This document shows, one piece after another, positions 1-64,000 of a DNA stretch of 64,000 nt. The translations under genes and the position numbers were made by a program. The stretch lies in the IMG/VR virus record IMGVR_UViG_3300010355_000588; one strand, given 5' to 3'. The notes beneath the pieces are model-generated. The model was not told the origin of the DNA. It worked only from the letters and a program-made list of their open reading frames with translations, and ran no database searches. Within the stretch, counting starts at the first letter, position 1, and every line of letters starts with the position of its first letter. Source of the stretch: a virus (taxonomy: Duplodnaviria > Caudoviricetes).

Positions 1-214
1 CTTTAGTTCTAGACCATTTTTCTGGATTCTCTAAAATGGTCTTGCGCAGACGTTCTGGCTGATGGTCATTCTCATGAGTATAATACCAGTTTGGAGCGAA
101 TCCCTTCTTGAAGAACCAACTGAAGCCAAATGTGTTCTGATTTTTTAGATAATTCCATTCGTTCTCGGTTATTTCGTTTATGGACGGCCCAGTACCCAAC
201 ACGTACGTCTTCAC
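1..214 (-). CDS. Partial CDS (runs off window); DUF115/MptE-like or sialyltransferase-like glycosyltransferase N-terminus
   Basis: Not in ORF track. GGAG RBS, GTG at 214; translates MKTYVLGTGPSINEITENEW... with a VLGxGPS motif. Confidence 0.5.
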   Translation of the reverse strand, partial: MKTYVLGTGPSINEITENEWNYLKNQNTFGFSWFFKKGFAPNWYYTHENDHQPERLRKTILENPEKWSRTK

Positions 215-223
215 AGTTAACTC

Positions 224-754
224 CTATAGATCGCTGAAGTGTTGCTTTTTTCCTTCTGGTATATTTTTCAAAAACTGTCTATAGAACGCGACAAACTCGG
301 CACGTTCCATAAGCGTTTTCAAAGGTATGTAGCCTACTATCGCGTAAGTATCCAAGCTAACCATGCGATAGTCAAGGTTGAATATGTCGAAGGTGATGAC
401 TAATCCCCGAGACCGATACCATTCTGGGCCACGCCTGGACTTTGGCCGCTGGGGGTTGAACCAGGGGTTGGAATTCGAACTGAATAGAAATGGCCAATTC
501 GAAGTACAGAGCATTCTACGCCAATAGGAGCCATGGCCAGGCTCGCGGTTCTTCTTAAAGTATGGTGGCAATATTCTACGCCTGAATTTGACCTCGACTA
601 CGTTCAGGTGAAAGAACTGATCCAAGACATTCCGATTCCTGAGCAAAGCAGCTTCAGGAGGAGCGTTTTCTAATAGAATAACTGGTCGTTTTAGTGGTAC
701 TGCTCCTGCCATATGATTATCTATCGAAGAGGGCCATCGCCTTCTTCCTCCCAT
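224..754 (-). CDS. Phage SH3-like beta-barrel (DUF2693/WYL-like) protein, paralogue 1
   Basis: VEVKFRRR...RRMLCTSNW...ITFDIFNLDYRMVSLD pattern; paralogous to 717..1286; real start probably MAGAV. Confidence 0.45.
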   Translation of the reverse strand: MGGRRRWPSSIDNHMAGAVPLKRPVILLENAPPEAALLRNRNVLDQFFHLNVVEVKFRRRILPPYFKKNREPGHGSYWRRMLCTSNWPFLFSSNSNPWFNPQRPKSRRGPEWYRSRGLVITFDIFNLDYRMVSLDTYAIVGYIPLKTLMERAEFVAFYRQFLKNIPEGKKQHFSDL

Positions 755-1286
755 TTTTTTTCAAGAATCCTTCGTAGTATTTCAGAAACTTTTCCTTGTC
801 TTCAGAAGAACCTAACGGATATACAGCAACCACTTCGTAGTCATCCATTGAAATCATGCGCCAATTCTGACGGATTAGATCATGGACGATGATTAGCTTC
901 CTATCAGAATACCAACGTTTAGATCTAGGTTGGATGCCACTCGGTGGTCTGAATTTGAATTCTTTAGCATTGTCAGCCATATATTGCCAGTTGGCTGAGC
1001 AAAGCATTCGCCTGCTCGGCATTCCCTGGCCTGGCTTTCTGGTAGCGAATGGAATGGGCCATATCCTTCTAGTAAAGACCACTTCAATGACGTTTTCTGA
1101 AGACAACTTTCTTATTTCATCCTGAGAGAACTTCTTTAGGGCGCGTTTGCTTCTAATGAACAATGGATTGGTTTTTTCGTCGTCATATTTGGCAGCCGAT
1201 ACATCAGCCGCTCCTACGTCGAGCTTCTTTCTAGTATCTTTGTCGAACTTAGGAAACGAAAAGTTGTTTGAGTCTTTCTTCGCCAT
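717..1286 (-). CDS. Phage SH3-like beta-barrel (DUF2693/WYL-like) protein, paralogue 2
   Basis: IEVVFTRR...RRMLCSANW...IVHDLIRQNWRMISMD. Confidence 0.45.
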   Translation of the reverse strand: MAKKDSNNFSFPKFDKDTRKKLDVGAADVSAAKYDDEKTNPLFIRSKRALKKFSQDEIRKLSSENVIEVVFTRRIWPIPFATRKPGQGMPSRRMLCSANWQYMADNAKEFKFRPPSGIQPRSKRWYSDRKLIIVHDLIRQNWRMISMDDYEVVAVYPLGSSEDKEKFLKYYEGFLKKNGRKKAMALFDR

Positions 1287-1575
1287 CGTAGTCGTTTAGA
1301 ATGTTTCTTATCTGGTTTAAGATAACCAGCGCACTTTCAGTCTTTACCGTGATACGATATCCATTCTTATCATAGAAATGGTACTCAGCATCCTCAGGCG
1401 TCATGAAACAATGGATCGTGATGACCTTCTCGCCTTCAGATACATCGATGCCCCACTTTGGGGACGGATCAAACGACGAAACATCGACATTCTTATTTAT
1501 GGTTACCCTATTCTTTAGCGAGTCTTTGATTCGTTTGCAAAAGTAACTTTTCGTATATAGATGGTTCTTAGACAT
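1249..1575 (-). CDS. Hypothetical protein
   Basis: 108-aa ORF with RBS, in operon. Confidence 0.6.
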   Translation of the reverse strand: MSKNHLYTKSYFCKRIKDSLKNRVTINKNVDVSSFDPSPKWGIDVSEGEKVITIHCFMTPEDAEYHFYDKNGYRITVKTESALVILNQIRNILNDYDGEERLKQLFVS

Positions 1576-1600
1576 GGTCCCTTGCCTTGGTTAGTTTAAG

Positions 1601-1642
1601 AAAAAGGCGAGCACGCTAAGGAGATAGAAAACGTGCCCGCCC
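1601..1642 (-). terminator. Intrinsic terminator after the clamp gene
   Basis: Minus strand GGCGGGCACG...CGTGCTCGCC followed by TTTTT. Confidence 0.65.
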
Positions 1643-1666
1643 AAGAAAGGAAAGAAGCGATATTAT

Positions 1667-2431
1667 TTATCCTTTTACGATGCTCGAAATCATCACGAGC
1701 GAAATGTCGCAGTCGGCCGTTTCAGAGGTGGATTCGATTTTCAACACCTTCTTGTCAGTATATGACACTTTGATAATTGAAGTCGGAATCACCTTGAACA
1801 GTTCGAAGTGCTTGAGCAACACGCAGACTCCTTGGCTGACAGTTCCTTCGATCTCGTCGCTAATAGGAATGCCTACTGAATTCGTATATTGTTCAAGCTT
1901 GTTGTCGACTTCGGCAATGATCTTCTTTCCATCGTCAGATAGCGACAGATATACTTTGGCATCCTGGTTGTTGACGATATTGAAGCATTGGATAACCTGC
2001 TTGATGGATTCAGCAGTCACGTTGAACGTATAGATAGTTTCAAGCGAAGACTTGAGTTTAGTTGACACGAACTGAGCAACTACATCTTCCTTGACCGTCT
2101 TCAGCTTGAACTTCACATCGCCTTTATATGAGATAAAGGTTCCGTTGAAGTCAAGATCCACTTCGTCGAGCGCCTCGATGGAAGCAATTAGATTAATGGA
2201 TTTCTTGAGCTTGCTGAGATCCTGGAAACAAAATTCGACAAGGTCCTCAGCTACGATTCCATCGGTCTTGAAGAACGCACGGATGCCTTGGTCTTCGGTA
2301 ATGAGATTGACCTCTGTGGATTCCGGACCTACGACAAATTTGCATCCTTCGCTGTTACCCCCAGCGATCTTCATCAGACAGCTGAGGAATTCCGAGAATC
2401 CACTTACGCTTTTGACTTGCAGTTTTGACAT
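1667..2431 (-). CDS. Probable DNA polymerase sliding clamp (gp45/PCNA-like)
   Basis: 254 aa, acidic, alternating beta/alpha two-domain pattern; lies near gp32 and clamp loader (fold and context inference). Confidence 0.6.
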   Translation of the reverse strand: MSKLQVKSVSGFSEFLSCLMKIAGGNSEGCKFVVGPESTEVNLITEDQGIRAFFKTDGIVAEDLVEFCFQDLSKLKKSINLIASIEALDEVDLDFNGTFISYKGDVKFKLKTVKEDVVAQFVSTKLKSSLETIYTFNVTAESIKQVIQCFNIVNNQDAKVYLSLSDDGKKIIAEVDNKLEQYTNSVGIPISDEIEGTVSQGVCVLLKHFELFKVIPTSIIKVSYTDKKVLKIESTSETADCDISLVMISSIVKG

Positions 2432-2449
2432 GTTTAAGGTCTCCTTAGA

Positions 2450-3511
2450 TTATTTGAAGAGCGAATCGACGTCAAAATCGTCGATAGTGGTGTCGGCAGC
2501 AGTCGGCTCTTCTGCTTGCTTTGATGGTGTCTTTGCTTCCTTCTTGGATTCTTTCTTAGATTCCTTCTTGGGTTCTTCTTTAGCGGGCATCATGTCTTCA
2601 TTCGTATCGTCGACGATCGGAGATTCTTCCGGAGCTGCTTCTTCCATTAGACGCTTCTGAATGTCTGCGGCCATCTTGTCTTCAGGAGTAGTTGGAAGAT
2701 CTGGTTCGCCACATTCCATGGAGATACAGCTTTCTACGAATTCATTGAGTTCTTCAGCACTGGATTCGGTATAGAAGTCCTTGTCGAAGTTGAGTTCGTT
2801 GACAGCCTTCTGTACTTCATCTTGGGTGAGAGGAATCTTCGTAGCCTGGCGGGCGAAACTGGTAGAATATTTGTTGTATTCGTCGTTTTGTTGGGTAGTG
2901 GAAATGATGAGATCGAATCCCTTTTCCAACTTGAACGCGTCTACGCCAATGACATCCACATCTTCATCCTTCTTGTCGCCCTTCTTCTTGTCCATGACAA
3001 TGCCATAGATATACTTCTTCAGATCACTTGCGACTGACCATCCAAACTTGAGAATCTTGACAGTTCCTTCGTTGGTTGGAGTGGTCGGATCCTTAATGAC
3101 GTAGACAAGTGCATATCCTTCCATCTGACGTTTGAAGCTTTCATAAAGTTCTTTTGAAGTCTTCGAACCAGTCTTTTCGAAGTCCTTGTAATAGGCAGAG
3201 GTCTTCTTGCAGATGGGGCAACGGCTGAAACCGGCCTTGTCGAGAAGATATTCCGAAGTCGGGCAGACCACGGAGAATCGCTTGCGAGCTGCTTCGTCGA
3301 AGTGCTTGTGGACATAACGAAGGAAGAACGGAACGCGGCGCTTGGAGCCATCTTGGATTGCGAACAGGAGACGGAACTTGTAGGTAGCATTGCCTTTTTT
3401 GAAGCGAACGATGCGTTGGTCTCCGAACATAGCTGCCGTATCAGCGCGCTTTTCTACGAGTTCGGTTTCTTTCTGGAGGCTTTCTTCGAAGAGTTTGTTG
3501 AGATCTAGCAT
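2450..3511 (-). CDS. Single-stranded DNA-binding protein (T4 gp32-like)
   Basis: H...CPT...CPIC zinc site, VYVIKDP...NEGTVKI, acidic tail DDFDVDSLFK. Confidence 0.88.
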   Translation of the reverse strand: MLDLNKLFEESLQKETELVEKRADTAAMFGDQRIVRFKKGNATYKFRLLFAIQDGSKRRVPFFLRYVHKHFDEAARKRFSVVCPTSEYLLDKAGFSRCPICKKTSAYYKDFEKTGSKTSKELYESFKRQMEGYALVYVIKDPTTPTNEGTVKILKFGWSVASDLKKYIYGIVMDKKKGDKKDEDVDVIGVDAFKLEKGFDLIISTTQQNDEYNKYSTSFARQATKIPLTQDEVQKAVNELNFDKDFYTESSAEELNEFVESCISMECGEPDLPTTPEDKMAADIQKRLMEEAAPEESPIVDDTNEDMMPAKEEPKKESKKESKKEAKTPSKQAEEPTAADTTIDDFDVDSLFK

Positions 3512-3611
3512 TGTCTTAATCCTTCTGGTTTTGGTTCTTGTTTGTTCTCAGTATTCTTGAAATTCTAGACGTTCTAACTTGTATTATTATTTATGTTACA
3601 AGGTACCTCCT

Positions 3612-3809
3612 TCATTTGTCATATACGGTCAATTTAACACGTTTTACTTCCAATTTTGGCACAGATTTAGATGAAACAAATCCTAGATTGTCATCTAGGT
3701 GCTCCATGGCGGCATCTTTTGTATTGAAAACCATAATATGGTCGCCATATAGACACTCAGCAATCAAGTCATCTTCGGTAACCACGTAATATTCTCTGTC
3801 GTTCTTCAT
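3612..3809 (-). CDS. Hypothetical protein
   Basis: 65-aa ORF, ATGA-coupled to clamp loader. Confidence 0.55.
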   Translation of the reverse strand: MKNDREYYVVTEDDLIAECLYGDHIMVFNTKDAAMEHLDDNLGFVSSKSVPKLEVKRVKLTVYDK

Positions 3810-4756
3810 AGATTCCCTTTCAGTTGTAGAAGCATCGCATAGAATTGGATTTCCTTATCGAGTGCCATAGACATGCGATATAGAAATTCTGCGATGGTGA
3901 TCTGAATCTTCGGGTCAACCTTGGCCATTTCAAGCGTATGGTCAAAGATCTTTCCAGTCAATACTTCGTAATCTCCAGAGAACTTCTGTTCGTTTTCGAT
4001 GTAGTACTTTCTAATGTCGATTGGCGCCTTTGTCTTGAGCATTCCAATGATCTCAGACACGATGGCGTCAGTGTCGTTGGTCTCCGAGATTCCGACGTTG
4101 GTCATCTCTCCAGTGTTGCACCAGAGTTCCAGAGTTCCGACGATAGTCCGAATATCTGGGAAACTTTTCTTAACCACTTGTTCGGTAAACTCTCCAAAGA
4201 CTTCCTTCCCGAACTTGATGCCTTCTGACTTCAGGATTTCGATCAACCGATGAGCAACGTCCTTGATGTTGAACTTCAGGTTGATTGGAATGCACCTGGA
4301 CTGGATTGGTTGAATGATCTTGTTCAAATAATTGCAAGTCAGAATAAATCGAGTATCGTCCTGATATTGCTCAATGACATTTCTAAGAGCGCCCATTCCA
4401 CTATTTCCAGCAGTGGCTGACGAGATCGAGTCAGCTTCGTCGAGAATGACGATCTTCGGGACGCCTGGCTCCATTGAGACTGACTGACAGAAGTCAGCTA
4501 CCTTAGATTGGATGTAGTCGACGCCGATCGCCTTAGATCCACAATGGACATATAGATGAGGAGCGCCTAGTTCGTTGACAATGGCGTTTGCCAATACTGT
4601 CTTACCTAAGCCTGGACGGCCGGCGAGGATTAGATTGGGACAGGTTTTCTTGTCGAGATAGCTTTGGATAAGCGATCTAATCTTTTCGTCAAGAATCATC
4701 TCGGCCAGCTTCTTTGGCCGAAATTTATCTACGAACAATTTAGAAATTTCTGACAT
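3806..4756 (-). CDS. Clamp loader AAA+ subunit (gp44/RFC-like)
   Basis: KFRPK, Walker A GRPGLGKT, Walker B ILDEAD, SRC motif. Confidence 0.93.
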   Translation of the reverse strand: MSEISKLFVDKFRPKKLAEMILDEKIRSLIQSYLDKKTCPNLILAGRPGLGKTVLANAIVNELGAPHLYVHCGSKAIGVDYIQSKVADFCQSVSMEPGVPKIVILDEADSISSATAGNSGMGALRNVIEQYQDDTRFILTCNYLNKIIQPIQSRCIPINLKFNIKDVAHRLIEILKSEGIKFGKEVFGEFTEQVVKKSFPDIRTIVGTLELWCNTGEMTNVGISETNDTDAIVSEIIGMLKTKAPIDIRKYYIENEQKFSGDYEVLTGKIFDHTLEMAKVDPKIQITIAEFLYRMSMALDKEIQFYAMLLQLKGNL

Positions 4757-4796
4757 GTTCTCTCCTTATTCGGTTGCCTTAGCCAATTTGACATGA

Positions 4797-6140
4797 TTAG
4801 GTGGTCCGTTTGAGGCCATGGATGCATTTTAGCGTTGGAAAGCGAAGGGAATATTGGCCATTCTGATTCTTAGTCTCTTCGAAATATTTGACGGTGATAG
4901 TCATTCCAACGATCTTAGAAGGATCGGCCTTGAATTCCCTACGCTGTTCGACAGACATGCCAGAGCCAACCGAGACACGGTTTCCCTTATGGGTGATGAA
5001 GATGTTGGTGACCACTTCTTCTTGGCGTTCTTCGGTCAACCCCTTCTCGTTCATCCCGACGATACGCATCAGACCCAGCTCGACATCTTCGACGACATAT
5101 TCAGCATCGTGGAATTTCTTAACCTTGAGCAAATCCTTCGAGCGTCCAGATTTATATGGAGCGTTCCGGCGGAGAATGAGACCTTCCCATCCCTTCTCGA
5201 TGGCCTTCAGTAGAATCTGCTGGAGTTGGTCTTCGTTGGAGATGCCGGCATGGCTGATCGGCCGGATGAAGTCAATCCCATTGACAGCATGCCGCAATGC
5301 TATGAGACGGAAGATATAGTCGACGCTTTTCGCCTTTCCATGAAATTCGTCGATGGAGAGATAATCGAAAGCAATGTAGCACGGTCGTTGAATGGTATGG
5401 TCCTTTTTTCCAATTTCTTTCATGACGTCTTGGAAGTTTTCCTTGCCATCGTCACCTTCGATACAAATCTCGCCATCTAGAACGAAGTCTCTCTTTGGAT
5501 GTTTCTTAAGGATGGCTTCCTTGAGCTTTCCGAGGGTATTGAATTCCTTGCCGCTTCTAGAGTAGAACTTCACATCGCCATCTTTGACTACAGCGATGCA
5601 CCGGCATCCATCGAGTTTTCTGAGAACAACATATTCAGTGTAGTTGATGGGTTTCTTATCGATTTTCATTCCAGATTTCCATTCGTCGGCTAAAGCTACG
5701 TCGAAGACAGGAATCAGTCCAGGATAAACTTCATTGATAAGCGCAACGCCTGTTCTAGTTTTTAGATTCCTATCAAGAATATTGTAGATCAGCTCAATAT
5801 GTTCTGGATGCTCGAGAACAAATGCGTTGACAAGGCCGATCGCCTTGTTTCCGGTGACCGTTCGTTCGTTAAGCATGTCTAGAAGAGAAAAAATGTCGAG
5901 ATTAGTGGGTCCGTCAGTCAGCATAATTTCAGGATGCTTCTTACAATTTTCTGACGTGACATTGAACTGCTTGAATGGATTATGGACATACTCCACAAGA
6001 GTGGCAAGATCTTTCGTGGCTCCGAAAAGCAAGCCCGGTTGAAGATATTTATCAAGCACCTTCTTCTTGTCTAAATTCGAATTGGATTGGTTAAGTTCAT
6101 CGCACATTTCAGCGAGTTGGTCAAGAACTTTATGTTTCAT
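4797..6140 (-). CDS. ATP-dependent DNA ligase
   Basis: KLDG adenylation motif, LDGE, EGLILR, KVK, LRFP. Confidence 0.93.
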   Translation of the reverse strand: MKHKVLDQLAEMCDELNQSNSNLDKKKVLDKYLQPGLLFGATKDLATLVEYVHNPFKQFNVTSENCKKHPEIMLTDGPTNLDIFSLLDMLNERTVTGNKAIGLVNAFVLEHPEHIELIYNILDRNLKTRTGVALINEVYPGLIPVFDVALADEWKSGMKIDKKPINYTEYVVLRKLDGCRCIAVVKDGDVKFYSRSGKEFNTLGKLKEAILKKHPKRDFVLDGEICIEGDDGKENFQDVMKEIGKKDHTIQRPCYIAFDYLSIDEFHGKAKSVDYIFRLIALRHAVNGIDFIRPISHAGISNEDQLQQILLKAIEKGWEGLILRRNAPYKSGRSKDLLKVKKFHDAEYVVEDVELGLMRIVGMNEKGLTEERQEEVVTNIFITHKGNRVSVGSGMSVEQRREFKADPSKIVGMTITVKYFEETKNQNGQYSLRFPTLKCIHGLKRTT

Positions 6141-6183
6141 CAGTGGCACCTCTACTTAGAAAATTAGTTTATCTTTTTATTTT

Positions 6184-6918
6184 TCAACACTTAATTAATT
6201 CAGCAACATTCACGCCATTATTCCGGTCTTTTTCTGTCAGTTCACATTCGTCGAGATTGCCAGAAAGTCCAGTCATATCGCCACGGATTCCAGTGACGTC
6301 GCCACGGATTTTAGTCACATCGCCACGGATTCCGGTCACATTGCCACGGATTCCGGTCACATCGCCACGGATTTCAGTCACGTCACCGTAGATTCCAGAC
6401 ATATCGCCACGGATTCCAGACACATCGCCACAAATTTTAGTCACATCGCCACAGATTACAGACACATAACCACGGATTCCAGACACATCGCCACGGATTC
6501 CAGACACATCGCCACCGATTTCGGTCACATCGCCACCGATTTCGGTCACATCGCCACGGATTTCAGTCACGTCACCGTAGATTCCAGACATATCGCCACA
6601 GATTTCAGTTACGTCGCCACTGATTTCAGTCACATCGCCACGGATTCCGGTCACATTGCCACGGATTCCAGACACATCGCCACGGATTTCAGTCACATCG
6701 CCACAGATTACAGACACATAACCACGGATTCCAGACACATCGCCACGGATTCCAGACACATCGCCACGGATTCCAGACACATCGCCACGGATTCCAGATA
6801 CATCGCCACAGATTTCAGTCACGTCACCGTAGATTCCAGACATATCGCCACAGATTCCAGAAGCATTTCCAGTAATCTTCATAGAATTCTGTTCGAGTTT
6901 TTTAATCATCTTTTTCAT
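6184..6918 (-). CDS. Heptad-repeat (G-D-V-S/T-G-I-R) protein, copy 1
   Basis: 29 tandem 7-aa units plus C-cap GNLDECELTEKDR; AAGGAG RBS; early promoter upstream. Confidence 0.8.
   Translation of the reverse strand: MKKMIKKLEQNSMKITGNASGICGDMSGIYGDVTEICGDVSGIRGDVSGIRGDVSGIRGDVSGIRGYVSVICGDVTEIRGDVSGIRGNVTGIRGDVTEISGDVTEICGDMSGIYGDVTEIRGDVTEIGGDVTEIGGDVSGIRGDVSGIRGYVSVICGDVTKICGDVSGIRGDMSGIYGDVTEIRGDVTGIRGNVTGIRGDVTKIRGDVTGIRGDMTGLSGNLDECELTEKDRNNGVNVAELIKC
6262..6870 (-). repeat. Coding 21-bp tandem repeat, about 29 units
   Basis: Plus-strand unit of the type ACACATCGCCACGGATTCCAG. Confidence 0.9.
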
Positions 6919-6951
6919 TTTCAATCTCCTTTAGTTGTTTCGGTATAATAT

Positions 6952-6980
6952 ATAATACAACCGAAAGGAGGATTTGTCAA
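6952..6980 (-). promoter_or_regulatory. Sigma70-type early promoter (cassette copy)
   Basis: TTGACA-17 nt-TATTAT. Confidence 0.8.
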
Positions 6981-7000
6981 CAGGTTGGGAGAAAAAACCT

Positions 7001-7819
7001 CTATTTTATTTTTATTTCTTCTATCCAATCAGTGCTTGTATCAATACCCACAGAAGCGTCTTCAGTGGATTCTATATGTTCTACCAACTTTTTTAGATCA
7101 ACAGTTGCTTCCTTTATAGTCGCTTCTACTTGTTTATCACTGACTACACAGCAATCAGCTGGTATCGGTCGCTTGCTATTCTTCTTCATCCGTCTATATA
7201 GAGAATACAGATGTTTATTCTTCTCATCTTTCTGGTGTTCCACCAACCAATGGGTTCCTACCTCACTAGTGCTCAGATGCTTGAAAAGAGAGTGAGCGAA
7301 GTCGTCGTTCCAATATAGATCCACTATTTCTTCCTTGGTGTTCCACTCGAATGGAAAGGTTATTTCAACTTCCTTTTTTCTGACAGAGGTTTCAGCGAAT
7401 CTAGTCAAATTTTTCCACATGTCTAAAAAAGCATCCTTGAAGTGCCAGAAGCAATCGTCTTTGACATATCCAAAAGCTACTTCGAAGAATTGCGATTTAT
7501 TTCGATACATTTCATTCATTACATAGTAGTTGACCATATAGCACCACATCTGTGGTTGAGTTAGCACATGTCCAACGTTTCCATATTCTAAATCTAAGCT
7601 ACCCACTCGACGTTCATAACCGAGCTTTTCAAAGCCATATTTTTCGTGTATCTTCGCTCGGAGTGCCTGTCTAGCTATTTGTTCAGCTGCATATTGAAGT
7701 GGGTTGTTCTTCAACTCGACGTAAATGGGGTGTACTACATAGTCAGTGTTCTTTAGATAGTGGAGAATGAGGGAGGTGCTATCGAACCCACCAGACCATG
7801 GAATAAAGACGTTGCTCAT
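7001..7819 (-). CDS. QueC-like PP-loop ATP pyrophosphatase lacking the C-terminal Zn-Cys cluster
   Basis: N-terminal WSGGFDST PP-loop, PF..TKEEI; no CxxCxxC. Confidence 0.65.
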   Translation of the reverse strand: MSNVFIPWSGGFDSTSLILHYLKNTDYVVHPIYVELKNNPLQYAAEQIARQALRAKIHEKYGFEKLGYERRVGSLDLEYGNVGHVLTQPQMWCYMVNYYVMNEMYRNKSQFFEVAFGYVKDDCFWHFKDAFLDMWKNLTRFAETSVRKKEVEITFPFEWNTKEEIVDLYWNDDFAHSLFKHLSTSEVGTHWLVEHQKDEKNKHLYSLYRRMKKNSKRPIPADCCVVSDKQVEATIKEATVDLKKLVEHIESTEDASVGIDTSTDWIEEIKIK

Positions 7820-7828
7820 CAGTAGCTC

Positions 7829-8467
7829 CTATTCTAGCAATTTGTTGAAGTTCGCTTCGAAGCGGGTACTAAAATCGTAGATGGCCTTTATGCGCACCAC
7901 CTTCGACCTGTATATCTCGTAGCTTTCGATAAAGCTATAGAAATATTCGTCAACTATGTCAAGTGGCAGATTCTTCAGAATGCATAGAATATTTGGAACT
8001 ATGGCTAAGAAGTAGGCAGATATCAGTCCAGAGTTGAAGTGGAAGGCGATTGTCGGGATAGTTTCCATGTTCCTATATAGATATCCATCGAGATCCCTTA
8101 TGCCTTCTTTCTTGCACCATTGGACGACGTTCTTGATGTTGGATAATATCAGTTCGTAGATTTTCTCATAGTCATCCATATTATTGGTCTTGTCGACAAA
8201 TCCTCTATATATCTTAAGACCTTTCAGAGACGTTAGAAGAGAAGCATCGAATCTACCCCTGTAGTGTAAGACCAGGGCGGTGATTAGAATCCGGTAGTCT
8301 AGGTTGTCATTTGTCTCAAGGCGCTTAGCAAGCTGTTCGAAGTAAGTCCAATCGGCCCGTTGCCTGGCCTTCTCGAAGTTCTTGATTGGCTTGACATGGA
8401 TCTTCTTCTCAGCATATATGGTCTGAATATGGTATTCTTCGTAGATCTGTTCTGGAGTGACGTTCAT
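7829..8467 (-). CDS. Probable helicase loader (gp59-like)
   Basis: 212 aa, basic/aromatic, RADWTYFEQLAKR segment; downstream of helicase. Confidence 0.5.
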   Translation of the reverse strand: MNVTPEQIYEEYHIQTIYAEKKIHVKPIKNFEKARQRADWTYFEQLAKRLETNDNLDYRILITALVLHYRGRFDASLLTSLKGLKIYRGFVDKTNNMDDYEKIYELILSNIKNVVQWCKKEGIRDLDGYLYRNMETIPTIAFHFNSGLISAYFLAIVPNILCILKNLPLDIVDEYFYSFIESYEIYRSKVVRIKAIYDFSTRFEANFNKLLE

Positions 8468-8470
8468 AAA

Positions 8471-8779
8471 TCAAAGACTCATTAGTTCGATGCTTGATCT
8501 CATGGATTCTACGTTGTTTATGTATTCCTTCCGGACATATCGGATAGAATGGGTGGTGAAAATCTCAGGATATAGCTTGCACAGATTGAACAAGCATGAT
8601 TCTAGTTTTTCATCCATTGCTATCATCATTGCACAAAACTCTGTCTTGTTCTTGATTATTTTAGACAGTCGCTTCTCTGGGTCGTCTCCATTTAGATATT
8701 TTCTGAGCTTCTTGTCGAAGTTTTTGGCGTCTATTTCTCTGATTAGATCGCGTTCGTGGTTATGGCCTGCTTTATACAT
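8471..8779 (-). CDS. Hypothetical protein
   Basis: 102-aa helical ORF with RBS between helicase and gp59-like gene. Confidence 0.55.
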   Translation of the reverse strand: MYKAGHNHERDLIREIDAKNFDKKLRKYLNGDDPEKRLSKIIKNKTEFCAMMIAMDEKLESCLFNLCKLYPEIFTTHSIRYVRKEYINNVESMRSSIELMSL

Positions 8780-8792
8780 GGTTATCTTCCTT

Positions 8793-10148
8793 TTATTTCA
8801 TCAAATTCATTACTTCCGATAAAAGAATATTGTCGCCATCTGCCTCTTCTGCACGAGTGGCCGTATAATCAGAAATGGTAAGATCTGTATAGTTAATAAA
8901 GAAGTTTAGCGTCTTGCCGCAAAATCCAAATCTGTTTTTAATTATGGTAGAATTCATTTTAGACGCTTCTTTATCGCCCTCAGCTTGCCATAGCGTAGCA
9001 ATGAAGTCTGCTGTCATGGCGATCTGTGAAGAGTCAGAAATTTCACCCATGCCTGCTGTGTTTGTATTATAACCGGAACGATTTAGTTGCGACGCGGACA
9101 ACGCCGGAAAAGAATATTTGTAGGTCAGTGCTCTAATTTCTTTAGCAACTTGGCCTACTTTCTCGTACGAATTGAGACCTTTAGATCCTCCGTTTGGATT
9201 CAGTAGATTCAGATAGTCAACCACAAGCAGATCAATCTTTCTACCATATTTCATCTGCACGTTCTTGACATAGTTGCTGATAGTAGCCGGGTTGATAGAA
9301 TCTGGTGGAAATTCCTTGATGAGAAGCTTCCCACCTGGATATAACTGTTCGAAATTTCCAACCTTTACTTTAAGTTCGTCGATGTTCTGATGAAGCTGAT
9401 TTACGTCGATGCTTGACAGATGGGCGTCGATGCGCTTGGTATAGACATATTCGCTCATCTCCAGCGATAGAATAGCTACGAACTTGTTTTGCTTTAGGAA
9501 ATTCACAGCAATGTTGGATAGCATCAGTGACTTGCCTAATCCAGGCTGTGCCACGAAGAAATATACGGCCCTTCCATTAGTAGATAAGCCGCCGTGAAGC
9601 TCCTTGTCGAGATCTGTCAGCAAGGTTGGTGTCATCTGGTCAGGTATTGCAAGTTCCTCGAGATGCCTCTCGAAGTCTTTGAAGTAGTCCATGCCGATTC
9701 CGTTATCCAATCCAAGGCTGGAGATCTTCTCGAAGAGGGTCATGCAGCTCGACATGTCACGATATTGTTGGATCTTTTCTAAATTGTCGATGATGGCATG
9801 GTATGTAAGCTTTCCCTTTATATGCGACAAGACATTGTCCTTGACGAATTCTTCATCTTCTTCTACGATGATGTTGAGCGCCATATGGACATCGTTTTTG
9901 ACTGCAAGCCAATCCATTTCCTTGTCTGCTACGTATTTCTGAAGGATCAGCTCGTAGGTGTCCGTCTTGGGAAACTTGTCATATTTCTTATGGTATGCAA
10001 GCAATACCTTGACAGCCACTGCGATGTTTTGGTTCTCGAAGATTCTGGCATCGAAATTATTGGCTATCAGATCAAAGAAGTCGCTATCGGTATAGAACTT
10101 CTTCAGGATTAGCTTTTCGACTACAGATGGATCGAGTTCTATCGCCAC
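8793..10148 (-). CDS. Replicative DnaB-type helicase (gp41-like)
   Basis: AQPGLGKS, SLEM, VVDYL, SQLNR, KNRFG; start reassigned to GTG 10148 after GGAG. Confidence 0.93.
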   Translation of the reverse strand: MAIELDPSVVEKLILKKFYTDSDFFDLIANNFDARIFENQNIAVAVKVLLAYHKKYDKFPKTDTYELILQKYVADKEMDWLAVKNDVHMALNIIVEEDEEFVKDNVLSHIKGKLTYHAIIDNLEKIQQYRDMSSCMTLFEKISSLGLDNGIGMDYFKDFERHLEELAIPDQMTPTLLTDLDKELHGGLSTNGRAVYFFVAQPGLGKSLMLSNIAVNFLKQNKFVAILSLEMSEYVYTKRIDAHLSSIDVNQLHQNIDELKVKVGNFEQLYPGGKLLIKEFPPDSINPATISNYVKNVQMKYGRKIDLLVVDYLNLLNPNGGSKGLNSYEKVGQVAKEIRALTYKYSFPALSASQLNRSGYNTNTAGMGEISDSSQIAMTADFIATLWQAEGDKEASKMNSTIIKNRFGFCGKTLNFFINYTDLTISDYTATRAEEADGDNILLSEVMNLMK

Positions 10149-10180
10149 TTGTGGCTGTTCTCCGGATTTCTTATGTTGTT

Positions 10181-11293
10181 TCAATTTGACTCGCTTTCTT
10201 CTTCTACGAGTTCTTCGAGCACTTCGTCGTTGGCAGAGTGATATTTCATATCCTTTATGGACATGGCGTCGAATTCGTCGAGAATTCCCTTCCAGCCTTC
10301 GTCGCAACGGATGAGGTCCTTGAGCCGGAGCTTCTTGTCATACCCCTTGATTCCATAGAACTGCGATCCAGATTCATGTTCGACCAATCCATATTTCACC
10401 GCATCGTCCACTAGCCCATCGTATTTTCCAGGTCCTTCAGTGAAGTCAAGATACATGGTTGCTTCATGGAATGGTTTTGCAAAAGAATTCTTATATGAAA
10501 AGAACGTCAGTAAGGTACCACCATAAAATCCATCGTAGCTTTCTTCTTCAGATTTCTTCCATGACTTGGTAAGCTGAAGACCAACTCGGCACATGTATTG
10601 AGCGCCTTTGCCTCCGGATTGGCTCTTGAGCTTCGAGGCGAACATGGCTGATGGATCGTCGTAGACGTGGTTAGTTACTATGAACGGGGTATCTGTCTTT
10701 AAGCAAGGAATGGTAAGCGACTTCATCATCGAATTGCAGACCCGAGCGCGAGTGCCCATGTCGACGACAACCTTATCTTTCTCAACTGCGTCGACAATGT
10801 CTTTATTGGATACCAGGGCTCCTAGACTGTCCAAGGCGCAGATGAATTTAGAAGCATCGCCAGCCTTCTGAACTTGTTCGATATAGTCAAGCACCTTTAG
10901 AATAGCCATCTTGGCTTCTTCGACCGAACGAACTAGAATATGTTCGATATTCGAAGTATCCATGCCTTGGTTCTCAAAGAATTCGCTCAGAGCTCCGCCT
11001 TCCGAATCGAAAAAGAAAGCATGTTCGTATTTGCTCTGCTTCATGGCGTTCGCAAACATCTTCGCCATAATGTAAGACTTGCCGGTCTGTGATTCTCCAC
11101 CTAGAATAGTTACTCGTCCACTTGGAATTCCAGTATAGATAGAACCTGTGATGATTCTATTCAGCGCATAGCAGCTGGTGTCGATATAGCCAGTCGGCTT
11201 TCCATATTTAGATTCTTTGAATGAGGTACAGCCAAGATCCTTTCGAAGGTTCTTGAGCATGCCAGCCACTCCAGACAACTTTTCTTTAGCCAT
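10181..11293 (-). CDS. uvsX: RecA-like recombinase UvsX
   Basis: GESQTGKS Walker A, FDSE, LDSLG, NHVY, SGG. Confidence 0.92.
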   Translation of the reverse strand: MAKEKLSGVAGMLKNLRKDLGCTSFKESKYGKPTGYIDTSCYALNRIITGSIYTGIPSGRVTILGGESQTGKSYIMAKMFANAMKQSKYEHAFFFDSEGGALSEFFENQGMDTSNIEHILVRSVEEAKMAILKVLDYIEQVQKAGDASKFICALDSLGALVSNKDIVDAVEKDKVVVDMGTRARVCNSMMKSLTIPCLKTDTPFIVTNHVYDDPSAMFASKLKSQSGGKGAQYMCRVGLQLTKSWKKSEEESYDGFYGGTLLTFFSYKNSFAKPFHEATMYLDFTEGPGKYDGLVDDAVKYGLVEHESGSQFYGIKGYDKKLRLKDLIRCDEGWKGILDEFDAMSIKDMKYHSANDEVLEELVEEESESN

Positions 11294-11336
11294 AATGGTT
11301 CCTTCCTTTCGTTTAGTTCAATTTGACTTAGAATGT

Positions 11337-12323
11337 TTAGACTGTAAAGGTTAGATCCAAATATTTTGTAGCATATTTTTTGGTGGTGCTGATTCTGACA
11401 TTGGTTATCTTAGGACTGAAGGCAAGCTCCATAAGCTCTCTTACCATTGGGTGGGCTGCCTTAGATTCTCGAAGACTCCTGATATATTTCCACTGGTCAT
11501 CAGTTGCTGTCATGATTAGTTCGGTCTTAAGACCATTTGGCAAGACACTGCGCGCCATTTGCGGACTTAACCCTTGGTTCAATAAGCACTCATATGCTTG
11601 GGCTGACAAAAGCATCGATTTCTTAATAGTGTCAGAATCATATTCGATGAAGGTTATTTCTTCTCCATAATTGCAGTATCTAGTGGATTCTTGGCTAAAG
11701 GAAGCAAGCCGGTGTCTGACAAGCTCGTGAGAAATGCCACGGTCGGTGACGAAGCGAAACGTGGAATATTTGGTGTCTTGCTCGAAGACATACGAATGGC
11801 CGGCAATCATGCCAGCGTGAGTCTTCATTGCTGTAGTAGAAAAAGAAAGCAATCTATCGAACTCAGGAAAGATCCTACATAATTCTCTGACTACATAATT
11901 GATTTCTATCTTTTTGGCAATAGAACCAAAAGTCGGATCGTTCCATGTTTGGTTTAGTAGAATTGCCCAAGATCTAAGATTTCCAGATATCTCCAATGCT
12001 TTCTCATCCTGTACAGTGACCTCCCTATATTCCATTCCTTCGAAGATCAGCATGTATTTTTCAAACTCGCTGAGATATGAAGAACGGGGCGTCTCTTTAC
12101 AGAATAAGCGCCTCATACTGATCCTAACATGTTCCAATACGCTATGATGGCCATTCTTGACGATCTTCTCATAGAATGCCAATGCAGACCCTTCTTTGAT
12201 CTTGTCTTCAGACTTGTAGCACACCCTTCCACATATCTCGATCTTCTTGAGGATGTCTTTTTCGTCGATGCGCTCAGCAGACTGAGGAACAAAGCGCACT
12301 GTCAAGCTTCTAGATTTATTCAT
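11337..12323 (-). CDS. thyX: FAD-dependent thymidylate synthase
   Basis: ELVRHRLASFSQESTRY signature; GHHSVLEH. Confidence 0.93.
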   Translation of the reverse strand: MNKSRSLTVRFVPQSAERIDEKDILKKIEICGRVCYKSEDKIKEGSALAFYEKIVKNGHHSVLEHVRISMRRLFCKETPRSSYLSEFEKYMLIFEGMEYREVTVQDEKALEISGNLRSWAILLNQTWNDPTFGSIAKKIEINYVVRELCRIFPEFDRLLSFSTTAMKTHAGMIAGHSYVFEQDTKYSTFRFVTDRGISHELVRHRLASFSQESTRYCNYGEEITFIEYDSDTIKKSMLLSAQAYECLLNQGLSPQMARSVLPNGLKTELIMTATDDQWKYIRSLRESKAAHPMVRELMELAFSPKITNVRISTTKKYATKYLDLTFTV

Positions 12324-13666
12324 TTCAAAATCTCCTTGAGTTCTTTTAGTTCGTTCTTCCAGATGTCCTTGGCTGAAGTGGTGGCGATCTCGTTGTGTTG
12401 CTTGGTTTTTTGAGTTAGCTCAGTTTTCAGCCGTTCAAGCGATTCCTTGGTAAGCTGTCTGATGGGCGTGTTCAATAGATAGTCGAACGACCCGTTCTTC
12501 GTGACGATCTTGTCGGCCTTCTTTAGCTTTTCAATGACATCCTCTTCTGAGACATTGTACAGTTCGAGTTCCTTAGACATGTATAGCTTGATGAAGCATG
12601 CCCTGGATATCAGCCATGAGATTTCTTGCTTTAGTTCGGCCATTTGCTTCTGGCGTCTGAGTTCGTAATACCTCAGCCTAACTTCCATGTAGCGTTCGAT
12701 AATGTCTTCGATGGATTTAGCCGTATCGTCGATGCGAATGTCCCCGTCGAGATTTAGATAGGTAAAGTTCTCAGTCACCGGCTTTACGAGCTTTAGAACG
12801 TTCTTCTTGAGATTCTGTTCGTCCTTTAGGAGTTCGGCAAGCTTCTGTCTAGTGAATGATACGACAAACTCAAAATGAGAATCAGTTGACTTATCGGCAT
12901 AGTCGGAAATTACGTCGTCTTCCTGCAGCTTATCGAGCACCTTCACATATCCAGCCAGGTCATATTGTGGCGGAATCTCGGTTATATGGATGGTGTTGGT
13001 GTTCTTGACAGAATATAGTCCTTCGAACAACCAGGAGCCATTTTCCTCAATGACCTTGCCTTTCCATCCAATATAATGGGGTGCCAATCTAGGTAGCTTG
13101 GTACCGTCGAGTCTAGCCAGCAGCCAGTCGACTACCGTCTTTGGATTTCTAGGCAGAATTTTCTGGGCGAATCCAGTAGATATGCCTTCAGATCCGTTGA
13201 TGGCGATCAGTGGCACGATTGGCAAGAGGAACTTGGGCTCGATCTTGTCGCCTTCGAATTCCTGCTCGATTAGCACTGGGGTATCTTCTTTTCTGAAGAT
13301 CTTCCAAATGTAGTCTTCGTAGCAGGTATAGATATACCTGGAAGCTGCTGCCTCTTGGATAGACCTGGTTCCGAACATGCCTTCCCTCTTGAGCAGGGGC
13401 AGGTTGTTCGATCCGACGAAGTTCTGAGCCAATCCAACAGCCACTCCGGTGAGCGACACTTCGCCGTGGATATAGGCGCAGAATTCTGCACATTTTGAAG
13501 ACAGCTGGGCCACCTTGACCGGCTGCTTGATATTATTGACCATTACTGTCCATAGAATCTTCCTAGCGCTTGTCTTCAGCCCATCGATATTAGAACCTAT
13601 CTTACGATAATTGTCGTAGACTGAGTAGTCGCAATATTCGTTACGGAAGAAGCTGTCGATTTTCAT
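12320..13666 (-). CDS. Type II topoisomerase cleavage subunit (gp52; GyrA/ParC-like)
   Basis: DGLK..RK, YIHGE, catalytic AASRY, NGSEGISTGF. Confidence 0.93.
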   Translation of the reverse strand: MKIDSFFRNEYCDYSVYDNYRKIGSNIDGLKTSARKILWTVMVNNIKQPVKVAQLSSKCAEFCAYIHGEVSLTGVAVGLAQNFVGSNNLPLLKREGMFGTRSIQEAAASRYIYTCYEDYIWKIFRKEDTPVLIEQEFEGDKIEPKFLLPIVPLIAINGSEGISTGFAQKILPRNPKTVVDWLLARLDGTKLPRLAPHYIGWKGKVIEENGSWLFEGLYSVKNTNTIHITEIPPQYDLAGYVKVLDKLQEDDVISDYADKSTDSHFEFVVSFTRQKLAELLKDEQNLKKNVLKLVKPVTENFTYLNLDGDIRIDDTAKSIEDIIERYMEVRLRYYELRRQKQMAELKQEISWLISRACFIKLYMSKELELYNVSEEDVIEKLKKADKIVTKNGSFDYLLNTPIRQLTKESLERLKTELTQKTKQHNEIATTSAKDIWKNELKELKEILK

Positions 13667-14094
13667 CAAGGTTTTTCCACAAAGCGTTTAAGGTTTTCTT
13701 TTTCTTCCTTTTCAAATTCTTCTTTGCATACGCTCACGATCTTCGCAATATCGCTTTTCTCACAGATAAGTCCATGTAAGAGCAACAGATAATTGATGGC
13801 GTCGACAATTCGCATGCCAATTGGCTCAGTACTTTTGTTTTGGGCTTCGAGAACGCCGATCTTGCTCATGTCCTTTACGAAGGTGAAGATAGATGAAAGG
13901 TGCTTGTCCAAAAAGACGGTGATGACTTTCTCGGAAGGAATTTCTTGCGATTTGCCAGTGCGCTCGAAGTTGGCGAAGACGTTCTCTTCTTTTCCTTCGG
14001 CAGACTGATATTCCCTACCCTTTTCTTCAAGTACCTTCAGAACCTTATTCTCAATCAGTTCTTTGGTGATTTCGTAGAATTCTTGACGTTTCAT
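13666..14094 (-). CDS. Nucleotide-modification-associated all-alpha protein (Nmad1/DUF1599-like)
   Basis: KGREY...FANF...K.....DAINYLLL pattern. Confidence 0.6.
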   Translation of the reverse strand: MKRQEFYEITKELIENKVLKVLEEKGREYQSAEGKEENVFANFERTGKSQEIPSEKVITVFLDKHLSSIFTFVKDMSKIGVLEAQNKSTEPIGMRIVDAINYLLLLHGLICEKSDIAKIVSVCKEEFEKEEKENLKRFVEKP

Positions 14095-14134
14095 AGAAGC
14101 TCCTTTGGTTGTGTTAGATCAATTTGACATGAGT

Positions 14135-14425
14135 TCACTCGGTTTTTAGGCTGAAAGTCAACATGGCGCACCCAGATTTGGCCTCGAGTTTGACGAAGGG
14201 GCTAAATGGACCCATCTTGCGCCTCTTCTGGAGCACTTCAGAGTAGAATTCCATAGTAACGGGTTTGGCCTTAGTTATGTCAGTCTGCCAGTCGGCTCCG
14301 GTCCAATAAAGAGGTCGGCAGCCAGACAACATCTTCGCTTGGACGATTCCAAGTTCTTCTTTTATTCCTTGCCTTCCTTTATGATTTTTATCTACCACCA
14401 CAAACCTCCAATCCACCCTTGACAA
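14135..14425 (-). CDS. Hypothetical protein
   Basis: ORF track; start uncertain. Confidence 0.45.
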   Translation of the reverse strand: MSRVDWRFVVVDKNHKGRQGIKEELGIVQAKMLSGCRPLYWTGADWQTDITKAKPVTMEFYSEVLQKRRKMGPFSPFVKLEAKSGCAMLTFSLKTE

Positions 14426-14637
14426 ATTTCAATTTGTTGGTTCGGGTTTGATGCACACCCGCCGAATGCGGCATTGTAGCCCGCTGGCTCGCAGAACATT
14501 GGGCAATCGTCGCAGCAATATGCAAATGCAAATCCATCTGTTATGGGATTGCTCCGAATAACCTACATTGCATCGGCTTCATCTTCCCCGTCCGTTCAAT
14601 GTACAGGATTCCGGCTTCATTGATTAGGATTTTCGCT
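14391..14637 (-). pseudogene. Probable decayed small Cys-rich gene
   Basis: AGGAGG then GCG (lost start), KILINEAGILYIERTGKMKPMQCRLF, frameshifted to CCDDCPMFCEP...IEICQ. Confidence 0.35.
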
Positions 14638-15115
14638 TGATCCTCCTGATTACGATTGCGTTTTTTGAGGTTGCACCAGTCCAGTTTAGCCTATCCCATA
14701 CAGGACCGCGCCCTGACAAAACATAGTCTCTGGCTGTCGGAAATTCATTTCCTTCCAGCAAACGGAACCCATCCGGAACACCCCCTGTAAAAGCCATCTG
14801 TTTCGGCTCCGTTTCGACCGGCTCGGCTCCGTCAAGTTCCCATTGATAAAGACAACCTTTTGATGTAGAAAACGTGAAATTATCACGCCTTTCGTTGAAA
14901 AAAAACTCATCTCCTTGACGGCTCCGGTATTTCTTACACCCATACATCTCATTTCCGTTGCTGTCAATTGGTGCAGCAAAACGGTATTCGCATCCAAGTT
15001 CCCAGTTTGGACTTTTCGTTTTTTCCCAAAGATATTTAGTAATTTTGTACTCAACCCTCCTGCTTGTGTCTTCGAACCACAATTTCGCGATTTCTGCATG
15101 CGGATGCCTGCTCAT
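14624..15115 (-). CDS. Hypothetical phage protein (HPHAE N-terminus)
   Basis: AAGGAG RBS before ATG 15115. Confidence 0.6.
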   Translation of the reverse strand: MSRHPHAEIAKLWFEDTSRRVEYKITKYLWEKTKSPNWELGCEYRFAAPIDSNGNEMYGCKKYRSRQGDEFFFNERRDNFTFSTSKGCLYQWELDGAEPVETEPKQMAFTGGVPDGFRLLEGNEFPTARDYVLSGRGPVWDRLNWTGATSKNAIVIRRIKRKS

Positions 15116-15372
15116 TTCTGCTCCTTTCGTTCGTCGTTCCACATGAACGTGGTTGCTCCTTTTTTGCAGTTGTTTTTCATGTTTGTTTACTTCCTATGTT
15201 ATGGTCACGTGGATATTGTTCCACAGCCAGATGATTATGTCGATCCATTTCCAGATTGCGAACGGAAGAATCAGGAAAAAGCCTATCGCCAAAGTGAACA
15301 AAACCATCAGAGATCCCGCGAATCCGTCATCCAATCCGCTACTCATTTCTGCTCCTTTCGTTCGTCGTTCCA
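15111..15372. repeat. 31-bp perfect direct repeat pair (15111-15141, 15342-15372)
   Basis: ctcatttctgctcctttcgttcgtcgttcca twice; each copy holds a stop, RBS and ATG junction. Confidence 0.9.
15194..15346 (-). CDS. Small membrane protein (50 aa)
   Basis: Not in ORF track; MSSGLDDGFAGSLMVLFTLAIGFFLILPFAIWKWIDIIIWLWNNIHVTIT; AAGGAG RBS. Confidence 0.6.
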   Translation of the reverse strand: MSSGLDDGFAGSLMVLFTLAIGFFLILPFAIWKWIDIIIWLWNNIHVTIT

Positions 15373-15546
15373 TCGGAATGCGGCTTCACCTGTGTCTTTA
15401 TCAATAACGTAGCTTCCTGCATTATTATCGATGGCCCTACTATATAGTGCTTTTTTGGTGTTTCCGCTCGATATCAGGCATATCGTAATCGTCAATAAAA
15501 CACCGAGAAAGAAACCCATCAAAAAACTAAAGGTTCCGTCACTCAC
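15343..15546 (-). CDS. Small membrane-anchored protein
   Basis: N-terminal TM segment; GAGG RBS. Confidence 0.6.
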   Translation of the reverse strand: MSDGTFSFLMGFFLGVLLTITICLISSGNTKKALYSRAIDNNAGSYVIDKDTGEAAFRWNDERKEQK

Positions 15547-15613
15547 CTCTTACCATCCTTTCTTTTTCCATTCGTCAGCCTCTGCGTACTTACGAAACAT
15601 AGGTATTTGTGCA

Positions 15614-15829
15614 TTATGCCTTTCTGTTGATAGATTCTGAGTGAATCATATAATGGATATCATAGCTGAGTTGTTCCAATTTAGCGGCATTTTTACTAAC
15701 ACGGTTTAAGACTCCAATAATTATCTTCACTTTTTTAGCTGTGCTAAAATTCTTCCACCCGTCCCAATATTTGAATTGTTTAGCATTGACGAGTTTCTTG
15801 ATCTTATTAAGTTCGTCTGAATCATTCAT
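15614..15829 (-). CDS. Hypothetical protein
   Basis: ATGA-coupled ORF. Confidence 0.55.
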   Translation of the reverse strand: MNDSDELNKIKKLVNAKQFKYWDGWKNFSTAKKVKIIIGVLNRVSKNAAKLEQLSYDIHYMIHSESINRKA

Positions 15830-16164
15830 TTATTAGCCTTCCTTTCCATGTAGTTTTCCAACGCTTTCAAATCATTACAGAACTCAACACAATCATCATC
15901 CAGCTCGTCGCGTTCGCCACTGTTGACAAGAGCATTGAAATTCCACGAAAGAACAGCCTGGACCAAGGATTCCAATTCGCTTTCCGCCAACAGGTCTACT
16001 TCTTCTCGAGCTTCCTTTTTGTTACATGAGCCATCTTGCCAGTCACGATACTTGCATTCCTTTTGACGATGGTCGGCCTCCCGATGTTTACAATTTTTCC
16101 ATATTTCACAGTTGTGAGACATTTGGCGATGGCACTGGTTGGTTTTTTCAACAGCATCGTTCAT
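15826..16164 (-). CDS. Hypothetical Cys-rich protein
   Basis: ATGA-coupled ORF. Confidence 0.55.
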   Translation of the reverse strand: MNDAVEKTNQCHRQMSHNCEIWKNCKHREADHRQKECKYRDWQDGSCNKKEAREEVDLLAESELESLVQAVLSWNFNALVNSGERDELDDDCVEFCNDLKALENYMERKANK

Positions 16165-16514
16165 TTGGAGAGCCCCTTCTTATAGATTTCAACGAGTTTA
16201 GCCTTGTCGCTAATGGCATAGATCTGTCCGGCATATTTGGGCATGAGCTTGTGGACATAAGCCATCTGGCGGTCGGTAATCCGACGGGTTTTGGATTGTT
16301 CGTAGATCGAGCTGAGAAAAGTGGCGTCGAGTCCGTTGAAACCAATCCCATTGTCATATTTGGTCTTGGCTGTCATTTGTTCGTCTTCGGTCTGGTGGAG
16401 ATAGATACGTTCGAGACCACGGAGGGCCCAGGCACGGTTGGTGTGAAGTTGCTTCCGAATGAACGATACCAATTCAGTTTTGGTGGGTTCGGCGTTCTGT
16501 TTGGCATTTTTCAT
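16161..16514 (-). CDS. Conserved-type phage early protein
   Basis: QTEDEQ...NGIGF..DA.FLSS...KYAGQ; first gene after early promoter. Confidence 0.65.
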   Translation of the reverse strand: MKNAKQNAEPTKTELVSFIRKQLHTNRAWALRGLERIYLHQTEDEQMTAKTKYDNGIGFNGLDATFLSSIYEQSKTRRITDRQMAYVHKLMPKYAGQIYAISDKAKLVEIYKKGLSK

Positions 16515-16543
16515 TTTGATCTCCTTGATTTTCAGTATAGTAT

Positions 16544-16577
16544 ATGATACAATGAAAGCGGTTGACTGTCAACCGCC
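16544..16577 (-). promoter_or_regulatory. Early promoter with -35 inside an inverted repeat
   Basis: TTGACA-17-TATCAT; GCGGTTGAC-N-GTCAACCGC. Confidence 0.8.
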
Positions 16578-16603
16578 CAAAGGAAAATAAATGAAAAATA
16601 ATT

Positions 16604-16852
16604 CTATCTTCTAGTACGGATGATTCGTTTGTTACGTGTGATGGTTCTGATCTTCTTTTTTCTAACAGGAGTGCTGACTGATATGTAAGAATAATGAGGT
16701 TGTTCCGCTGGAAGATATTCCAATTCGGCCAATTTGGCCTTCAATATTGAATCATCTGATGGCTTAATCCTATCTAATATGATAACGCCCAAGACCATGG
16801 AAGGAATAATGACACACGATACCAATCCAAAGATGAACATCAGAATATCCAT
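16604..16852 (-). CDS. Small membrane protein
   Basis: N-terminal TM helix, basic tail. Confidence 0.55.
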   Translation of the reverse strand: MDILMFIFGLVSCVIIPSMVLGVIILDRIKPSDDSILKAKLAELEYLPAEQPHYSYISVSTPVRKKKIRTITRNKRIIRTRR

Positions 16853-16853
16853 A

Positions 16854-17801
16854 TTAGTCTTCCTTGGCTGACTGGTTGTTCGTGTCGTCTACATAAATAA
16901 ACGCTACCTTATTTCTGACCGCCTGATCCACCTGAGTCTTGGACAAATAATGCCAGGTCATTTCTCCGGACCGCTTTGCTATTACCAGACGTTTGACCTC
17001 GCCTTTGTCAACCACTAATGGATATCCAGCATCTTCATATTCATCCAATCCTAAAGACAATCCTTTTCTTTGGTTTTCTTCAGCGACGGAAAGCTTATCG
17101 ATTTCATCAAGCAACTCAATAATTCTTGCTTTCAACTCTGCAATATGTTCGCCCATTCCCCTTTTATCGGATTTTAGTCTTGTATTTTCCTTCTCCAGTT
17201 CTTTGATTTTGTCATGATCTTCTTTCTGGGTAGTTTGCCTGAGTTTTGAAACTCCCAGGGCTGCGTTAACCTTTGTAATTTCAACATTTAGATGCTCATT
17301 GATAAATCTATATTTTTCGTTTTCCCGCAATAGTTTGGCGTTTTCTTTCTGAAGTTCTTCCAGAATCTCAACACTTACTGCATTAACCACCGTTTTATGC
17401 ACATCTGATTGATTTTGGTCTTCGACTTCTTTTTCTAACTTCTTGTTTTCGGTAGTAAGCTGTTCGATCCGATTTAAGCATTCTTTGAAAATCGCATAAA
17501 GAGCTGAATTGTCAAAAGCCAATGGACGTTGTTGACCCACTAACTTTGTAGAAAGATCAGAAAATATGCTCATTGGTTTGACATCAGCTTGGGATGTTGG
17601 TAGATAATTACGATAAAGATTCCATTGTGCTTCGTTAGCCAATACAAATATCGGAGCATTTTTTTGGGTGCCATCTCGCAACATGACATCATAACGACGA
17701 TGCAATATTCCATTCATTGACACGTCAGTATGTCCAATCCGACGAGTCTTATCATAATACTGGATGATTTCTTTCAAATTCTCAAAAAGTTGTTTGTTCA
17801 T
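16854..17801 (-). CDS. Coiled-coil protein
   Basis: Long E/K-rich heptads; GGAG RBS before ATG 17801. Confidence 0.6.
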   Translation of the reverse strand: MNKQLFENLKEIIQYYDKTRRIGHTDVSMNGILHRRYDVMLRDGTQKNAPIFVLANEAQWNLYRNYLPTSQADVKPMSIFSDLSTKLVGQQRPLAFDNSALYAIFKECLNRIEQLTTENKKLEKEVEDQNQSDVHKTVVNAVSVEILEELQKENAKLLRENEKYRFINEHLNVEITKVNAALGVSKLRQTTQKEDHDKIKELEKENTRLKSDKRGMGEHIAELKARIIELLDEIDKLSVAEENQRKGLSLGLDEYEDAGYPLVVDKGEVKRLVIAKRSGEMTWHYLSKTQVDQAVRNKVAFIYVDDTNNQSAKED

Positions 17802-18673
17802 TAGTTGTTCTCCTTTGCATCGTTGGTATTGTTGGTTCTTGCATTCCACTCATCTAACAGAGATTGGATCCTTCCATAGATAGATCCAACGTGTCCTTGG
17901 ATGAAACATCCAGATTTATGACGGCAATTCTCAGATACCGAGCCATTAGCATGAATGGCCATAGCAAATGGGGCGCCACAGAATGGACAGTCTTGAGCTA
18001 CTTTGTCTTTACCTCCAAAGACATCGTCGATGATGTTCTGAAGCTCGCCGAAATTGCTGACTGGGCTTTCTTCGACTTTGTCTCCGACGTCCGCCTCGCT
18101 GTTGGAGTAGGTCACCCATTCTTCATCAGCATATGGTTCAAGAACATGTTCTACAATGTCGTCGAATGGGAAGTAATAATTAGTTTCATAATTCTTCCTT
18201 CCATTGGCCTGAAATATGTCCGACTTAAAACAAAACGGAATAATGTCGTCTTCGAACCGATCTGAATATTTCTTTCCAGCCTGTGTCTGAGTTAGGTAGT
18301 CCAAGCGTACAAAAGACGGATCATATACAGCACCACTACTAACGAACTCCCGCAACGAATCGTTGTTTGAGAAGAAATGACCGTTCGTAGAACAAATCAG
18401 ATTTCGGTTATATCTGATAATGAAGTCACCCTCGTTAAGGTATGTCACTACTCTGTATTTTTTTCGGAGGTTCTTTTTTGGTTTTAGTTCAATTCCATAG
18501 AAATATCTTGGATTTCCTGGCAATCTTTCACAAGCGAAGAAATTACACGAACTTGGTTTAGACGAACGGACCCATTGCTGACACCACCGATAAACATTGG
18601 AAGTCGTATCTTCATTCAATCCAACCGGAATCTGGAAAGCTTCATAGATATGTTCTTTCTTAACAGCGTACAT
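17801..18673 (-). CDS. Hypothetical protein with C-terminal Lar-like Zn finger
   Basis: CPFCG...EWNAR at C-terminus. Confidence 0.5.
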   Translation of the reverse strand: MYAVKKEHIYEAFQIPVGLNEDTTSNVYRWCQQWVRSSKPSSCNFFACERLPGNPRYFYGIELKPKKNLRKKYRVVTYLNEGDFIIRYNRNLICSTNGHFFSNNDSLREFVSSGAVYDPSFVRLDYLTQTQAGKKYSDRFEDDIIPFCFKSDIFQANGRKNYETNYYFPFDDIVEHVLEPYADEEWVTYSNSEADVGDKVEESPVSNFGELQNIIDDVFGGKDKVAQDCPFCGAPFAMAIHANGSVSENCRHKSGCFIQGHVGSIYGRIQSLLDEWNARTNNTNDAKENN

Positions 18674-18724
18674 GATTATTCCTTTAGTTTAGATTCAATA
18701 TGACACAGTTCAGACATAAGTTAT

Positions 18725-18800
18725 TGGCCTCCCGAGCAGGGATCGAACCTGCGGCCTGCTGATTAGAAGTCAGCTGCTCTGTCCTCTGAGCTATCGGGAG
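18725..18800 (-). tRNA. tRNA-Arg(UCU)
   Basis: CTCCCGA/TCGGGAG acceptor, GCTGA-CTTCTAA-TCAGC arm, GTTCGAT, CCA. Confidence 0.93.
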
Positions 18801-18861
18801 AATGTTTATCCCTTGATGTTGATGAGCGGCTTGGTGGTTTTCAGCGGTCGGATTGACATGT

Positions 18862-19092
18862 TCAGATCTCCTTGATGCGGTCGGTTAGCGATTCAGACGA
18901 TATGTAACTATCTCCAATGAAAACATATCCATCAGATTGGTAGGATTCGTTCAAGTTAGAGGCATCTACCGCGGTGAGCCACGGATTGCCAATGAAATCT
19001 ACAACCGGATTCAACACCATATCATGCTTCTTGAGAATCTTAGCGAGATCCTTCATAAAGGCGATCTTTTGGTCAAGAGTTTTCATCATCAA
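18862..19092 (-). CDS. Hypothetical protein
   Basis: ORF in early cassette. Confidence 0.55.
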   Translation of the reverse strand: MMMKTLDQKIAFMKDLAKILKKHDMVLNPVVDFIGNPWLTAVDASNLNESYQSDGYVFIGDSYISSESLTDRIKEI

Positions 19093-19238
19093 TCTTTCTT
19101 TTGAAATCTTTTCTTTAATTCCGATTTGGCCTTTTTAACCAATTCTTTGAATTTCAAAGTTTCCTTCTTTTCTTTCATAACCAGTTTGTCGGCTTCTTCT
19201 GGGATTACGCCGTAATTATTAATCAGATCATTTTTCAT
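19089..19238 (-). CDS. Small basic hypothetical protein
   Basis: AAGGAGATTGACG-ATG leader shared with other early genes. Confidence 0.55.
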   Translation of the reverse strand: MKNDLINNYGVIPEEADKLVMKEKKETLKFKELVKKAKSELKKRFQKKD

Positions 19239-19288
19239 CGTCAATCTCCTTCGGTTGTTTAGCACGTTTAGCATTTTCAATATAGTAT

Positions 19289-19317
19289 ATAATACAACCG
19301 AAAGGAGGATTTGTCAA
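19289..19317 (-). promoter_or_regulatory. Early promoter (same core as 6952-6980)
   Basis: TTGACA-aatcctcctttcggttg-TATTAT. Confidence 0.8.
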
Positions 19318-19320
19318 CCA

Positions 19321-19885
19321 TCAGATCGAAAATAAATCGAAATTTTTCTGCTTCAGATACTCCTTACGCTTGTCTGCCTTGGAACTCGAAAGCCAGTCAT
19401 CGACAATCTGGACGTCAGTAGCTTCGTCGAAGTCTATCTTGACTACGAATTTGTCCATGCCGACCTTCTTTACCAGATCGCGTAACTCCTCAGTCTTCCA
19501 GGTGCCAAGACCCTTGTAGTAATGTTGTTTATATTTAGATACATCGTTCTTGGCGACGAAGGCCTGGTAGTCTGGAAGATTCATGAAATGGTGGACGATC
19601 TTTCCTTTAGAATCTTTCAGCGTGACAATCGGGGTCTGAAGCTTGTAGATGTTGTTCTTCAGGATTTCTTTGAAGTGCTTGTAAAAAAGACCGATGTAAA
19701 GACCAGTGATATGTGAACCAGTTACTCCCCAACTAACCATCACCATCAGCATCTGTAGCGATGATGATTTTGTCAAAGTTGCTGGTTCTATCTACCTGGT
19801 TGCAGTTCATGGTTCTTCTTACATTAGTCTGTTGTTGGTAGGCGTTCATATCTACCTTAGACTTGTTGATCTTTTTGAACTTCAT
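19321..19885 (-). CDS. Topoisomerase II gp60-like subunit interrupted by a 19-nt coding gap (join 19885-19736 + 19716-19321, about 181 aa)
   Basis: 5' part MKFKK...IATDADGDG then TAG; 3' part GSHITGL...YYKGLGT in +1 frame; joining restores DADxDGSHI. Confidence 0.85.
19717..19738 (-). promoter_or_regulatory. Candidate translational bypass element
   Basis: GGT TAG TTGGGGAGTAACT GGT. Confidence 0.7.
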
Positions 19886-21435
19886 GGAGTATCTCCCTTT
19901 ATTAGATTTTTCACGCCAATCCAAGACCCATTTATCTCAATTTCGTCCTCTAATCGGGCTACTATTTTCTCTCCGTCTACTTCAAATTCGTACCATTCTT
20001 CAGGTTCTGCCTTCCCAATCTGTAATCCACAGATCTGGAATATCTCCTGCATTTCTTTGTTGTCAATGATGCGCTTCTCGGTAGATTCATAGGCGTTCAA
20101 CGGGACACCTCTAGAGCCATAGTAGGCGAAGTGCTTCCGACCAAAGGCTGCCGATAGACCACCCATGGCAGACATCCCTTCGCAGATGAAGAAAGCCTCA
20201 GGGGTGTCAGTAGCTGCCAAATATGCGTCGGACTTGATCTTCATCTTCTTGAGCTTCTTGTTGAATTCTTCGAGCTCCTTGTTCTTCTTATATTCTTCTC
20301 GCAGCTTGAAGATCTCCACGACCGGATCCATCAACTTCTCGTTCTTGTAGATCTTGTCGTTGAGCTTCTCGAAGTCCAGACCAGCCAGAAACGCTCTAAT
20401 CTCTCCGGTTGAGTTGGTTAGACGCTCCTTGGTTTGGCTGTCGAACTTCGGGTTTGGAAATCCCCTAAACACACAGACAATCTTCAACCGGTTGTAGATG
20501 TCAGCTGGCACGATGGTCTTATATTTCTTGATTAGTTTGTTGCGGATCTTATAGGAAATCTCGTTGCAGATAAGATCCATGTGGTTGCCACCATTCTTCA
20601 TGTGCAGTCCGTTGACATATGAAATGGTCGTGTAGCTATCGGTGTCAGATGGATATACCCCGAGCAAGAAATTGTCAGCTTCTACATATTCGAAGTCTTT
20701 TCCATAATATTCCAGATAAGACTTACCTGATCTAACATCGATACGCTTGGTATTGAAGTAGAACTTGATCTGAGGAAAGGAGACAGCCAACTGGATAAGC
20801 CGTTGTTCAATGACATTCTGATGGTTGGCATCGATCTCATTCAATCCAAAACGTTCAAGGTCAGGCGTGAATTGAACAATAGTGAACGAATTCTTGTGGG
20901 TGGCCTTCTTGATCTTGTACGACATCTTCTTGAGATTATCAGTACACTTAAGAATAAGCTTTTCCTTGCCAGAATATGTCTCAACGGAGAATTCCTTAGA
21001 CCAGACGTTGGTGCAAAAAGCTCCGACGCCAAAGGATCCAATTGACTTTCTTTCTTCAACAAAGTTAGAACCGGCTTTCGCGTGGGTGAACGCCAGGACG
21101 GCCTTTGGCAGCTTTGTCCCCCTGTCGATGTCCACGGGAACCCCTCTTCCATTGTCTTCCACCTTGACAGAAGTCTTATCGATTGTCACGTAGATTCTAT
21201 TGGCCTTAGCGAAGTCTGTCTTAATTGCTTCGTCTACGCTGTTGTCGATGACTTCATTGATGATTTTGGCAAGCCCTGGGACATATGTATATTTCTTGTA
21301 TTCGAAGAGGTTGGACTCACGGTTCAAGAGAAAGCCTTCAGCCTCTACGTAGTTAATGGACCCGATGTACATGTCTGGCTTGGTAAGGACATGCTCCTCG
21401 TCGGTCAGCTTTCTAATTTCATTATTAGCTGCCAT
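19882..21435 (-). CDS. Type II topoisomerase ATPase subunit (gp39; GyrB/ParE-like, ends mid-Toprim)
   Basis: PDMYIGS, EVIDNSVDE, DNGRG, QTKE, EGMSA, RGVPLN. Confidence 0.93.
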   Translation of the reverse strand: MAANNEIRKLTDEEHVLTKPDMYIGSINYVEAEGFLLNRESNLFEYKKYTYVPGLAKIINEVIDNSVDEAIKTDFAKANRIYVTIDKTSVKVEDNGRGVPVDIDRGTKLPKAVLAFTHAKAGSNFVEERKSIGSFGVGAFCTNVWSKEFSVETYSGKEKLILKCTDNLKKMSYKIKKATHKNSFTIVQFTPDLERFGLNEIDANHQNVIEQRLIQLAVSFPQIKFYFNTKRIDVRSGKSYLEYYGKDFEYVEADNFLLGVYPSDTDSYTTISYVNGLHMKNGGNHMDLICNEISYKIRNKLIKKYKTIVPADIYNRLKIVCVFRGFPNPKFDSQTKERLTNSTGEIRAFLAGLDFEKLNDKIYKNEKLMDPVVEIFKLREEYKKNKELEEFNKKLKKMKIKSDAYLAATDTPEAFFICEGMSAMGGLSAAFGRKHFAYYGSRGVPLNAYESTEKRIIDNKEMQEIFQICGLQIGKAEPEEWYEFEVDGEKIVARLEDEIEINGSWIGVKNLIKGDTP

Positions 21436-21455
21436 GTGTCTCCTTGGTTAGAAAT

Positions 21456-22079
21456 TCAGACCTGCATCAATTTGACACAAGCCTTCTCGATGTCCATAGT
21501 CATGTAGACATCGAAGAGGGCGTCATGGGCGTCCGCCTTGGAGATATCAGTGTCAATCAGACCCATCATGCGAAGCGTATTGTATACAGTGGTTAGCTTG
21601 AAGTTGTTCATCTTTGTTCGGATAGAGGCCATCGCATAAGAAGCCAACACCATAATATCCATCGTGTTGGACCAGAAGAAGTTGCCAAAGAGGAACTTCT
21701 GGTTGGCAAGCTTCTCGGTGAGCATATTCTGGTTTTCCTGGATGAAGTTGACGATGAAGTCCTTATCAAAGTGTGCGTTGTAGGCACAGAAGAACATCTT
21801 GTCCTGGGCGTCGAAGGGCTTGCAATGTCTGACGAGCAACTTCATAAATTCCATAAAGGCTTGTTCGTATGTCATATCCCTGGATTGGACGTCTTCCTCG
21901 GTCAACCCTGAGATCTTCAATGCTCGAAGGTCAATCAGCTTCTTGGTAGACGGAGAGAACTTCAGATCAAGGGTCTCGATGGTTTTGCCATCTTCAACCA
22001 GGATCGTACAAAGCTGATGGATGGAATGGTTCTTAGGATCCAATCCAGTGGTTTCGACGTCTACATAAAGCTTCTTCAT
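21456..22079 (-). CDS. DEDDh 3'-5' exonuclease (DnaQ-like)
   Basis: DVETTG, YNAHFD, HDALFD. Confidence 0.88.
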   Translation of the reverse strand: MKKLYVDVETTGLDPKNHSIHQLCTILVEDGKTIETLDLKFSPSTKKLIDLRALKISGLTEEDVQSRDMTYEQAFMEFMKLLVRHCKPFDAQDKMFFCAYNAHFDKDFIVNFIQENQNMLTEKLANQKFLFGNFFWSNTMDIMVLASYAMASIRTKMNNFKLTTVYNTLRMMGLIDTDISKADAHDALFDVYMTMDIEKACVKLMQV

Positions 22080-22113
22080 GTTTCAATATCCTTCAGTATT
22101 TTCAGTATAATAT

Positions 22114-22142
22114 ATAGTACAACAAGAACTCAGTTTTGTCAA
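22114..22142 (-). promoter_or_regulatory. Early promoter
   Basis: TTGACA-17-TACTAT. Confidence 0.78.
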
Positions 22143-22148
22143 TAGGAT

Positions 22149-22811
22149 TTACCCAATTAATTCAGTAATATTCACGCCATTCTTACGGTCTTTCTCAGTT
22201 AGCCCACATTCATCGAGATTGCCTTGGATTCCAGTCATATCGCCATAAATTCCAGTCACATCGCCACGAATTCCATATATATGACCATGAATTCTAGTCA
22301 CATCGCCACGAATTCCATATATATGACCATAAATTCCAGTCACATCGCCACGAATTCCATATATATGACCATGAATTCTAGTCACATCGCCACGGATTCT
22401 AGACACATTGCCACGGATTCTAGACACATTGCCAAAGATTCCAGATATATCGCCGCGGATTCCAGTCACATCGCCGCAGATTCCAGTCACATCGCCGCAG
22501 ATTCCGGATACATTGCCAGAGATTCCAGTCACATTGCCTTGCAGACTATCAACATTGCCAAAAATTCCAGACGCGTTGCCAGAAATTTTGGAAACATTAC
22601 CAATAATGCTAGACACGTTACCACGAAGCTCCGACACATCACCGCGAATGCCAGTCACATCGCCAGATATTCCGGTCACATTACCATAAATATTTGATAC
22701 ATCACCAGAAATTTCAGCAGCATCACCATAAATTTTTTCTATGTTGCCAGTGATATTTTTTGCATTCGTCAATTCTTTTTTGATTTCAATTTTCTTCATC
22801 ATCTTTTTCAT
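22149..22811 (-). CDS. Heptad-repeat protein, copy 2
   Basis: 25 tandem 7-aa units plus C-cap GNLDECGLTEKDR. Confidence 0.8.
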   Translation of the reverse strand: MKKMMKKIEIKKELTNAKNITGNIEKIYGDAAEISGDVSNIYGNVTGISGDVTGIRGDVSELRGNVSSIIGNVSKISGNASGIFGNVDSLQGNVTGISGNVSGICGDVTGICGDVTGIRGDISGIFGNVSRIRGNVSRIRGDVTRIHGHIYGIRGDVTGIYGHIYGIRGDVTRIHGHIYGIRGDVTGIYGDMTGIQGNLDECGLTEKDRKNGVNITELIG

Positions 22812-22852
22812 CGTCAATCTCCTTTGATTATTTGGTATTTTTAGTATAATAT

Positions 22853-22881
22853 ATAGTACAACAGGTATTCGGTTTTGTCAA
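22853..22881 (-). promoter_or_regulatory. Early promoter
   Basis: TTGACA-17-TACTAT. Confidence 0.78.
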
Positions 22882-22891
22882 CAGGTAAAAC

Positions 22892-22917
22892 AAAAAAGGA
22901 GGAAAATAAATTCCTCC
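22892..22917 (-). terminator. Intrinsic terminator ending the polymerase/modification operon
   Basis: GGAGGAA...TTCCTCC followed by T-tract. Confidence 0.65.
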
Positions 22918-22946
22918 AATTTCGTAGTGCAGTGGACACGTTTGGA

Positions 22947-23801
22947 TCAGTTCTTTTCTACCAGCCACTTGACGAACTTGTTCTTGTTGAGATACTTGCT
23001 TTCGAGAAGCGCCTCTTTTACGTCTGGTCTGATTGTAGAGGTATCGCCAACGAACATTGATTCAGTCAGCTTCGGCGTAGAATTCTTGGCGAATGGGAAC
23101 TTGAGCATGTTGCCAAACGTCTCATAGTCCTTTTCATAGATATGGTACGAGACAGAATGGTGGATATATTCGCCAAGTTCGAGATCTGGATAGTTGTCGA
23201 GAAGCTGAAGCCTCATCTGCTGCATGAGAAGCGTGAAGAATGGAACATCATATACGATCCCGAAGAAAGCATCTGAACTGCGCATGAACATGGTCAGATT
23301 GAGCTTGTCATTCCGGATGTTGAAGACCCCGTTCAGCGTACAGACAAAGTCCTTATTGTCTTGGAACGAGTGGTATGGTTTGCTGAAGCGAACGATAGCC
23401 TGGCGAGTGTCCTCATCTTTTCTGAGCGCGTCGAGAGCCCATTCCCATTCCGTATAGCCAAATTCATTCTTTTCCTTGAAGATCGTATATCCATAGGCTG
23501 ACGAGAGCTTTCCAGTTTCCTTGTCAGCCAACTTGTTCCAGAAATTGGAATATTGGCTGATGTACTTGAGATCGTTCCGCCCGAGGAAATACCACTTGAG
23601 TTCGCCTTTGAGATATTTGTCGCTAGGGCTTCGATTGTCGTTCGAGTAAAGATTGCTATATGGATTGGTGAGTTGGAGCACCATATTCGATACTTCTTTC
23701 ACCTCCATTCCTCTCGGAGATACTGTCGCCTTTGAATCCATTACAGCTTCAATGGACTGCTTATAGATTTCAGCAAACGTCGAACCTTTGATAAGTTGCA
23801 T
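22947..23801 (-). CDS. Thymidylate-synthase-fold enzyme, probably dCMP hydroxymethylase (gp42-like)
   Basis: DTRQA, catalytic KDFVCT, RSSDAFFGIVYD (Asp at the specificity position), SYHIY. Confidence 0.8.
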   Translation of the reverse strand: MQLIKGSTFAEIYKQSIEAVMDSKATVSPRGMEVKEVSNMVLQLTNPYSNLYSNDNRSPSDKYLKGELKWYFLGRNDLKYISQYSNFWNKLADKETGKLSSAYGYTIFKEKNEFGYTEWEWALDALRKDEDTRQAIVRFSKPYHSFQDNKDFVCTLNGVFNIRNDKLNLTMFMRSSDAFFGIVYDVPFFTLLMQQMRLQLLDNYPDLELGEYIHHSVSYHIYEKDYETFGNMLKFPFAKNSTPKLTESMFVGDTSTIRPDVKEALLESKYLNKNKFVKWLVEKN

Positions 23802-23842
23802 AGATATACCTTTATATCAGTTAATGATTCGTTTATGATATG

Positions 23843-24547
23843 TTAGATCGAACGGATGAAGTCGGCTACCTTCTTGACACATTCGACTGGATCTGGATCA
23901 TGGGTGGTGTCGATAGACATGTTCTTGAAGATAGACTTCGAGATATAATACGAGAAGGCGTTCTGGAGCTGGGCGATGTCCTGCACCGAAGGAGCACGTT
24001 CGGTCTTTCTGGTTTCTTTGAACCGACGAGCAACCACCACTGGATCGCATTTCACCTGTACAATAATGACAGGAAGATCGGCATTTTTCCGTTCGAGAGT
24101 TCCTAGATAAGTAGGCACTCGATTGCGAAGCGTCGGAGAATAGATGAACTCGCCGATGTGGGCCCTGTCGAAGATGAAGCTATTTCCAACGTTAGTAGCT
24201 GCTCGAATCATGTCGAACATGAGGTGGAATTGGCCAACCTGAAAGCCATAGCGCTCATCGGTAGTATCGCCGATTGGAAATTGAAAGTGGTGGTACATCA
24301 ATGGATATCCCAAATGCTTTCTAAGCGCTTCGATAAAGGTTGTCTTTCCAGAAGCATCTACTCCTTCGATGATGAGCGAATATTGCTTCATGGGTTTTTC
24401 TTGAGTAGCTTCTGGAACCGTTTCCTGAACAACTACGTCTTGAATTGGAACTTCTTTGACGATAGGATCAACTTCTTTCTGACGTCTGACATATTTGCGC
24501 TTCTTGGGTTCTTCTACAGGTTTTTCTTCTTTTTTGCGACGAGCCAT
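23843..24547 (-). CDS. dNMP (thymidylate-kinase-like) kinase
   Basis: IEGVDASGKTT, IFDR. Confidence 0.85.
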   Translation of the reverse strand: MARRKKEEKPVEEPKKRKYVRRQKEVDPIVKEVPIQDVVVQETVPEATQEKPMKQYSLIIEGVDASGKTTFIEALRKHLGYPLMYHHFQFPIGDTTDERYGFQVGQFHLMFDMIRAATNVGNSFIFDRAHIGEFIYSPTLRNRVPTYLGTLERKNADLPVIIVQVKCDPVVVARRFKETRKTERAPSVQDIAQLQNAFSYYISKSIFKNMSIDTTHDPDPVECVKKVADFIRSI

Positions 24548-24584
24548 TAGCGTTTCTCCTAATTTGTTGGTTTAGTACAATATG

Positions 24585-25169
24585 TCATTTGTTCAGCCAT
24601 TGGACTGTTGAGATTTCGCCAAATTTCGAATTATTTTTACGGTCTTGCCACTCGACAGTGATCCCATGGTCGGCCATTAGTTCGACGTCGAGATATTCGA
24701 GGCTGCCAGTTCCGGATAAATATGTGTCGCCATTAACCATTTTGATCAGTTGGATCAGCCGTTCAGTCTTTGTCTTTTCAGTAGGATAATCGAACGCGAT
24801 CTCGGTAGATATGCCAAGCATCTCCATAGTTTTCATGATAATGGCGATATTGCTAACAGCTAAAAATTCGCCAACGCATTCGTCATATATAGACAGCGCC
24901 TTTCCATCCTTGCCAAGAGAGCATTTGATCTTATTCCAGTTTCTAGCTGGATCTACGTATTTCTTATCGATGATCTTGTCTTCCAGATGCCCACGAGATA
25001 CCGGCATGGTGTACCACTTGCCCAAGTGGTTGAAACGTCGCTGATAGCCTTCGTACCAAAACTGGCACTGAGTTAGAATGACGAAGACGTCTACTGATGC
25101 CATCTTCTCATAATATGGCATCCAAGGCACGAAATTTGGCTGATGGATAGCTACTTTAGTTTTAGACAT
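24585..25169 (-). CDS. WbqC-like protein
   Basis: IHQPNFVPW..Y.K....DVFV; RL; YLSG.G...Y. Confidence 0.85.
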   Translation of the reverse strand: MSKTKVAIHQPNFVPWMPYYEKMASVDVFVILTQCQFWYEGYQRRFNHLGKWYTMPVSRGHLEDKIIDKKYVDPARNWNKIKCSLGKDGKALSIYDECVGEFLAVSNIAIIMKTMEMLGISTEIAFDYPTEKTKTERLIQLIKMVNGDTYLSGTGSLEYLDVELMADHGITVEWQDRKNNSKFGEISTVQWLNK

Positions 25170-25177
25170 GCCGAACC

Positions 25178-25864
25178 TCAGATTAGTTTGCTATTGGATA
25201 GAACGACAAGGCAATCAGCCATCATGTTATGCTCAATGACAACGTTCGGAGTTACGCTGAGAGCAGAGTCAAGAACGAGCGAAGGAGAGAAATATTCGAA
25301 GGTCGGTTCACGCTTCAAACACCAGGCTGATGGAAAATTGCAAAATACCATATTAGACATCTTTATCATTTCGTTGAAGAAAGTAGTTAGAAATTTAGGA
25401 TGCCAGGCTGGAAAACCACGATTGTTGAATAGACCAGAGACTATCGTACAGTCGAAATTGCCATATGTTTCTTGAAATATTGAGAAATCTAAAGCATCGT
25501 CGAGAAAAAATGCTATGTCGTTTACATTGCCATATGTCTTATTGGCATATCTGATGAATGCTGGATTGTTGTCAATGCCAACATATTTAGAAAAACCATC
25601 TTTATGTATTTCACAAAAGCCACCAAACCCACAGCCAATTTCAAATATAGAAAAAGACTCAAAATTTTTGCAATATTTAGCCATCTGATCGTAACGGACC
25701 ACCGCTGAAACAATAGACTTCCAGTGAAGCAACTGCCATTTGTCTGGATGGTTTTCAATGTCTTCGACCGTAAGCGATTCTGTCTTATAGAATTCCTTAT
25801 CAATCTTGGCGTTGATGTTTTGAGCATTATCCATAATGGCCGTAATTGGATAGAATACTGGCAT
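25178..25864 (-). CDS. Class I SAM-dependent methyltransferase
   Basis: EIGCGFG motif I, YVGID, FD..IVSGLFN. Confidence 0.85.
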   Translation of the reverse strand: MPVFYPITAIMDNAQNINAKIDKEFYKTESLTVEDIENHPDKWQLLHWKSIVSAVVRYDQMAKYCKNFESFSIFEIGCGFGGFCEIHKDGFSKYVGIDNNPAFIRYANKTYGNVNDIAFFLDDALDFSIFQETYGNFDCTIVSGLFNNRGFPAWHPKFLTTFFNEMIKMSNMVFCNFPSAWCLKREPTFEYFSPSLVLDSALSVTPNVVIEHNMMADCLVVLSNSKLI

Positions 25865-25875
25865 TGTCCATCTCC

Positions 25876-26523
25876 TTAGATAGTATAATTAATATGTTTG
25901 ATCTGATAAGCTTCAGCATATTCAGCATAACAGAATTGTCCATGATAGGCAGCAGTGGCCTTGATCTTCTTGACGTAGAAATTGTCGTTCTTCTTACACT
26001 GAGACGGAAAGCATTCCAACATATGGTCAGTCTTGTAGTTAAGCATTTCTTCAGAAAGTGGCATGTACATGTTTGGAATGAAGTCGATGCTAGTGGCTGC
26101 TTCGTAATAAATTAACGAACACTTTCTACTTGCGTCAGTAGCTGCTTCTCCAACAGTACGATGATCGATATGAGTATCGAGAGGAAATGGAGCAAAGACG
26201 AACTTAATGTCATGTCTAGAAATAGTATCCTCAATCTCATCTCGAAGTTCGTTATAGTGTTCGTTTAGCGTTCTAACAACAAATGGATAGGTAGGGCGTT
26301 CCAACCAAAAGTTTAGATTGAAATGCGCCTTAAGTATACGTTCAGATTCTTTTTGTTCGTGCCAACGTGGATCGTCGTCGATAGTATGGCAGATATTTAG
26401 AATATGAACTGCCTTTCCCTTAGAGGTGACGTCCTTAGCAATTTGGACAAAGGCTCCGAGACAAGAAATTTCCATGTCGTCAGAGTGAGTAGATACAAAT
26501 AGTGTCTTGTCCGTAATGGTCAT
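25876..26523 (-). CDS. PIG-L/LmbE family de-N-acetylase
   Basis: HSDD and HIDH metal motifs; SQ; YAEAY. Confidence 0.88.
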   Translation of the reverse strand: MTITDKTLFVSTHSDDMEISCLGAFVQIAKDVTSKGKAVHILNICHTIDDDPRWHEQKESERILKAHFNLNFWLERPTYPFVVRTLNEHYNELRDEIEDTISRHDIKFVFAPFPLDTHIDHRTVGEAATDASRKCSLIYYEAATSIDFIPNMYMPLSEEMLNYKTDHMLECFPSQCKKNDNFYVKKIKATAAYHGQFCYAEYAEAYQIKHINYTI

Positions 26524-27794
26524 CTAATCCATTCCTTTCCAGTCAGTCGTTTGTAGTCAGCATGAAAAATGTCGCAAATAAACGTGCCATCATAATATTC
26601 TGGTTTTAGGCGATTGTTTTGTTCTATTAGCAATTTGACATAGAAGTCATGATCAGTCATTACTTTATGTATTTTTTCGCGAAAATTCATGGGGTTAACT
26701 CGAAGAAAGTGGTCGAGTGGAAAGACATGGCCCTGGGTATCGTATTCTTTAGCCATGAAGGCGATGCACCCTGGATCGTCGATGGATCTACCGTTCATTG
26801 TCTCACACCATTTAGTAGTAGCCCATTTCTCAGTAATAAGAAGCGATATTTTAGTAGCCTTCATTAGTTCGGCCAACTCGTTCATGTCCTTAGGTCCTTT
26901 GAAGCGAGGATCAGCTTCTAGAATTTCGTCACGCCACTTTCCATAAATCTCGACGTTCTTGATGCAGTTAGGAGTATCCCACTTGCCAATATATTTCATC
27001 AGTGTTGGATATCTATCGGGATTGCCATTGGAGTCTTCCTGGTTCAGAACGATTCTAAACTGATTGAGCTTCTTCTTGGCTAACTCTGGAATCTGTTCGA
27101 TGGGGGTCTTCTGTTGGTAGTTCAAGAAGAGAGTCTCCAACCCTACATATTTCGCAGGTATCTTCGTCCTGACAAGCTTTCTTGGCTTGGCATCCTCGAA
27201 GCATCTAATAGTCTCAGCCCAATCTATGCAAGGCGAATCGAACTGCGTTAGAAGCAACGACGGTAGATTAGCCTGATATAATTCCTTCTCTCTGGTCATT
27301 AGATATCTAGAGTCGTTCGAATAATATGACTTAGGTACCTCTACATGGTCGTTCAGAACATATAGAATAGGAGCTGTCATACGCTTGTTCTGAGCGAGTA
27401 CCTTCTGACATTTCTTTCCTTTAGCACTGGCCATAGTGATGAAGTTGGGCATATTAATATCCCCAGTGGGCCCTGCTAGAATGACAAAATAATCGATCTT
27501 GGCCTTCTTGACTTGTTCGTTAAGTAGCTTGAAATATTCCCAGCTCTCGCAAGTAGCTTCATTGCACGTCAAACCCTCAGTCAAATCGAAGACGTTGGAA
27601 TATTTGAACTGGGCCTTGATCTCGTCAGAACAAGTAGACAGATCGTTTCGGCCGAAGATGAAGATTTTGTCCTTCGGATGATGGTTGGCGAGTAGATTGA
27701 CCATCTTCGGAGCATTCAAATCTCCGCCTGTGGGTTTCCAATGGTCTGGATTGAAATGAATGGCACGTCCGAGGCGCGCATATGCTATGTTCAT
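26520..27794 (-). CDS. GT-B glycosyltransferase, T4 beta-glucosyltransferase-like
   Basis: NDSRY; C-terminal TTKWCETM...EYDTQ...EQN..L resembles T4 BGT (comparison from memory). Confidence 0.6.
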   Translation of the reverse strand: MNIAYARLGRAIHFNPDHWKPTGGDLNAPKMVNLLANHHPKDKIFIFGRNDLSTCSDEIKAQFKYSNVFDLTEGLTCNEATCESWEYFKLLNEQVKKAKIDYFVILAGPTGDINMPNFITMASAKGKKCQKVLAQNKRMTAPILYVLNDHVEVPKSYYSNDSRYLMTREKELYQANLPSLLLTQFDSPCIDWAETIRCFEDAKPRKLVRTKIPAKYVGLETLFLNYQQKTPIEQIPELAKKKLNQFRIVLNQEDSNGNPDRYPTLMKYIGKWDTPNCIKNVEIYGKWRDEILEADPRFKGPKDMNELAELMKATKISLLITEKWATTKWCETMNGRSIDDPGCIAFMAKEYDTQGHVFPLDHFLRVNPMNFREKIHKVMTDHDFYVKLLIEQNNRLKPEYYDGTFICDIFHADYKRLTGKEWIR

Positions 27795-28288
27795 CAGTTC
27801 TTCTCCTCAGTGGCAGGCACCATATCTGCCTTGATTCTTTCCCAGATTTCTTCAGGAGTCATCTCGAGAAATTCCCTGGGTCTCACTGCCTTGTCGTCGA
27901 TGTACATTCCACAATATGTTCCAGCAAATGGCAGATGACCCTGGGCAAATGGCTTGCCAAATACGAGTTCGCTATATTCTACATTATGTCTATCAAGCCA
28001 ATCTATTACAGTTGGGGCGATGTTTTCTTCGATCTGTCTTAAATTTCGCCGATAAGTATACATGCCACGGCTAGTGAAGTAGATAATATATACCCCTTTC
28101 CGATGCATTTCGTTTAGCTTATTAATCATTGGCCAAACCGGCTTGGCATTCTTATAGTCCCATCTGCCATTGTTGAGTTCAGCGTGAAGAATGGTGTTGT
28201 CGATGTCTACTACGAGCGATTTGTCGTTCTCATATAGACGTCCCTTCTCTTTTTCCATCAGTGCAATTGCTTCTTTAGAATATTCCAT
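27794..28288 (-). CDS. HAD-family phosphatase
   Basis: DIDNT, TSR, GKP, YIDDKA. Confidence 0.85.
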   Translation of the reverse strand: MEYSKEAIALMEKEKGRLYENDKSLVVDIDNTILHAELNNGRWDYKNAKPVWPMINKLNEMHRKGVYIIYFTSRGMYTYRRNLRQIEENIAPTVIDWLDRHNVEYSELVFGKPFAQGHLPFAGTYCGMYIDDKAVRPREFLEMTPEEIWERIKADMVPATEEKN

Positions 28289-28316
28289 GATGCTATCTCC
28301 TTTGATTCAATTTGAC

Positions 28317-29591
28317 CTAAATATCCATCACCGACTGCTCAAACTTGGAATTTTTTGTACTTTTTATTGCTTCAGTAATGTCAGCAAGCTCCAAGATGTC
28401 TGGCAGTGAAGCGATGAAGTGTTCTTGTTTTAGACCATTGTTGGTTTGAAGGATGATTCTAGCCTTCTTGCCGAAACTGTCGTGAGTACCTTCGAGAATG
28501 GACACCACGTTGCGATGGACGTAGTTGGCGAAGTTGACCGGAACACCCTGAGCCATGTGAGCCACTGAGCCTTTGTCGGTGAACTTGAAGTCAGTCGGAT
28601 ATCCCATAATGGCAGCATATTCCCTCAAGTAGAACGGACGTCTTTCTTCCACGTTGTACAGACGAATATAGCTCGTCATGCTCGGAGCCCTCGGAGTGTT
28701 CTTGAAGATGCTAATCGGATATCCAGCGTCGAAATATGCCTTCCGTTGGCTGAGCTTCTCCACCACTCGTTCGAAGGCTGTCCGGAGCAGATTGTATTTG
28801 TCGTCCTTCAAGAGCCTTTTCCATTCGTATTCGTTGGAATACTTTGCGAACATGGATATGGTGCTATCTCGCTTGACGCTTTTCTCTTTCTCGAAGATTT
28901 CATCCACCATTTCGCGATTTTTCTCAATGAAGTCATATAGCTGCTGGTGAGCTGTCACATCTGGCTTGGCATCGAATGGATATTTCTCGCATTCGGTTGG
29001 GAGCAAGTCCAGGACGTTTTTGGTTCTGACGTCTTCTGGAAACAGCGTGAAGTTGGTGGTGCCGAAACGTTGCTTAGAAAAACCAAGAAATAAGGTTCTC
29101 TTCCTACACATCGGGACGTTATGGAACATCGCAGCATCCTTTGCAAAAAGCAAATTGTAATTGTTCTGGAGGAGGCAAGTAGCTTCTTGGATAATTGGCC
29201 AGCCGATCTTGGAAAGCAATGTCGGAGCATTCTCAATGAAGAATACCTTAGGCCTAAGTTCGTCGATAAGTCTGAAAGCTCTCTTTAGATAATCGTTCAT
29301 CTTGCTTTCGGTATGAGCTGCCAAAGAACCGGCGGAGAGACCAGAGCATGGAGGGTTGGAATAAAAATAGTCGTACTTTTCTTCCTTCAGCTTGGATATG
29401 TATTCTGGGGTGTCCCATTCAGATGGCTTCAAGATTTTCAGATCCGGTCGGTTCAACTTCAGGTGTTGGCTGTTTCCCTCGAGACAACCCTCAGTATTCT
29501 CCAGGATGGTGTCCTGTTCGAACTTGCCGATCATCTCAGCTCCTAGATAATTCGAGCCTGTAAAGATAGCATATGAGATCGCTTTGAACAT
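28317..29591 (-). CDS. DNA cytosine-C5 methyltransferase-like protein
   Basis: PPC (IV), ENA (VI), RKR (VIII), QGVP (X); motif I divergent (IFTGSNY). Confidence 0.78.
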   Translation of the reverse strand: MFKAISYAIFTGSNYLGAEMIGKFEQDTILENTEGCLEGNSQHLKLNRPDLKILKPSEWDTPEYISKLKEEKYDYFYSNPPCSGLSAGSLAAHTESKMNDYLKRAFRLIDELRPKVFFIENAPTLLSKIGWPIIQEATCLLQNNYNLLFAKDAAMFHNVPMCRKRTLFLGFSKQRFGTTNFTLFPEDVRTKNVLDLLPTECEKYPFDAKPDVTAHQQLYDFIEKNREMVDEIFEKEKSVKRDSTISMFAKYSNEYEWKRLLKDDKYNLLRTAFERVVEKLSQRKAYFDAGYPISIFKNTPRAPSMTSYIRLYNVEERRPFYLREYAAIMGYPTDFKFTDKGSVAHMAQGVPVNFANYVHRNVVSILEGTHDSFGKKARIILQTNNGLKQEHFIASLPDILELADITEAIKSTKNSKFEQSVMDI

Positions 29592-29605
29592 ATCGCTCCT
29601 TAGAT

Positions 29606-32236
29606 TTATAGATCGTTGATTGAGGCTTCAAATTGCACGTTGGGATCGAAGTTGTTCCATCTGTAGATTTCGATGAATGCTTCGAGCGGACCGAGCACGC
29701 AGCGTTGGAACATCTTTTTGTAGTCTGGCTTGAAGCGAGTCATCCATTCTTTAGGACAGTCGCCTTTCCATCCAATGACGTCGACTCCGAACTCGTTGGA
29801 AGTAGAACAGTAGATATAGCGGATCCGGTCACCAACCGAGATCTTTTCGCATTTCTTGTTAAGCTTCAGCTTGTCGACGATCTGATTGTAGTAGATAGCT
29901 GCTCTGGCATGGGATCCAGATCCTTTTTCCACCTGAAGAAATCCAGGCGAGTCTTTCTTGGACGAATAGTTCTGGATAAGGGCAAGCGAATCGTAGGGCA
30001 GCTTCTGAAACTGTTCCCAGGTTTCCTCGCACCACTGTCTGAAGTCAGTAGCTGTCCAATGGTCAGTCAACGCATGTTCTACCACATATTGCAGACGCTT
30101 CTTAATGTCGAGGGGCAGCTCATTCTTCTTGATGTCCAATCCAGTATATTTGAACTTGGAAATGACTTCGTCTCCGCCTTCGTTGCGGATATGGAGCATG
30201 TAACGTTTCTTAGTAGTAGTTACTGCGCCACTACAGAAAGATTCGCGTTTGAACTCGATGCGCTTAAGAGGCGAGTTGAATCGCTTCTGGGTATATTTGA
30301 AGCATTCTTCGTTTAGTCTATCAGTGAAGATGTCGAGCTTTTCGCATACCTTAATAATTTCGTCTGGATTCCATTCTTTAGGAATATAGCCTAACGTATT
30401 TTTCACCATTTCCGCAACGTTCAAATAAAGGCTATCGGTATCTCCAAAGATTGTAACGGTATTGGTTTGCGTATCTACCCCATATGTATTCTGAAAATAC
30501 TCATCGATTAGCTTAGACATGTGTTTGATGATATCTTGACCAGTAAGGGTTACAGCCTCAGCAGAATCTCTATCGGCCAATGGAAAATATTTATTAGAAA
30601 GAACTCCATATAAAGAATTTAGAAAAATCTTATAAGACTGCTGAGTTGTATCGTACTTTATGATTTTATCTTCGATTTCCTTCAGCTTCTCCGGGGATAT
30701 CTTCTTACCTTCTTCCTTCATCTTTCTCAACGAGGCCTTTCCTGCCGAAGCCATCTTGCGGTATTTCACTCGTTCGTTGTATAGCCGCTTGATGAAGGAT
30801 GGCATGATTCCAGGCTTCAGCTCTGGATTGACATATAGGACGTTGTTTCCAGAGATGGTGCACTGTCCATTGCTGAGCATGTCCTTGAATTTCTGCTTGC
30901 TAACTGCCTTGTTTCCAGTTTCTGTCTTTATCGTGACATGTTCTTCCGATGATGCCTGGACAATCTTGCCAATCTTGGTCTCTGGAGAGATGTTCAGGAG
31001 AACCATAATATTAGGGTATAGAGAATTGAAGTCAAATGAACATACACCACCTCGATATACCCCCACTTGAGATGGAAATACATAAGCACCTTCGATTCCC
31101 ATGGCCGGAGGTTCCTTGCGATTGTCTGATAGAATTTTCTTTCCATGTTTAGCACACTCCAATGTTATTGCGCCATAGATATAAGGAAACGACTTGAAGA
31201 TATTTTCATATTCGCAGAGTCCGAGATTGCAAATCTTCCTAGTCAGCTCGATCAGCTTCAGTTTGGCTTCGAGCTTCACAAGAAGCCTGACGTCGTGGAT
31301 GTTGTATTCGATATATAGCGAGAAGTCAGACTGCCAGAATTCCATGAACGATTCGTATGGACTGGAGACCTTTTGGTCGCCGAGTTCGTCCTGGCATATG
31401 GCGTCGAGCTTGTACGACTGTTTGGATCCGGTGGCGAACTTTTCAGCATACAAAGGGAAGTAGTCAAGGACAGAAATGCCACCGAAGCGGAAGGTGTTGT
31501 TCCAGCGACCTTTGGTGTTGGTCTGATGCTTCTTGACTTCCTTGATAGGGCTGAGGCGAACGACCTGCTCCTCGCCGAGAACCTTTTCGATGCGAGCCAC
31601 CAGATATGGAATGTCATAGCCGTCGATATTCCATCCAGTGAGAACGTCGGGATAATGAGATTCCCACCAAGACAAGAGGCAGATTAGTAGCGCCTGTTCA
31701 TTTTTGCAGGGGTGGTAGGATACGTTATCCATGCTGGGTGGAACAAATGGCTTTGGCGATGATCCAGCATGTTCTAAACTATAAAAGCAATTATAGGTCT
31801 CGGTGAGCGAATCGAAGATAGTAAGAACGTTGATGGGGCATTTGGCAAGCTTGGGCATTGCTTCTTCTCGGTCTTCCATGCTAGCAACTTCCAAGTCGAG
31901 ATATGCGATGCGGAGAGGGTGCTTCTGGAAATCTTCTTCTTCCTGAGTTCCGGCGAAGAGGTCGAAGAGGAACTCGCGGGTGGGTGGGAGCGATTCGAAG
32001 GTTCTGAGGTTTGGATTGGACGTAATCCACCGTTTCCGGTCAGCCACTGACTTGAATTGCTTTCTGGCCAACTTCGTATCGAACATGCTGACATATTCGC
32101 CGTGGGGATCTTCGTAGTAGAGATGAGATGAGTGATTTATCCATTTCTCGACGCGGTTGCCTTCAGCATCCCAACCAGCAAACCAGACGTGTCCGTTCCA
32201 GTCGGCGTCGATCTTGTACGATACGTTTCTATACAT
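29606..32236 (-). CDS. Family B DNA polymerase (gp43-like)
   Basis: DLE exonuclease, GWN...YD, DFNSLYP, K...NSLYG, GDTDS, KKRY. Confidence 0.96.
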   Translation of the reverse strand: MYRNVSYKIDADWNGHVWFAGWDAEGNRVEKWINHSSHLYYEDPHGEYVSMFDTKLARKQFKSVADRKRWITSNPNLRTFESLPPTREFLFDLFAGTQEEEDFQKHPLRIAYLDLEVASMEDREEAMPKLAKCPINVLTIFDSLTETYNCFYSLEHAGSSPKPFVPPSMDNVSYHPCKNEQALLICLLSWWESHYPDVLTGWNIDGYDIPYLVARIEKVLGEEQVVRLSPIKEVKKHQTNTKGRWNNTFRFGGISVLDYFPLYAEKFATGSKQSYKLDAICQDELGDQKVSSPYESFMEFWQSDFSLYIEYNIHDVRLLVKLEAKLKLIELTRKICNLGLCEYENIFKSFPYIYGAITLECAKHGKKILSDNRKEPPAMGIEGAYVFPSQVGVYRGGVCSFDFNSLYPNIMVLLNISPETKIGKIVQASSEEHVTIKTETGNKAVSKQKFKDMLSNGQCTISGNNVLYVNPELKPGIMPSFIKRLYNERVKYRKMASAGKASLRKMKEEGKKISPEKLKEIEDKIIKYDTTQQSYKIFLNSLYGVLSNKYFPLADRDSAEAVTLTGQDIIKHMSKLIDEYFQNTYGVDTQTNTVTIFGDTDSLYLNVAEMVKNTLGYIPKEWNPDEIIKVCEKLDIFTDRLNEECFKYTQKRFNSPLKRIEFKRESFCSGAVTTTKKRYMLHIRNEGGDEVISKFKYTGLDIKKNELPLDIKKRLQYVVEHALTDHWTATDFRQWCEETWEQFQKLPYDSLALIQNYSSKKDSPGFLQVEKGSGSHARAAIYYNQIVDKLKLNKKCEKISVGDRIRYIYCSTSNEFGVDVIGWKGDCPKEWMTRFKPDYKKMFQRCVLGPLEAFIEIYRWNNFDPNVQFEASINDL

Positions 32237-32268
32237 AGCATCTCCTTACGTTAGATGTATCTCAAAAC

Positions 32269-32470
32269 CAATATGACTCATATTCTAAACTACGAAACTA
32301 TTTTCACCATAAAGACTAAAAAATTGAAATATTTTTGAAACTTGAGGAAAATTGGAAAAAACTTGTGTCATAGTGCCTATATAATGGAACAGCAGAAGTA
32401 GAAGCTCTTAATTCTATTAATAGCTTTAATAGCTTTAAAAGCGAAAAGCTACTGAGCCAGCTAACTAAGA
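32269..32470. other. AT-rich origin-like locus A
   Basis: Shares AAAATTGGAAAAA..TTG.GT.ATAGTG block and TATTAATAG/AATAGCT repeats with 54492-54780. Confidence 0.4.
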
Positions 32471-32542
32471 AAGAATAGATGCCAGAATCGCCACTATCAT
32501 TGCTACGAATAAAGCTACCCCGATTCCATATAGTAATAGCAT
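32465..32542 (-). CDS. 25-aa single-TM peptide
   Basis: GAGG RBS; MLLLYGIGVALFVAMIVAILASILS; not in ORF track. Confidence 0.45.
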   Translation of the reverse strand: MLLLYGIGVALFVAMIVAILASILS

Positions 32543-32557
32543 AGGCACCTCTCATAT

Positions 32558-32881
32558 CTATTTACCTCCAGATCTAATAGAGATGATTTTGATACCAAGC
32601 TTCTTGGCGATCTTCAAGCAGACTTCGCAGGGGTCTATTGGGGCAGGTCTGTCGGATCCTTTAGTTACTCGATAGATATAGATGGTCTTGAGACCCTTCT
32701 TGTAATATTTGTGGATCAGCGCCTGCTCAGCGTGTATTCCACCACCGTATTTAGTAAACCGAGGCCGATTGAAGCAGGTCCCGAGCACCTCTCCGCGTTT
32801 GTTGAGACCGATGGCGGCTATCTTATAGTGACAGATAGACTTTTTTGCTTTCTTGGAGAGGTGTTCGAGTATGGCTTCCAT
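32558..32881 (-). CDS. Cytidine-deaminase-fold protein
   Basis: HAE and PCEVC zinc motifs. Confidence 0.78.
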   Translation of the reverse strand: MEAILEHLSKKAKKSICHYKIAAIGLNKRGEVLGTCFNRPRFTKYGGGIHAEQALIHKYYKKGLKTIYIYRVTKGSDRPAPIDPCEVCLKIAKKLGIKIISIRSGGK

Positions 32882-32883
32882 GT

Positions 32884-33420
32884 TCAGATGCTCCGGAAAT
32901 CTCTTCTAAGATTCAGATTATTTCCACCGAGTTTCAGGTTGATGGTGTTGATATTACGAATATCAGCATCTTTGAGATTAGCTCCCCGCATATCGGCAGC
33001 CTGGGTGTCTGCCCATTCCAACACAGCAGACCGGAAGTTGGCGCCTTGAAATTCAGACATATAAAGATTAGCTTTATACAAAGTGGCATTTGAGAAGTTC
33101 GACCCCAAGAAATAAGAGTTTTGCATTTTGGCTTCAGTCAAATCAGTTTCCCGGAAGTCAGCATCACGTGCACAGGCCTTATAGAAGTTGGTATTTTTCA
33201 GACTTGATCCGCGCAGATCAGCATTATCAAGTTGCGCATAATAGAAATCTGCATAGTCAAGCTTCTTGTCAGAAAGATCCGCCTCGACTAGTTTTTTGCA
33301 GGAGAAGTCAGCTTGCTTTCCACTTCGGTTTCCGTTCTCGTCGATTTTGTTTTCAAGCCAGAGAGCATGAGAGGCACAAATTTCTTCAATTTGTTCGGGT
33401 GTCAATACACGTTTATACAT
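32884..33420 (-). CDS. Pentapeptide-repeat protein
   Basis: A-D/N-L/F-x-x repeats; H.LWL...G..AD N-cap. Confidence 0.9.
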   Translation of the reverse strand: MYKRVLTPEQIEEICASHALWLENKIDENGNRSGKQADFSCKKLVEADLSDKKLDYADFYYAQLDNADLRGSSLKNTNFYKACARDADFRETDLTEAKMQNSYFLGSNFSNATLYKANLYMSEFQGANFRSAVLEWADTQAADMRGANLKDADIRNINTINLKLGGNNLNLRRDFRSI

Positions 33421-33462
33421 TGATAATCTCCTTTGTAATAACCATGTATAATTTGATATAAT

Positions 33463-33747
33463 TCAGATAACTATTTGAAAAGTATCAGTTGATGTAAGAC
33501 TATATTCAACCACTTGATTATAACGGCTAATATAATCAAAAAGTTGTTCAGCATATTCAACATCGGTAATATAATTAGCACGTGCCTTTGCTAACATAAG
33601 ATGCGCCTTCAGATGAGTTAACCGTCCCCATAACTTCGGAGATTTGCCTTTGTTACTTTCGGTAGTTAATACATAACCATTGACAAATCCACAGGAGAAA
33701 TTTCCATTTCCATCAGTCAGCGCATAAAATTTCTGGTTTGGTTTCAT
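33463..33747 (-). CDS. Hypothetical early protein
   Basis: AAGGAGATTGACG-ATG leader. Confidence 0.6.
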   Translation of the reverse strand: MKPNQKFYALTDGNGNFSCGFVNGYVLTTESNKGKSPKLWGRLTHLKAHLMLAKARANYITDVEYAEQLFDYISRYNQVVEYSLTSTDTFQIVI

Positions 33748-33780
33748 CGTCAATCTCCTTTAGTTATTTCAGTATAGTAT

Positions 33781-33815
33781 ATAGTACAATGAAAAGGGCG
33801 GTTTGTCAACCGCCC
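33781..33815 (-). promoter_or_regulatory. Early promoter overlapping a terminator-like hairpin
   Basis: GGGCGGTTGACAAACCGCCC-TTTT; TTGACA-17-TACTAT. Confidence 0.8.
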
Positions 33816-33848
33816 CAGAGGAAAAAATCGAATTTATTTTATGGTAGA

Positions 33849-34136
33849 TTATTTTTGATAATATTCTTTCATAAGTTTTTCGATGTCTTTTCTAAAGCGG
33901 ACTAGCTCTCTGCGTACGTCTTTCACGTCAGTTAAATCGCTCCCGCTTACTAAAGACTGGTTAGCTACGAAATATAGCGCGCCTGATAGATATGCGAAGT
34001 AATGACGGTCTACCTCAACCCTTTCAGTAGTTCCATCTTTCTTATTTCTATCTCCAAATACTGCAACGATCCAATCTGTATGGTTTCCGAAAATTTCGCA
34101 GTTTTCGAACTTGAATCTGGCTTTGGCGTCCTTCAT
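33849..34136 (-). CDS. Hypothetical protein
   Basis: ATGA-coupled ORF. Confidence 0.6.
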   Translation of the reverse strand: MKDAKARFKFENCEIFGNHTDWIVAVFGDRNKKDGTTERVEVDRHYFAYLSGALYFVANQSLVSGSDLTDVKDVRRELVRFRKDIEKLMKEYYQK

Positions 34137-34555
34137 TGTCTGATCTCCTTAGAATATTGAACTACTTCAATGCCGGCTTGCTTTAGAAAGTCTACTGCGT
34201 CTGAAATTCTATATAGCTCCTTATAGATAACTCGGATTATCATCGATTGAATGATTATTTTTGCACAATCATAACATGGACTCAGAGTAATATACATGGT
34301 CGCGCCAGCTGTCGATATGCCTGCTCGAGCGCATTTGGCTATGAGATTTTGTTCGGTATGAATGACGATCGGCAAGGTGTTGCCAAATTCGTCCTCGCAT
34401 TTGTTGTCCCAACCTGTCGGGGTTCCATTCCAGCCTGTAGATATGACGTTCTTATCTTTTACTAGAAGCCCTCCAACTTTCTTACGGTTGGAGTACGACA
34501 TTTCTGCCGCTCTGATAGCTAAATCCATATATAGATCGTCATACTTGTCAAACAT
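34133..34555 (-). CDS. dCMP deaminase
   Basis: KVG, GWNG.P.G, HTEQN, SPCYDC. Confidence 0.9.
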   Translation of the reverse strand: MFDKYDDLYMDLAIRAAEMSYSNRKKVGGLLVKDKNVISTGWNGTPTGWDNKCEDEFGNTLPIVIHTEQNLIAKCARAGISTAGATMYITLSPCYDCAKIIIQSMIIRVIYKELYRISDAVDFLKQAGIEVVQYSKEIRQ

Positions 34556-35079
34556 CAGGTAGCTCCCGTACTTCCAAATCCACCTTCGCCTCTGGCAGAT
34601 GACTTTTCCTTGTACATTTCTTCTGCCGTAGAAATTTCGACCAATTCTACTTTAGGCACCGGCAACAGAATGAATTGAGAAAGCTTAGATCCAAATGGAA
34701 TAATGGCCATTCCATGAGCTGCTGTATTGACAAAGGACAAATGGATCTCTCCCATGTAGTCTTCGTCTACCAAAGCTGCCCCGATGTCTAAGCCTGTTTT
34801 AGTAAAGACGCCTGACTTATTAACCGCCAATAAACAATAGCCTTTTGGAATATCCACCTTGATGCCAGATGGAATTTTAATGCGCTCGCCTGGATCTACT
34901 GTGATGGATTGGATTTCCCAGTCGAGATTTTTGTTCATGACCAGATCGTCGTCTGGCTTGAAATCTGAAGGTTGGAAATATGGAACGAAGAAATCGATGC
35001 CAGCTGAACCATCAGTACCTTTAGCCGGTTCTTTCACATGCCGAGTCTTTGCAAATTTGAGCTGAAGCAGTTCTTCCAT
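34555..35079 (-). CDS. dut: Trimeric dUTPase
   Basis: SAGIDF, KSG, VDEDYMGEI, RGEGGFGSTG. Confidence 0.92.
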   Translation of the reverse strand: MEELLQLKFAKTRHVKEPAKGTDGSAGIDFFVPYFQPSDFKPDDDLVMNKNLDWEIQSITVDPGERIKIPSGIKVDIPKGYCLLAVNKSGVFTKTGLDIGAALVDEDYMGEIHLSFVNTAAHGMAIIPFGSKLSQFILLPVPKVELVEISTAEEMYKEKSSARGEGGFGSTGAT

Positions 35080-35108
35080 TAGATTCTCTCCTTTGAGGTT
35101 TGCTTAGT

Positions 35109-35402
35109 TCAATTTGACTTAGTTTTGAAGATAATGTTCTCCACTTTCGTAACTACTATTGGATGGACGTTGTAGAAGACTGAGAACGAGTCATATAGAA
35201 CAACGTCGCCCTCTTTGATTCCATATTTTTCTGAAGTGTCTTTAGTAATGCTTTCGATAATTCCAGCAGTCATGCCAAAGTGACCTTCAGCATATCCAAT
35301 TGGAATGGCAACTCCGCCAACAAGATCGTCGGTATGAGAACGCTCTAGCTTCTTCAACACTACTACATCTCCGATAGCAGTTAGCTTTTTGTCGTAGTCC
35401 AT
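35109..35402 (-). CDS. GroES-like co-chaperonin 1
   Basis: L.AIGDVVV...GGVAIP...IKEGDVVLY; 97 aa. Confidence 0.65.
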   Translation of the reverse strand: MDYDKKLTAIGDVVVLKKLERSHTDDLVGGVAIPIGYAEGHFGMTAGIIESITKDTSEKYGIKEGDVVLYDSFSVFYNVHPIVVTKVENIIFKTKSN

Positions 35403-35683
35403 TATTTTTCTCCAATCTTTGCAGCAATAGATTCTTCCGGAAAGACTATGTACGTTTCGCCCTTTATCATAGCGCTTGTGACCTTTTCAGCTTTTTCTGT
35501 ATCTGCAATCACGACGTCGCCAATCTTGAGCTCTCCCTCGTATGTGGTTCCATAACCTTCAATGACATAAAGCTTAAGCTTCTTGTCTTTGACAACGTCT
35601 GGAATGACAATTTTGCCTCTAATATCTTCTTCTACCTTATATTCTTTGGCCAGAAGTACGTTTCCAACTGCTTCTACTTTCAT
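35402..35683 (-). CDS. GroES-like co-chaperonin 2
   Basis: G.IVIPD...LKIGDVV...GETY...EESI.AKI; 93 aa. Confidence 0.72.
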   Translation of the reverse strand: MKVEAVGNVLLAKEYKVEEDIRGKIVIPDVVKDKKLKLYVIEGYGTTYEGELKIGDVVIADTEKAEKVTSAMIKGETYIVFPEESIAAKIGEK

Positions 35684-35705
35684 GATACAAACACTCCGTT
35701 TTAGT

Positions 35706-36245
35706 TTATGCGTGATTTTCTATTTTATCAGCAATGTTGTTCAATGCTAGATAAGTATCTCCGTTAACTTCTAATGTTGTCTTTATTGCCCCCAGCGTAG
35801 TATCAATATTACCTAGTTCAACATTGGTATTCACTAAGGTTTGGTCAACGCCATAGACAGCTCCTGAAACAGCTACGATAGCTGCTGTATTCTCAAGCAA
35901 CCGTTCATCTAAAGTAATCGTATTGTTATTGATACTTTCTAACTGTTGAGCAATTGTTTCCAAAATATCGTAGATAAAGTCGATGGATTTGGTCTCATCT
36001 GGAACGATTCTATAGAATACGTAAACTAGCTGTTTCATGACAATGTCTTGTACAGCTCTGCGTCTTGTTCTAGGTGCTTGATATGTATAGCCAGGCACTA
36101 CGTTTTCTATCTGGAGCCGATGATCAGCAGGAAATCCAGGATCGGTGGTTACTTCAGTCACCCATTCGTGGATTTTTTCTTCCATCTTCTCTATGTTAAG
36201 TTCAGTCGTTACTACGAATCTAAATATCTTTACTTGAGAATTCAT
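35706..36245 (-). CDS. Hypothetical protein with C-terminal coiled coil
   Basis: ATGA-coupled ORF. Confidence 0.55.
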   Translation of the reverse strand: MNSQVKIFRFVVTTELNIEKMEEKIHEWVTEVTTDPGFPADHRLQIENVVPGYTYQAPRTRRRAVQDIVMKQLVYVFYRIVPDETKSIDFIYDILETIAQQLESINNNTITLDERLLENTAAIVAVSGAVYGVDQTLVNTNVELGNIDTTLGAIKTTLEVNGDTYLALNNIADKIENHA

Positions 36246-36688
36246 TCTTCACCTTCTTCGGAATCTAATTCCTTATTGTATATCTGCCATACGTCATGCA
36301 TCTTAGGAAAGTGTCTTAAAAATAATCCAGTAGTTTCGAGCACCATTTGTTGGAACATGGCATGAGAAAAGACAAATATGCAGGTACTGCTCATGCAATC
36401 TTCATCCTCAAGCGATTCCAAATAACGGCATTTGTTAACCATTAGAAAGGCCTCTTGTACCTCATGTAAAAACGATTCCAAGAAAGCTTCGTAGCATCCT
36501 TGGATTCCAATTCTAATCGTGATGCCTTTGTCAATGACGGCAGACGCTTTGTCTACGACTTCGTCAAGTTCAGCTATTAGAATAACTCGGTTGTGATTGA
36601 GTTCGTCCTCGAATATTACCAATTCTTCCTCTGATCTAAAATGTGGATATTCGATTTCTATATGAGGTATCTTGCTTTTCTTAGCCAT
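36242..36688 (-). CDS. Hypothetical protein
   Basis: ORF track; FLHEVQE zincin-like segment. Confidence 0.55.
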   Translation of the reverse strand: MAKKSKIPHIEIEYPHFRSEEELVIFEDELNHNRVILIAELDEVVDKASAVIDKGITIRIGIQGCYEAFLESFLHEVQEAFLMVNKCRYLESLEDEDCMSSTCIFVFSHAMFQQMVLETTGLFLRHFPKMHDVWQIYNKELDSEEGEE

Positions 36689-37436
36689 GTTCCATGACCC
36701 TTTGTTTGATGTCTTTTAAGTATTTAAACAATTTGGAGACATCAACTTCCAAGAAAAGGTCTTTTCCAGTGGCTTCTTTGTATTTTCTCTGGATTTTCTG
36801 CATTTCGTCTTTATAGATCTCTGGATCCGCAGGCGTGACAAAGGATCTGAACTTGTTATCGTACGCCTTGGCTGACTGCTTTTCTGGTTCTTCCACTTCA
36901 AAGAAGAATCCAAGCAATGGTAGCTTTCCTTCTAGATATAGATCCACTACTAGCGCAAAATTCTCAGCGAATCTATATGACTCGTCGAATAATCCAGTCA
37001 CCTTAGTTCGGTCGATAAGTAACAAATAATTGTGAACATGTCTTGAAAAATATTGCTTATTATTCATATTTGGATAATTAGCAACTATCAAGTCATGATT
37101 GCAAATTGAATCTAAAACCTTATTTCGGTCTTCGCTAAAGCCTCTGAACACAATTGGAAGCTCATATTTCTTCAGGAGGTTTAGGTATTTCTCTCCAAGC
37201 GAGGTGATATCTTGGCTATTACTGGAAATGTTCAAACCTTCTTCTATGAAACATACGTGCCGATAGCCAGGATATTTAGCTAGAATCTTGTTCTTTGCAA
37301 CAGCTGGGGTATCCTCGTCCCGTTCGACGTCGACAAATTCCATATCTTTACGTAGCTTCACTGGCATATTCCACCGATGCTTATCGTATATTCTAGCTAT
37401 CAGAAGCCTATCTTCCATGTTATCCACCTTATCCAT
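36681..37436 (-). CDS. Hypothetical protein (possibly degenerate GT-A fold)
   Basis: AKNKIL...GLFDESY; start reassigned after AAGGAG. Confidence 0.5.
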   Translation of the reverse strand: MDKVDNMEDRLLIARIYDKHRWNMPVKLRKDMEFVDVERDEDTPAVAKNKILAKYPGYRHVCFIEEGLNISSNSQDITSLGEKYLNLLKKYELPIVFRGFSEDRNKVLDSICNHDLIVANYPNMNNKQYFSRHVHNYLLLIDRTKVTGLFDESYRFAENFALVVDLYLEGKLPLLGFFFEVEEPEKQSAKAYDNKFRSFVTPADPEIYKDEMQKIQRKYKEATGKDLFLEVDVSKLFKYLKDIKQRVMEHG

Positions 37437-37725
37437 TGGCGGCTTCTCCTTCAATTTTTGCTGCGAATTCTTTAACCCATTGCAATAGTGTATCTTGACC
37501 TTCTTTGGAAGAAATCTTGTAAAATAAAGCATATGCAGCAACCCCGCCACCAGAGAGCATTTTGTCTCCATCGCCGGAGATAAGTTTCATGCTGCCATCT
37601 GGATGAAATCCAATGAAAACGACATCTTCTTTTAGCATTTGCTCAATACTAGCAAGTAGATCGTCTTCTTTAATCTGTTCGCTCACTACAATAGCAGTAG
37701 CTTCGTCATTTGCGTTCTTATTCAT
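37429..37725 (-). CDS. Hypothetical protein
   Basis: Start reassigned to MNKNAND. Confidence 0.5.
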   Translation of the reverse strand: MNKNANDEATAIVVSEQIKEDDLLASIEQMLKEDVVFIGFHPDGSMKLISGDGDKMLSGGGVAAYALFYKISSKEGQDTLLQWVKEFAAKIEGEAANG

Positions 37726-38894
37726 AGTTGCACAGTTCCTTTCATAGTTTCTGGATCGTATTTTGAATAATCTACCGATAGACATCTCTGAGGTAAGGTG
37801 AATAACTTCAGCCACTTGGAGATGTTCTTCTCCATCCACCACCCATTCTTAGAATTCTCATCGCCATAATCTACTTTGTTCCGATTGTCCTTGACTACGT
37901 CTAAATATTTGCTCTGGCCTGAAAACAGTTTGTCGAGCTTGTTCTGCAATCCATTCGCGTCGTCGAAAGTCCATTCAGTATATTTGGAATAGGTCACTAG
38001 ATTCTGAGCCAACACTGGAATTCCCATCGCCCAACCTTCTATGAGTTTGATATTGGACTTGCAACGGTTGAAAATATTGTCCTGAAGAGGCGCCACAATG
38101 GCGTCGTAACCGCGTTCATGTAACTCACGGGGGTAGTTCAAGATATCGCTTCCAGCGTGCATTTTTATGTCGCCGGATTTTACCAGATCGATAAGCTGAT
38201 GAGGACAGGCACCTCCCATGAAGTGCCACTCGTATTTCTTGATAGTGTTCTTGATGAAGTCGATATATGGAGTAAGATCGTCGATGCAGTCGTTTTGCTT
38301 CTCGACGTCGAAGTGCGAGACGCTTAGGGGAAATACGATCTTTCGCTTAATTCTCTGGCGGTTGAAGCGTGACTTGATTCGTTCTATATCGTACATCTCA
38401 CCAATCCACCATCTCGGGAGATAGTTTGGAATAATGACGATCCGGTTAGCATCTACCTCAAATTTAGACACATAATATTGCTTCAGTTCTTCAGTAGTGG
38501 TGGTTACGATGTCCATGGTGTTGAGCATGGCTTTGAGATTCTCCATGATCTTAGGCTCTTGGTACATCTTGCGGCCGATGTTATACTTGGGAATATCTTC
38601 CCCGCCTAGAACGTCGTCCACATCCATCGACAGCCAGAAGCCCATCGTATCCCGCAGTGGCTTCAGGAAGTTCGTGACGAAGTGGCAAGACCCAGGACTG
38701 ATAGGCTTTTGGGTTTGGATGAGTTTTAGACCTCGATAGAATTCGGTGTCTAGAATATAGCGCATCGATTCGGTTCGAACGATCTTATCTTTTAGCAATG
38801 AACGCGTTACGTAAAATGGAAAATGTAAACGGTACGTACTGCAACCACTTGCGTCGCTAGGGATACTGAGGATATGCGAAACGGTTTTACTCAT
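37722..38894 (-). CDS. GT-B glycosyltransferase (phage type)
   Basis: DASGCSTYRL..P, DVDD, IPNYLP, APL.DN.FNRCKSNIKLIE. Confidence 0.8.
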   Translation of the reverse strand: MSKTVSHILSIPSDASGCSTYRLHFPFYVTRSLLKDKIVRTESMRYILDTEFYRGLKLIQTQKPISPGSCHFVTNFLKPLRDTMGFWLSMDVDDVLGGEDIPKYNIGRKMYQEPKIMENLKAMLNTMDIVTTTTEELKQYYVSKFEVDANRIVIIPNYLPRWWIGEMYDIERIKSRFNRQRIKRKIVFPLSVSHFDVEKQNDCIDDLTPYIDFIKNTIKKYEWHFMGGACPHQLIDLVKSGDIKMHAGSDILNYPRELHERGYDAIVAPLQDNIFNRCKSNIKLIEGWAMGIPVLAQNLVTYSKYTEWTFDDANGLQNKLDKLFSGQSKYLDVVKDNRNKVDYGDENSKNGWWMEKNISKWLKLFTLPQRCLSVDYSKYDPETMKGTVQL

Positions 38895-38940
38895 TACTAA
38901 CTCCAAATTTTATTTAGTACACTATGACACAAAATAAAAA

Positions 38941-39732
38941 CTAAAGATCTGCCACATTCGTCATTCCATTTTCTTTAGATTCTAATTTCTTCTTAGCATA
39001 AAAAGCCAACCGTGCTTGACTTAATTTTTCTTTATGTTCATCTGAAAATTTTTTACCTAAGCGTGCTTGACTTAATTTTTTTTTATGTTCATCTGAAAGT
39101 TTTTTGCCTAAGTGGGTTTGACTTAATTTTTCTTTAGTTTCTTCTGAATGTTTTTTACCAGTATTTCCTTGTCTTATCTTTTCTTTAGTTTCTTCTGAAC
39201 GTACTTTTCCTATATTTGCCTTGCTTATCTTTTCTTTGACTTCATCGGAAAGTTTTCTACCTAACCTAGCATGACGCATCTTTTCTTTAGTTTCTTCTGA
39301 ACATGCTTTACCTAACTTTGCCTTTTTTATTTTTTCTTTAGTTTCCTCCGAACGTTTTTTGCCTATGTTCTTCTTTCTACATTTTTCTTTAGTTTCTTCC
39401 GTATGTTTTTTACCTAAGTTATGTTCCCTGAGCTTTTCTTTAGTTTCTTCTGAATGTGATCCACCCCTTCCGCCTTCTTGGAGATTATATCCAATCCTTT
39501 TATTCGTAGCCTCTAACACCATTATCCAATAACGCTCCATTCTATCCAGTTCTTCTTGAATAGAACACTCGCAGAGAATATCTTTAGTGAAGTTCTCTTT
39601 TCCGTATGTTTTAATAGCTCTCCTGATTTTGGTGCCAGACCCAAAATAATCCGTGGATTCTTCGATGGCATAGGTACATTGGCCGACGTAGATTTTCTCG
39701 TTGACTAGGCAGGTGGTGAGATAGACGTACAT
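38941..39732 (-). mobile_element. Free-standing GIY-YIG homing endonuclease with tandem NUMOD3 repeats
   Basis: YVY...NEKIYVGQ, YFGSG, GYNL; about 9-10 17-aa repeats (SEETKEK); GGAG RBS before ATG 39732. Confidence 0.88.
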
Positions 39733-39767
39733 ATCGCGCTCCATATTGATGTGGTTAAGATTATTTA

Positions 39768-39802
39768 CAAAAAAATAGGAGAACACGTATTAGGTGCTCT
39801 CC
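39768..39802 (-). terminator. Intrinsic terminator between nrdD and endonuclease
   Basis: GGAGAGCAC...GTGTTCTCC followed by TATTTTTTT. Confidence 0.65.
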
Positions 39803-39857
39803 AAGCTCTCAGTTACCACACCAATGAGCAATATTATTTAGAGTATTCTTGGCCAAC

Positions 39858-41762
39858 TTATTTGATAGAAAGCCCATCGTTATTCTTATAAAACTTTCTA
39901 TGCGCATATTCTTCTCTACGGCTAGAACTCCAGCTCGAAATTTCCGTCATGAACCCCACCACTCGCATATATTTTTTCATGGGTTTGTCATGGCATGGCG
40001 AGTTCTCCATTTCTCCAATGTAGATCTTCTGGCAAGCTGGACATTGGAGCAATCTGTAGTTGACCGCAAAATAAACCACGTTGCTTTTTGCAGTGTGCTC
40101 GATAAGCTTCTTTGCTTGCTTCTTATCGATCTTTTCTTGGACGTTGATGTGTAGAATGGACCCGCCACCAACTGACTTGTCGAAATATCCTTGCACCTTA
40201 ATTCGGTTCGAGAGGCTGGTTTCCTTGGTCAGTGGGATGTATTGGTTTGAGTACAGATCGTAGTTGGCGTTCTCATATAAGATCTTATCCTTGGTTGCCA
40301 GAGCTGATGCCGCTGCTTCGCCTGGAATCTGTTCGACATTTCTGATCTTTCCGTCGATGGCAGATCGCTTGGCGTTCGCTCGATTCATGATCTCGACGAT
40401 TTCCTTGGCCTTAGTGGTGCCATCTTCATGGACGATGTCGAATCCAAGCATCTCAATGGCTTCGTTCATTCCAATGAAGCCGATGGTGCTGAATTGCTTG
40501 TTCAGATCCATATATCCATAACGATATAGAGGCAACTTTCCATTTGCGATGTTCTTCTCGATGGTCTCTCTGTGGATGTCGAGAATGTCTTGCGTTAGTT
40601 GGACCCGATATTCTAGAAGACGTTTGTAGTCATCCCAAGATTCTGTCTCATAGGCGATCTGAGGCAGGTTGATGGCTACTACTCGGTGCGATCCAATGTT
40701 GAGACCACCAGCACCAAAGCTGTTGGTATATTCTTTATTGGCTTCCTTGATGTCGTTTCGGAGTCTGCAACAACTTGAAAGAGAGTCACTTGTATTGCTC
40801 ATATAGATATTGAATAATCCATGTTCAGCTGTCACGTCAGACACATAGTCGAGGAATTCTCCATCCATCGGTTCGTTGTCTTTGTTTAGAAGCAAGCAAG
40901 CTGTTAGCACAGGAAATGTGAACAATCCATTCAACTGTTCTTCGCAATATACGTCCACAAACAGCTTCTGAACCGCTTTGACTGATTCCATATCTGGTTT
41001 GCTGAAGTCTGGGTTGACATGTTCCTTGAATAGATTTTCAAGCCAATATTTGTCGAAGATAGAGATATTCGTAAATGGCGACTGATTGGACCTCCAGCTG
41101 AAATTCAAGCTGCAGATGAACGACTGGAATTGTTGCTTGACGATCCGAACAGCAGCGGGCTGATTCTTCCAGTCAGCTCCGAAATCTTTTCTAATAAAGT
41201 ACTCGGCATATACGACGAAGTCAGGCAGCGCCACCGCTCCGGCGATTTGGTTGCTCAGATAACAGACATAGTTCAAAGTAAGATTAATGAACGAATCGAA
41301 GTGTTTGACTGGACCAATGTGTTTCTTATGGTAGAATGGCATTCCATTTTGGACAAGCATGTTCAACGATGACGCCCAACAATATGGCTTTTCCCAGAAG
41401 TGGAAGTCATGGATTCGGATGGAGCCTCTAATCTCAGCTTCGATGATTTTATTAGCCCTCTTGATTCCATGCTTCTTCATTGCCGACAGCCAGAGCTTAT
41501 ACATGGCGTTTAGCTTCATGATGGGCTTCTTCGATTCAGTCTCCCACGAGAAGATCGAGTTGTCGCTTACGTTCGCGTTGGCATCTACTGAGCAGTCAGC
41601 TATAGCAGACTTATCAGTCTTGAAGAATTTCTTAGAATAATTGTTGATGTCTAGGTCTTCTTCGCCAATACCAGACAAGGCGAGCATTTCAGCTCCATAT
41701 TGCTTACGGAGTCTCTCAACTAACGACACGAAGCGGTCGTCGAAGCTATGGTGGATTAGCAT
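39858..41762 (-). CDS. nrdD: Anaerobic (class III) ribonucleotide reductase
   Basis: HD...PYC, QSPFTN, FTFPVLT, SCCRL, glycyl-radical RVVGF. Confidence 0.93.
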   Translation of the reverse strand: MLIHHSFDDRFVSLVERLRKQYGAEMLALSGIGEEDLDINNYSKKFFKTDKSAIADCSVDANANVSDNSIFSWETESKKPIMKLNAMYKLWLSAMKKHGIKRANKIIEAEIRGSIRIHDFHFWEKPYCWASSLNMLVQNGMPFYHKKHIGPVKHFDSFINLTLNYVCYLSNQIAGAVALPDFVVYAEYFIRKDFGADWKNQPAAVRIVKQQFQSFICSLNFSWRSNQSPFTNISIFDKYWLENLFKEHVNPDFSKPDMESVKAVQKLFVDVYCEEQLNGLFTFPVLTACLLLNKDNEPMDGEFLDYVSDVTAEHGLFNIYMSNTSDSLSSCCRLRNDIKEANKEYTNSFGAGGLNIGSHRVVAINLPQIAYETESWDDYKRLLEYRVQLTQDILDIHRETIEKNIANGKLPLYRYGYMDLNKQFSTIGFIGMNEAIEMLGFDIVHEDGTTKAKEIVEIMNRANAKRSAIDGKIRNVEQIPGEAAASALATKDKILYENANYDLYSNQYIPLTKETSLSNRIKVQGYFDKSVGGGSILHINVQEKIDKKQAKKLIEHTAKSNVVYFAVNYRLLQCPACQKIYIGEMENSPCHDKPMKKYMRVVGFMTEISSWSSSRREEYAHRKFYKNNDGLSIK

Positions 41763-42250
41763 ACGATATATTCTCCAGTTTTGAATTGTTGATAAGTTAG
41801 CTGTATCCAATATGATATAGAAAGTTGCCAGAAAATGCGTTGGTTAGTAGCTGGATGAGCCAAGTCATATCCTTCATATCTGCCATCTACTATAAGATCG
41901 CAGACATCTTTGATTGATTCATCTAGCTGCTCGAATAGAAATCCGGTATATAGACAAACTTGCTTGTTTATGTATTTCTTTTTGAACGCCATACTCAGCT
42001 CGATCAGACGTTCAGGCTGGAATACTGCATCCCCACCAAGCCAACAGATTCCATCGATTAGATCTGCTTCTGAATCTACTATTTTTAGAAAACTATCAGT
42101 ATCCATCCATTGAGATGGATCGGAACTGAAATCCCAAAGTTGCTTATTATGGCAGCTAGAACATCTATGATTGCATCCAATGGCGTAAAAAGAGAGCGAT
42201 ATGTGAGTGGGTACTTCTTGAAAAGATATTTCGTGCTTGAAAATATACAT
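41756..42250 (-). CDS. nrdG: Class III RNR activase (radical SAM)
   Basis: CNHRCSSC, LGGD, LYTG, DGRY, NQR. Confidence 0.9.
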   Translation of the reverse strand: MYIFKHEISFQEVPTHISLSFYAIGCNHRCSSCHNKQLWDFSSDPSQWMDTDSFLKIVDSEADLIDGICWLGGDAVFQPERLIELSMAFKKKYINKQVCLYTGFLFEQLDESIKDVCDLIVDGRYEGYDLAHPATNQRIFWQLSISYWIQLTYQQFKTGEYIVC

Positions 42251-42339
42251 TTAGACGAATTACCTTACAGTTTGAAGTGATTAGTTATATTTATTGCGGT
42301 GAAAGGATGAAAAATAAGAGGAAAGAACGTATAAATGGT

Positions 42340-43221
42340 TTAGAACAATATCAAATCATCTTTAGCTTTCAGTCTTTTGGCACAAGCATTGAAAATCTTC
42401 TCCATATTGGCGTCCACATATGGTTTTAGATGATCTTTTACATCCTGAACCACCCTTTTCATCTTCTCTTGGTCCCCTGCCTTATTCCGAGAGACCGATT
42501 CGTGATGTACAATCCATGCTGATCTTACTAAATAATTAGTAAAACCAGCTAGCTTGCACTTCAGATTTAGCTCGACGTCTTCAAAACATTCTTTATATGC
42601 CTCATTGAAACCATCCATTTCTAAGAACAGCTTCCTGGACATGCCCAAGAACGCTCCGGTGGATCCAAGCACGTTTGCTTCTACATTGTCTTTATATTGT
42701 TCTGGATACTGATGGCCAAGATGAAGAAAATATGGCCAACCTTTTCTATAGATTAGAACTATTCCATCGTGCTGAGTTTTGGAATTTGGATAAAGAAGTT
42801 TAGAACCTATGGTTCCAACGTTTTCGTCTTTAGCCCATATGTAAGACATCTCTTCGAAGATATTGATACAGGTAATAGAATCAAAATCCGAACCTAATAA
42901 TTCGATGTCGTCATTGCAAAAAACATAATAATCTGGTCCATGGGTTAGACTGACAAGCCTAGCTATGTAGTTGTTGGTTCCAGCAAAATGGTATTTTCCA
43001 GCATTGTGATAGAATATGTTCTTTATCCACTTCGTACCATGAAGGTATTTCATGTTATGAAGGAACGCAAAAACATTGTCTCTATTAGATCCAGTATCTG
43101 CTATATGGATTTTGATGTCTAAAGACCTTGCGTTTTCGATAATGCTTGAGACGCATTTCTCAAGCAACTCGAAGTTGTCCTTAGTTGGGATTATTACTGC
43201 TAGATTCATTCGTAGTTTCAT
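42340..43221 (-). CDS. GT2 glycosyltransferase
   Basis: VIIPT, DTGS, NDD, TGAFL, FEDVE, HHES. Confidence 0.88.
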   Translation of the reverse strand: MKLRMNLAVIIPTKDNFELLEKCVSSIIENARSLDIKIHIADTGSNRDNVFAFLHNMKYLHGTKWIKNIFYHNAGKYHFAGTNNYIARLVSLTHGPDYYVFCNDDIELLGSDFDSITCINIFEEMSYIWAKDENVGTIGSKLLYPNSKTQHDGIVLIYRKGWPYFLHLGHQYPEQYKDNVEANVLGSTGAFLGMSRKLFLEMDGFNEAYKECFEDVELNLKCKLAGFTNYLVRSAWIVHHESVSRNKAGDQEKMKRVVQDVKDHLKPYVDANMEKIFNACAKRLKAKDDLILF

Positions 43222-43714
43222 CCTTTAGTTCGACCCATTCTAGCAACTCTACTTTATTGTTTTCAAGAATGCGATAAGATCCTTCTTTAGCCTCGACCCA
43301 GTCTTTCATGAAGGTCTGAACATTTCCATCTGGATGAACAACTACTTTAAAATCTACTGCGCCTTTAGTATATAGCTTTACTACTGGACCACCGGCTGTC
43401 TGTTGCGATGGTTGGCTTTGAATTTGTGGAGTCGGCCGTGTTGGTTCTGGTCTGACTATAGGATTATGAACCAACTTTTCTTCATGCTTCGTATTTCCAT
43501 ATAACGCGTCGATAGATGGCGCGTTCATAATGGCAGTAAGTGGAATTTCGACGCCTCGGCCATCAATTACTCGTATGTTCTTATATGCGAAAGCCTCAGC
43601 ATTGATAGTGTCCTTTAGAAGAACAACGTTGTCAGTATCCAACTGACGGTTTTCTTCGAACTTTTCGTAGACTGGCTCTCCAGCAGAATTGAAAGGAACA
43701 ATAGTAAATTTCAT
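43181..43714 (-). CDS. Hypothetical protein
   Basis: Two domains with P/Q linker. Confidence 0.6.
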   Translation of the reverse strand: MKFTIVPFNSAGEPVYEKFEENRQLDTDNVVLLKDTINAEAFAYKNIRVIDGRGVEIPLTAIMNAPSIDALYGNTKHEEKLVHNPIVRPEPTRPTPQIQSQPSQQTAGGPVVKLYTKGAVDFKVVVHPDGNVQTFMKDWVEAKEGSYRILENNKVELLEWVELKDETTNESSSNNPN

Positions 43715-43718
43715 GTCT

Positions 43719-44192
43719 TTACCCCATCACTAATTTGTTTACGACGACGCCATAATATTGCCTGCCATAGAATAAAATCTTATAGCTAACGCCTGTTTCT
43801 TCAGCAAAAAGCTGGCGCTTTTCTTTCAACTTGCAATATTTTCCCGTATAGTCGATCAGGACAGACGAAGTCTTGATATCTTTCCACATGGACATGTTCT
43901 GATGCTTATGCCTAACGATGGTCTTATATGGATCGAGAAATTGGCACGACGTATAGACGTTTCCTTCTGCGCTACTGACGTCGAACTCATAATAAGGAAT
44001 GGCCTTATTATATTCTTCTTCCAAGATTCCATCGAGACGGTTCATAAGAAAATCGCCATGATAGATGTCATAGGACAGAATGCCGAAGCGATTCAGCTTG
44101 TTCCCGTTTTCTGCCAGGAATTGTTTGATGTCCATTTCGTTGACCTGGACTGAACTTTCGTGCTGAACGAAGATCTTGCCGTTGAGAATCAT
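43719..44192 (-). CDS. Hypothetical protein
   Basis: ORF with RBS. Confidence 0.55.
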   Translation of the reverse strand: MILNGKIFVQHESSVQVNEMDIKQFLAENGNKLNRFGILSYDIYHGDFLMNRLDGILEEEYNKAIPYYEFDVSSAEGNVYTSCQFLDPYKTIVRHKHQNMSMWKDIKTSSVLIDYTGKYCKLKEKRQLFAEETGVSYKILFYGRQYYGVVVNKLVMG

Positions 44193-44221
44193 TTTCTTGC
44201 CTCTTACTGTTGTTTGGTTCT

Positions 44222-44770
44222 TTAATACGGAACACCAATCTGGTCTAGAATGGCGTCGACTTGTTCTTGATACTTATGTCTATTCGAATGGATCAGTTTG
44301 TCGTTAGCGTCTTCTATGAGTCCAATATCGCACAATTTGTTATCAGCATAGTTATAGTTTAGCTTTTCAGATAATATTCTCCTGAAATCTAAGGTATCCA
44401 GGTTCTTGCATCTGGCTACGTTGCTTCCGAACTTTTCTACAGCTGACAGGGCGATCCTGGTGAATAGAATTGGTTCTACTCCTATGATGGATGGGTCAGC
44501 TACCTTGTAGAGTGGCTCGTAGAAGTTTCCAGAATTTCTCCAGTTGTCTGATGGATGACATGACACCACCAATAGATTTTTAGATATTGGCTTCTTGACG
44601 TTATTCCATCGGTTGTTCACATACATCTTGAGCATTACTTCGAACTTGGAATCCATGACGACGATCAACTTCTCACTTTCGACGTCTAGCTTCACGTTGG
44701 AATCAAGCTCCTCAAGCAGATCCATGAAAGCCAGATTGAGAATGTCTATGAATCGTACGACGTTTAGCAT
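44222..44770 (-). CDS. Hypothetical protein
   Basis: ORF in operon. Confidence 0.55.
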   Translation of the reverse strand: MLNVVRFIDILNLAFMDLLEELDSNVKLDVESEKLIVVMDSKFEVMLKMYVNNRWNNVKKPISKNLLVVSCHPSDNWRNSGNFYEPLYKVADPSIIGVEPILFTRIALSAVEKFGSNVARCKNLDTLDFRRILSEKLNYNYADNKLCDIGLIEDANDKLIHSNRHKYQEQVDAILDQIGVPY

Positions 44771-44771
44771 G

Positions 44772-45329
44772 TTAGAGACCCATCATCTGTATATATTTGG
44801 CTATTAGAAGTCCGTCAGCATCCCCATGTTTTTTGATAAGCTTCTTGGTGGCTTCGTCGTCAACCATGGTCATGCCTAGCTCCATAGAAGCTTTCTTGAG
44901 ATTGTCTGAGCCCTTGATGTCTTCTCCAAGCAATTTCTTCTGCCACTCTTTGGAATCGATATAGTTTGTCGACAATGTTAGACCAGATAGTCTATCCAAA
45001 TAGTCAGCAAGCCATTCTAAAACAACCAACGTAGATTCCAAGGCCCTAGCGGCAGAAAGCGAAGCAGTAAACCGTCCTGGGTTAATCATCGGGCGCTCGA
45101 TATAAACAACTAATTCTACTTTTTCATCTGATTCTGTGCAGTAGTCATAGAAATCTTGAAGCATCGAATAAAGTTTGATATTATCCACTCGAGTGATGTT
45201 GGTCTTCTTTTTCTGGTAATTGAGTGAGCTTATAGTAGGCGTAAGACAAAATAGTAAGATCTGTCCATTGGTGTCTACTATTCCTATAGTACCAGTTGAT
45301 CCATTGTCAATGCCAATATAATACTTCAC
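44772..45329 (-). CDS. RuvC-like Holliday junction resolvase
   Basis: YIGIDNG, YIE, EWQK, DADGLLIA. Confidence 0.75.
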   Translation of the reverse strand: MKYYIGIDNGSTGTIGIVDTNGQILLFCLTPTISSLNYQKKKTNITRVDNIKLYSMLQDFYDYCTESDEKVELVVYIERPMINPGRFTASLSAARALESTLVVLEWLADYLDRLSGLTLSTNYIDSKEWQKKLLGEDIKGSDNLKKASMELGMTMVDDEATKKLIKKHGDADGLLIAKYIQMMGL

Positions 45330-46171
45330 AAATTCACCACGCTTTCTCCTTTGTATGGTTCAAACCGTTCCAGAATATTCTGTTGGACGATTTGAGGGAT
45401 CCGGTGAAGATCCATTAGCAATAGATTGCGCTTGAAGGCTGCCATGGCGTCTGGATTTTCGTCAAGCTTCTTCTTGAGCTTCTGTCTATCTTTTACTAAC
45501 TTTTTAGCTGTTCCTTCTCCGACACGTGGAAACACCTGTGGGATCTCATCTGATCCATCGCCAACAATGGCTTTAATCATGACAAATTCTTCGCGGTCGA
45601 TGTCTTCTTCTAGCTCAAGCATCTTACCTTGGATATTGATGATCTTGGCTCGATCGCATAGTTGAATAAGGTCATGGTCTGAAGCAATGACGATATTATA
45701 TTCGTTCTTGCATGCTTCGACACAAACTGCTATGATGTCGTCGCCTTCAGCTGCAGGAGCTGAGATGGTTTTGACGTCGTACTTTTCCTTGAGGTTTGGA
45801 ATAAGACTGTCTTTGACATAATTGAAGATGCCACTGAAGTCCATGGCCTTTTCATGTTGGGTGGAGTCTCTGGAAATCTTATATGAAGGAAAGTGATCTC
45901 GGCGCCAAATTTGCTTTCTTGGACAATCTAAACAGAAGTAGATCTTGCTTTTGTCGATAAGACCAAATTTGGAAACATTGTTTAGAATGTTGCGCCAAAA
46001 GCGATTGTCGAATTCTACTAGATATTCTGGATCGTCAGCTACCTTAAGTGGTTGGCCTGGAATGATGGTTGGTTCGAATTCGCGCACATACCACGTCCAA
46101 GTACTATATGCGCAATAGTAGACTGCATAAGACGTGTCGACGAAAACATTGGGAACGAGACCTGGAAACAT
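45326..46171 (-). CDS. rnh: T4 RNase H / FEN-family 5'-3' exonuclease
   Basis: WRR...YK, EGDDII, SDHDLIQL, GDGSDEIP. Confidence 0.9.
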   Translation of the reverse strand: MFPGLVPNVFVDTSYAVYYCAYSTWTWYVREFEPTIIPGQPLKVADDPEYLVEFDNRFWRNILNNVSKFGLIDKSKIYFCLDCPRKQIWRRDHFPSYKISRDSTQHEKAMDFSGIFNYVKDSLIPNLKEKYDVKTISAPAAEGDDIIAVCVEACKNEYNIVIASDHDLIQLCDRAKIINIQGKMLELEEDIDREEFVMIKAIVGDGSDEIPQVFPRVGEGTAKKLVKDRQKLKKKLDENPDAMAAFKRNLLLMDLHRIPQIVQQNILERFEPYKGESVVNL

Positions 46172-46219
46172 GATGCTAATCCAAACAAGTAGTTTAGGAT
46201 TTGATACGAATACGAAGAA

Positions 46220-46453
46220 TTAGCCTTTCAGCAATACTTCGTCGGAGTCGACATTTTCTTGTATTTCACCATTGGTTTTGTATGCTGAACAAAAATCAAG
46301 TTCTGGTTGTACGATGACTGGAAATCTACTAGTCATCGTTCCATTTGAATATCCAGTATTGTTAGCCATTGGCACTGGTGGATTCAGCCTACAAAAATGA
46401 GTTCTCTTTTCAAAGTGGACGCATGTCCTACAAACACGTTTTACAATATCCAT
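46220..46453 (-). CDS. Small Cys-rich protein
   Basis: CRTC...CRLNPP...FP...FC. Confidence 0.6.
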   Translation of the reverse strand: MDIVKRVCRTCVHFEKRTHFCRLNPPVPMANNTGYSNGTMTSRFPVIVQPELDFCSAYKTNGEIQENVDSDEVLLKG

Positions 46454-46467
46454 TATGACATAAACCT

Positions 46468-46746
46468 TTATTTTTTGGCGCTATCTTCTGGTTGTGTTTT
46501 TGCTTTCTTAGGATCTTCTCCGGGAGCGTCATAATCGGCCACATCGACGCCGTTCTTGGTGACCAAAGCAGGTCTACCAGCATAATTCAGAGGTTCCTTG
46601 CACATTGGACATTTCTGAGCATATTGTCCAACATATTTGGGAAGAATAAATCCACACTTGCAGACGAACTTCATCGTCGAATTGGTGACAACTGCTTTCC
46701 ATAGCGCGCCGGAAAGAATGGCTTCGCAAAGATCTTCGTACTTCAT
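46468..46746 (-). CDS. Zn-ribbon protein
   Basis: CKCG...CPMC. Confidence 0.55.
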   Translation of the reverse strand: MKYEDLCEAILSGALWKAVVTNSTMKFVCKCGFILPKYVGQYAQKCPMCKEPLNYAGRPALVTKNGVDVADYDAPGEDPKKAKTQPEDSAKK

Positions 46747-47729
46747 TTTAACTTCTCCAGTTTCAGCATAAGCATGTACTTGTCAATAGATGCTAAATTA
46801 TTTACGATATTATCCACTTTGCTGAAAGCTAAAGGATCATTTTTGACTATCACTTCGTCATTGATATCCTTAGCCTGATTCTTTCTCCAGACAAAGATTC
46901 TCATTTTAGGATGGGTTTTAAAACGCTTATCGATCTGTTCCTTGGCTGTTTTATCCATCCCTGGGTTGTCTGGCAACCATATCAGTTCGTGGAATGGATA
47001 TGCGCGCCGAAGTTCTTCTTCTTGATCTTCAGTCATGAAAATCCCGCCAACCGAGATTCCATTCTTAACAAAGATCGAATCGAACACGCCTTCCATAAAG
47101 AAGATATATGGAACATTTGGATCGATCTTGTCCAATCCAAAGATCTGCTTTTTAGTATTAGCTGGAAAGCGATATTTTGGGTCCTGGCCTTTGAAGAAAG
47201 CCCTCTCTTGATAATAGATGATCTTGCCATTTTCAAAGAATGGAATGACAATGCGCTTAGTGGTTATATTCCAGAAAAATCTTTGGGATCCAAGATATGG
47301 CGCTTCGAAGATTCTACGGGCTTCTAGGAATTTCTTATGCTGATCTTCAAGTTCTATCCATTCGTTTGGAATGACGAATGACCTCTTGGCTTCTTTGGCT
47401 TTGTGGACAGTCGGCTTAGTTGTTTTCTTCTTAAGATCGCCAGACGAAAATACTTTGGAATAGAATAGCTTTTTGACCTCTTCTTCCTGCATTCCAAAGA
47501 GGGCAGTGACAATACGGGTTCCACTATAATGAGCCCCACAGTTGAAGCAATGGAACGAATTGTCGTTAGCATAATAATTGCCCCTGGCTTTAGTTGTCGA
47601 TTGTCTTGAGTCTCCGCATATTGGACATCTAAAGTTCCATCGGTTGCCTCTATACTTGATATTAGAGATATTTTCTCGGATTTTGTCCTGAACGAACTGT
47701 TTGCTCTCGAAGTCAAAGTCAGCAAGCAT
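46743..47729 (-). CDS. DNA primase (gp61-like)
   Basis: CPICGDS...HCFNC, EGVFDS, PDN, KDIND. Confidence 0.92.
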   Translation of the reverse strand: MLADFDFESKQFVQDKIRENISNIKYRGNRWNFRCPICGDSRQSTTKARGNYYANDNSFHCFNCGAHYSGTRIVTALFGMQEEEVKKLFYSKVFSSGDLKKKTTKPTVHKAKEAKRSFVIPNEWIELEDQHKKFLEARRIFEAPYLGSQRFFWNITTKRIVIPFFENGKIIYYQERAFFKGQDPKYRFPANTKKQIFGLDKIDPNVPYIFFMEGVFDSIFVKNGISVGGIFMTEDQEEELRRAYPFHELIWLPDNPGMDKTAKEQIDKRFKTHPKMRIFVWRKNQAKDINDEVIVKNDPLAFSKVDNIVNNLASIDKYMLMLKLEKLK

Positions 47730-47732
47730 TGG

Positions 47733-48611
47733 TCAGTCTTTCCAATATTTAGCATAGCGTTTTTTGAGCCATTTTTTGAAAGGCTCGTCGTTTAGTTTCA
47801 ATGTATCATAAATTTCAAGCCAGGAGTCCTTATCTAATTTATGGATATGCTCTGGCTCAGAATTCACCATGTTCAATACCTCTTCAGCTGACATGAGCGA
47901 GCACGCCTTGCAGAAATACAGACAAAGCTTGGCATAATTGTAGACATGCTCCCAGCTACTGGTACCTTCTGACAGTCTAAATTCCACCAGCCGTTCGTTC
48001 TCATCTAGACGTTTGTCATAGATAAAATCCTTAAAAGAAATAATCATATTGTGCTCATCTCGCTTTCCCTGAGCTTTGTTATGGTTCCTTCTATTCAGAT
48101 ACCATACTGGAGATTTGTGAGCAGTGGTCAGATATCTTTCGTTGTATGGATATTTTGGTCCAGTCTTCTTATATCGATGAGATGGAAAGCACGCACAAAT
48201 CTTGCGTTCTAGATACACCCAGACTGTCTCGAGCACTAGATTATTGGTAAACCATGGACAATATACTCGAACATGAACGCTGTCCTTGTCGGTGGTCTCC
48301 ACCCTCCTGGCGAAGACGTCCTTTACTAGATTTTCAAATTTATGCATGTCCTCTCTATGAGCAAGCATGAGAATAGGGGTGGCGAATTCTGTCTCAGTAG
48401 ACCCATCGAGCTTGAGATCCCATGAATGTCCATGAGAAGCGCCATAACACTTATCTGCCATATGGTGATGGTGTCTGTCTTCGTTGTGCCAAGATCCTCC
48501 TACAAAATGGTTTTTGAAACGTGGTTCAATATCTTCATAAGGAGTAGAAAATTCCATCTCCACCCCAAACGTGACGTCCTTGATATCTTCTTCGTTTATA
48601 GTAGTTTTCAT
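47733..48611 (-). CDS. Putative amidoligase (COOH-NH2 ligase-like)
   Basis: TFGVEME, DGS..EF.TP, SVHV, VEFR. Confidence 0.72.
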   Translation of the reverse strand: MKTTINEEDIKDVTFGVEMEFSTPYEDIEPRFKNHFVGGSWHNEDRHHHHMADKCYGASHGHSWDLKLDGSTETEFATPILMLAHREDMHKFENLVKDVFARRVETTDKDSVHVRVYCPWFTNNLVLETVWVYLERKICACFPSHRYKKTGPKYPYNERYLTTAHKSPVWYLNRRNHNKAQGKRDEHNMIISFKDFIYDKRLDENERLVEFRLSEGTSSWEHVYNYAKLCLYFCKACSLMSAEEVLNMVNSEPEHIHKLDKDSWLEIYDTLKLNDEPFKKWLKKRYAKYWKD

Positions 48612-48636
48612 AGTGAAAATATTTACAGAAGAAGCT

Positions 48637-48972
48637 TTAGATGGACTGTTCTGACCGCGGCGACTCTCCTTGATGATTCCACTTGTAGATTAAAAAAAGG
48701 ATGGCTTCTTTTTCAGAATATTCGTCGCCCTCCTTCAAATACTTTTCAACATAATCGTCGGTGTCTTGTCTTAGAACGATTCCACAATTCGAGCATCCGA
48801 TCTCAACCATGTTTTGTTCAGTTGATTCTCTCGACAACCCAAAGTATGGATATTCATTGCCACATAATGGACAATCATCGATGTCTGTGCAGTGAAGATC
48901 ATATAGCTCTCTACAAGAATCATGACGGGCCTTTAGATCTGAATATCTCTTGGAATACCATGAATTTGCCAT
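48637..48972 (-). CDS. Lar-like (restriction alleviation) Zn-finger protein
   Basis: CPLCG...CSNCG...KWN. Confidence 0.5.
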   Translation of the reverse strand: MANSWYSKRYSDLKARHDSCRELYDLHCTDIDDCPLCGNEYPYFGLSRESTEQNMVEIGCSNCGIVLRQDTDDYVEKYLKEGDEYSEKEAILFLIYKWNHQGESPRSEQSI

Positions 48973-48981
48973 TAGACACCT

Positions 48982-50043
48982 CTATTCGTTGTGTTTGAGA
49001 AGGTACCTGTTTGAGATCGCCTTGAAACTAAAGTTGCAATCCATGGCCTTGAAGACCAGTCCTTCGATCAGATCGCTGTTGGCATGTGGCGATGGATGAG
49101 TCGAAGCGAAGTCAACGATGTCCTGAATAGAATTGCAGTCAACTACAATATCAGAAATAGGTACAGAAGTAATTGGACGAAAGTCAAAACCAAACGTAAG
49201 CAACGAAAGGAATTCCATACGTTCGATCGGAAGCATCTTGCGGTTGTTGTCGATGTCGAAGACGTCGAAGATGTATAGATGTTGACCCTTCATCTTAGCG
49301 CGGTTTCCGTTGATTCCTTCGCCGACCGCTTCTCCCTGGATAGCCACATTGCGTCCAACTCTCCTAAGACGTTCTTCGAGACCATATTCGCGAGCCAACT
49401 TCCAAAATGTGTTCTTCTCGGTTTCCTTGAGTTCGAGATTTCTGGAGCAGACGCCAAAGTGTCCATCTTTCAGATAGGCTGTCATGGAAGAACCATCCAT
49501 CTTGACGGTCACTTCATATTTGTGGTCCTTGATATTTTCCCAATTGAGATTTTGAACACGTTCCTGGTCAGTCTTCGGAATAAAGTTGGGGAACGTTCCG
49601 AGCACCTCGCCAGCAAGACAAGCAGGAATGGGTGGCTCGAACTTTTCAATTCCAAGCACCCTTGCAACGTCAATGACGTCGCAAGTTCCCGCCTTAGCAA
49701 TTTCTTCGAAGTTCCACTCATCGTCAATATTGAGTTGTTCAGCGAAGATAGCATATGGAAGCAAAAGACCCTGGGAAATTTGTCCGAGGCACTTGCGAGT
49801 CCTGAGGCGATGGTGGGTCTTGTCCGGCTTATCGTCAGGACGACGAAGGAACGCGAATCGAGGATCAGCCAGAGGAAGCATCGAATCGATCTCGAAATAT
49901 ACCCCGACGTCTCCGACTTTGAACTCGTTCTTCTTGACGACACACCACCAAGCACCTCTGACTCGAGCCATCTCGATGTTGTCCGCTCCTTCGATAGGTT
50001 TGATTTCTTGCACGACTTCAATTGTAACGAGGTTGCGTTCCAT
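48982..50043 (-). CDS. RNA ligase, DRB0094/Rnl2-like
   Basis: PIEGADNIE, YFEIDS, KTDQER, KMDGSS, EGLVFK, SFKAIS. Confidence 0.9.
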   Translation of the reverse strand: MERNLVTIEVVQEIKPIEGADNIEMARVRGAWWCVVKKNEFKVGDVGVYFEIDSMLPLADPRFAFLRRPDDKPDKTHHRLRTRKCLGQISQGLLLPYAIFAEQLNIDDEWNFEEIAKAGTCDVIDVARVLGIEKFEPPIPACLAGEVLGTFPNFIPKTDQERVQNLNWENIKDHKYEVTVKMDGSSMTAYLKDGHFGVCSRNLELKETEKNTFWKLAREYGLEERLRRVGRNVAIQGEAVGEGINGNRAKMKGQHLYIFDVFDIDNNRKMLPIERMEFLSLLTFGFDFRPITSVPISDIVVDCNSIQDIVDFASTHPSPHANSDLIEGLVFKAMDCNFSFKAISNRYLLKHNE

Positions 50044-50055
50044 GGTAAATCTCCT

Positions 50056-50484
50056 CTATTTCTTAGCTACTTGTTTCCGATGTCTATTCATGGCGTCTAC
50101 GACCTTGAACCAATATGACGTAGTAGCTTCCTTCTTGTAGCCTTTAGGGCCACCATTCCAGATTCTAGCCAACACCTCATAGGTCAGCGTCTTCTTCTCG
50201 GTACGTTCATAATGCTTTCCATAGTGGCTAAGATATAGCCGACAGATTTCTTTGGCCTTCTCAACGTCAAAAGCATCTTCATGAACAAAAGATGTTCCAT
50301 AGACACGGTTAACGTCGTCAATACAGATCTTGTGAATCTGAAGAGCCCCGAACGCCTTGCCACCATCTCCAATAGCCTTGGGATTGCCTTTGGATTCGAC
50401 GTCGATAAGTGCTTCAATAAAGACATTCGAATGGACATAATGGGTGGCAAGCAAAGAAATAATAGCGATGGTTGTCGTTTTCAT
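50056..50484 (-). CDS. Lysozyme-like (SLT/destabilase-type) muramidase
   Basis: VES, GALQI, ARIWNGGP; N-terminal signal-like segment. Confidence 0.8.
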   Translation of the reverse strand: MKTTTIAIISLLATHYVHSNVFIEALIDVESKGNPKAIGDGGKAFGALQIHKICIDDVNRVYGTSFVHEDAFDVEKAKEICRLYLSHYGKHYERTEKKTLTYEVLARIWNGGPKGYKKEATTSYWFKVVDAMNRHRKQVAKK

Positions 50485-50487
50485 GGA

Positions 50488-50667
50488 TTAGAGAGCCTTG
50501 TTCGTTGCGGTTTCCATGGCTACAGTAACTTTGACATTCAAATTGATGACGATTGGTTCAACCGTATGGGTGGTTTCGATTTTGGCCGCCATACAGCCAA
50601 CCTGAAGCACGGCAAACAGAAAGGCGATGGCGATTTTTATATAGTCAGCGGTTTTCATGTTTTTCAT
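50488..50667 (-). CDS. YnbE-like small lipoprotein (59 aa)
   Basis: Not in ORF track; signal peptide ending VGC then VEPIVINLNVKV; early-cassette RBS. Confidence 0.55.
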   Translation of the reverse strand: MKNMKTADYIKIAIAFLFAVLQVGCMAAKIETTHTVEPIVINLNVKVTVAMETATNKAL

Positions 50668-50701
50668 TTTTCAATCTCCTTTAGTTGTTTCAGTATAGTA
50701 T

Positions 50702-50730
50702 ATGATACAACCGAAAGGAGGTTTTGTCAA
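50702..50730 (-). promoter_or_regulatory. Early promoter
   Basis: TTGACA-17-TATCAT. Confidence 0.8.
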
Positions 50731-50762
50731 CAGGTTATTGAAAAATAATCGAAATATTTTTA

Positions 50763-50793
50763 AAAGAAAAGGCCTTCCCACGTCAGGAAGGCC
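50763..50793 (-). terminator. Intrinsic terminator
   Basis: GGCCTTCC...GGAAGGCC followed by TTTTCTTTT. Confidence 0.7.
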
Positions 50794-50809
50794 CAGGAGA
50801 TTGGCGTTT

Positions 50810-51379
50810 TTAGAACGATGCTTCTTTCAAAGCTTTCTTAAGATTCTTAGTAATACTGGATACATTGTTCTTATGGTAGCTTAGTTGCTTGATGGTGATT
50901 GCCTTCTTCTCAGATGGAAGTTCGTCGTTTTCCATATCTTTCTTGAGCTTTTCAATAAAGCGTAAAGTAGACCACAAGCTACCGACAAAATGATCTATCT
51001 TAAATTTTTCACGATGATATGGACATAATGTGCTAATCCATCCATTGGAGTTGGCGCCGCCTGGTTTACCACATTCTTCACATATTGTCTCAGTCAACTT
51101 GCAAGCTTCTTCAATTAGATCGAAGGTGGCATCACAACCACCCATTGCATAGAATCTAAGGGCTCCGTACTTTTCTTTAACCTGCATAGCTACCACTGGA
51201 GAATCTGGATGAGTGGAGTTATATTGCTCAAGCTTCTTTGAGAGATCGTAGATGATCTTGAACCATCCATTCCCGCACTCGAATCCGAAACACATAAGCG
51301 ATTCGTCCATTGGCAATGACGCGCCACTATATAGAATCGGAAATTCGTTGACAAGTACTGCTTCTAAATGAAGATCCAT
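50810..51379 (-). CDS. Conserved-type phage protein with Zn ribbon
   Basis: GFECGNGW, QVKEKYG.LRFY, CEECG. Confidence 0.65.
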   Translation of the reverse strand: MDLHLEAVLVNEFPILYSGASLPMDESLMCFGFECGNGWFKIIYDLSKKLEQYNSTHPDSPVVAMQVKEKYGALRFYAMGGCDATFDLIEEACKLTETICEECGKPGGANSNGWISTLCPYHREKFKIDHFVGSLWSTLRFIEKLKKDMENDELPSEKKAITIKQLSYHKNNVSSITKNLKKALKEASF

Positions 51380-51380
51380 A

Positions 51381-52616
51381 TCATGCCTCTACTTTTAGTT
51401 TTAGTTGTTCGACAAGCTTCTTCAGGACATTGTCTTCGCCCTTCTTCATGATTGAGATGCTTAGATAATCTCTGAAATCATCGCACCTATTGTCAATATG
51501 ACTGAAAACAAAGTCAGAGAATTCTGAATCTTTATATTTTAGCGCGATTTTTTTCCGAACAGCTCCTTTGTCTTGAGCGTTCTTGAGTTCTTCCTTCAAT
51601 AGTCTGACCTCAGGAAGAATTTCATTGGCATTAGATACCAACATGGAAAATTTAGTGGATATCTGTGCGATGATCGGACGGAGTTCTGGAAAATAGGCAA
51701 GAACCTCGTCGGTCTCTCCCTTCATGACACATCCAAGAATAGACTTCAGACCAGCGCCTAAGGCATCTTCCTTAATATGAGCAAGCCGTAAGTAAGCCGG
51801 ATTTTTGACCTTGACTCGTTTGAACGAAACATCTGCAAGCGGCGAAACACCCTTGGAATATTCTTCCTCCACACAGACAAAGCCCTCGTTAGTAATCTCA
51901 AGATTTTCAGCAATGAAGTTCTTGAGTTCTTCCAGAGAGCCAACAGAATATTGCTTAGGGATCTTGACACCAATCTTGTTGGCAATCTCAAGCAACTTCG
52001 AATATGGCAATTCCATGAAGTTTCTTGCCTTATCTCGAGCTCCGATCAGATATAAGGCAGGCTTAGAATAATACGTCACGATTCTATTATATGGAGAGAC
52101 CAACTCGAAGATGTAGATTAGATTTTTGTCGTATGCTTCACAAGAAAAGTTTTCAACTACTGGTTTAGTGGCGCTAAAAGCCTTTACGAACAACTGGTGG
52201 AAGCTAATATCTTGGTCGCCAATGTTGCCTCTTCCATCGATAGAAGATCTAGTGGACATCCGCCAGGCTTGTAGCTTTTCGTCGTAAAAGAATGACACGA
52301 GCGATCCGTCCACCTTCTCAAGAATTTTAGCTTTCTTGAAGTCGATGGTTTCGTCATTTTCTCCATAATTGAAGAACCGCCGGAAGGACATGGACACGAT
52401 CTCGTAGGTGTCTTTATCCAAGATTAGATTTCTGCATTCTCTAACCATCTCGTTGGTTTTTGGCGACTCGATCTGATCGTAGTTCAAGCAAACTAGAACA
52501 TGACCAGGAACCTCTAAAGTCTGTTCGGAAACTTTTATTCCATATTGTTCCTTCAGCAGTTCAAAACCATTGGGATGGTGGGCCTTCAGAAATTCTTGTG
52601 TTTTCAGCTTCAACAT
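51381..52616 (-). CDS. RNA ligase 1 (T4 RnlA-like)
   Basis: RECR, FFNYGE, EKVDGS, FELVSP.N.IV, EGFV, RVKVK. Confidence 0.88.
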   Translation of the reverse strand: MLKLKTQEFLKAHHPNGFELLKEQYGIKVSEQTLEVPGHVLVCLNYDQIESPKTNEMVRECRNLILDKDTYEIVSMSFRRFFNYGENDETIDFKKAKILEKVDGSLVSFFYDEKLQAWRMSTRSSIDGRGNIGDQDISFHQLFVKAFSATKPVVENFSCEAYDKNLIYIFELVSPYNRIVTYYSKPALYLIGARDKARNFMELPYSKLLEIANKIGVKIPKQYSVGSLEELKNFIAENLEITNEGFVCVEEEYSKGVSPLADVSFKRVKVKNPAYLRLAHIKEDALGAGLKSILGCVMKGETDEVLAYFPELRPIIAQISTKFSMLVSNANEILPEVRLLKEELKNAQDKGAVRKKIALKYKDSEFSDFVFSHIDNRCDDFRDYLSISIMKKGEDNVLKKLVEQLKLKVEA

Positions 52617-52810
52617 GGTTTCCTCATCAGTCCTCTAACGTTGAAAGTAAGCATTACCGAGTTCACGACGACGATGGATGGCACTCCGATCTGAATTCCA
52701 AAGATAATCCACATTAGACAGGCAACGATTCCGAATCCAAAACCAATCCTCTTGCCTTCGCTGATATAATACATCGAGACGAAAAGCAAGAGGGTTGCGA
52801 AGTAATCCAT
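52610..52810 (-). CDS. Small multi-pass membrane protein
   Basis: 66 aa, about 3 TM segments; early cassette. Confidence 0.6.
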   Translation of the reverse strand: MDYFATLLLFVSMYYISEGKRIGFGFGIVACLMWIIFGIQIGVPSIVVVNSVMLTFNVRGLMRKPC

Positions 52811-52843
52811 GTTTCAAAATCTCCTTAGTTATTGGTATAACAT

Positions 52844-52872
52844 ATAGTACAACCAAAAGGAGGATTTGTCAA
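52844..52872 (-). promoter_or_regulatory. Early promoter
   Basis: TTGACA-17-TACTAT. Confidence 0.8.
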
Positions 52873-52902
52873 CAGGCTTATAAAAAATAACGAAACAAAT
52901 TT

Positions 52903-52979
52903 TGGTGGACCCGGCAGGACTTGAACCTGCGACCCGGAGATTATGAGTCACCTGCTCTAACCAACTGAGCTACGGGTCC
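52903..52979 (-). tRNA. tRNA with CAU anticodon, probably Ile2 (lysidine type)
   Basis: GGACCCG/CGGGTCC, loop CTCATAA, GTTCAAG, ACCA; body resembles Ile2 tRNAs. Confidence 0.85.
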
Positions 52980-52985
52980 AAACTT

Positions 52986-53399
52986 TCACTTGCTTGGGAT
53001 AAAGTATTTCGTCGCAAGATTCTTCATGTAAGACTTAGGCAGTTTCCGACTGAGCATCTTCTCCATGGTCTTGCATTCAGATTCGACGTCGATGGTGATA
53101 GGCTCAACCAATGCATCTCCAGAAAGTTCTTGATCTTTGGCATTTTTTTCAGCCAACTTGTTCAGGCTCTGGCGATGTTTGTTGGCCTGATCCCGGACAA
53201 TGGCTTCATATTCTTCCTGGTTGGGCATGATTCTGGCATGTTTGACTTCGTAGCTCTGGATGGCATGTTTGCACAATTGAGAACAGACAAGCGCCTTCTG
53301 CTTCTTAAGACCACCTTTATGCTTGATATAGACATCTGTCGTATAAAGGCCATCTTCTTTTCCACACGTCTGACATTTTTGTTTAGTTGCTTCTTGCAT
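52986..53399 (-). CDS. Hypothetical Zn-finger protein
   Basis: CQTC...CSQLC; AAGGAG RBS. Confidence 0.55.
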   Translation of the reverse strand: MQEATKQKCQTCGKEDGLYTTDVYIKHKGGLKKQKALVCSQLCKHAIQSYEVKHARIMPNQEEYEAIVRDQANKHRQSLNKLAEKNAKDQELSGDALVEPITIDVESECKTMEKMLSRKLPKSYMKNLATKYFIPSK

Positions 53400-53476
53400 T
53401 GTCTGTTTCTCCTTGATTTTGATGAAAGAAATGAAAGGGGCTGACAATGTCAACCCCCATCGAATTGTCTATCTAA

Positions 53477-53695
53477 TTACTTAGACGCGACAGGTGCCTC
53501 CTGGACTGGTTCTTTAGGAACTTCCACCTTTGGAGTATCGGTCGTTGCTTTTTCTTCAACCTTGGCTTCAGGCGCCTTGGCTTCAGGAACAACGGCTTCT
53601 ACCTTGGTGTCTTCCTTGACAGGAACAACCTCTTCTGCAATAGATGCGAACGACATGGCGACTGCGATACAAAAAACGAGCATAAACTTTTTCAT
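53477..53695 (-). CDS. Small secreted low-complexity protein
   Basis: Sec signal peptide then E/K/P/A-rich tail; followed by terminator hairpin near 53435-53458. Confidence 0.6.
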   Translation of the reverse strand: MKKFMLVFCIAVAMSFASIAEEVVPVKEDTKVEAVVPEAKAPEAKVEEKATTDTPKVEVPKEPVQEAPVASK

Positions 53696-53875
53696 TATTC
53701 TTAATCCTTTAACTTATTCTTTTGATTCAAGATACTAAATGCACCGAAAATTCAAATCTAACTAAAGTTTGGTTTTCCGCTACATCATGTGTTCTGCCCT
53801 CTTTCTCGACCACCGCAGCTTCTGGCATACGGTTTCCTGGAAACAATATGACTCAACATTTTCAACATTTTTTGT

Positions 53876-54442
53876 TCAACAACCACTTTCTTCATATTCT
53901 AACCAATTCGTGCCTTGACTTTCTTGTTCGAGTTTATAAGAAACCATCTTATAACGCCACCAAGAGTTTTTTACGATGATCTGATAATGATCTGGACTAA
54001 AATATCTATTGCAGATTTTAGGCATTACTCGATCCACTCGACAACAGAAATTGTAGAAATGGCTTTGAAGCGACTGAGGAATTTCAGAATTGTACGGAGT
54101 AAAACAAAACGCCATCAGACAATCCTCATGCTTTTCTTCAAGTGCTGCATATTTGATAGCTCTATGGGCAGCTACTGCAAATCCAAGTTGCTTGTCGAAT
54201 TTCTCGGTATTCATCGACCAGCCAACGGCGATCTTATATAGCTCGACATCGTCCTTGGTATACTTGTAGACAGGATACGCGACGAACATCCCTTTAAGTT
54301 GGTTAGTTCTTTTATTCCTATGATATTCTCTAACTACATAGCTATCTTGCTGGAGCTGTTGGACTGAATCCATATCCAATGCATAGTTCTTATATTGGAT
54401 TGGAATCCAACCATTTCTTTCTAGATAACTGTCTACCCTCAT
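53876..54442 (-). CDS. Hypothetical protein
   Basis: AAGGAG RBS. Confidence 0.6.
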   Translation of the reverse strand: MRVDSYLERNGWIPIQYKNYALDMDSVQQLQQDSYVVREYHRNKRTNQLKGMFVAYPVYKYTKDDVELYKIAVGWSMNTEKFDKQLGFAVAAHRAIKYAALEEKHEDCLMAFCFTPYNSEIPQSLQSHFYNFCCRVDRVMPKICNRYFSPDHYQIIVKNSWWRYKMVSYKLEQESQGTNWLEYEESGC

Positions 54443-54491
54443 TTGTCTATCTCCTTAGATTGGTCGTTCGAATATTGGTTTCTAATAGTTT

Positions 54492-54780
54492 CAATATGAC
54501 TTAAAGTTGGATCGAAATGGCATTAGATAAAATTTTCGAATATTTTTATCTATTTTCCTCTTTTTGACGAATTTTGAAAAATTGGAAAAACTTTGAGTAA
54601 TAGTGATTAGTATAAGGTTGGACGTTGAATGGAAGTAAGTTGTTTTAAACAGTATTAATAGAATTAAAAGCTATTAATACATATTAATTAAATTAATAGC
54701 TATTAAAACTATTAATAGCCGGCCGGCTACTGCTACCAAAGCTAACCACTGCTAGCTAAAACCACTAGGAAAGCCAATAG
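54492..54780. other. AT-rich origin-like locus B
   Basis: Non-coding; TATTAAT repeats; homologous block to locus A. Confidence 0.45.
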
Positions 54781-54798
54781 ACATTGTCCTCTAAAAAT

Positions 54799-54984
54799 TT
54801 AGTAGCTGGTCGATTTCTTCGCAGCAGTCTTTACGTCGACAATGGAATAATAAGCATTTTGTCCGGCTGCCATTGCCACAACTTTCTTTAACTCATTCTC
54901 ACAAGATGCGCATATCTGTCTGAAGACAGTCTCTCCAGTTGGCTTATATATGACGATATGGAATATGTAGTTTTGCTCAGACAC
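54799..54984 (-). CDS. Hypothetical protein
   Basis: GGAGG RBS plus GTG. Confidence 0.55.
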   Translation of the reverse strand: MSEQNYIFHIVIYKPTGETVFRQICASCENELKKVVAMAAGQNAYYSIVDVKTAAKKSTSY

Positions 54985-55043
54985 GTTTAGCCTCCTAGCC
55001 TAAAAAAGGGAAGATATTTACATCTTCCATTATATATGTTGTC

Positions 55044-55265
55044 TTATTTATTGAAGAACAGACCTTCGCAGATTTCGCACTTGTCTCTGTCTGGACACGC
55101 TGACAGACAATACATCTCCCTCATTATCCATCCAAAGTTAGCTACGAAGTCTCTTAGAGCAGCGTCGTCAGATTCTATGCCTCTAAACCACTTGTGTTCA
55201 GATAGATGCCGTTTCATGACCTCTACCTCTACGGCTATCAGACGCTTTGTTTGAGTGCACTGCAT
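55044..55265 (-). CDS. Small Cys/His-rich protein
   Basis: TATAAATA late-type promoter 5 nt before ATG; terminator-like hairpin near 55003-55029. Confidence 0.55.
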   Translation of the reverse strand: MQCTQTKRLIAVEVEVMKRHLSEHKWFRGIESDDAALRDFVANFGWIMREMYCLSACPDRDKCEICEGLFFNK

Positions 55266-55292
55266 ATGCGTATTTATAGAGGGTCATTTGGA

Positions 55293-55466
55293 TTATTTCG
55301 GTTGATCTATAGAGGCCTTCATTATCTTTATCAGTTCGCTGATTCTCTGTAGATCCATGCATCGGCAACTGGTGATAATGGTCGGGTGAAATTCTCTATC
55401 AGAATCAGAAACTTCAGTAGTTTCCAAGATGCTAATGAATTCTCTGACTGCATCTTCTAGCTTCAT
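55293..55466 (-). CDS. Small phage protein (57 aa)
   Basis: Not in ORF track; MKLEDAVREFISILETTEVSDSDREFHPTIITSCR... Confidence 0.55.
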   Translation of the reverse strand: MKLEDAVREFISILETTEVSDSDREFHPTIITSCRCMDLQRISELIKIMKASIDQPK

Positions 55467-55488
55467 CTTATTCTCTACTTTTTAAGAA

Positions 55489-55559
55489 TGGTGGAGTAGA
55501 TGGGACCTAAACCAATGGCATCAGTTTATAAAGATATTGCGCTAACTAGTTAATTAGCC
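55489..55559 (-). pseudogene. Degenerate tRNA remnant
   Basis: 3' end CTACTCCACCA and T-arm-like segment, no matching 5' acceptor strand. Confidence 0.35.
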
Positions 55560-55721
55560 TTTGTCTTGCTTTTCTTTGTTTATAACACGGTGTTTGCATT
55601 TTGCTCTAGGATTATCTTCTGGACAATCCATGACATTGAATGGACAATCTCCATAATGAATGCACTGGTTCGTTTTGATATTCTTATTAAGAATATTTTT
55701 TACAGTTTCATTGAATTTCAT
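55554..55721 (-). CDS. Small Cys-rich protein (55 aa)
   Basis: Not in ORF track; TATAAATA and AAGGA RBS upstream. Confidence 0.45.
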   Translation of the reverse strand: MKFNETVKNILNKNIKTNQCIHYGDCPFNVMDCPEDNPRAKCKHRVINKEKQDKG

Positions 55722-55762
55722 ATTTATTCCTTCTTTTATCTTTATATTGAATATTTATAACG

Positions 55763-55837
55763 TGGTAGCGGATCTCGGTAATGCTCCGAGTTTTCTTAGG
55801 TATGAGCCAAGTATGATGACTTCACCATCCATCCGCA
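55763..55837 (-). tRNA. Atypical tRNA-Met(CAU), initiator-like
   Basis: GCGGAT/ATCCGC with unpaired 1:72, loop CTCATAC, non-canonical T-loop AGCATTA, CCA. Confidence 0.6.
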
Positions 55838-55845
55838 ATATAGTT

Positions 55846-55919
55846 TGGAGCGTCTAGCCCGATTCGAACGGGCACCCACTCCATGGCAAGGAGTGATACT
55901 ACCATTATACTATAGACGC
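55846..55919 (-). tRNA. tRNA-Gly(GCC)
   Basis: GCGTCTA/TAGACGC, ACTCC-TTGCCAT-GGAGT, GTTCGAA, TCCA. Confidence 0.92.
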
Positions 55920-55926
55920 GATGATT

Positions 55927-56014
55927 TGGTGCGGAGAGGAAGAGTTGCACTTCCGATGTTTCTAAATGTGATGGATTTACAGTCCATTGCCATCGCTGCT
56001 AGGCGTACCTCCGC
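55927..56014 (-). tRNA. tRNA-Tyr(GUA)
   Basis: ATGGA-CTGTAAA-TCCAT, long variable arm, ACCA. Confidence 0.85.
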
Positions 56015-56021
56015 AAAAAAT

Positions 56022-56096
56022 TGGAGCCGATTCTCGGAGTTGCGCCGAGGACCCGCAGTTTACAAAACTGCCGCTCTGCTACTGAGCTAAATCGGC
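56022..56096 (-). tRNA. tRNA-Thr(UGU)
   Basis: GCCGATT/AATCGGC, GCAGT-TTTGTAA-ACTGC, CCA. Confidence 0.88.
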
Positions 56097-56110
56097 AAAT
56101 AAACAAAAGA

Positions 56111-56247
56111 GAATCTAGGAAAGCAATCCACGCCAGGTTATTTTGTCTACTCCGTCGAGAGACCAACCTCCGACCGATGCCTCTTTACAGGCAAGGCCTC
56201 TTTGAAAACTGGATCGCTTGTCGATACGTCTATCTATTCCTAGATTC
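56111..56247 (-). ncRNA. Unassigned structured RNA A
   Basis: 11-bp perfect closing stem GAATCTAGGAA/TTCCTAGATTC; internal hairpins; inside the RNA operon. Confidence 0.5.
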
Positions 56248-56248
56248 A

Positions 56249-56349
56249 GAACGCCATCTGTCACGTTATAGTGAGCCATCCATCATTAGAGATGTGGACC
56301 GCTTAACTGGCGCGCTAGGGCGACTTATAGTCAGCTTGAGACAGCGTTC
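56249..56349 (-). ncRNA. Unassigned structured RNA B
   Basis: GAACGC..CTGTC/GACAG.GCGTTC closing stem with about four internal hairpins. Confidence 0.45.
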
Positions 56350-56421
56350 ACAAAGATCCACCATGTTGAGCATGTCAGCGCCATCTCGGGATAACAGAGG
56401 CTTGGCAGATCGTTTGAAATT

Positions 56422-56775
56422 TGGTGGAGGCGGGGAGAATCTCACTCCCGTCTCTCAGAAGATACACTTCATCTTCATTCACATCCATAGAACGTTTTTG
56501 AAGCATTTCCTACGTTGGATGGATACCCGTGCAAACCATTCCAATTTCGGCCAACCTTATCTTCAGCTAGAGTACGGTCAGAATTCCACTAGCCTATTCG
56601 AAAACGTCAGTCGGATCCATTATCGAAGTCATGGAGCAACTGCTCACTGTGTTTAAGCAGCGAGGGGAAGAGAAGTTTCGACAATTGTGGTTGTCAGTCG
56701 ATTTTTAGGAAGCCAACGACTATCTTCCGGATGCAGATTTCAGCTTTCCATCTAAGATCGAATATAATCGCCCCC
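56422..56775 (-). ncRNA. ssrA: tmRNA, tag (A)VETSLPLAA
   Basis: GGGGGCG/CGCCTCC acceptor with G3.U, ACCA end, 354 nt, tag ORF 56682-56653 ending LAA-TAA. Confidence 0.9.
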
Positions 56776-56800
56776 AAGATAGAATTCATTTCAAAGAGCA

Positions 56801-56872
56801 GGTTCTCGCGAGGGTTGAAACCTCGATTTCCGCCAGGTGTTAGGTAGGTGTCCTATTTTAGACGACGAGAAC
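56801..56872 (-). pseudogene. Degenerate tRNA (Glu-like body)
   Basis: GTTCTCG/CGAGAAC acceptor and intact D and T arms; disrupted anticodon arm; no CCA. Confidence 0.5.
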
Positions 56873-56905
56873 AAATTTTGTTTCAAACATATCGAACATA
56901 GTATC

Positions 56906-56933
56906 AATATAACATCTTTTTCAGATTTGTCAA
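56906..56933 (-). promoter_or_regulatory. Sigma70-type promoter for the tmRNA/tRNA operon
   Basis: TTGACA-16-TATATT. Confidence 0.55.
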
Positions 56934-56943
56934 CTGCTTTTTG

Positions 56944-57513
56944 TCAATATTCCATAATATTTTTGAAATCTGGACTATCCAAAAAGCTTTCAGTAAGAAA
57001 TGCCGGCTTTCCCTTGATGAACCAAAGCTTTGGAACTTTCTTCTTTATGTTCAGCCCCAGATAGGCATTAGCACCAAGTTCATGACAATACCACGCCTCG
57101 TTTCCATAGGAGAACTCAAAGTCATATGGCTGCCCTAGAACATCTTTTAGAAACCTCAAAGCTTCTTCCTGACCAAACTTCGGGCGCAGAATACAGAATC
57201 CATCGCACCTCAAAAAATCGATGATGTTTTCTCTAACTACTCCTTCAGCTATCGCATGGGTGACCAAATTCTCACCTATGTAGATGCCAGTGTGAGAATA
57301 TTTCCCAGGGATGAAGTGTCCATCTAGATAGTTCTTATATTTTCTAAGGATAAGATCGCCAGGCTTCAAAACATGCATGGCATCTAGCGTTTGTCTGCCC
57401 TTGACCCTAAAGCTCGTCGGATGATAAACTATGAACATAGGCCACTTGAAGACCTTTATGTCTCCGAAGATTGTCAGTAACTTCTTTCTGATTTTTAGCC
57501 GAAACGGATTCAT
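56944..57513 (-). CDS. Permuted papain-like NlpC/P60 (YiiX/YebB-like) enzyme
   Basis: PGDLIL, YSHTGIY, PYDF, YCHEL. Confidence 0.85.
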   Translation of the reverse strand: MNPFRLKIRKKLLTIFGDIKVFKWPMFIVYHPTSFRVKGRQTLDAMHVLKPGDLILRKYKNYLDGHFIPGKYSHTGIYIGENLVTHAIAEGVVRENIIDFLRCDGFCILRPKFGQEEALRFLKDVLGQPYDFEFSYGNEAWYCHELGANAYLGLNIKKKVPKLWFIKGKPAFLTESFLDSPDFKNIMEY

Positions 57514-57518
57514 GATTG

Positions 57519-58096
57519 TCAATCCATATGCTGATATATTGGAAATAGAATAGATATTCTTTCTTCAAATGTTGGAACGTATGCCGGTTTTTTGCCTTTC
57601 AATATTATTCCATATCTAACATATTTATTTTCATCGATATCTTGGTCATGCCATCTATCCATAAGCTCTTCAACATCTAAATATGAATATCCAACGTTTG
57701 ATGGATCTTCAAAATATATTCTGCTTAGACCATAGCCAATAGCTACCACATAATGTCCATTGTTATCCTTAGAAAAATCTGCCATTTTTATATCTTTATA
57801 CCAAGCCTGCAATGGCATAAGCACTGGAATATCGGAATCGATGTTTTTCTTCAAATCGCCAATGGTCATATTTTGTTTGTCAACCACATCGAACCCGAGT
57901 TCCTCAGCAATAGTGGACATTAAGATAGGAGACGCCGAATTGTTTTTGCTTATCTTCAACCTTTCATATAAGTCTACCTCATTTAGAATCACTCCATAAT
58001 ATTTCAGCATTGCTCCGAACGCCGCTACTCCACAATCGTTGAGCGAGTGTTGCCTGGTTTTTGGAAAGAATATGATTTTTCTATATAGTTGCTCAT
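57519..58096 (-). CDS. C39-like cysteine peptidase with 5' frameshift
   Basis: Q..DCG upstream of the track start, GHYVV, EDP; ATG 58096 is out of frame by one base. Confidence 0.7.
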
Positions 58097-58100
58097 GATA

Positions 58101-58793
58101 TTATTTATTTCCATATATTTCTTTGAACTTATCAGTGGCTTTGGCATATTTCGGGTCTTTTATTCCAAGTCCATGGCTGTGGTGCAGAATGGGAATATTA
58201 GCGACGAAGGCCTTCTTCTTGGCTCGGTAAACATCGATGCTGAAAGCCAGGTCGTAGAAGTCGAAGTCGAACACTTCGTTGAATCTGAGGCCTTCTTCCA
58301 TCGCCTGGCACCTGACTGCCATAAAGACTCCGTCGACGGTTACTGCAGTTCCAGTGGGTCCATAAGAGTTGACATACACATCCCCATTTGGTCTGAGATG
58401 CGCTACAGCTCCAGCCCAAGCTTCAGGCGGACAACTGGTATGCCATGAGACAATATTTGACCGATTTAGCATAAAGGATTTGCCACCGGCGACGCCAACC
58501 AAAACTACGTCTGGATCCAGGAATGCCGTCTCAAGTTTCTCACACAATGCTGAGTCATATATCTCAACGTCGTCGTGTACGAACACCATGCAGGAGTTCT
58601 GATCCATCCGGCATACTTTTTTCTGCCACTCGTAGAACTCGTTGTAGCACTTTGACAGTCCATCGGTGTTATTGCTTTTGATGTAGAACCGGCACTGATA
58701 TTTGGAGTCTTCATAAAGCTTTCTAATCTTTAGGAACGACTCAGATATAATTGGCCTTTCGCTGCGAGTAGCTGAATGGAATAGAAATTGCAT
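58101..58793 (-). CDS. GT2-like glycosyltransferase
   Basis: FVHDDV, VGVAG, DGVF, FDFYD. Confidence 0.82.
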   Translation of the reverse strand: MQFLFHSATRSERPIISESFLKIRKLYEDSKYQCRFYIKSNNTDGLSKCYNEFYEWQKKVCRMDQNSCMVFVHDDVEIYDSALCEKLETAFLDPDVVLVGVAGGKSFMLNRSNIVSWHTSCPPEAWAGAVAHLRPNGDVYVNSYGPTGTAVTVDGVFMAVRCQAMEEGLRFNEVFDFDFYDLAFSIDVYRAKKKAFVANIPILHHSHGLGIKDPKYAKATDKFKEIYGNK

Positions 58794-58800
58794 ATGAGCC

Positions 58801-59058
58801 TCAGCAAGTGACTGTGGTTTTTGTGTTCAAGGTACAGTTGCAGATGCCACCACCACCATTCTTTGGATCGGTTGGGCATGCAGCGCATGGATCGAAGTCT
58901 TTAGCATAGTCTACTCCATAGACATAGGACAGGCCTGGGTGGTTGCCATAAGTATGGTCAATATTTGGCGTAGTATCTTTGCCGCCGAAGATTAGTTCCC
59001 AATTTTCTCGGAACTTCTTCATATCCGTTGGTCTAGGTTTGCTTCCTTTGCCTGCCAT
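58801..59058 (-). CDS. Small phage protein
   Basis: GKGSKPRP...NW..IFG; C-terminal Cys cluster. Confidence 0.6.
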   Translation of the reverse strand: MAGKGSKPRPTDMKKFRENWELIFGGKDTTPNIDHTYGNHPGLSYVYGVDYAKDFDPCAACPTDPKNGGGGICNCTLNTKTTVTC

Positions 59059-59060
59059 GT

Positions 59061-60845
59061 TCAGCTCTCCTCTATTAGTAGTTCAGACATTCCATTTTTC
59101 TTTCTGATTTCGATAATTGAATCGAATTCAGATAGGTCGATAGCTTCTCTGTGAGATATGACGAAGATATTCTTATCTTTCGATTCTTCCTTCAAGATAG
59201 ATATGATGGCGTCGATGCAATATTCGTCCACACCTGAGTCGATTACTTCATCCAAGATAAGCACGTTGCTGCTGATCGATCCCATCTTTGATAAGATATC
59301 CCTAAAGGCGAAGGCAAGAGCCACGTCGATGCGCTTCTTCTCTCCATTGCTGAAGGAAGAATATTCGCACTTGCCAGTGTTGGTCAGAAATTCGCAGTCG
59401 AACTTCTCGTCGAAGACAGCAGAGAACTCGGCACCCATCTTGTCGAGATATTTTCTGATCAGAACGTTCATGACGTCCTTTAGGTCTTTGATGATGTACC
59501 TCTTGGCGCCGTCTTCGGATACCACGTGCTCGAGCACCTCAAGCTTTATCTTGGTGTCGATGAACTTCTCTATGGAGGTCTTCATTTCGGTTATCTTGGC
59601 AGTAGAATCTTCGATGAACTGCTTGAATGGGTTGCTTTCGTCCTTGACTTTGTGCATTTCTTCCCGAAGTCTATCCAGGCCGAGCATAATATGTTCTCTA
59701 GCTACTTGATTCTTGGAGTTCGTCGATTCTTTCTTTTGGATGCTGATCAGTTCTTCGTTCAGAATCTTCGTAGTAGAAGCAAGCATGTCCTTTATATGCT
59801 GGGCCTCTGCCAGTCCTTCTTCTAAGGCAACCATCTGTACCAATCCAGATTGCAGCTCAGATTGAATATGCGACAAACTGAACTTTTCATCCAGAGCCCC
59901 ACGGCAAGAATCGCAGATAAGACCCAGAACGTTCGAAAACTTATCGACGAATTCTTTCCTATGTTTTTGCTCTGACTTCAAAGCCGAAATAGAATGCTTG
60001 GTGTTTGAGATTTTATCGGCAGATGCTTCCATTTCTTGCTTTAGGGCGTTTAGCTTATTAGTAGCCAATACTTTATCTTCAGCCAACTTGTCTTCGTTGA
60101 AGAACTCAATGGACTTTAGATTAGATTTTTTCGAGTTGACTTCTCCAGCGAGCGATTCCAGTTTCTTCTTCTTTTCTGAGTTGAAATTTAGATGATTTGC
60201 TTGATATTTTTTGAGGTTCTCCATCTCAGAAGACAGAAGCGAATTCAGTTTAGATATTTCCTTATCAATGATACAGACATCTGCTCGAATGTTCTTTAGC
60301 ATTTCTCCGAATATAGTCAGACCAAAGATGTTTTCAAGATAATAGCGCTTCTGGCTCTTGGAGAACATGAAGAAGTTATCAGTGCTATTTGAAGCAAGCA
60401 CTATGGAATTCTTGAACAGTTCGAACGGTAGTCTAAGAATCTGTTCCACTAAATGGCGTCTAGTTTCCCAGATTGTCGATTTAGTAATTTCTTCACCATC
60501 TTCCCAGATGCGGTGAGTATGTAGCTTATTCTCAGACACATATTCATGACCATCTCGATAAAAGGTAAGTCTGACCTCGAGTGGCATCTTTTTGTGGTTG
60601 AGGCCTAGAATCCGATTAGCTAGAAATTCGTTCTTGGTATTGTTCAAGGTCTTGCCATATAGAGCATAGCTAATAGCGTGAGTCCATAGAACAGATTTTC
60701 CGGCGCCATTCTTGGTTCCTTCGATGTCTTCGTTGACCCCATGGATAAAGTTCATCCCTTCGAACTTCTCGAAGTCAATCTGAATAGGATGGCCCACCGA
60801 CATAAAGTTTTGGACAAAGATCGATTCGAATCTAATTCCGTTCAT
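59061..60845 (-). CDS. gp46 (SbcC/Rad50-like) recombination ATPase
   Basis: NGAGKS, CDSC hook, FSNGE, LDE, ISH. Confidence 0.93.
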   Translation of the reverse strand: MNGIRFESIFVQNFMSVGHPIQIDFEKFEGMNFIHGVNEDIEGTKNGAGKSVLWTHAISYALYGKTLNNTKNEFLANRILGLNHKKMPLEVRLTFYRDGHEYVSENKLHTHRIWEDGEEITKSTIWETRRHLVEQILRLPFELFKNSIVLASNSTDNFFMFSKSQKRYYLENIFGLTIFGEMLKNIRADVCIIDKEISKLNSLLSSEMENLKKYQANHLNFNSEKKKKLESLAGEVNSKKSNLKSIEFFNEDKLAEDKVLATNKLNALKQEMEASADKISNTKHSISALKSEQKHRKEFVDKFSNVLGLICDSCRGALDEKFSLSHIQSELQSGLVQMVALEEGLAEAQHIKDMLASTTKILNEELISIQKKESTNSKNQVAREHIMLGLDRLREEMHKVKDESNPFKQFIEDSTAKITEMKTSIEKFIDTKIKLEVLEHVVSEDGAKRYIIKDLKDVMNVLIRKYLDKMGAEFSAVFDEKFDCEFLTNTGKCEYSSFSNGEKKRIDVALAFAFRDILSKMGSISSNVLILDEVIDSGVDEYCIDAIISILKEESKDKNIFVISHREAIDLSEFDSIIEIRKKNGMSELLIEES

Positions 60846-61944
60846 TTGAGTCGCTTGTGGTTGGATTATTGTAATAGTTTTCTATCATGGATTTTAGATG
60901 GTTCTTGTCAATCTCTCTATCTATGGTAGACAAGTCGTATTTGTCTATATACTTGTGAATATAGAACAAAAGCGACTGTACATTTAAATCTTCCTTGCTT
61001 AGATCTAAGTTCTGATTTATGTTGTTGAGATTCTTTATCGATTTCAATATGTCATAATCTACCTTTAGAGGACCTAGCTGCCTAGTCTTCTCCATCACCC
61101 CAACCACCTTCTCATAATCGTATTTCTCATCGATAATGAATCTGACGTAGTTGCCTTCTATCAGATTCTTGTCGATCTTCTTGCCAGCTTTGAGTTCAGA
61201 CCAAAAGATCTTGACGTATTCCGGAGATACGTCGTTCTTTATGTACTGAGTCTCTCCAGTGTTGGTCTTTAGAATGTAGATACCCTTGTCATTGGCATAG
61301 TCGCCCCAGTCCAACTGCCTTGGGCACCCGACCATATATAACTTTCCATTGGTGTATGTCTTCTCAGCGCGAGTATGGTAGTGACCTACGAAGACAGCCT
61401 CAGTGGCCTGTTCAATGACAGAGGTTACGGTATATTCGCCGTCAGTAGCCTTTCCATTTAGTTTTAGACCACCCAACTCCAGATGTCCCATGATGTAGTC
61501 AGGTTTTTCTTCTGGAAACTTGTCAGCCACTAGACCATCCCAGGGAACCAACAAGATTGTCCGGCCGTTCTTAAGACGCAGAAGCGTGTTTTTCTGTATA
61601 GCATGAACGTTTGGGATCTTGGAGAAGACTTTGACTGAATTGACGTCGATGGAGTGCTTGAAGTAGCTATCATGATTTCCAACCACCATGTAGATGTTCT
61701 TGTAGTTGGCAGCTAGTTTTTCTAGATTTTCGCAGGCGACGTTGAAGGTATGGACATTGACTGAGTTTCTACTGTCAAACCAGTCTCCTAGAAAAAATAG
61801 ATTATCGCCTTTGTAGATAGATATGATCCAGTCAATTAGATCTGAGTTTTGCTGTAGTTTTTGTACGTTGTCTTTGTTCTTTCCCCAGTGAATGTCTGAG
61901 AAAATGCAAGCTTCTTCTATATCTAGATTCTTTACTTCTAACAT
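60832..61944 (-). CDS. gp47 (SbcD/Mre11-like) nuclease
   Basis: DIH, GDWFD, GNHD, GHLE, GHYH. Confidence 0.93.
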   Translation of the reverse strand: MLEVKNLDIEEACIFSDIHWGKNKDNVQKLQQNSDLIDWIISIYKGDNLFFLGDWFDSRNSVNVHTFNVACENLEKLAANYKNIYMVVGNHDSYFKHSIDVNSVKVFSKIPNVHAIQKNTLLRLKNGRTILLVPWDGLVADKFPEEKPDYIMGHLELGGLKLNGKATDGEYTVTSVIEQATEAVFVGHYHTRAEKTYTNGKLYMVGCPRQLDWGDYANDKGIYILKTNTGETQYIKNDVSPEYVKIFWSELKAGKKIDKNLIEGNYVRFIIDEKYDYEKVVGVMEKTRQLGPLKVDYDILKSIKNLNNINQNLDLSKEDLNVQSLLFYIHKYIDKYDLSTIDREIDKNHLKSMIENYYNNPTTSDSNERN

Positions 61945-62000
61945 AGACCTACTGCCGGTTGGTATGGTTTTTGTTGTTCTTGATAATGGAATGCGTCGTA

Positions 62001-62372
62001 CTATAGCTGTTCTTGTTCTTCAAAGCCATCGTATACTTCGTCTCGGTATGCTTCCTTTACCCGTTGAACCCGCTTCTCTCTGTTTATCTTTCCGATGAAG
62101 GCGTTGAAGGTGATCTGAGATAGATACATGAATGGATTGTAGTCAAGGTTGATTTTGTCAAGGCTCTTGAGCATCGAGAATACAGCATCGGAGATAAACT
62201 CGTCTTTATAGGTATATCCACTGAAGTTTGGACGAGTGGCGATCTTTCTAGCTATTTTTAGAATCATTTCGCCCAGCTCTTCAGAGATGGTTCCAGTTTC
62301 TTTGAACTTGACCAACTCTGCCTTTAGATCAGCCGCCTTGACATAATGTGGTTTAGTTTGTGGAGTTGTCAT
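62001..62372 (-). CDS. Late-transcription sigma factor (gp55-like)
   Basis: HYV, RPNFSGYTYKDE.ISDA, NPF.Y..QI.FNAF...I..EK; adjacent to gp47. Confidence 0.88.
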   Translation of the reverse strand: MTTPQTKPHYVKAADLKAELVKFKETGTISEELGEMILKIARKIATRPNFSGYTYKDEFISDAVFSMLKSLDKINLDYNPFMYLSQITFNAFIGKINREKRVQRVKEAYRDEVYDGFEEQEQL

Positions 62373-62449
62373 TGACATCTCCACGGCTGCTTCTATATAT
62401 TTTGTGCATAAAACTCTCCTTTAAATGGTTCACAATCAGTTTAATTAGT

Positions 62450-62872
62450 TCATAGAAGCAATTTGACATAAGTGCGATGTTTGTCGATAGATTCCTTGGT
62501 ATGTCTATTCCACATCTGCCAACTAAATTTATCTACTGCATGGTACATGATTGTTCTTTGAATCCAAGGGGTCTGCCAGTCTTCCATAGCCTCTTTGAAA
62601 ATAATATCGCATTGCTTTCTTGGAAATAATTCAGCTCCAAATATTCCATCATGAAGCAAGGCAGCTACTGTATATTTGCCTGTAAATGGAGAGCCTACTA
62701 GGGACCAAGCGAATACTGGAATGGAAGCTCCGTCAAACCAAAAACCTTCCTTTATTAGAATAGTAGTAGATAATCTATGGCAATACAGAAAATCTTCTTC
62801 TAGGCGATATTCCCTACTTTCTATCTGACGGATAAGCGGATAATTATGGGTGAAAGAACTACTCTTTATCAT
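62450..62872 (-). CDS. DUF1353-like protein
   Basis: FDGASIP, AALLHD, D.IF.EAM. Confidence 0.78.
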   Translation of the reverse strand: MIKSSSFTHNYPLIRQIESREYRLEEDFLYCHRLSTTILIKEGFWFDGASIPVFAWSLVGSPFTGKYTVAALLHDGIFGAELFPRKQCDIIFKEAMEDWQTPWIQRTIMYHAVDKFSWQMWNRHTKESIDKHRTYVKLLL

Positions 62873-62937
62873 CTTTGAAAATTCCAAAAAGAGGGAGGAA
62901 AGGGATCCTCCCGGTTTGACAATTTAGAATAGAGTGA

Positions 62938-63153
62938 TTATTCTTCGGTTGCTTCAGCCTTGTCAAGCTTCTGAATGGCTTTCTTGAGGTCTTCGGCATT
63001 CTTTGCGCCGAGACGGCCTTCAGCAACAAGTTTGTCCACGAGTTCGATTAGTTTTTCTCTATTGTCTTCGGTATTCACCTTTTCGACGACAGTAGCACAC
63101 CCAGAGAACAAAAGCATTCCAATCAAAGAGACCAACATTGCCAACTTCTTCAT
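62938..63153 (-). CDS. Small lipoprotein
   Basis: MKK...LFSGC lipobox; GGAGG RBS. Confidence 0.7.
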   Translation of the reverse strand: MKKLAMLVSLIGMLLFSGCATVVEKVNTEDNREKLIELVDKLVAEGRLGAKNAEDLKKAIQKLDKAEATEE

Positions 63154-63181
63154 GATAACCTCCAATATAGTATTTCGTATC

Positions 63182-63634
63182 TTATTCTTCAGCCATTGCT
63201 TCAGCGACTCTATAAGGGAGTTCGCCATGGTTTGAGAAATCCATCGACGGAAATTCGCCATCCAAGATTGCTTGTCTTCTGATTTCATAGTCATTCACCC
63301 AAATGTTCTGCCACCAGTTTATGTTTGCAGTGGCTTTAGAATGCGAAGTACCTGCCAAAGTAGCCATAGTAACCTTGCCAATCATAGCACTTGTTCCATT
63401 GGCATCTAAACGGTTGACCTGATAAGCAGTACACGCAGCATGCAGATCGTTTAGTAGATTGTTCTTATATTCTAAAACATATGAAGGATCAAGATCCCCG
63501 ACGGTTGTTTCAGTCTTATCTCCGACATAATTTGGAATATCCAATAGACATAGTTCAGAATTAAGTCCATTGACTGTAGAATCTTCTAACCAATCTAAGA
63601 TTTGACCATTTGTTTTTTTAACGATTAATTTCAT
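63182..63634 (-). CDS. Probable tail-fibre assembly/chaperone protein
   Basis: Directly after fibre-like gene; W..NIW...Y...DFS..G..P tail. Confidence 0.45.
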   Translation of the reverse strand: MKLIVKKTNGQILDWLEDSTVNGLNSELCLLDIPNYVGDKTETTVGDLDPSYVLEYKNNLLNDLHAACTAYQVNRLDANGTSAMIGKVTMATLAGTSHSKATANINWWQNIWVNDYEIRRQAILDGEFPSMDFSNHGELPYRVAEAMAEE

Positions 63635-63653
63635 TTTTATTCCTTTTAATTAT

Positions 63654-64000
63654 TTATCTAATCACGCCACCGGTACCAGCTAATTCATTTGCAGTAGATC
63701 CAGCAGGTTGGGTACTATTTTTTCCTATGCTTGAACTACCATCTGCATAAAGACCATAAGTTGGCGCAGTACCTGTATCATCGTTATTGGACGAATAACA
63801 TTTTCCTTGAGTGCACCTTATTCCATAGGTGGCATTAGATAAATATGTGTCGGTAACATTTGCAAATGAGCCCAGAATTAAAATATTCGCCATTGTATTC
63901 GACTTTCCAGAACCCAAAACGTAACATGCTGTTATGATTGGCATAATACTAGATGTGATTTGTATAGCACCTGCTATGCCAGTGGTGTCAGCAACTTGTA
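63654..64000 (-). CDS. C-terminus of a tail fibre/spike-like beta-helix protein (partial)
   Basis: G/S/T/N-rich with YGI/YGL repeats; runs off window. Confidence 0.5.
   Translation of the reverse strand, partial: QVADTTGIAGAIQITSSIMPIITACYVLGSGKSNTMANILILGSFANVTDTYLSNATYGIRCTQGKCYSSNNDDTGTAPTYGLYADGSSSIGKNSTQPAGSTANELAGTGGVIR

Follow-up and report, generated by a model that had tools for sequence, protein, structure and literature searches.

Can a topoisomerase gene that is broken by a stop codon in the middle of its Toprim motif still yield one continuous protein? This question is raised by a locus in a 64,000-nucleotide stretch of phage DNA (hereafter the window), taken from IMG/VR record IMGVR_UViG_3300010355_000588, the source record being a complete virus of 164,165 bp with terminal repeats. 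Programmed bypassing is among the most extreme departures from linear decoding. The 50-nt bypass in T4 gene 60 has been established experimentally and, to our knowledge, programmed bypassing rested for decades on this single case. Natural variants of such a system reveal which of its signals are dispensable. An initial sequence-only reading of the window had proposed that 19 nt are skipped here in a similar manner, and we assessed this proposal against homologous loci, RNA signals and rival explanations.

Layout of the interrupted gene

The locus lies on the minus strand, and its features are collected in Table 1. ORF1 (517 aa) gives Pfam matches to HATPase_c and DNA_gyraseB, and its TGA overlaps the ATG of ORF2 (19885-19883) in the tetranucleotide ATGA, so that no homing endonuclease gene lies between the two ORFs. 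The first segment of ORF2 ends with GAT GGT GAT GGT, in the DADGDG of the Toprim motif, directly before a TAG, the stop codon least used in this genome (it ends 16 of 133 long ORFs). Behind the landing GGT, the +1 frame starts with TCA CAT ATC (Ser-His-Ile), remains open for 131 codons up to the TGA at 19323-19321, and matches Pfam TOPRIM_C with an E value of 1.5e-14. When the 19-nt gap is removed, the two segments join as DADGDG-SHI into a protein of 181 aa (50 + 131 codons). The anatomy described in the sequence-only reading, i.e. the ATG at 19885, the AGGGAG, the 50 codons, the TAG, the GGT at 19719-19717 and the SHI in the +1 frame, is present in full on this strand, and its estimate of about 181 aa for the restored protein agrees with our count.

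Table 1. Features of the interrupted topoisomerase locus and of related genes in the window (gap counted by T4 convention, i.e. from the stop through the landing codon)
Feature	Coordinates	Strand	Basis
ORF1, gp39-like topoisomerase II large subunit, N-terminal part	19882..21435	-	ORF, Pfam, alignment with L094
ORF1 C-terminal extension (CTE), about 34 residues, element-derived, outside the parental topoisomerase	19885..19986	-	alignment
ORF2 ribosome-binding site AGGGAG	19893..19898	-	anti-SD duplex -8.4 kcal/mol, top 1% of random positions
ORF2 first segment, 50 codons: NTE (nascent-peptide signal) + HomR, ending DADGDG	19736..19885	-	tblastn, alignment
Take-off codon GGT (Gly50)	19736..19738	-	sequence, cassette comparison
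TAG stop, adjoins take-off	19733..19735	-	sequence
Coding gap, 19 nt, +1 frame change	19717..19735	-	T4 convention; identical in L009, L010, L011
SD-like GGGGAG, 5 nt after take-off, 5 nt before landing	19725..19730	-	anti-SD duplex
Landing codon GGT	19717..19719	-	sequence, cassette comparison
ORF2 second segment SHITGLY..., 131 codons + TGA, TOPRIM_C	19321..19716	-	Pfam; L094 alignment
tRNA-Gly(GCC) of the phage, decodes GGU/GGC	55846..55919	-	tRNA content of the 164-kb genome
gp52-like topoisomerase II subunit, intact partner, open frame 455 aa	12344..13606	-	PF00521 match; = C1:50395-51657

The phage encodes only four tRNAs, namely Gly(GCC), Thr-TGT, Met-CAT and Arg-TCT. As the first of them decodes the GGU found at both take-off and landing, we infer a link between this tRNA and the hop; with four tRNAs, however, their agreement could be a coincidence.

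Relationship to T4 gene 60 and the MobA elements

At the nucleotide level the region is isolated: blastn against GenBank phages gave no DNA match. The identity of the C-terminal part to GenBank phage topoisomerases does not exceed about 36%, and this protein, used as a single query against viral contigs, returned no loci, so that an alignment-based query was needed. The 50-aa peptide, compared with 5.8 billion proteins, matched itself alone, probably because such short ORFs are rarely called. In a tblastn search of 50,697 records, the same peptide matched only phage groups which have gene-60-type bypass cassettes, with a best E value of 5e-6. Its identity was 52% with Shewanella phage Thanatos-1, 51% with Acinetobacter phages KARL-1 and fHyAci03, and 46% with T4 (E value 5e-5) and its relatives; further matches were found in Proteus, Salmonella S16 and Aeromonas phages. 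The T4 gp60 peptide, which the sequence-only reading had given as a close match, agrees with the T4 record. In an alignment of 17 NTE peptides the window sequence keeps Y16, Q19, V22, R23, R24, an aromatic residue at position 33 and T40 (T4 numbering); the residues highlighted in the Manning and Atkins preprint (bioRxiv 10.1101/2022.08.31.505936) are kept. [quoted passage not shown]

The tail of ORF1 tells a similar story, as the CTE aligns with the tails of T4 gp39, Thanatos-1, Aeromonas phage 50AhydR13PP (hereafter R13) and two other loci (L002 and L008). In a comparison of ORF1 with an uninterrupted relative (L094, 49% identity), the parental homology reaches as far as ORF1 residue 483. The end of the first ORF2 segment then corresponds to L094 residues up to 509 (the G of DADADG, whose DG occupies 508-509), and the second segment to residues 510-640. 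As the two segments abut at L094 509/510 with nothing missing or extra, skipping the 19 nt restores exact colinearity. The 131-codon segment keeps all conserved positions, at 40-50% identity to its relatives.

The MobA element family has been described by Manning and Atkins as a combination of CTE, NTE and cassette, with an endonuclease between the ORFs, and also in "clean excision" forms (10.1101/2022.08.31.505936). Its insertion point is the Gly46 or Asp45 codon (T4 numbering) in the Toprim DxDxDG of the topoisomerase II large subunit, and the cassette signals are matched Gly or Asp codons, a stop or hungry codon, a take-off stem-loop and a mini-SD 5-7 nt 5' of the landing codon (10.1101/2022.08.31.505936). 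In the window we found the insertion after the G of DADGDG, the matched GGT/GGT, the TAG, the mini-SD, the NTE and the CTE, whereas the take-off hairpin and the homing endonuclease between the ORFs are missing. Because the published family includes "clean excision" forms, the absence of the endonuclease does not exclude membership. The insertion site, the homology of NTE and CTE, the matched codons, the stop, the SD-like motif and the colinearity all support the bypass put forward in the sequence-only reading, and we consider it likely, judging from the sequence comparisons, that the cassette is a short member of the T4 gene 60/MobA-element family of programmed translational bypass which has lost its endonuclease.

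The novelty which that reading implied does not hold. The same phage is listed as MGS13 (clade 12) in Table S2 and File S2 of the preprint, under IMGVR_UViG_3300009780_000002 / 3300025871_000001 from anaerobic-digester sludge, and the entry contains the same ORF1, the same ORF2 DNA with the insert and the joined protein DADGDG-SHI (10.1101/2022.08.31.505936). Its authors, who also remarked on the ORF1/ORF2 overlap without an endonuclease, independently reached the same junction for the same phage (10.1101/2022.08.31.505936). The case is thus real and rare, but it is already catalogued and so not new. It needs to be mentioned that the main text of the preprint describes MGS13 as using GAU, and calls the nascent-peptide insertion puzzling (10.1101/2022.08.31.505936). 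The former statement conflicts with the preprint's own Table S2, with the joined protein and with the DNA, all of which give GGU/GGU. Similarly, a short Aeromonas form (clade 6) is described there as "just 20 nt" (10.1101/2022.08.31.505936), while by T4 convention the R13 gap amounts to 17 nt, not 20. The MGS13 cassette was not found, by name or by string, in the preprint's bypass-region alignment, and its 19-nt length, its missing hairpin and the tRNA-Gly(GCC) are not discussed there; none of the later papers searched treats short-gap variants. Separately, a soil metagenome run from 2019 (X2) contains two 151-nt pieces with 95-99% identity to window positions 19563-19711 and 19837-19987, both ending short of the gap, and on this sequence similarity a near relative of the sludge phage may be present in soil.

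Variation of gaps and RNA signals among homologues

We gathered 160 homologous loci from viral and metagenomic contigs, 130 of which remained after removal of redundancy. The motif D-x-D-x-D-G-x-x-[IVLM] is unbroken in 118 of these; in three, an intein precedes the bypass site by two residues, and nine are interrupted by stops. With the unbroken motif in 118/130 homologues, exact restoration is what function requires. From the surveyed loci, from loci obtained via protein matches and from published phages we extracted 18 cassettes, and in every one of them a single tRNA reads both the take-off and the landing codon, with a stop right after take-off. The codon pairs are GGT/GGT, GGA/GGA, GGT/GGC, GGG/GGA, GAC/GAC, GAT/GAT and GAT/GAC, the gaps measure 4, 4, 17, 19, 37, 41, 42, 42, 43, 45, 47, 48, 48, 49, 50, 51, 52 and 59 nt, with all three frame relations represented, and in most cassettes an SD-like motif precedes the landing codon by 5-7 nt. 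Homologues with conserved matched codons and variable gaps, which the sequence-only reading had named as a way to check its proposal, do therefore exist over a range of 4-59 nt.

The two shortest gaps deserve a description of their own. At L004:590-625 (a contig shared with L146) and L005:70-105, a gp60-like NTE ORF ends in GAT-TGA and resumes at GGA (GAT TGA C GGA), which leaves a 4-nt gap. As read from the DNA, this arrangement would be compatible with a ribosome that hops 4 nt across the stop, from GAU to GAC, or with one that shifts by +1 and adds one Asp. The two proteins are only 51% identical (about 64% for the DNA) and yet the 17-nt block at the site is identical, which speaks for conservation of the interruption and against an error. 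The string of this 4-nt gap is absent from the supplements of the Manning and Atkins preprint. L005 shares its ENA sample (ERZ940688) with L006, a locus that has a 59-nt gap and a hairpin, and the C-terminal parts of the two are 74% identical despite the differing gaps; thus gap length changes quickly. At L008:3900-3960 the hexamer ATTGAC is present at take-off and again at landing, and a deletion between the two copies would leave the exact 4-nt form.

Other irregularities were noted at the same motif. An unsplit full-length Topo2L relative (L106:2195-2250, 47% identity) has an extra C between the Asp and Gly codons of DxDxD/G (GAC C GGT), which turns the reading into D-R-stop; seen on a single contig, the extra base could result from faulty assembly or be a scar left by repair at the site that the endonuclease targets. 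Inteins (...HN/C-D-G-x-H-I) are located two residues upstream of the bypass site in the Toprim motif at L007:1052-1220 and, around 3440-3500, in L014, L022 and L099. In L007, an ORF of 352 aa comes first and the C-terminal part of the intein starts an ORF of its own behind it, which suggests that the intein is split or interrupted by an endonuclease. Selfish elements of several kinds have their hot spot in the Toprim motif. Among interrupted relatives, P0002 (50% identity; Logan SRR24752792 and SRR24752793) comes closest to the window's C-terminal part, and its ORF calls overlap at the same motif (...TTDG-HIAGLY, shorter by one residue), which suggests another short interruption.

As to the RNA signals, the GGGGAG which the sequence-only reading had placed 5 nt before the second GGT is indeed there. 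With an anti-SD duplex of -8.0 kcal/mol (top 1.25% of random positions) it is as strong as a real ribosome-binding site, and it is followed by no start codon. The G.U-rich stem over the stop, proposed in the same reading, can be predicted but is no better than what dinucleotide shuffles yield: the take-off hairpin reaches -3.5 kcal/mol in the cassette alone (z -0.62; 51 of 200 shuffles as good) and -8.9 kcal/mol with flanks (z -1.72). Neither a T4-like 5' stem-loop (z -0.99) nor a downstream slippage barrier (z -0.03) was significant against shuffles. In a hairpin scan across the 18 cassettes, most gaps of at least 37 nt gave z values from -3.6 to -6.1, with the exception of L171 (49 nt, z -0.6), while neither the window (z -1.6) nor R13 (z -0.4) was strong. 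The lack of a significant take-off stem-loop, a signal of importance in T4, speaks against bypass in the window, as do the 4-5 extra residues of the NTE. Since the hairpin is also missing in the published clade 6, the bypass family tolerates its absence.

The window cassette shares with T4 gene 60 the site of interruption, which in both follows the G of the Toprim DxDxDG, Gly take-off and landing, the UAG, an SD-like motif 5-6 nt before landing, and the homologous nascent peptide and gp39 tail. It differs from it in gap length (19 vs 50 nt), codon (GGU vs GGA), frame (+1 vs +2), hairpin (z -0.6 to -1.7 vs -3.6) and SD-like motif (GGGGAG vs GAG), in the extra residues of its nascent peptide, and in having no mobA remnant between ORF1 and ORF2. 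R13, a member of clade 6, is similar in its 17-nt gap, in a G-run SD-like motif which begins 1-2 nt after the stop with a 5-6 nt spacer (6 nt in R13 itself), and in the lack of a significant hairpin (z -0.4 and -1.4). However, R13 uses Asp GAC/GAC at the preceding codon instead of Gly GGU/GGU, belongs to a different host lineage and keeps its MobA endonuclease, and its NTE is 37% identical to that of the window. Thanatos-1, the best NTE match, has the only other GGU/GGU among the 18 cassettes and likewise a UAG after take-off; unlike the window, it has a 52-nt gap and a very strong take-off hairpin (-19.5 kcal/mol, z -6.1), and its ORF1 and ORF2 are separated by another ORF. E. coli stop-hopping and RF2-type +1 shifting, as described by Weiss et al. 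(1987) and in related papers cited in the preprint, resemble the window in that a peptidyl-tRNA leaves a stop-adjacent codon and re-pairs nearby with no large RNA structure needed. Such hops, most of them artificial or of low efficiency, span at most about 6-9 nt, whereas the window has a 19-nt gap in a homologous programmed cassette.

Putative mechanism, rival explanations and meaning

By analogy with the T4 experiments, take-off, sliding and landing may be pictured for the window cassette as follows. The ribosome would translate the 50-codon NTE and be primed by the conserved nascent-peptide motif in its exit tunnel. With the GGU of Gly50 in the P site and a poorly decoded UAG in the A site, the peptidyl-tRNA-Gly(GCC) would release the mRNA, which would then slide by 19 nt. 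Pairing of GGGGAG with the 16S anti-SD would bring the second GGU into the P site for the tRNA to re-pair with. Decoding would restart at UCA and give a single gp60-like protein of 181 aa whose Toprim motif (DADGDG-SHI) is intact and which is expected to work together with the gp39-like ORF1 product and the gp52-like subunit.

Several other explanations of the interruption have to be weighed. An intron was rejected, as 19 nt is far too short, and so was transcriptional slippage, as there is no homopolymer run; TAG readthrough, which the sequence-only reading had dismissed as unable to restore the frame, does lead into the wrong frame, as confirmed from the translation. That the insert is an artefact of assembly or sequencing seems hardly credible: the insert is known at the contig level, but it is identical in ENA, JGI (one SNP elsewhere in 2301 nt) and Logan assemblies, including a Logan contig that spans it without difference. 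Four assemblies from different pipelines thus agree at the contig level, and a 19-nt non-repetitive insertion is untypical as an error. A programmed +1 frameshift at GGU-UAG is very improbable as well. The frame is open through the gap, which would be translated as S-W-G-V-T-G, so that the product would be 187 aa long and its Toprim loop six residues longer, and a stop codon in the A site is a classic stimulator of +1 shifting (the RF2 paradigm). However, re-pairing of tRNA-Gly(GCC) on GUU would not be cognate, an SD-like motif is found only downstream of the shift site, while that of RF2 stands about 3 nt upstream, and an insertion between DG and xHI occurs in none of the 118 unbroken homologues.

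One could also imagine a three-piece enzyme, in which translation terminates at the TAG and reinitiates in the +1 frame at the ATG at 19752, 19746 or 19740, so that the 50-aa peptide and a C-terminal fragment of 139-143 aa assemble non-covalently. These landing-frame ATGs lie 2-14 nt upstream of the TAG and are used by gene callers (139, 141 and 143 aa), stop/start overlaps are a common coupling device, and a split of the phage topoisomerase already exists between ORF1 and ORF2. On the other hand, the ATGs are automatic by-products of GAT-G codons and none has a ribosome-binding site, with anti-SD duplexes of +1.9, +0.4 and -1.2 kcal/mol against a gene median of -5.6. The fragment would begin with 10-14 gap-encoded or out-of-frame residues, the metal-binding DxDxDG loop would be parted from the helix that follows it, and the matched GGT and the SD-like motif before a non-start codon would be left unexplained. 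Moreover, relatives with Asp take-off codons (L002, L006, L008, L080 and others) lack such ATGs and keep the matched codons. Reinitiation after termination may, however, do without an SD; on balance, we regard a three-piece enzyme as unlikely. Slightly less probable still is a recent inactivation, where the 19 nt would be the decayed remnant of a longer cassette, no full-length protein would be made and the phage would rely on host gyrase. T4 topoisomerase mutants (DNA-delay) are viable and the enzyme is not strictly essential, so a recently broken gene could persist; the missing take-off hairpin and the lost endonuclease would agree with decay, and the recovered copies are near-identical, hence selection on the cassette is not demonstrable from them. 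Against inactivation speak the 131 codons that are open in the landing frame with conserved positions kept, the retention of stop and matched codon along with a correctly spaced SD from the top 1%, the intact ORF1 and gp52-like partner subunits, and the hairpin-poor 17-nt form kept across a clade of Aeromonas phages.

At present, the value of the bypass cassette lies in its use as an experimental substrate and in the correction of the preprint's description (GGU, 19 nt). It also calls for caution in annotation, as every gene caller split this topoisomerase gene into pieces. Because its gap is not half as long as that of T4, its SD is much stronger and a credible hairpin is lacking, the window cassette offers a natural test of whether take-off needs a hairpin in the A site. 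Tentatively, and with distinctly less conviction than for family membership, we suggest that the 17-19 nt forms and the 4-nt forms (GAU-UGA-C; L004 and L005) may make up a functional series in which the hairpin was lost and the cassette shrank to a minimal stop-hop, with full-length topoisomerase still being made. If this series is true, a nascent peptide, a stop and a matched codon (together with an SD for the 17-19 nt forms) would suffice for efficient bypass, and a phage-encoded cognate tRNA would possibly help.

What the first reader, a model, noticed from the sequence alone, without database searches (positions are those of the whole stretch)
22947..32236. Polymerase-linked cluster for a probable amino-sugar hypermodified cytosine
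Seen, in one co-oriented run: PolB, C5-MTase, HAD phosphatase, BGT-like GT-B, PIG-L deacetylase, SAM methyltransferase, WbqC, dNMP kinase, TS-fold enzyme, then a terminator. Established: T-even phages use dCMP hydroxymethylase, kinase and glucosyltransferase to make glucosyl-hmC; PIG-L enzymes de-N-acetylate GlcNAc; WbqC is a proposed glycine transferase for amino sugars. Inference: hmdC is incorporated, receives an N-acetyl-hexosamine, is deacetylated, then N-glycylated and/or methylated, giving a bulky, possibly cationic base against restriction and CRISPR. I do not know this combination as a characterised DNA modification pathway.
Basis: partly seen in the sequence, partly recalled or inferred. 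Interest (0 to 1): 0.88.

Follow-up and report, generated by a model that had tools for sequence, protein, structure and literature searches.

The report
Phage hmC amino-sugar DNA modification cluster
An uncultured T4-like phage has the genes to replace cytosine with hydroxymethylcytosine and attach a sugar to it, plus three extra enzymes that probably turn that sugar into an amino-acid-bearing, methylated amino sugar, a DNA decoration that has not been described chemically.

Summary
All nine genes and the terminator are present as described, on the minus strand of a complete 164-kb T4-like virus genome.

- **TS-fold enzyme:** it carries the full signature of a T4-type dCMP hydroxymethylase. 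It is not a thymidylate synthase or a 5-hydroxycytosine synthase, and a separate ThyX supplies thymidylate.
- **424-aa protein:** it folds as a GT-B whose best structural match is T4 beta-glucosyltransferase (Z 22).
- **Conserved core:** glycosyltransferase, C5-methyltransferase homologue, kinase, hydroxymethylase and PolB recur together in over 80 uncultured viral contigs and one cultured Pseudoalteromonas phage. The sugar genes between them differ from contig to contig.
- **This genome only:** the PIG-L deacetylase, SAM methyltransferase and WbqC occur in none of the 80 related loci fetched.
- **WbqC:** its best structural match is BshC (Z 11.9). GT, PIG-L and WbqC therefore mirror the three steps of bacillithiol and mycothiol synthesis: add GlcNAc, deacetylate, ligate an amino acid.
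- **Recurrence elsewhere:** WbqC and PIG-L are adjacent in 38 of 55 viral loci, and one contig repeats the order GT, PIG-L, MTase, WbqC.

This scan has already noted similar amino-sugar cassettes in other phages. I rate it a new variant of a known kind.

The parts
29606..32236 (-). Family B DNA polymerase (T4 gp43-like), first gene of the run
   Evidence: PF00136 9e-34, PF03104 4e-15, phrog_262 9e-171. About 30% identical to the pelagiphage and cyanophage gp43.
28317..29591 (-). C5-cytosine DNA methyltransferase homologue; role unexplained
   Evidence: PF00145 1e-17. PPC (motif IV), ENA (motif VI), RxR (motif VIII) and C-terminal motifs are kept; motif I is degenerate. A homologue lies in 78 of 81 loci with a GT relative, directly next to the GT in those inspected.
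27794..28288 (-). HAD-superfamily phosphatase of the 1xpj / EcbF-BcbF family
   Evidence: PDB 1xpj 1e-22, 9iqw 2e-7; TIGR01689 6e-29; DxDxT motif present. Present in 69 of 81 related loci, there fused to or beside a kinase and a nucleotidyltransferase.
26520..27794 (-). GT-B glycosyltransferase with a T4 beta-glucosyltransferase-like fold; predicted DNA hmC glycosyltransferase
   Evidence: AF2 pLDDT 87. Foldseek top six hits are T4 BGT, E 6e-9. VIA: BGT Z 21-22 with 314-318 residues aligned, BshA 19.2, T4 AGT 17.3, HY126 DNA GT 17.0. 219 viral relatives, linked to a TS homologue and a C5-MTase.
25876..26523 (-). PIG-L/LmbE-family de-N-acetylase
   Evidence: PF02585 3.5e-9; TIGR04001 BshB1 1e-9; phrog_11796. 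THSDD and HIDH metal/catalytic motifs. Start overlaps the GT stop.
25178..25864 (-). Class I SAM-dependent methyltransferase, substrate unknown
   Evidence: Methyltransf_25/11/12. Weak match to sugar O-MTase TIGR04371. ExGxGxG motif. An MTase gene directly upstream of WbqC also occurs in L087, L096 and L123.
24585..25169 (-). WbqC-family protein; predicted ATP-dependent ligase that acylates an amino sugar
   Evidence: PF08889 2e-26. AF2 pLDDT 91. VIA wide search: BshC 4wbd Z 11.9, rmsd 2.9, 188 of 194 residues aligned; class I LysRS Z 10.3; other HUP-fold enzymes Z 7-8 or lower.
23843..24547 (-). P-loop, thymidylate-kinase-like nucleotide kinase with a 52-residue basic N-terminal extension
   Evidence: Thymidylate_kin 9e-6 (below cut-off), phrog_761 1e-15, TIGR00041 2e-7. 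GxxxSGKTT P-loop. Relatives have 181-191-aa kinases in the same position.
22947..23801 (-). ThyA-fold enzyme with the dCMP hydroxymethylase signature (predicted 5hm-dCMP synthase)
   Evidence: Best PDB matches are MilA 5e-17 and T4 gp42 3e-14. Residues D151/C154/D177/D185 correspond to L143D, C146, D169 and N177D, the criteria given in PMC13326640. It is the only ThyA-family gene in the genome.
22898..22917 (-). Terminator-like hairpin with a T-run, closing the run
   Evidence: 7-bp stem with 4 GC pairs, then TTTTTTGTTT.
34555..35079 (-). dUTPase-superfamily protein; candidate dUTP/dCTP pyrophosphatase (function not tested)
   Evidence: PF00692 1e-10, phrog_135 3e-35. The orthologous position in L145 carries DCD and dUTPase domains.
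34133..34555 (-). dCMP deaminase
   Evidence: phrog_174 2.5e-53. Homologues detected in 50 ORFs of the fetched related loci.
37722..38906 (-). Second glycosyltransferase (GT4-like); possible second sugar-adding step, link not established
   Evidence: phrog_7162 2.5e-21; weak Glyco_transf_4 match. No PDB sequence match. Only 24% identical to a GT near WbqC in L105.
11337..12323 (-). ThyX-type thymidylate synthase, which leaves the ThyA homologue free for another reaction
   Evidence: PF02511 2e-33, phrog_85 3e-27.

Best explanation
The run is a DNA cytosine-hypermodification pathway of an uncultured T4-like phage.

**Steps supported by sequence or fold**
1. The ThyA homologue makes 5-hydroxymethyl-dCMP.
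2. The Tmk-like kinase, together with host enzymes, raises it to the triphosphate, and PolB incorporates it.
3. The BGT-like GT-B enzyme glycosylates hmC in DNA.

**Inferred steps**
4. The donor is a host UDP-N-acetylhexosamine, because this cassette lacks the sugar kinase and nucleotidyltransferase that relatives carry.
5. The PIG-L enzyme removes the N-acetyl group.
6. WbqC, a BshC-like HUP-fold enzyme, ligates an amino acid or another small carboxylate to the freed amine.
7. The SAM methyltransferase adds a methyl group.

Steps 5 to 7 may act on the DNA-bound sugar, as in bacillithiol and mycothiol synthesis, or on the nucleotide sugar before transfer. I rate these about equally likely. The product would be a bulky, possibly charged hmC adduct that blocks restriction and other DNA-targeting defences.

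The roles of the C5-MTase homologue and of the stand-alone HAD phosphatase are not explained.
For: **Hydroxymethylase**
- Best PDB matches are MilA and T4 gp42.
- The D/C/D/D signature is present in the window and in all 41 TS homologues next to GT relatives. The criteria come from PMC13326640.
- ThyX is present elsewhere in the window, and this is the only ThyA-family gene in the genome.

**Glycosyltransferase**
- T4 BGT is the top structural hit by Foldseek and VIA.
- The family is linked to a TS homologue, a C5-MTase and PolB in 80 fetched viral loci, in the cultured phage XG4 and in Enterococcus phage Planchet.
- Relatives have the HAD-APH, cytidylyltransferase and GT-B architecture that Pyle et al. 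showed to make heptosyl-5hmC.

**Tailoring enzymes**
- PIG-L keeps its catalytic motifs.
- WbqC best matches BshC, Z 11.9.
- WbqC and PIG-L are adjacent in 38 of 55 viral loci.
- The order GT, PIG-L, MTase, WbqC recurs beside a UDP-GlcNAc 2-epimerase in L123.
- GT4, WbqC and LmbE form an operon with an aaRS and a tRNA in bacteria (PMC10404621).
- WbqC follows a DegT aminotransferase, at the position where an N-acyltransferase would be expected by analogy with pseudaminic and legionaminic acid pathways (from memory, not tested), in nonulosonic-acid-type clusters.

**Operon structure**
- Gene starts and stops overlap or lie close together, and there is a single terminator.
Against: - There are no chemical data of any kind.
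- PIG-L, the MTase and WbqC are absent from all 80 fetched loci with GT relatives. None of the 55 viral WbqC loci has a BGT-like GT or a TS homologue within 10 kb. The link between the two halves therefore rests on this one genome.
- The closest WbqC homologues sit in nucleotide-sugar clusters or in a structural gene module, where the target need not be DNA.
- The WbqC-BshC similarity is structural only; a sequence profile finds nothing. To my knowledge, BshC's own ligase activity has not been reconstituted in vitro.
- Foldseek matches for WbqC are weak.
- BshA scores close to BGT for the GT (Z 19.2 against 21.9).
- The donor sugar is unknown.
- A C5-MTase homologue has no obvious substrate in fully hmC-substituted DNA.
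Confidence: 0.55

Rival explanations
1. Plain glycosyl-hmC only. The hydroxymethylase, kinase and BGT-like GT make an ordinary sugar-hmC. PIG-L, the MTase and WbqC (perhaps with the second GT at 37722-38906) build a tailored sugar for a different target, such as virion proteins or the host envelope, and lie here by chance of insertion.
For: WbqC and PIG-L relatives lie in nucleotide-sugar clusters with a dehydratase, aminotransferase, NeuB and CMP-transferase. In L105 they lie between the capsid and adaptor genes. PIG-L and the MTase have lower GC3 (0.39) than their neighbours (0.49-0.59), which suggests a separate origin. No GT relative carries them.
Against: The three genes are inserted inside the hmC operon, between the GT and the kinase and hydroxymethylase. 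The GT/PIG-L start and stop overlap, and the run shares one terminator. In the window the only further glycosyltransferase I identified is the weakly characterised one at 37722-38906, 5.5 kb beyond PolB, and only part of the window was annotated. The slot they occupy holds the DNA-sugar supply genes in relatives.
Confidence: 0.22
2. Small-molecule pathway. The GT-B enzyme, PIG-L and WbqC form a phage-borne bacillithiol/mycothiol-like route to a low-molecular-weight glycoside (GlcNAc on a small acceptor, deacetylated, then aminoacylated). This would be an auxiliary metabolic function, not a DNA modification.
For: BshA is the second-best structural match of the GT (Z 19.2). BshB1 is the best NCBIfam match of PIG-L. 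BshC is the best structural match of WbqC.
Against: The GT family is tied to a dCMP hydroxymethylase, a C5-MTase and PolB in over 80 loci that lack PIG-L and WbqC. T4 BGT, not BshA, is the top hit by two methods. Relatives share the architecture of a GT-B cluster shown to act on 5hmC in DNA.
Confidence: 0.08
3. Post-replicative route. The C5-MTase homologue makes 5mC, which an unrecognised oxidase converts to 5hmC for the GT, as in the MT/5mYOX/GT clusters. The ThyA homologue would then serve another purpose.
For: The C5-MTase homologue is the gene most tightly linked to the GT (78 of 81 loci) and keeps the catalytic PPC, ENx and RxR motifs. MT/5mYOX/GT-B clusters are known.
Against: No Tet_JBP match anywhere in the genome, even at E 1. 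The ThyA homologue has the complete hydroxymethylase signature, conserved in 41 of 41 relatives, with a kinase, a dCMP deaminase and a dUTPase-family gene alongside.
Confidence: 0.07

Closest known systems
T-even phage glucosyl-hydroxymethylcytosine system (T4 gp42 dCMP hydroxymethylase, gp1 dNMP kinase, gp56 dCTPase, alpha- and beta-glucosyltransferase)
   Same: A ThyA-fold enzyme with the hydroxymethylase signature, a nucleotide kinase, a dCMP deaminase, a dUTPase-family gene, PolB and a GT-B whose best structural match is T4 BGT. The genome is T4-like.
   Different: The GT is only 12-14% identical to BGT. The kinase is Tmk-like and has no match to any solved structure, including T4 gp1. A C5-MTase homologue is part of the conserved core. 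A deacetylase, a methyltransferase and a WbqC ligase-like enzyme are added. The donor sugar is probably not glucose.
Metavirome GT-B hypermodification clusters of Pyle et al. 2023 (bioRxiv 10.1101/2023.12.21.572611), e.g. 'contig 53' (HAD-APH, cytidylyltransferase, BGT-like GT-B; heptosyl- and diheptosyl-5hmC) and the HexNAc-5hmC producers
   Same: The window cluster has a BGT-like GT-B next to a C5-MTase and a HAD phosphatase. Its relatives (L008 type) have the same HAD-APH plus cytidylyltransferase plus GT-B layout. That paper already notes that GT-B enzymes associate with ThyS.
   Different: Here 5hmC would come from a ThyA homologue, not from MT plus 5mYOX; no Tet_JBP was found. The window lacks the kinase and nucleotidyltransferase. 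It carries PIG-L, an MTase and WbqC instead, none of which that paper mentions.
Bacillithiol (BshA/BshB/BshC) and mycothiol (MshA/MshB/MshC) biosynthesis
   Same: The same three-step logic and the same folds: a GT-B GlcNAc transferase, a PIG-L/LmbE deacetylase, then a HUP-fold enzyme that adds an amino acid to the freed amine. BshA, BshB1 and BshC are each among the best matches of the three phage proteins.
   Different: The acceptor would be hmC in DNA rather than malate or inositol. WbqC is 194 aa against 540 aa for BshC and shows no detectable sequence similarity. An extra methyltransferase is present. The amino acid is unknown.
Arabinosyl-5-hydroxycytosine pathways of RB69, DLP3 and HY126 (Lee et al. 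2026, PMC13326640)
   Same: A ThyA homologue, a kinase, a 1xpj-type HAD phosphatase and GT-B DNA glycosyltransferases clustered near the polymerase. The HAD matches 1xpj and 9iqw, and the GT matches the HY126 GT.
   Different: The 5hoC synthase marker D169N is absent; the window enzyme keeps Asp. There are no arabinose isomerase or kinase-uridylyltransferase genes in the cluster.

Membership tests
T4-type dCMP hydroxymethylase (5hm-dCMP synthase) | Catalytic Cys (E. coli ThyA C146) | tested here: met
   C154 in the DFVCT motif aligns with T4 DFMCT.
T4-type dCMP hydroxymethylase (5hm-dCMP synthase) | N177 replaced by Asp (dCMP rather than dUMP as substrate) | tested here: met
   D185 aligns with the T4 D179 position. 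Criterion from PMC13326640.
T4-type dCMP hydroxymethylase (5hm-dCMP synthase) | L143 replaced by an acidic residue (hydroxymethyl rather than methyl product) | tested here: met
   D151, three residues before the Cys, as in T4.
T4-type dCMP hydroxymethylase (5hm-dCMP synthase) | Enzyme activity: dCMP plus methylene-THF gives 5hm-dCMP | not testable with these tools
   Needs expression and LC-MS.
5-hydroxy-dCMP synthase (RB69 gp48 / DLP3 gp80 type) | D169 replaced by Asn | tested here: not met
   D177 is retained in the window and in 41 of 41 relatives. Criterion.
T4 beta-glucosyltransferase-like DNA glycosyltransferase | GT-B fold closest to BGT | tested here: met
   Foldseek top six hits are BGT, E 6e-9. 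VIA Z 21-22 over 314-318 residues, ahead of BshA at 19.2.
T4 beta-glucosyltransferase-like DNA glycosyltransferase | Sequence membership of the BGT family | tested here: not met
   No Pfam or PHROG hit at all, and 12-14% identity in the structural alignment.
T4 beta-glucosyltransferase-like DNA glycosyltransferase | Transfers a sugar to 5hmC in duplex DNA | not testable with these tools
   Inferred only from linkage to a hydroxymethylase in relatives.
PIG-L / LmbE de-N-acetylase | Pfam domain plus the HxDD and HxxH metal/catalytic motifs | tested here: met
   PF02585 37.7 bits against a cut-off of 28.2. THSDD and HIDH motifs.
WbqC family (PF08889) | Profile match above the gathering score | tested here: met
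   93.4 bits against a cut-off of 21.3. The invariant IHQP motif is shared with 26 homologues.
BshC-like amino-acid-adding enzyme | Structural similarity of the catalytic core | tested here: met
   4wbd_A Z 11.9, rmsd 2.9, 188 of 194 residues aligned. Next are LysRS at 10.3 and others at 7.8 or below.
BshC-like amino-acid-adding enzyme | Sequence homology to BshC | tested here: inconclusive
   A profile of 27 WbqC sequences finds no BshC among PDB sequences, even at E 10.
MT / 5mYOX / GT post-replicative 5hmC clusters (Burke 2021, Pyle 2023) | TET/JBP-type dioxygenase present | tested here: not met
   No PF12851 match in the 164-kb genome at E 1. This is Pfam-level sensitivity only.
MT / 5mYOX / GT post-replicative 5hmC clusters (Burke 2021, Pyle 2023) | C5-cytosine methyltransferase next to the GT | tested here: met
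   PF00145 1e-17. Present beside the GT relative in 78 of 81 loci.

The most novel reading that the evidence does not exclude
A phage rebuilds the bacillithiol/mycothiol three-step chemistry on its own DNA. Hydroxymethylcytosine receives GlcNAc, which is deacetylated in situ. A minimal BshC-like ligase (WbqC) then aminoacylates it, and it is methylated. The result is a DNA base carrying an amino-acid-decorated amino sugar, a class of nucleic-acid modification not yet observed. It would also give the first biochemical handle on the uncharacterised WbqC family.
Probability: 0.3. Interest if true: 0.85.

Novelty: new variant of a known kind. Interest (0 to 1): 0.66.

Why it matters
- **Why these modifications matter:** phage DNA hypermodifications decide which restriction, CRISPR and glycosylase defences a phage escapes, and they supply tools for epigenetic sequencing.
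- **What is already known:** hexose, HexNAc, heptose, Kdo, hexuronate and arabinose adducts of cytosine derivatives.
- **What would be new:** a deacetylated, aminoacylated and methylated amino sugar on hmC would be a new chemical class.
- **A testable case:** each predicted step gives a defined mass shift in an established E. coli reconstitution assay.
- **WbqC:** the case offers a concrete functional hypothesis for this widespread but uncharacterised family, namely a BshC-like amine-acylating ligase.
- **A hot-spot for sugar diversity:** in one T4-like marine phage clade, the slot between PolB and the hydroxymethylase appears to swap sugar cassettes.
- **An open question:** the clade has an unexplained, conserved GT/C5-methyltransferase pair.

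Tried and rejected
**Searches that found nothing**
- Megablast of the 9.3-kb region against GenBank phages: no match.
- A single-sequence pattern scan of IMG/VR with the GT: nothing. The alignment-based scan worked.
- PDB sequence searches for the kinase, PIG-L and the second GT.
- The WbqC profile against PDB sequences gave only chance hits such as kexin.
- Foldseek of the WbqC model gave no match below E 1e-3. Only the exhaustive VIA search found BshC.
- Literature searches for WbqC, PIG-L or LmbE with phage DNA modification, and for phage 9183 cytosine, returned nothing relevant.

**Readings considered and rejected**
- Thymidylate synthase or dUMP hydroxymethylase: Asp at the N177 position, and ThyX is present.
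- 5-hydroxycytosine synthase: D169 is retained.
- dCMP methylase of the XP12 type: acidic residue at L143.
- TET-dependent route: no Tet_JBP match.

**Link left open**
- The second GT (37722-38906) is only 24% identical to a GT near WbqC in L105, so I make no claim for it.

**Not attempted**
- Complex prediction and read mapping, because neither would decide the chemistry.

Full report
**Setting.** The window is the first 64 kb, reverse strand, of a complete 164,165-bp IMG/VR virus record with direct terminal repeats. Almost all genes lie on the window's minus strand and there are four tRNAs. The genome is T4-like. It has a gp43-type PolB about 30% identical to those of pelagiphage and cyanophage T4-likes. 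It also has topoisomerase II subunits, UvsX, a DnaB-like helicase and NrdD/NrdG. Megablast finds no close relative among GenBank phages.

**Observation.**
- Pfam and PHROGs confirm PolB, a C5-MTase homologue, PIG-L, a class I SAM MTase, WbqC, a weak Tmk-like P-loop kinase and a ThyA-fold enzyme.
- Two genes have no Pfam hit and were resolved by other means.
  - The 164-aa protein matches the HAD phosphatase 1xpj (1e-22) and TIGR01689 (6e-29), and has a DxDxT motif.
  - The 424-aa protein gave an AF2 model (pLDDT 87) whose six best Foldseek matches are all T4 beta-glucosyltransferase (E 6e-9). A VIA re-alignment gives BGT Z 21-22 (314-318 residues), BshA 19.2, T4 alpha-GT 17.3 and the HY126 DNA GT 17.0.
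- Intergenic gaps run from -4 to 41 nt, each gene has a Shine-Dalgarno sequence, and HAD/GT and GT/PIG-L overlap.
- A hairpin with a T-run at 22917-22898 follows the last gene, and a promoter-like site comes after it.

**Which base is modified.**
- The ThyA homologue matches MilA (CMP hydroxymethylase, 5e-17) and T4 gp42 (3e-14) better than any thymidylate synthase.
- Lee et al. 2026 (PMC13326640) give diagnostic positions. N177D marks a cytosine substrate. An acidic L143 marks a hydroxymethyl rather than a methyl product. D169N marks 5-hydroxycytosine synthases.
- The window enzyme reads D151, C154, D177, D185. That is L143D, the catalytic Cys, D169 retained and N177D, which is the T4-type hydroxymethylase pattern. 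All 41 full-length ThyA homologues next to GT relatives share it.
- It is the only ThyA-family gene in the genome. A ThyX gene at 11337-12323 can supply dTMP.
- A dCMP deaminase (34133-34555) and a dUTPase-superfamily gene (34555-35079) lie just upstream of PolB. Whether the latter is a dCTPase was not tested.
- No Tet_JBP domain is found in the genome.

**The conserved core and the variable slot.**
- An alignment of 22 GT homologues found 219 related IMG/VR loci, and 80 were fetched.
- Searching their ORFs with the window proteins gave GT in 81 loci, C5-MTase in 78, HAD in 69, ThyA homologue in 42 and PolB in 17. The last two counts are limited by contig ends. In the loci inspected the C5-MTase lies directly beside the GT, and the two overlap by 4 nt in L008. 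PIG-L, the MTase and WbqC were found in none.
- The genes between PolB and the hydroxymethylase differ from locus to locus:
  - two C5-MTase paralogues flanking the GT, with no sugar genes (L145);
  - HAD_2, a 283-aa protein and an NTP_transferase (L147);
  - a HAD-APH fusion, a 305-aa protein and a cytidylyltransferase-like protein (L008);
  - an NTase-APH fusion plus HAD (L021, and the cultured Pseudoalteromonas phage vB_Psh_XG4, which also has a second GT);
  - in Enterococcus phage Planchet: kinase, TS homologue, dUTPase, HAD, GT, GT, RNase H, GT.
- The L008 layout equals 'contig 53' of Pyle et al. There, HAD-APH, the cytidylyltransferase and a BGT-like GT-B together made heptosyl- and diheptosyl-5hmC. 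That paper also reports that GT-B enzymes associate mainly with ThyS.
- The glycosyltransferase family is therefore a DNA hmC glycosyltransferase family by association, and the slot beside it carries the sugar-supply genes.
- The window phage fills that slot with HAD, PIG-L, MTase and WbqC, and has no sugar kinase or nucleotidyltransferase. This argues for an abundant host donor such as UDP-GlcNAc, and it gives the deacetylase something to do.

**The tailoring enzymes.**
- PIG-L keeps the THSDD and HIDH motifs, and its best NCBIfam match is BshB1.
- WbqC was modelled from 27 homologues (pLDDT 91). Foldseek gave only weak HUP-fold hits.
- The exhaustive VIA search put BshC (4wbd) first: Z 11.9, rmsd 2.9, 188 of 194 residues aligned. 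Class I LysRS followed at 10.3, then a plateau of nucleotidyltransferases, aaRS cores and pantothenate synthetase at Z 7-8 or lower. Sequence profiles do not detect this relationship.
- GT-B, PIG-L and WbqC therefore match BshA, BshB and BshC fold for fold. That pathway adds GlcNAc, deacetylates it, then acylates the amine with an amino acid.
- Context supports an amine-acylating role:
  - WbqC and PIG-L are adjacent in 38 of 55 viral WbqC loci.
  - In nonulosonic-acid-type clusters WbqC follows the DegT aminotransferase, where an N-acyltransferase would be expected by analogy with pseudaminic and legionaminic acid pathways. That analogy is from memory and was not tested.
  - Bacterial operons combine GT4, WbqC and LmbE with a dedicated ProRS paralogue and tRNA (PMC10404621).
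  - Contig L123 repeats the order GT, PIG-L, MTase, WbqC next to a UDP-GlcNAc 2-epimerase and a TylF-type sugar O-MTase.
  - An MTase directly upstream of WbqC also occurs in large PolA phages.

**What remains inferred.** Four things are unproven:
- the identity of the sugar;
- the acyl group;
- the methylation site;
- whether tailoring precedes or follows transfer to DNA.

Nucleotide-sugar contexts favour tailoring before transfer. As I recall them (not checked here), known PIG-L enzymes act on glycosides rather than on UDP-sugars. That, together with the GT-first gene order, favours tailoring after transfer.

The link between the hmC half and the tailoring half rests on this single genome. 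No GT relative carries the trio, and no viral WbqC locus carries a BGT-like GT or a TS homologue within 10 kb. In L105 a WbqC/MTase/GT set lies between the capsid and adaptor genes, so non-DNA targets exist for such cassettes. PIG-L and the MTase have lower GC3 than their neighbours, which is consistent with a later insertion.

**Unexplained.**
- The C5-MTase homologue keeps PPC, ENx, RxR and the C-terminal motifs, but its motif I is degenerate. It is the gene most constantly linked to the GT. What it does in a phage predicted to replace C with hmC is not clear.
- The stand-alone HAD lacks its usual kinase and nucleotidyltransferase partners.

**Literature and earlier notes.**
- Full-text searches found HexNAc-5hmC and other glycans (Pyle et al.) and arabinosyl-5hoC (Lee et al.). 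They found no deacetylase, WbqC or aminoacyl step on a DNA sugar.
- This scan had already noted comparable PIG-L/WbqC or PIG-L/GT cassettes in other phages. Most were ParB-coupled or hmU-based, and one note drew the same bacillithiol analogy. I re-derived that analogy here from my own fold search.
- This locus is the version embedded in a T4-type hmC operon.

**Verdict.** It is a new variant of the known hmC-glycosylation kind. It merits experimental follow-up, but it is not categorically new.

Noticed in passing
window 28317-29591, and L005-L084, L145-L147: A C5-cytosine methyltransferase homologue is present beside the BGT-like GT relative in 78 of 81 loci. It overlaps the GT by 4 nt in L008, and two paralogues flank the GT in L145. 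These phages also encode a dCMP hydroxymethylase, so its substrate and role are unclear.
   Followed up: partly
window 23843-24547: The Tmk-like kinase ORF begins with a 52-residue Lys/Arg/Glu-rich extension behind a good AGGAG ribosome-binding site. Kinases at the same position in relatives are 181-191 aa and lack it. It may be a DNA-binding tail or a mis-set start.
   Followed up: partly
window 7001-7819: A QueC-like ATP-pyrophosphatase-fold protein (phrog_1550 5e-14; PF06508 at the cut-off). I did not look for 7-deazaguanine pathway partners.
   Followed up: no
window 11337-12323: The ThyX-type thymidylate synthase is 328 aa, with the Thy1 domain only in residues 174-301. The N-terminal half is unassigned.
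   Followed up: no
window 38941-41810: A homing endonuclease gene (phrog_314 1e-55) lies directly downstream of the anaerobic ribonucleotide reductase nrdD. The NrdD PHROG matches come in two stretches, which hints at a mobile-element insertion.
   Followed up: no
window 37722-38906: A second, GT4-like glycosyltransferase lies 5.5 kb upstream of PolB. The three ORFs next to it, on the PolB side (35706-37571, 296, 148 and 179 aa), have no significant family match and no homologue in any fetched locus. It may add a further sugar.
   Followed up: partly
L105:7805-13099: In a roughly 40-kb SU10-like podovirus contig, a GT2 enzyme, two MTases, WbqC, a kinase-like protein and a GT sit between the major capsid and adaptor genes. 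This suggests glycan tailoring aimed at the virion, or done at packaging.
   Followed up: no
L003 (Vibrio phage vB_VpS_PG28, 7333-14136): A cultured Vibrio siphophage has adjacent PIG-L and WbqC-like genes, then three hypothetical genes, a glycosyltransferase and a ParB/Noc-like gene, just before the terminase. It could serve as a test system for the WbqC/PIG-L pair.
   Followed up: partly
window 19321-19885: Other first-stage notes on this genome propose a 19-nt translational bypass in the topoisomerase gene-60 homologue. I only saw that the topoisomerase large subunit (19882-21435) and a 151-aa ORF abut here.
   Followed up: no
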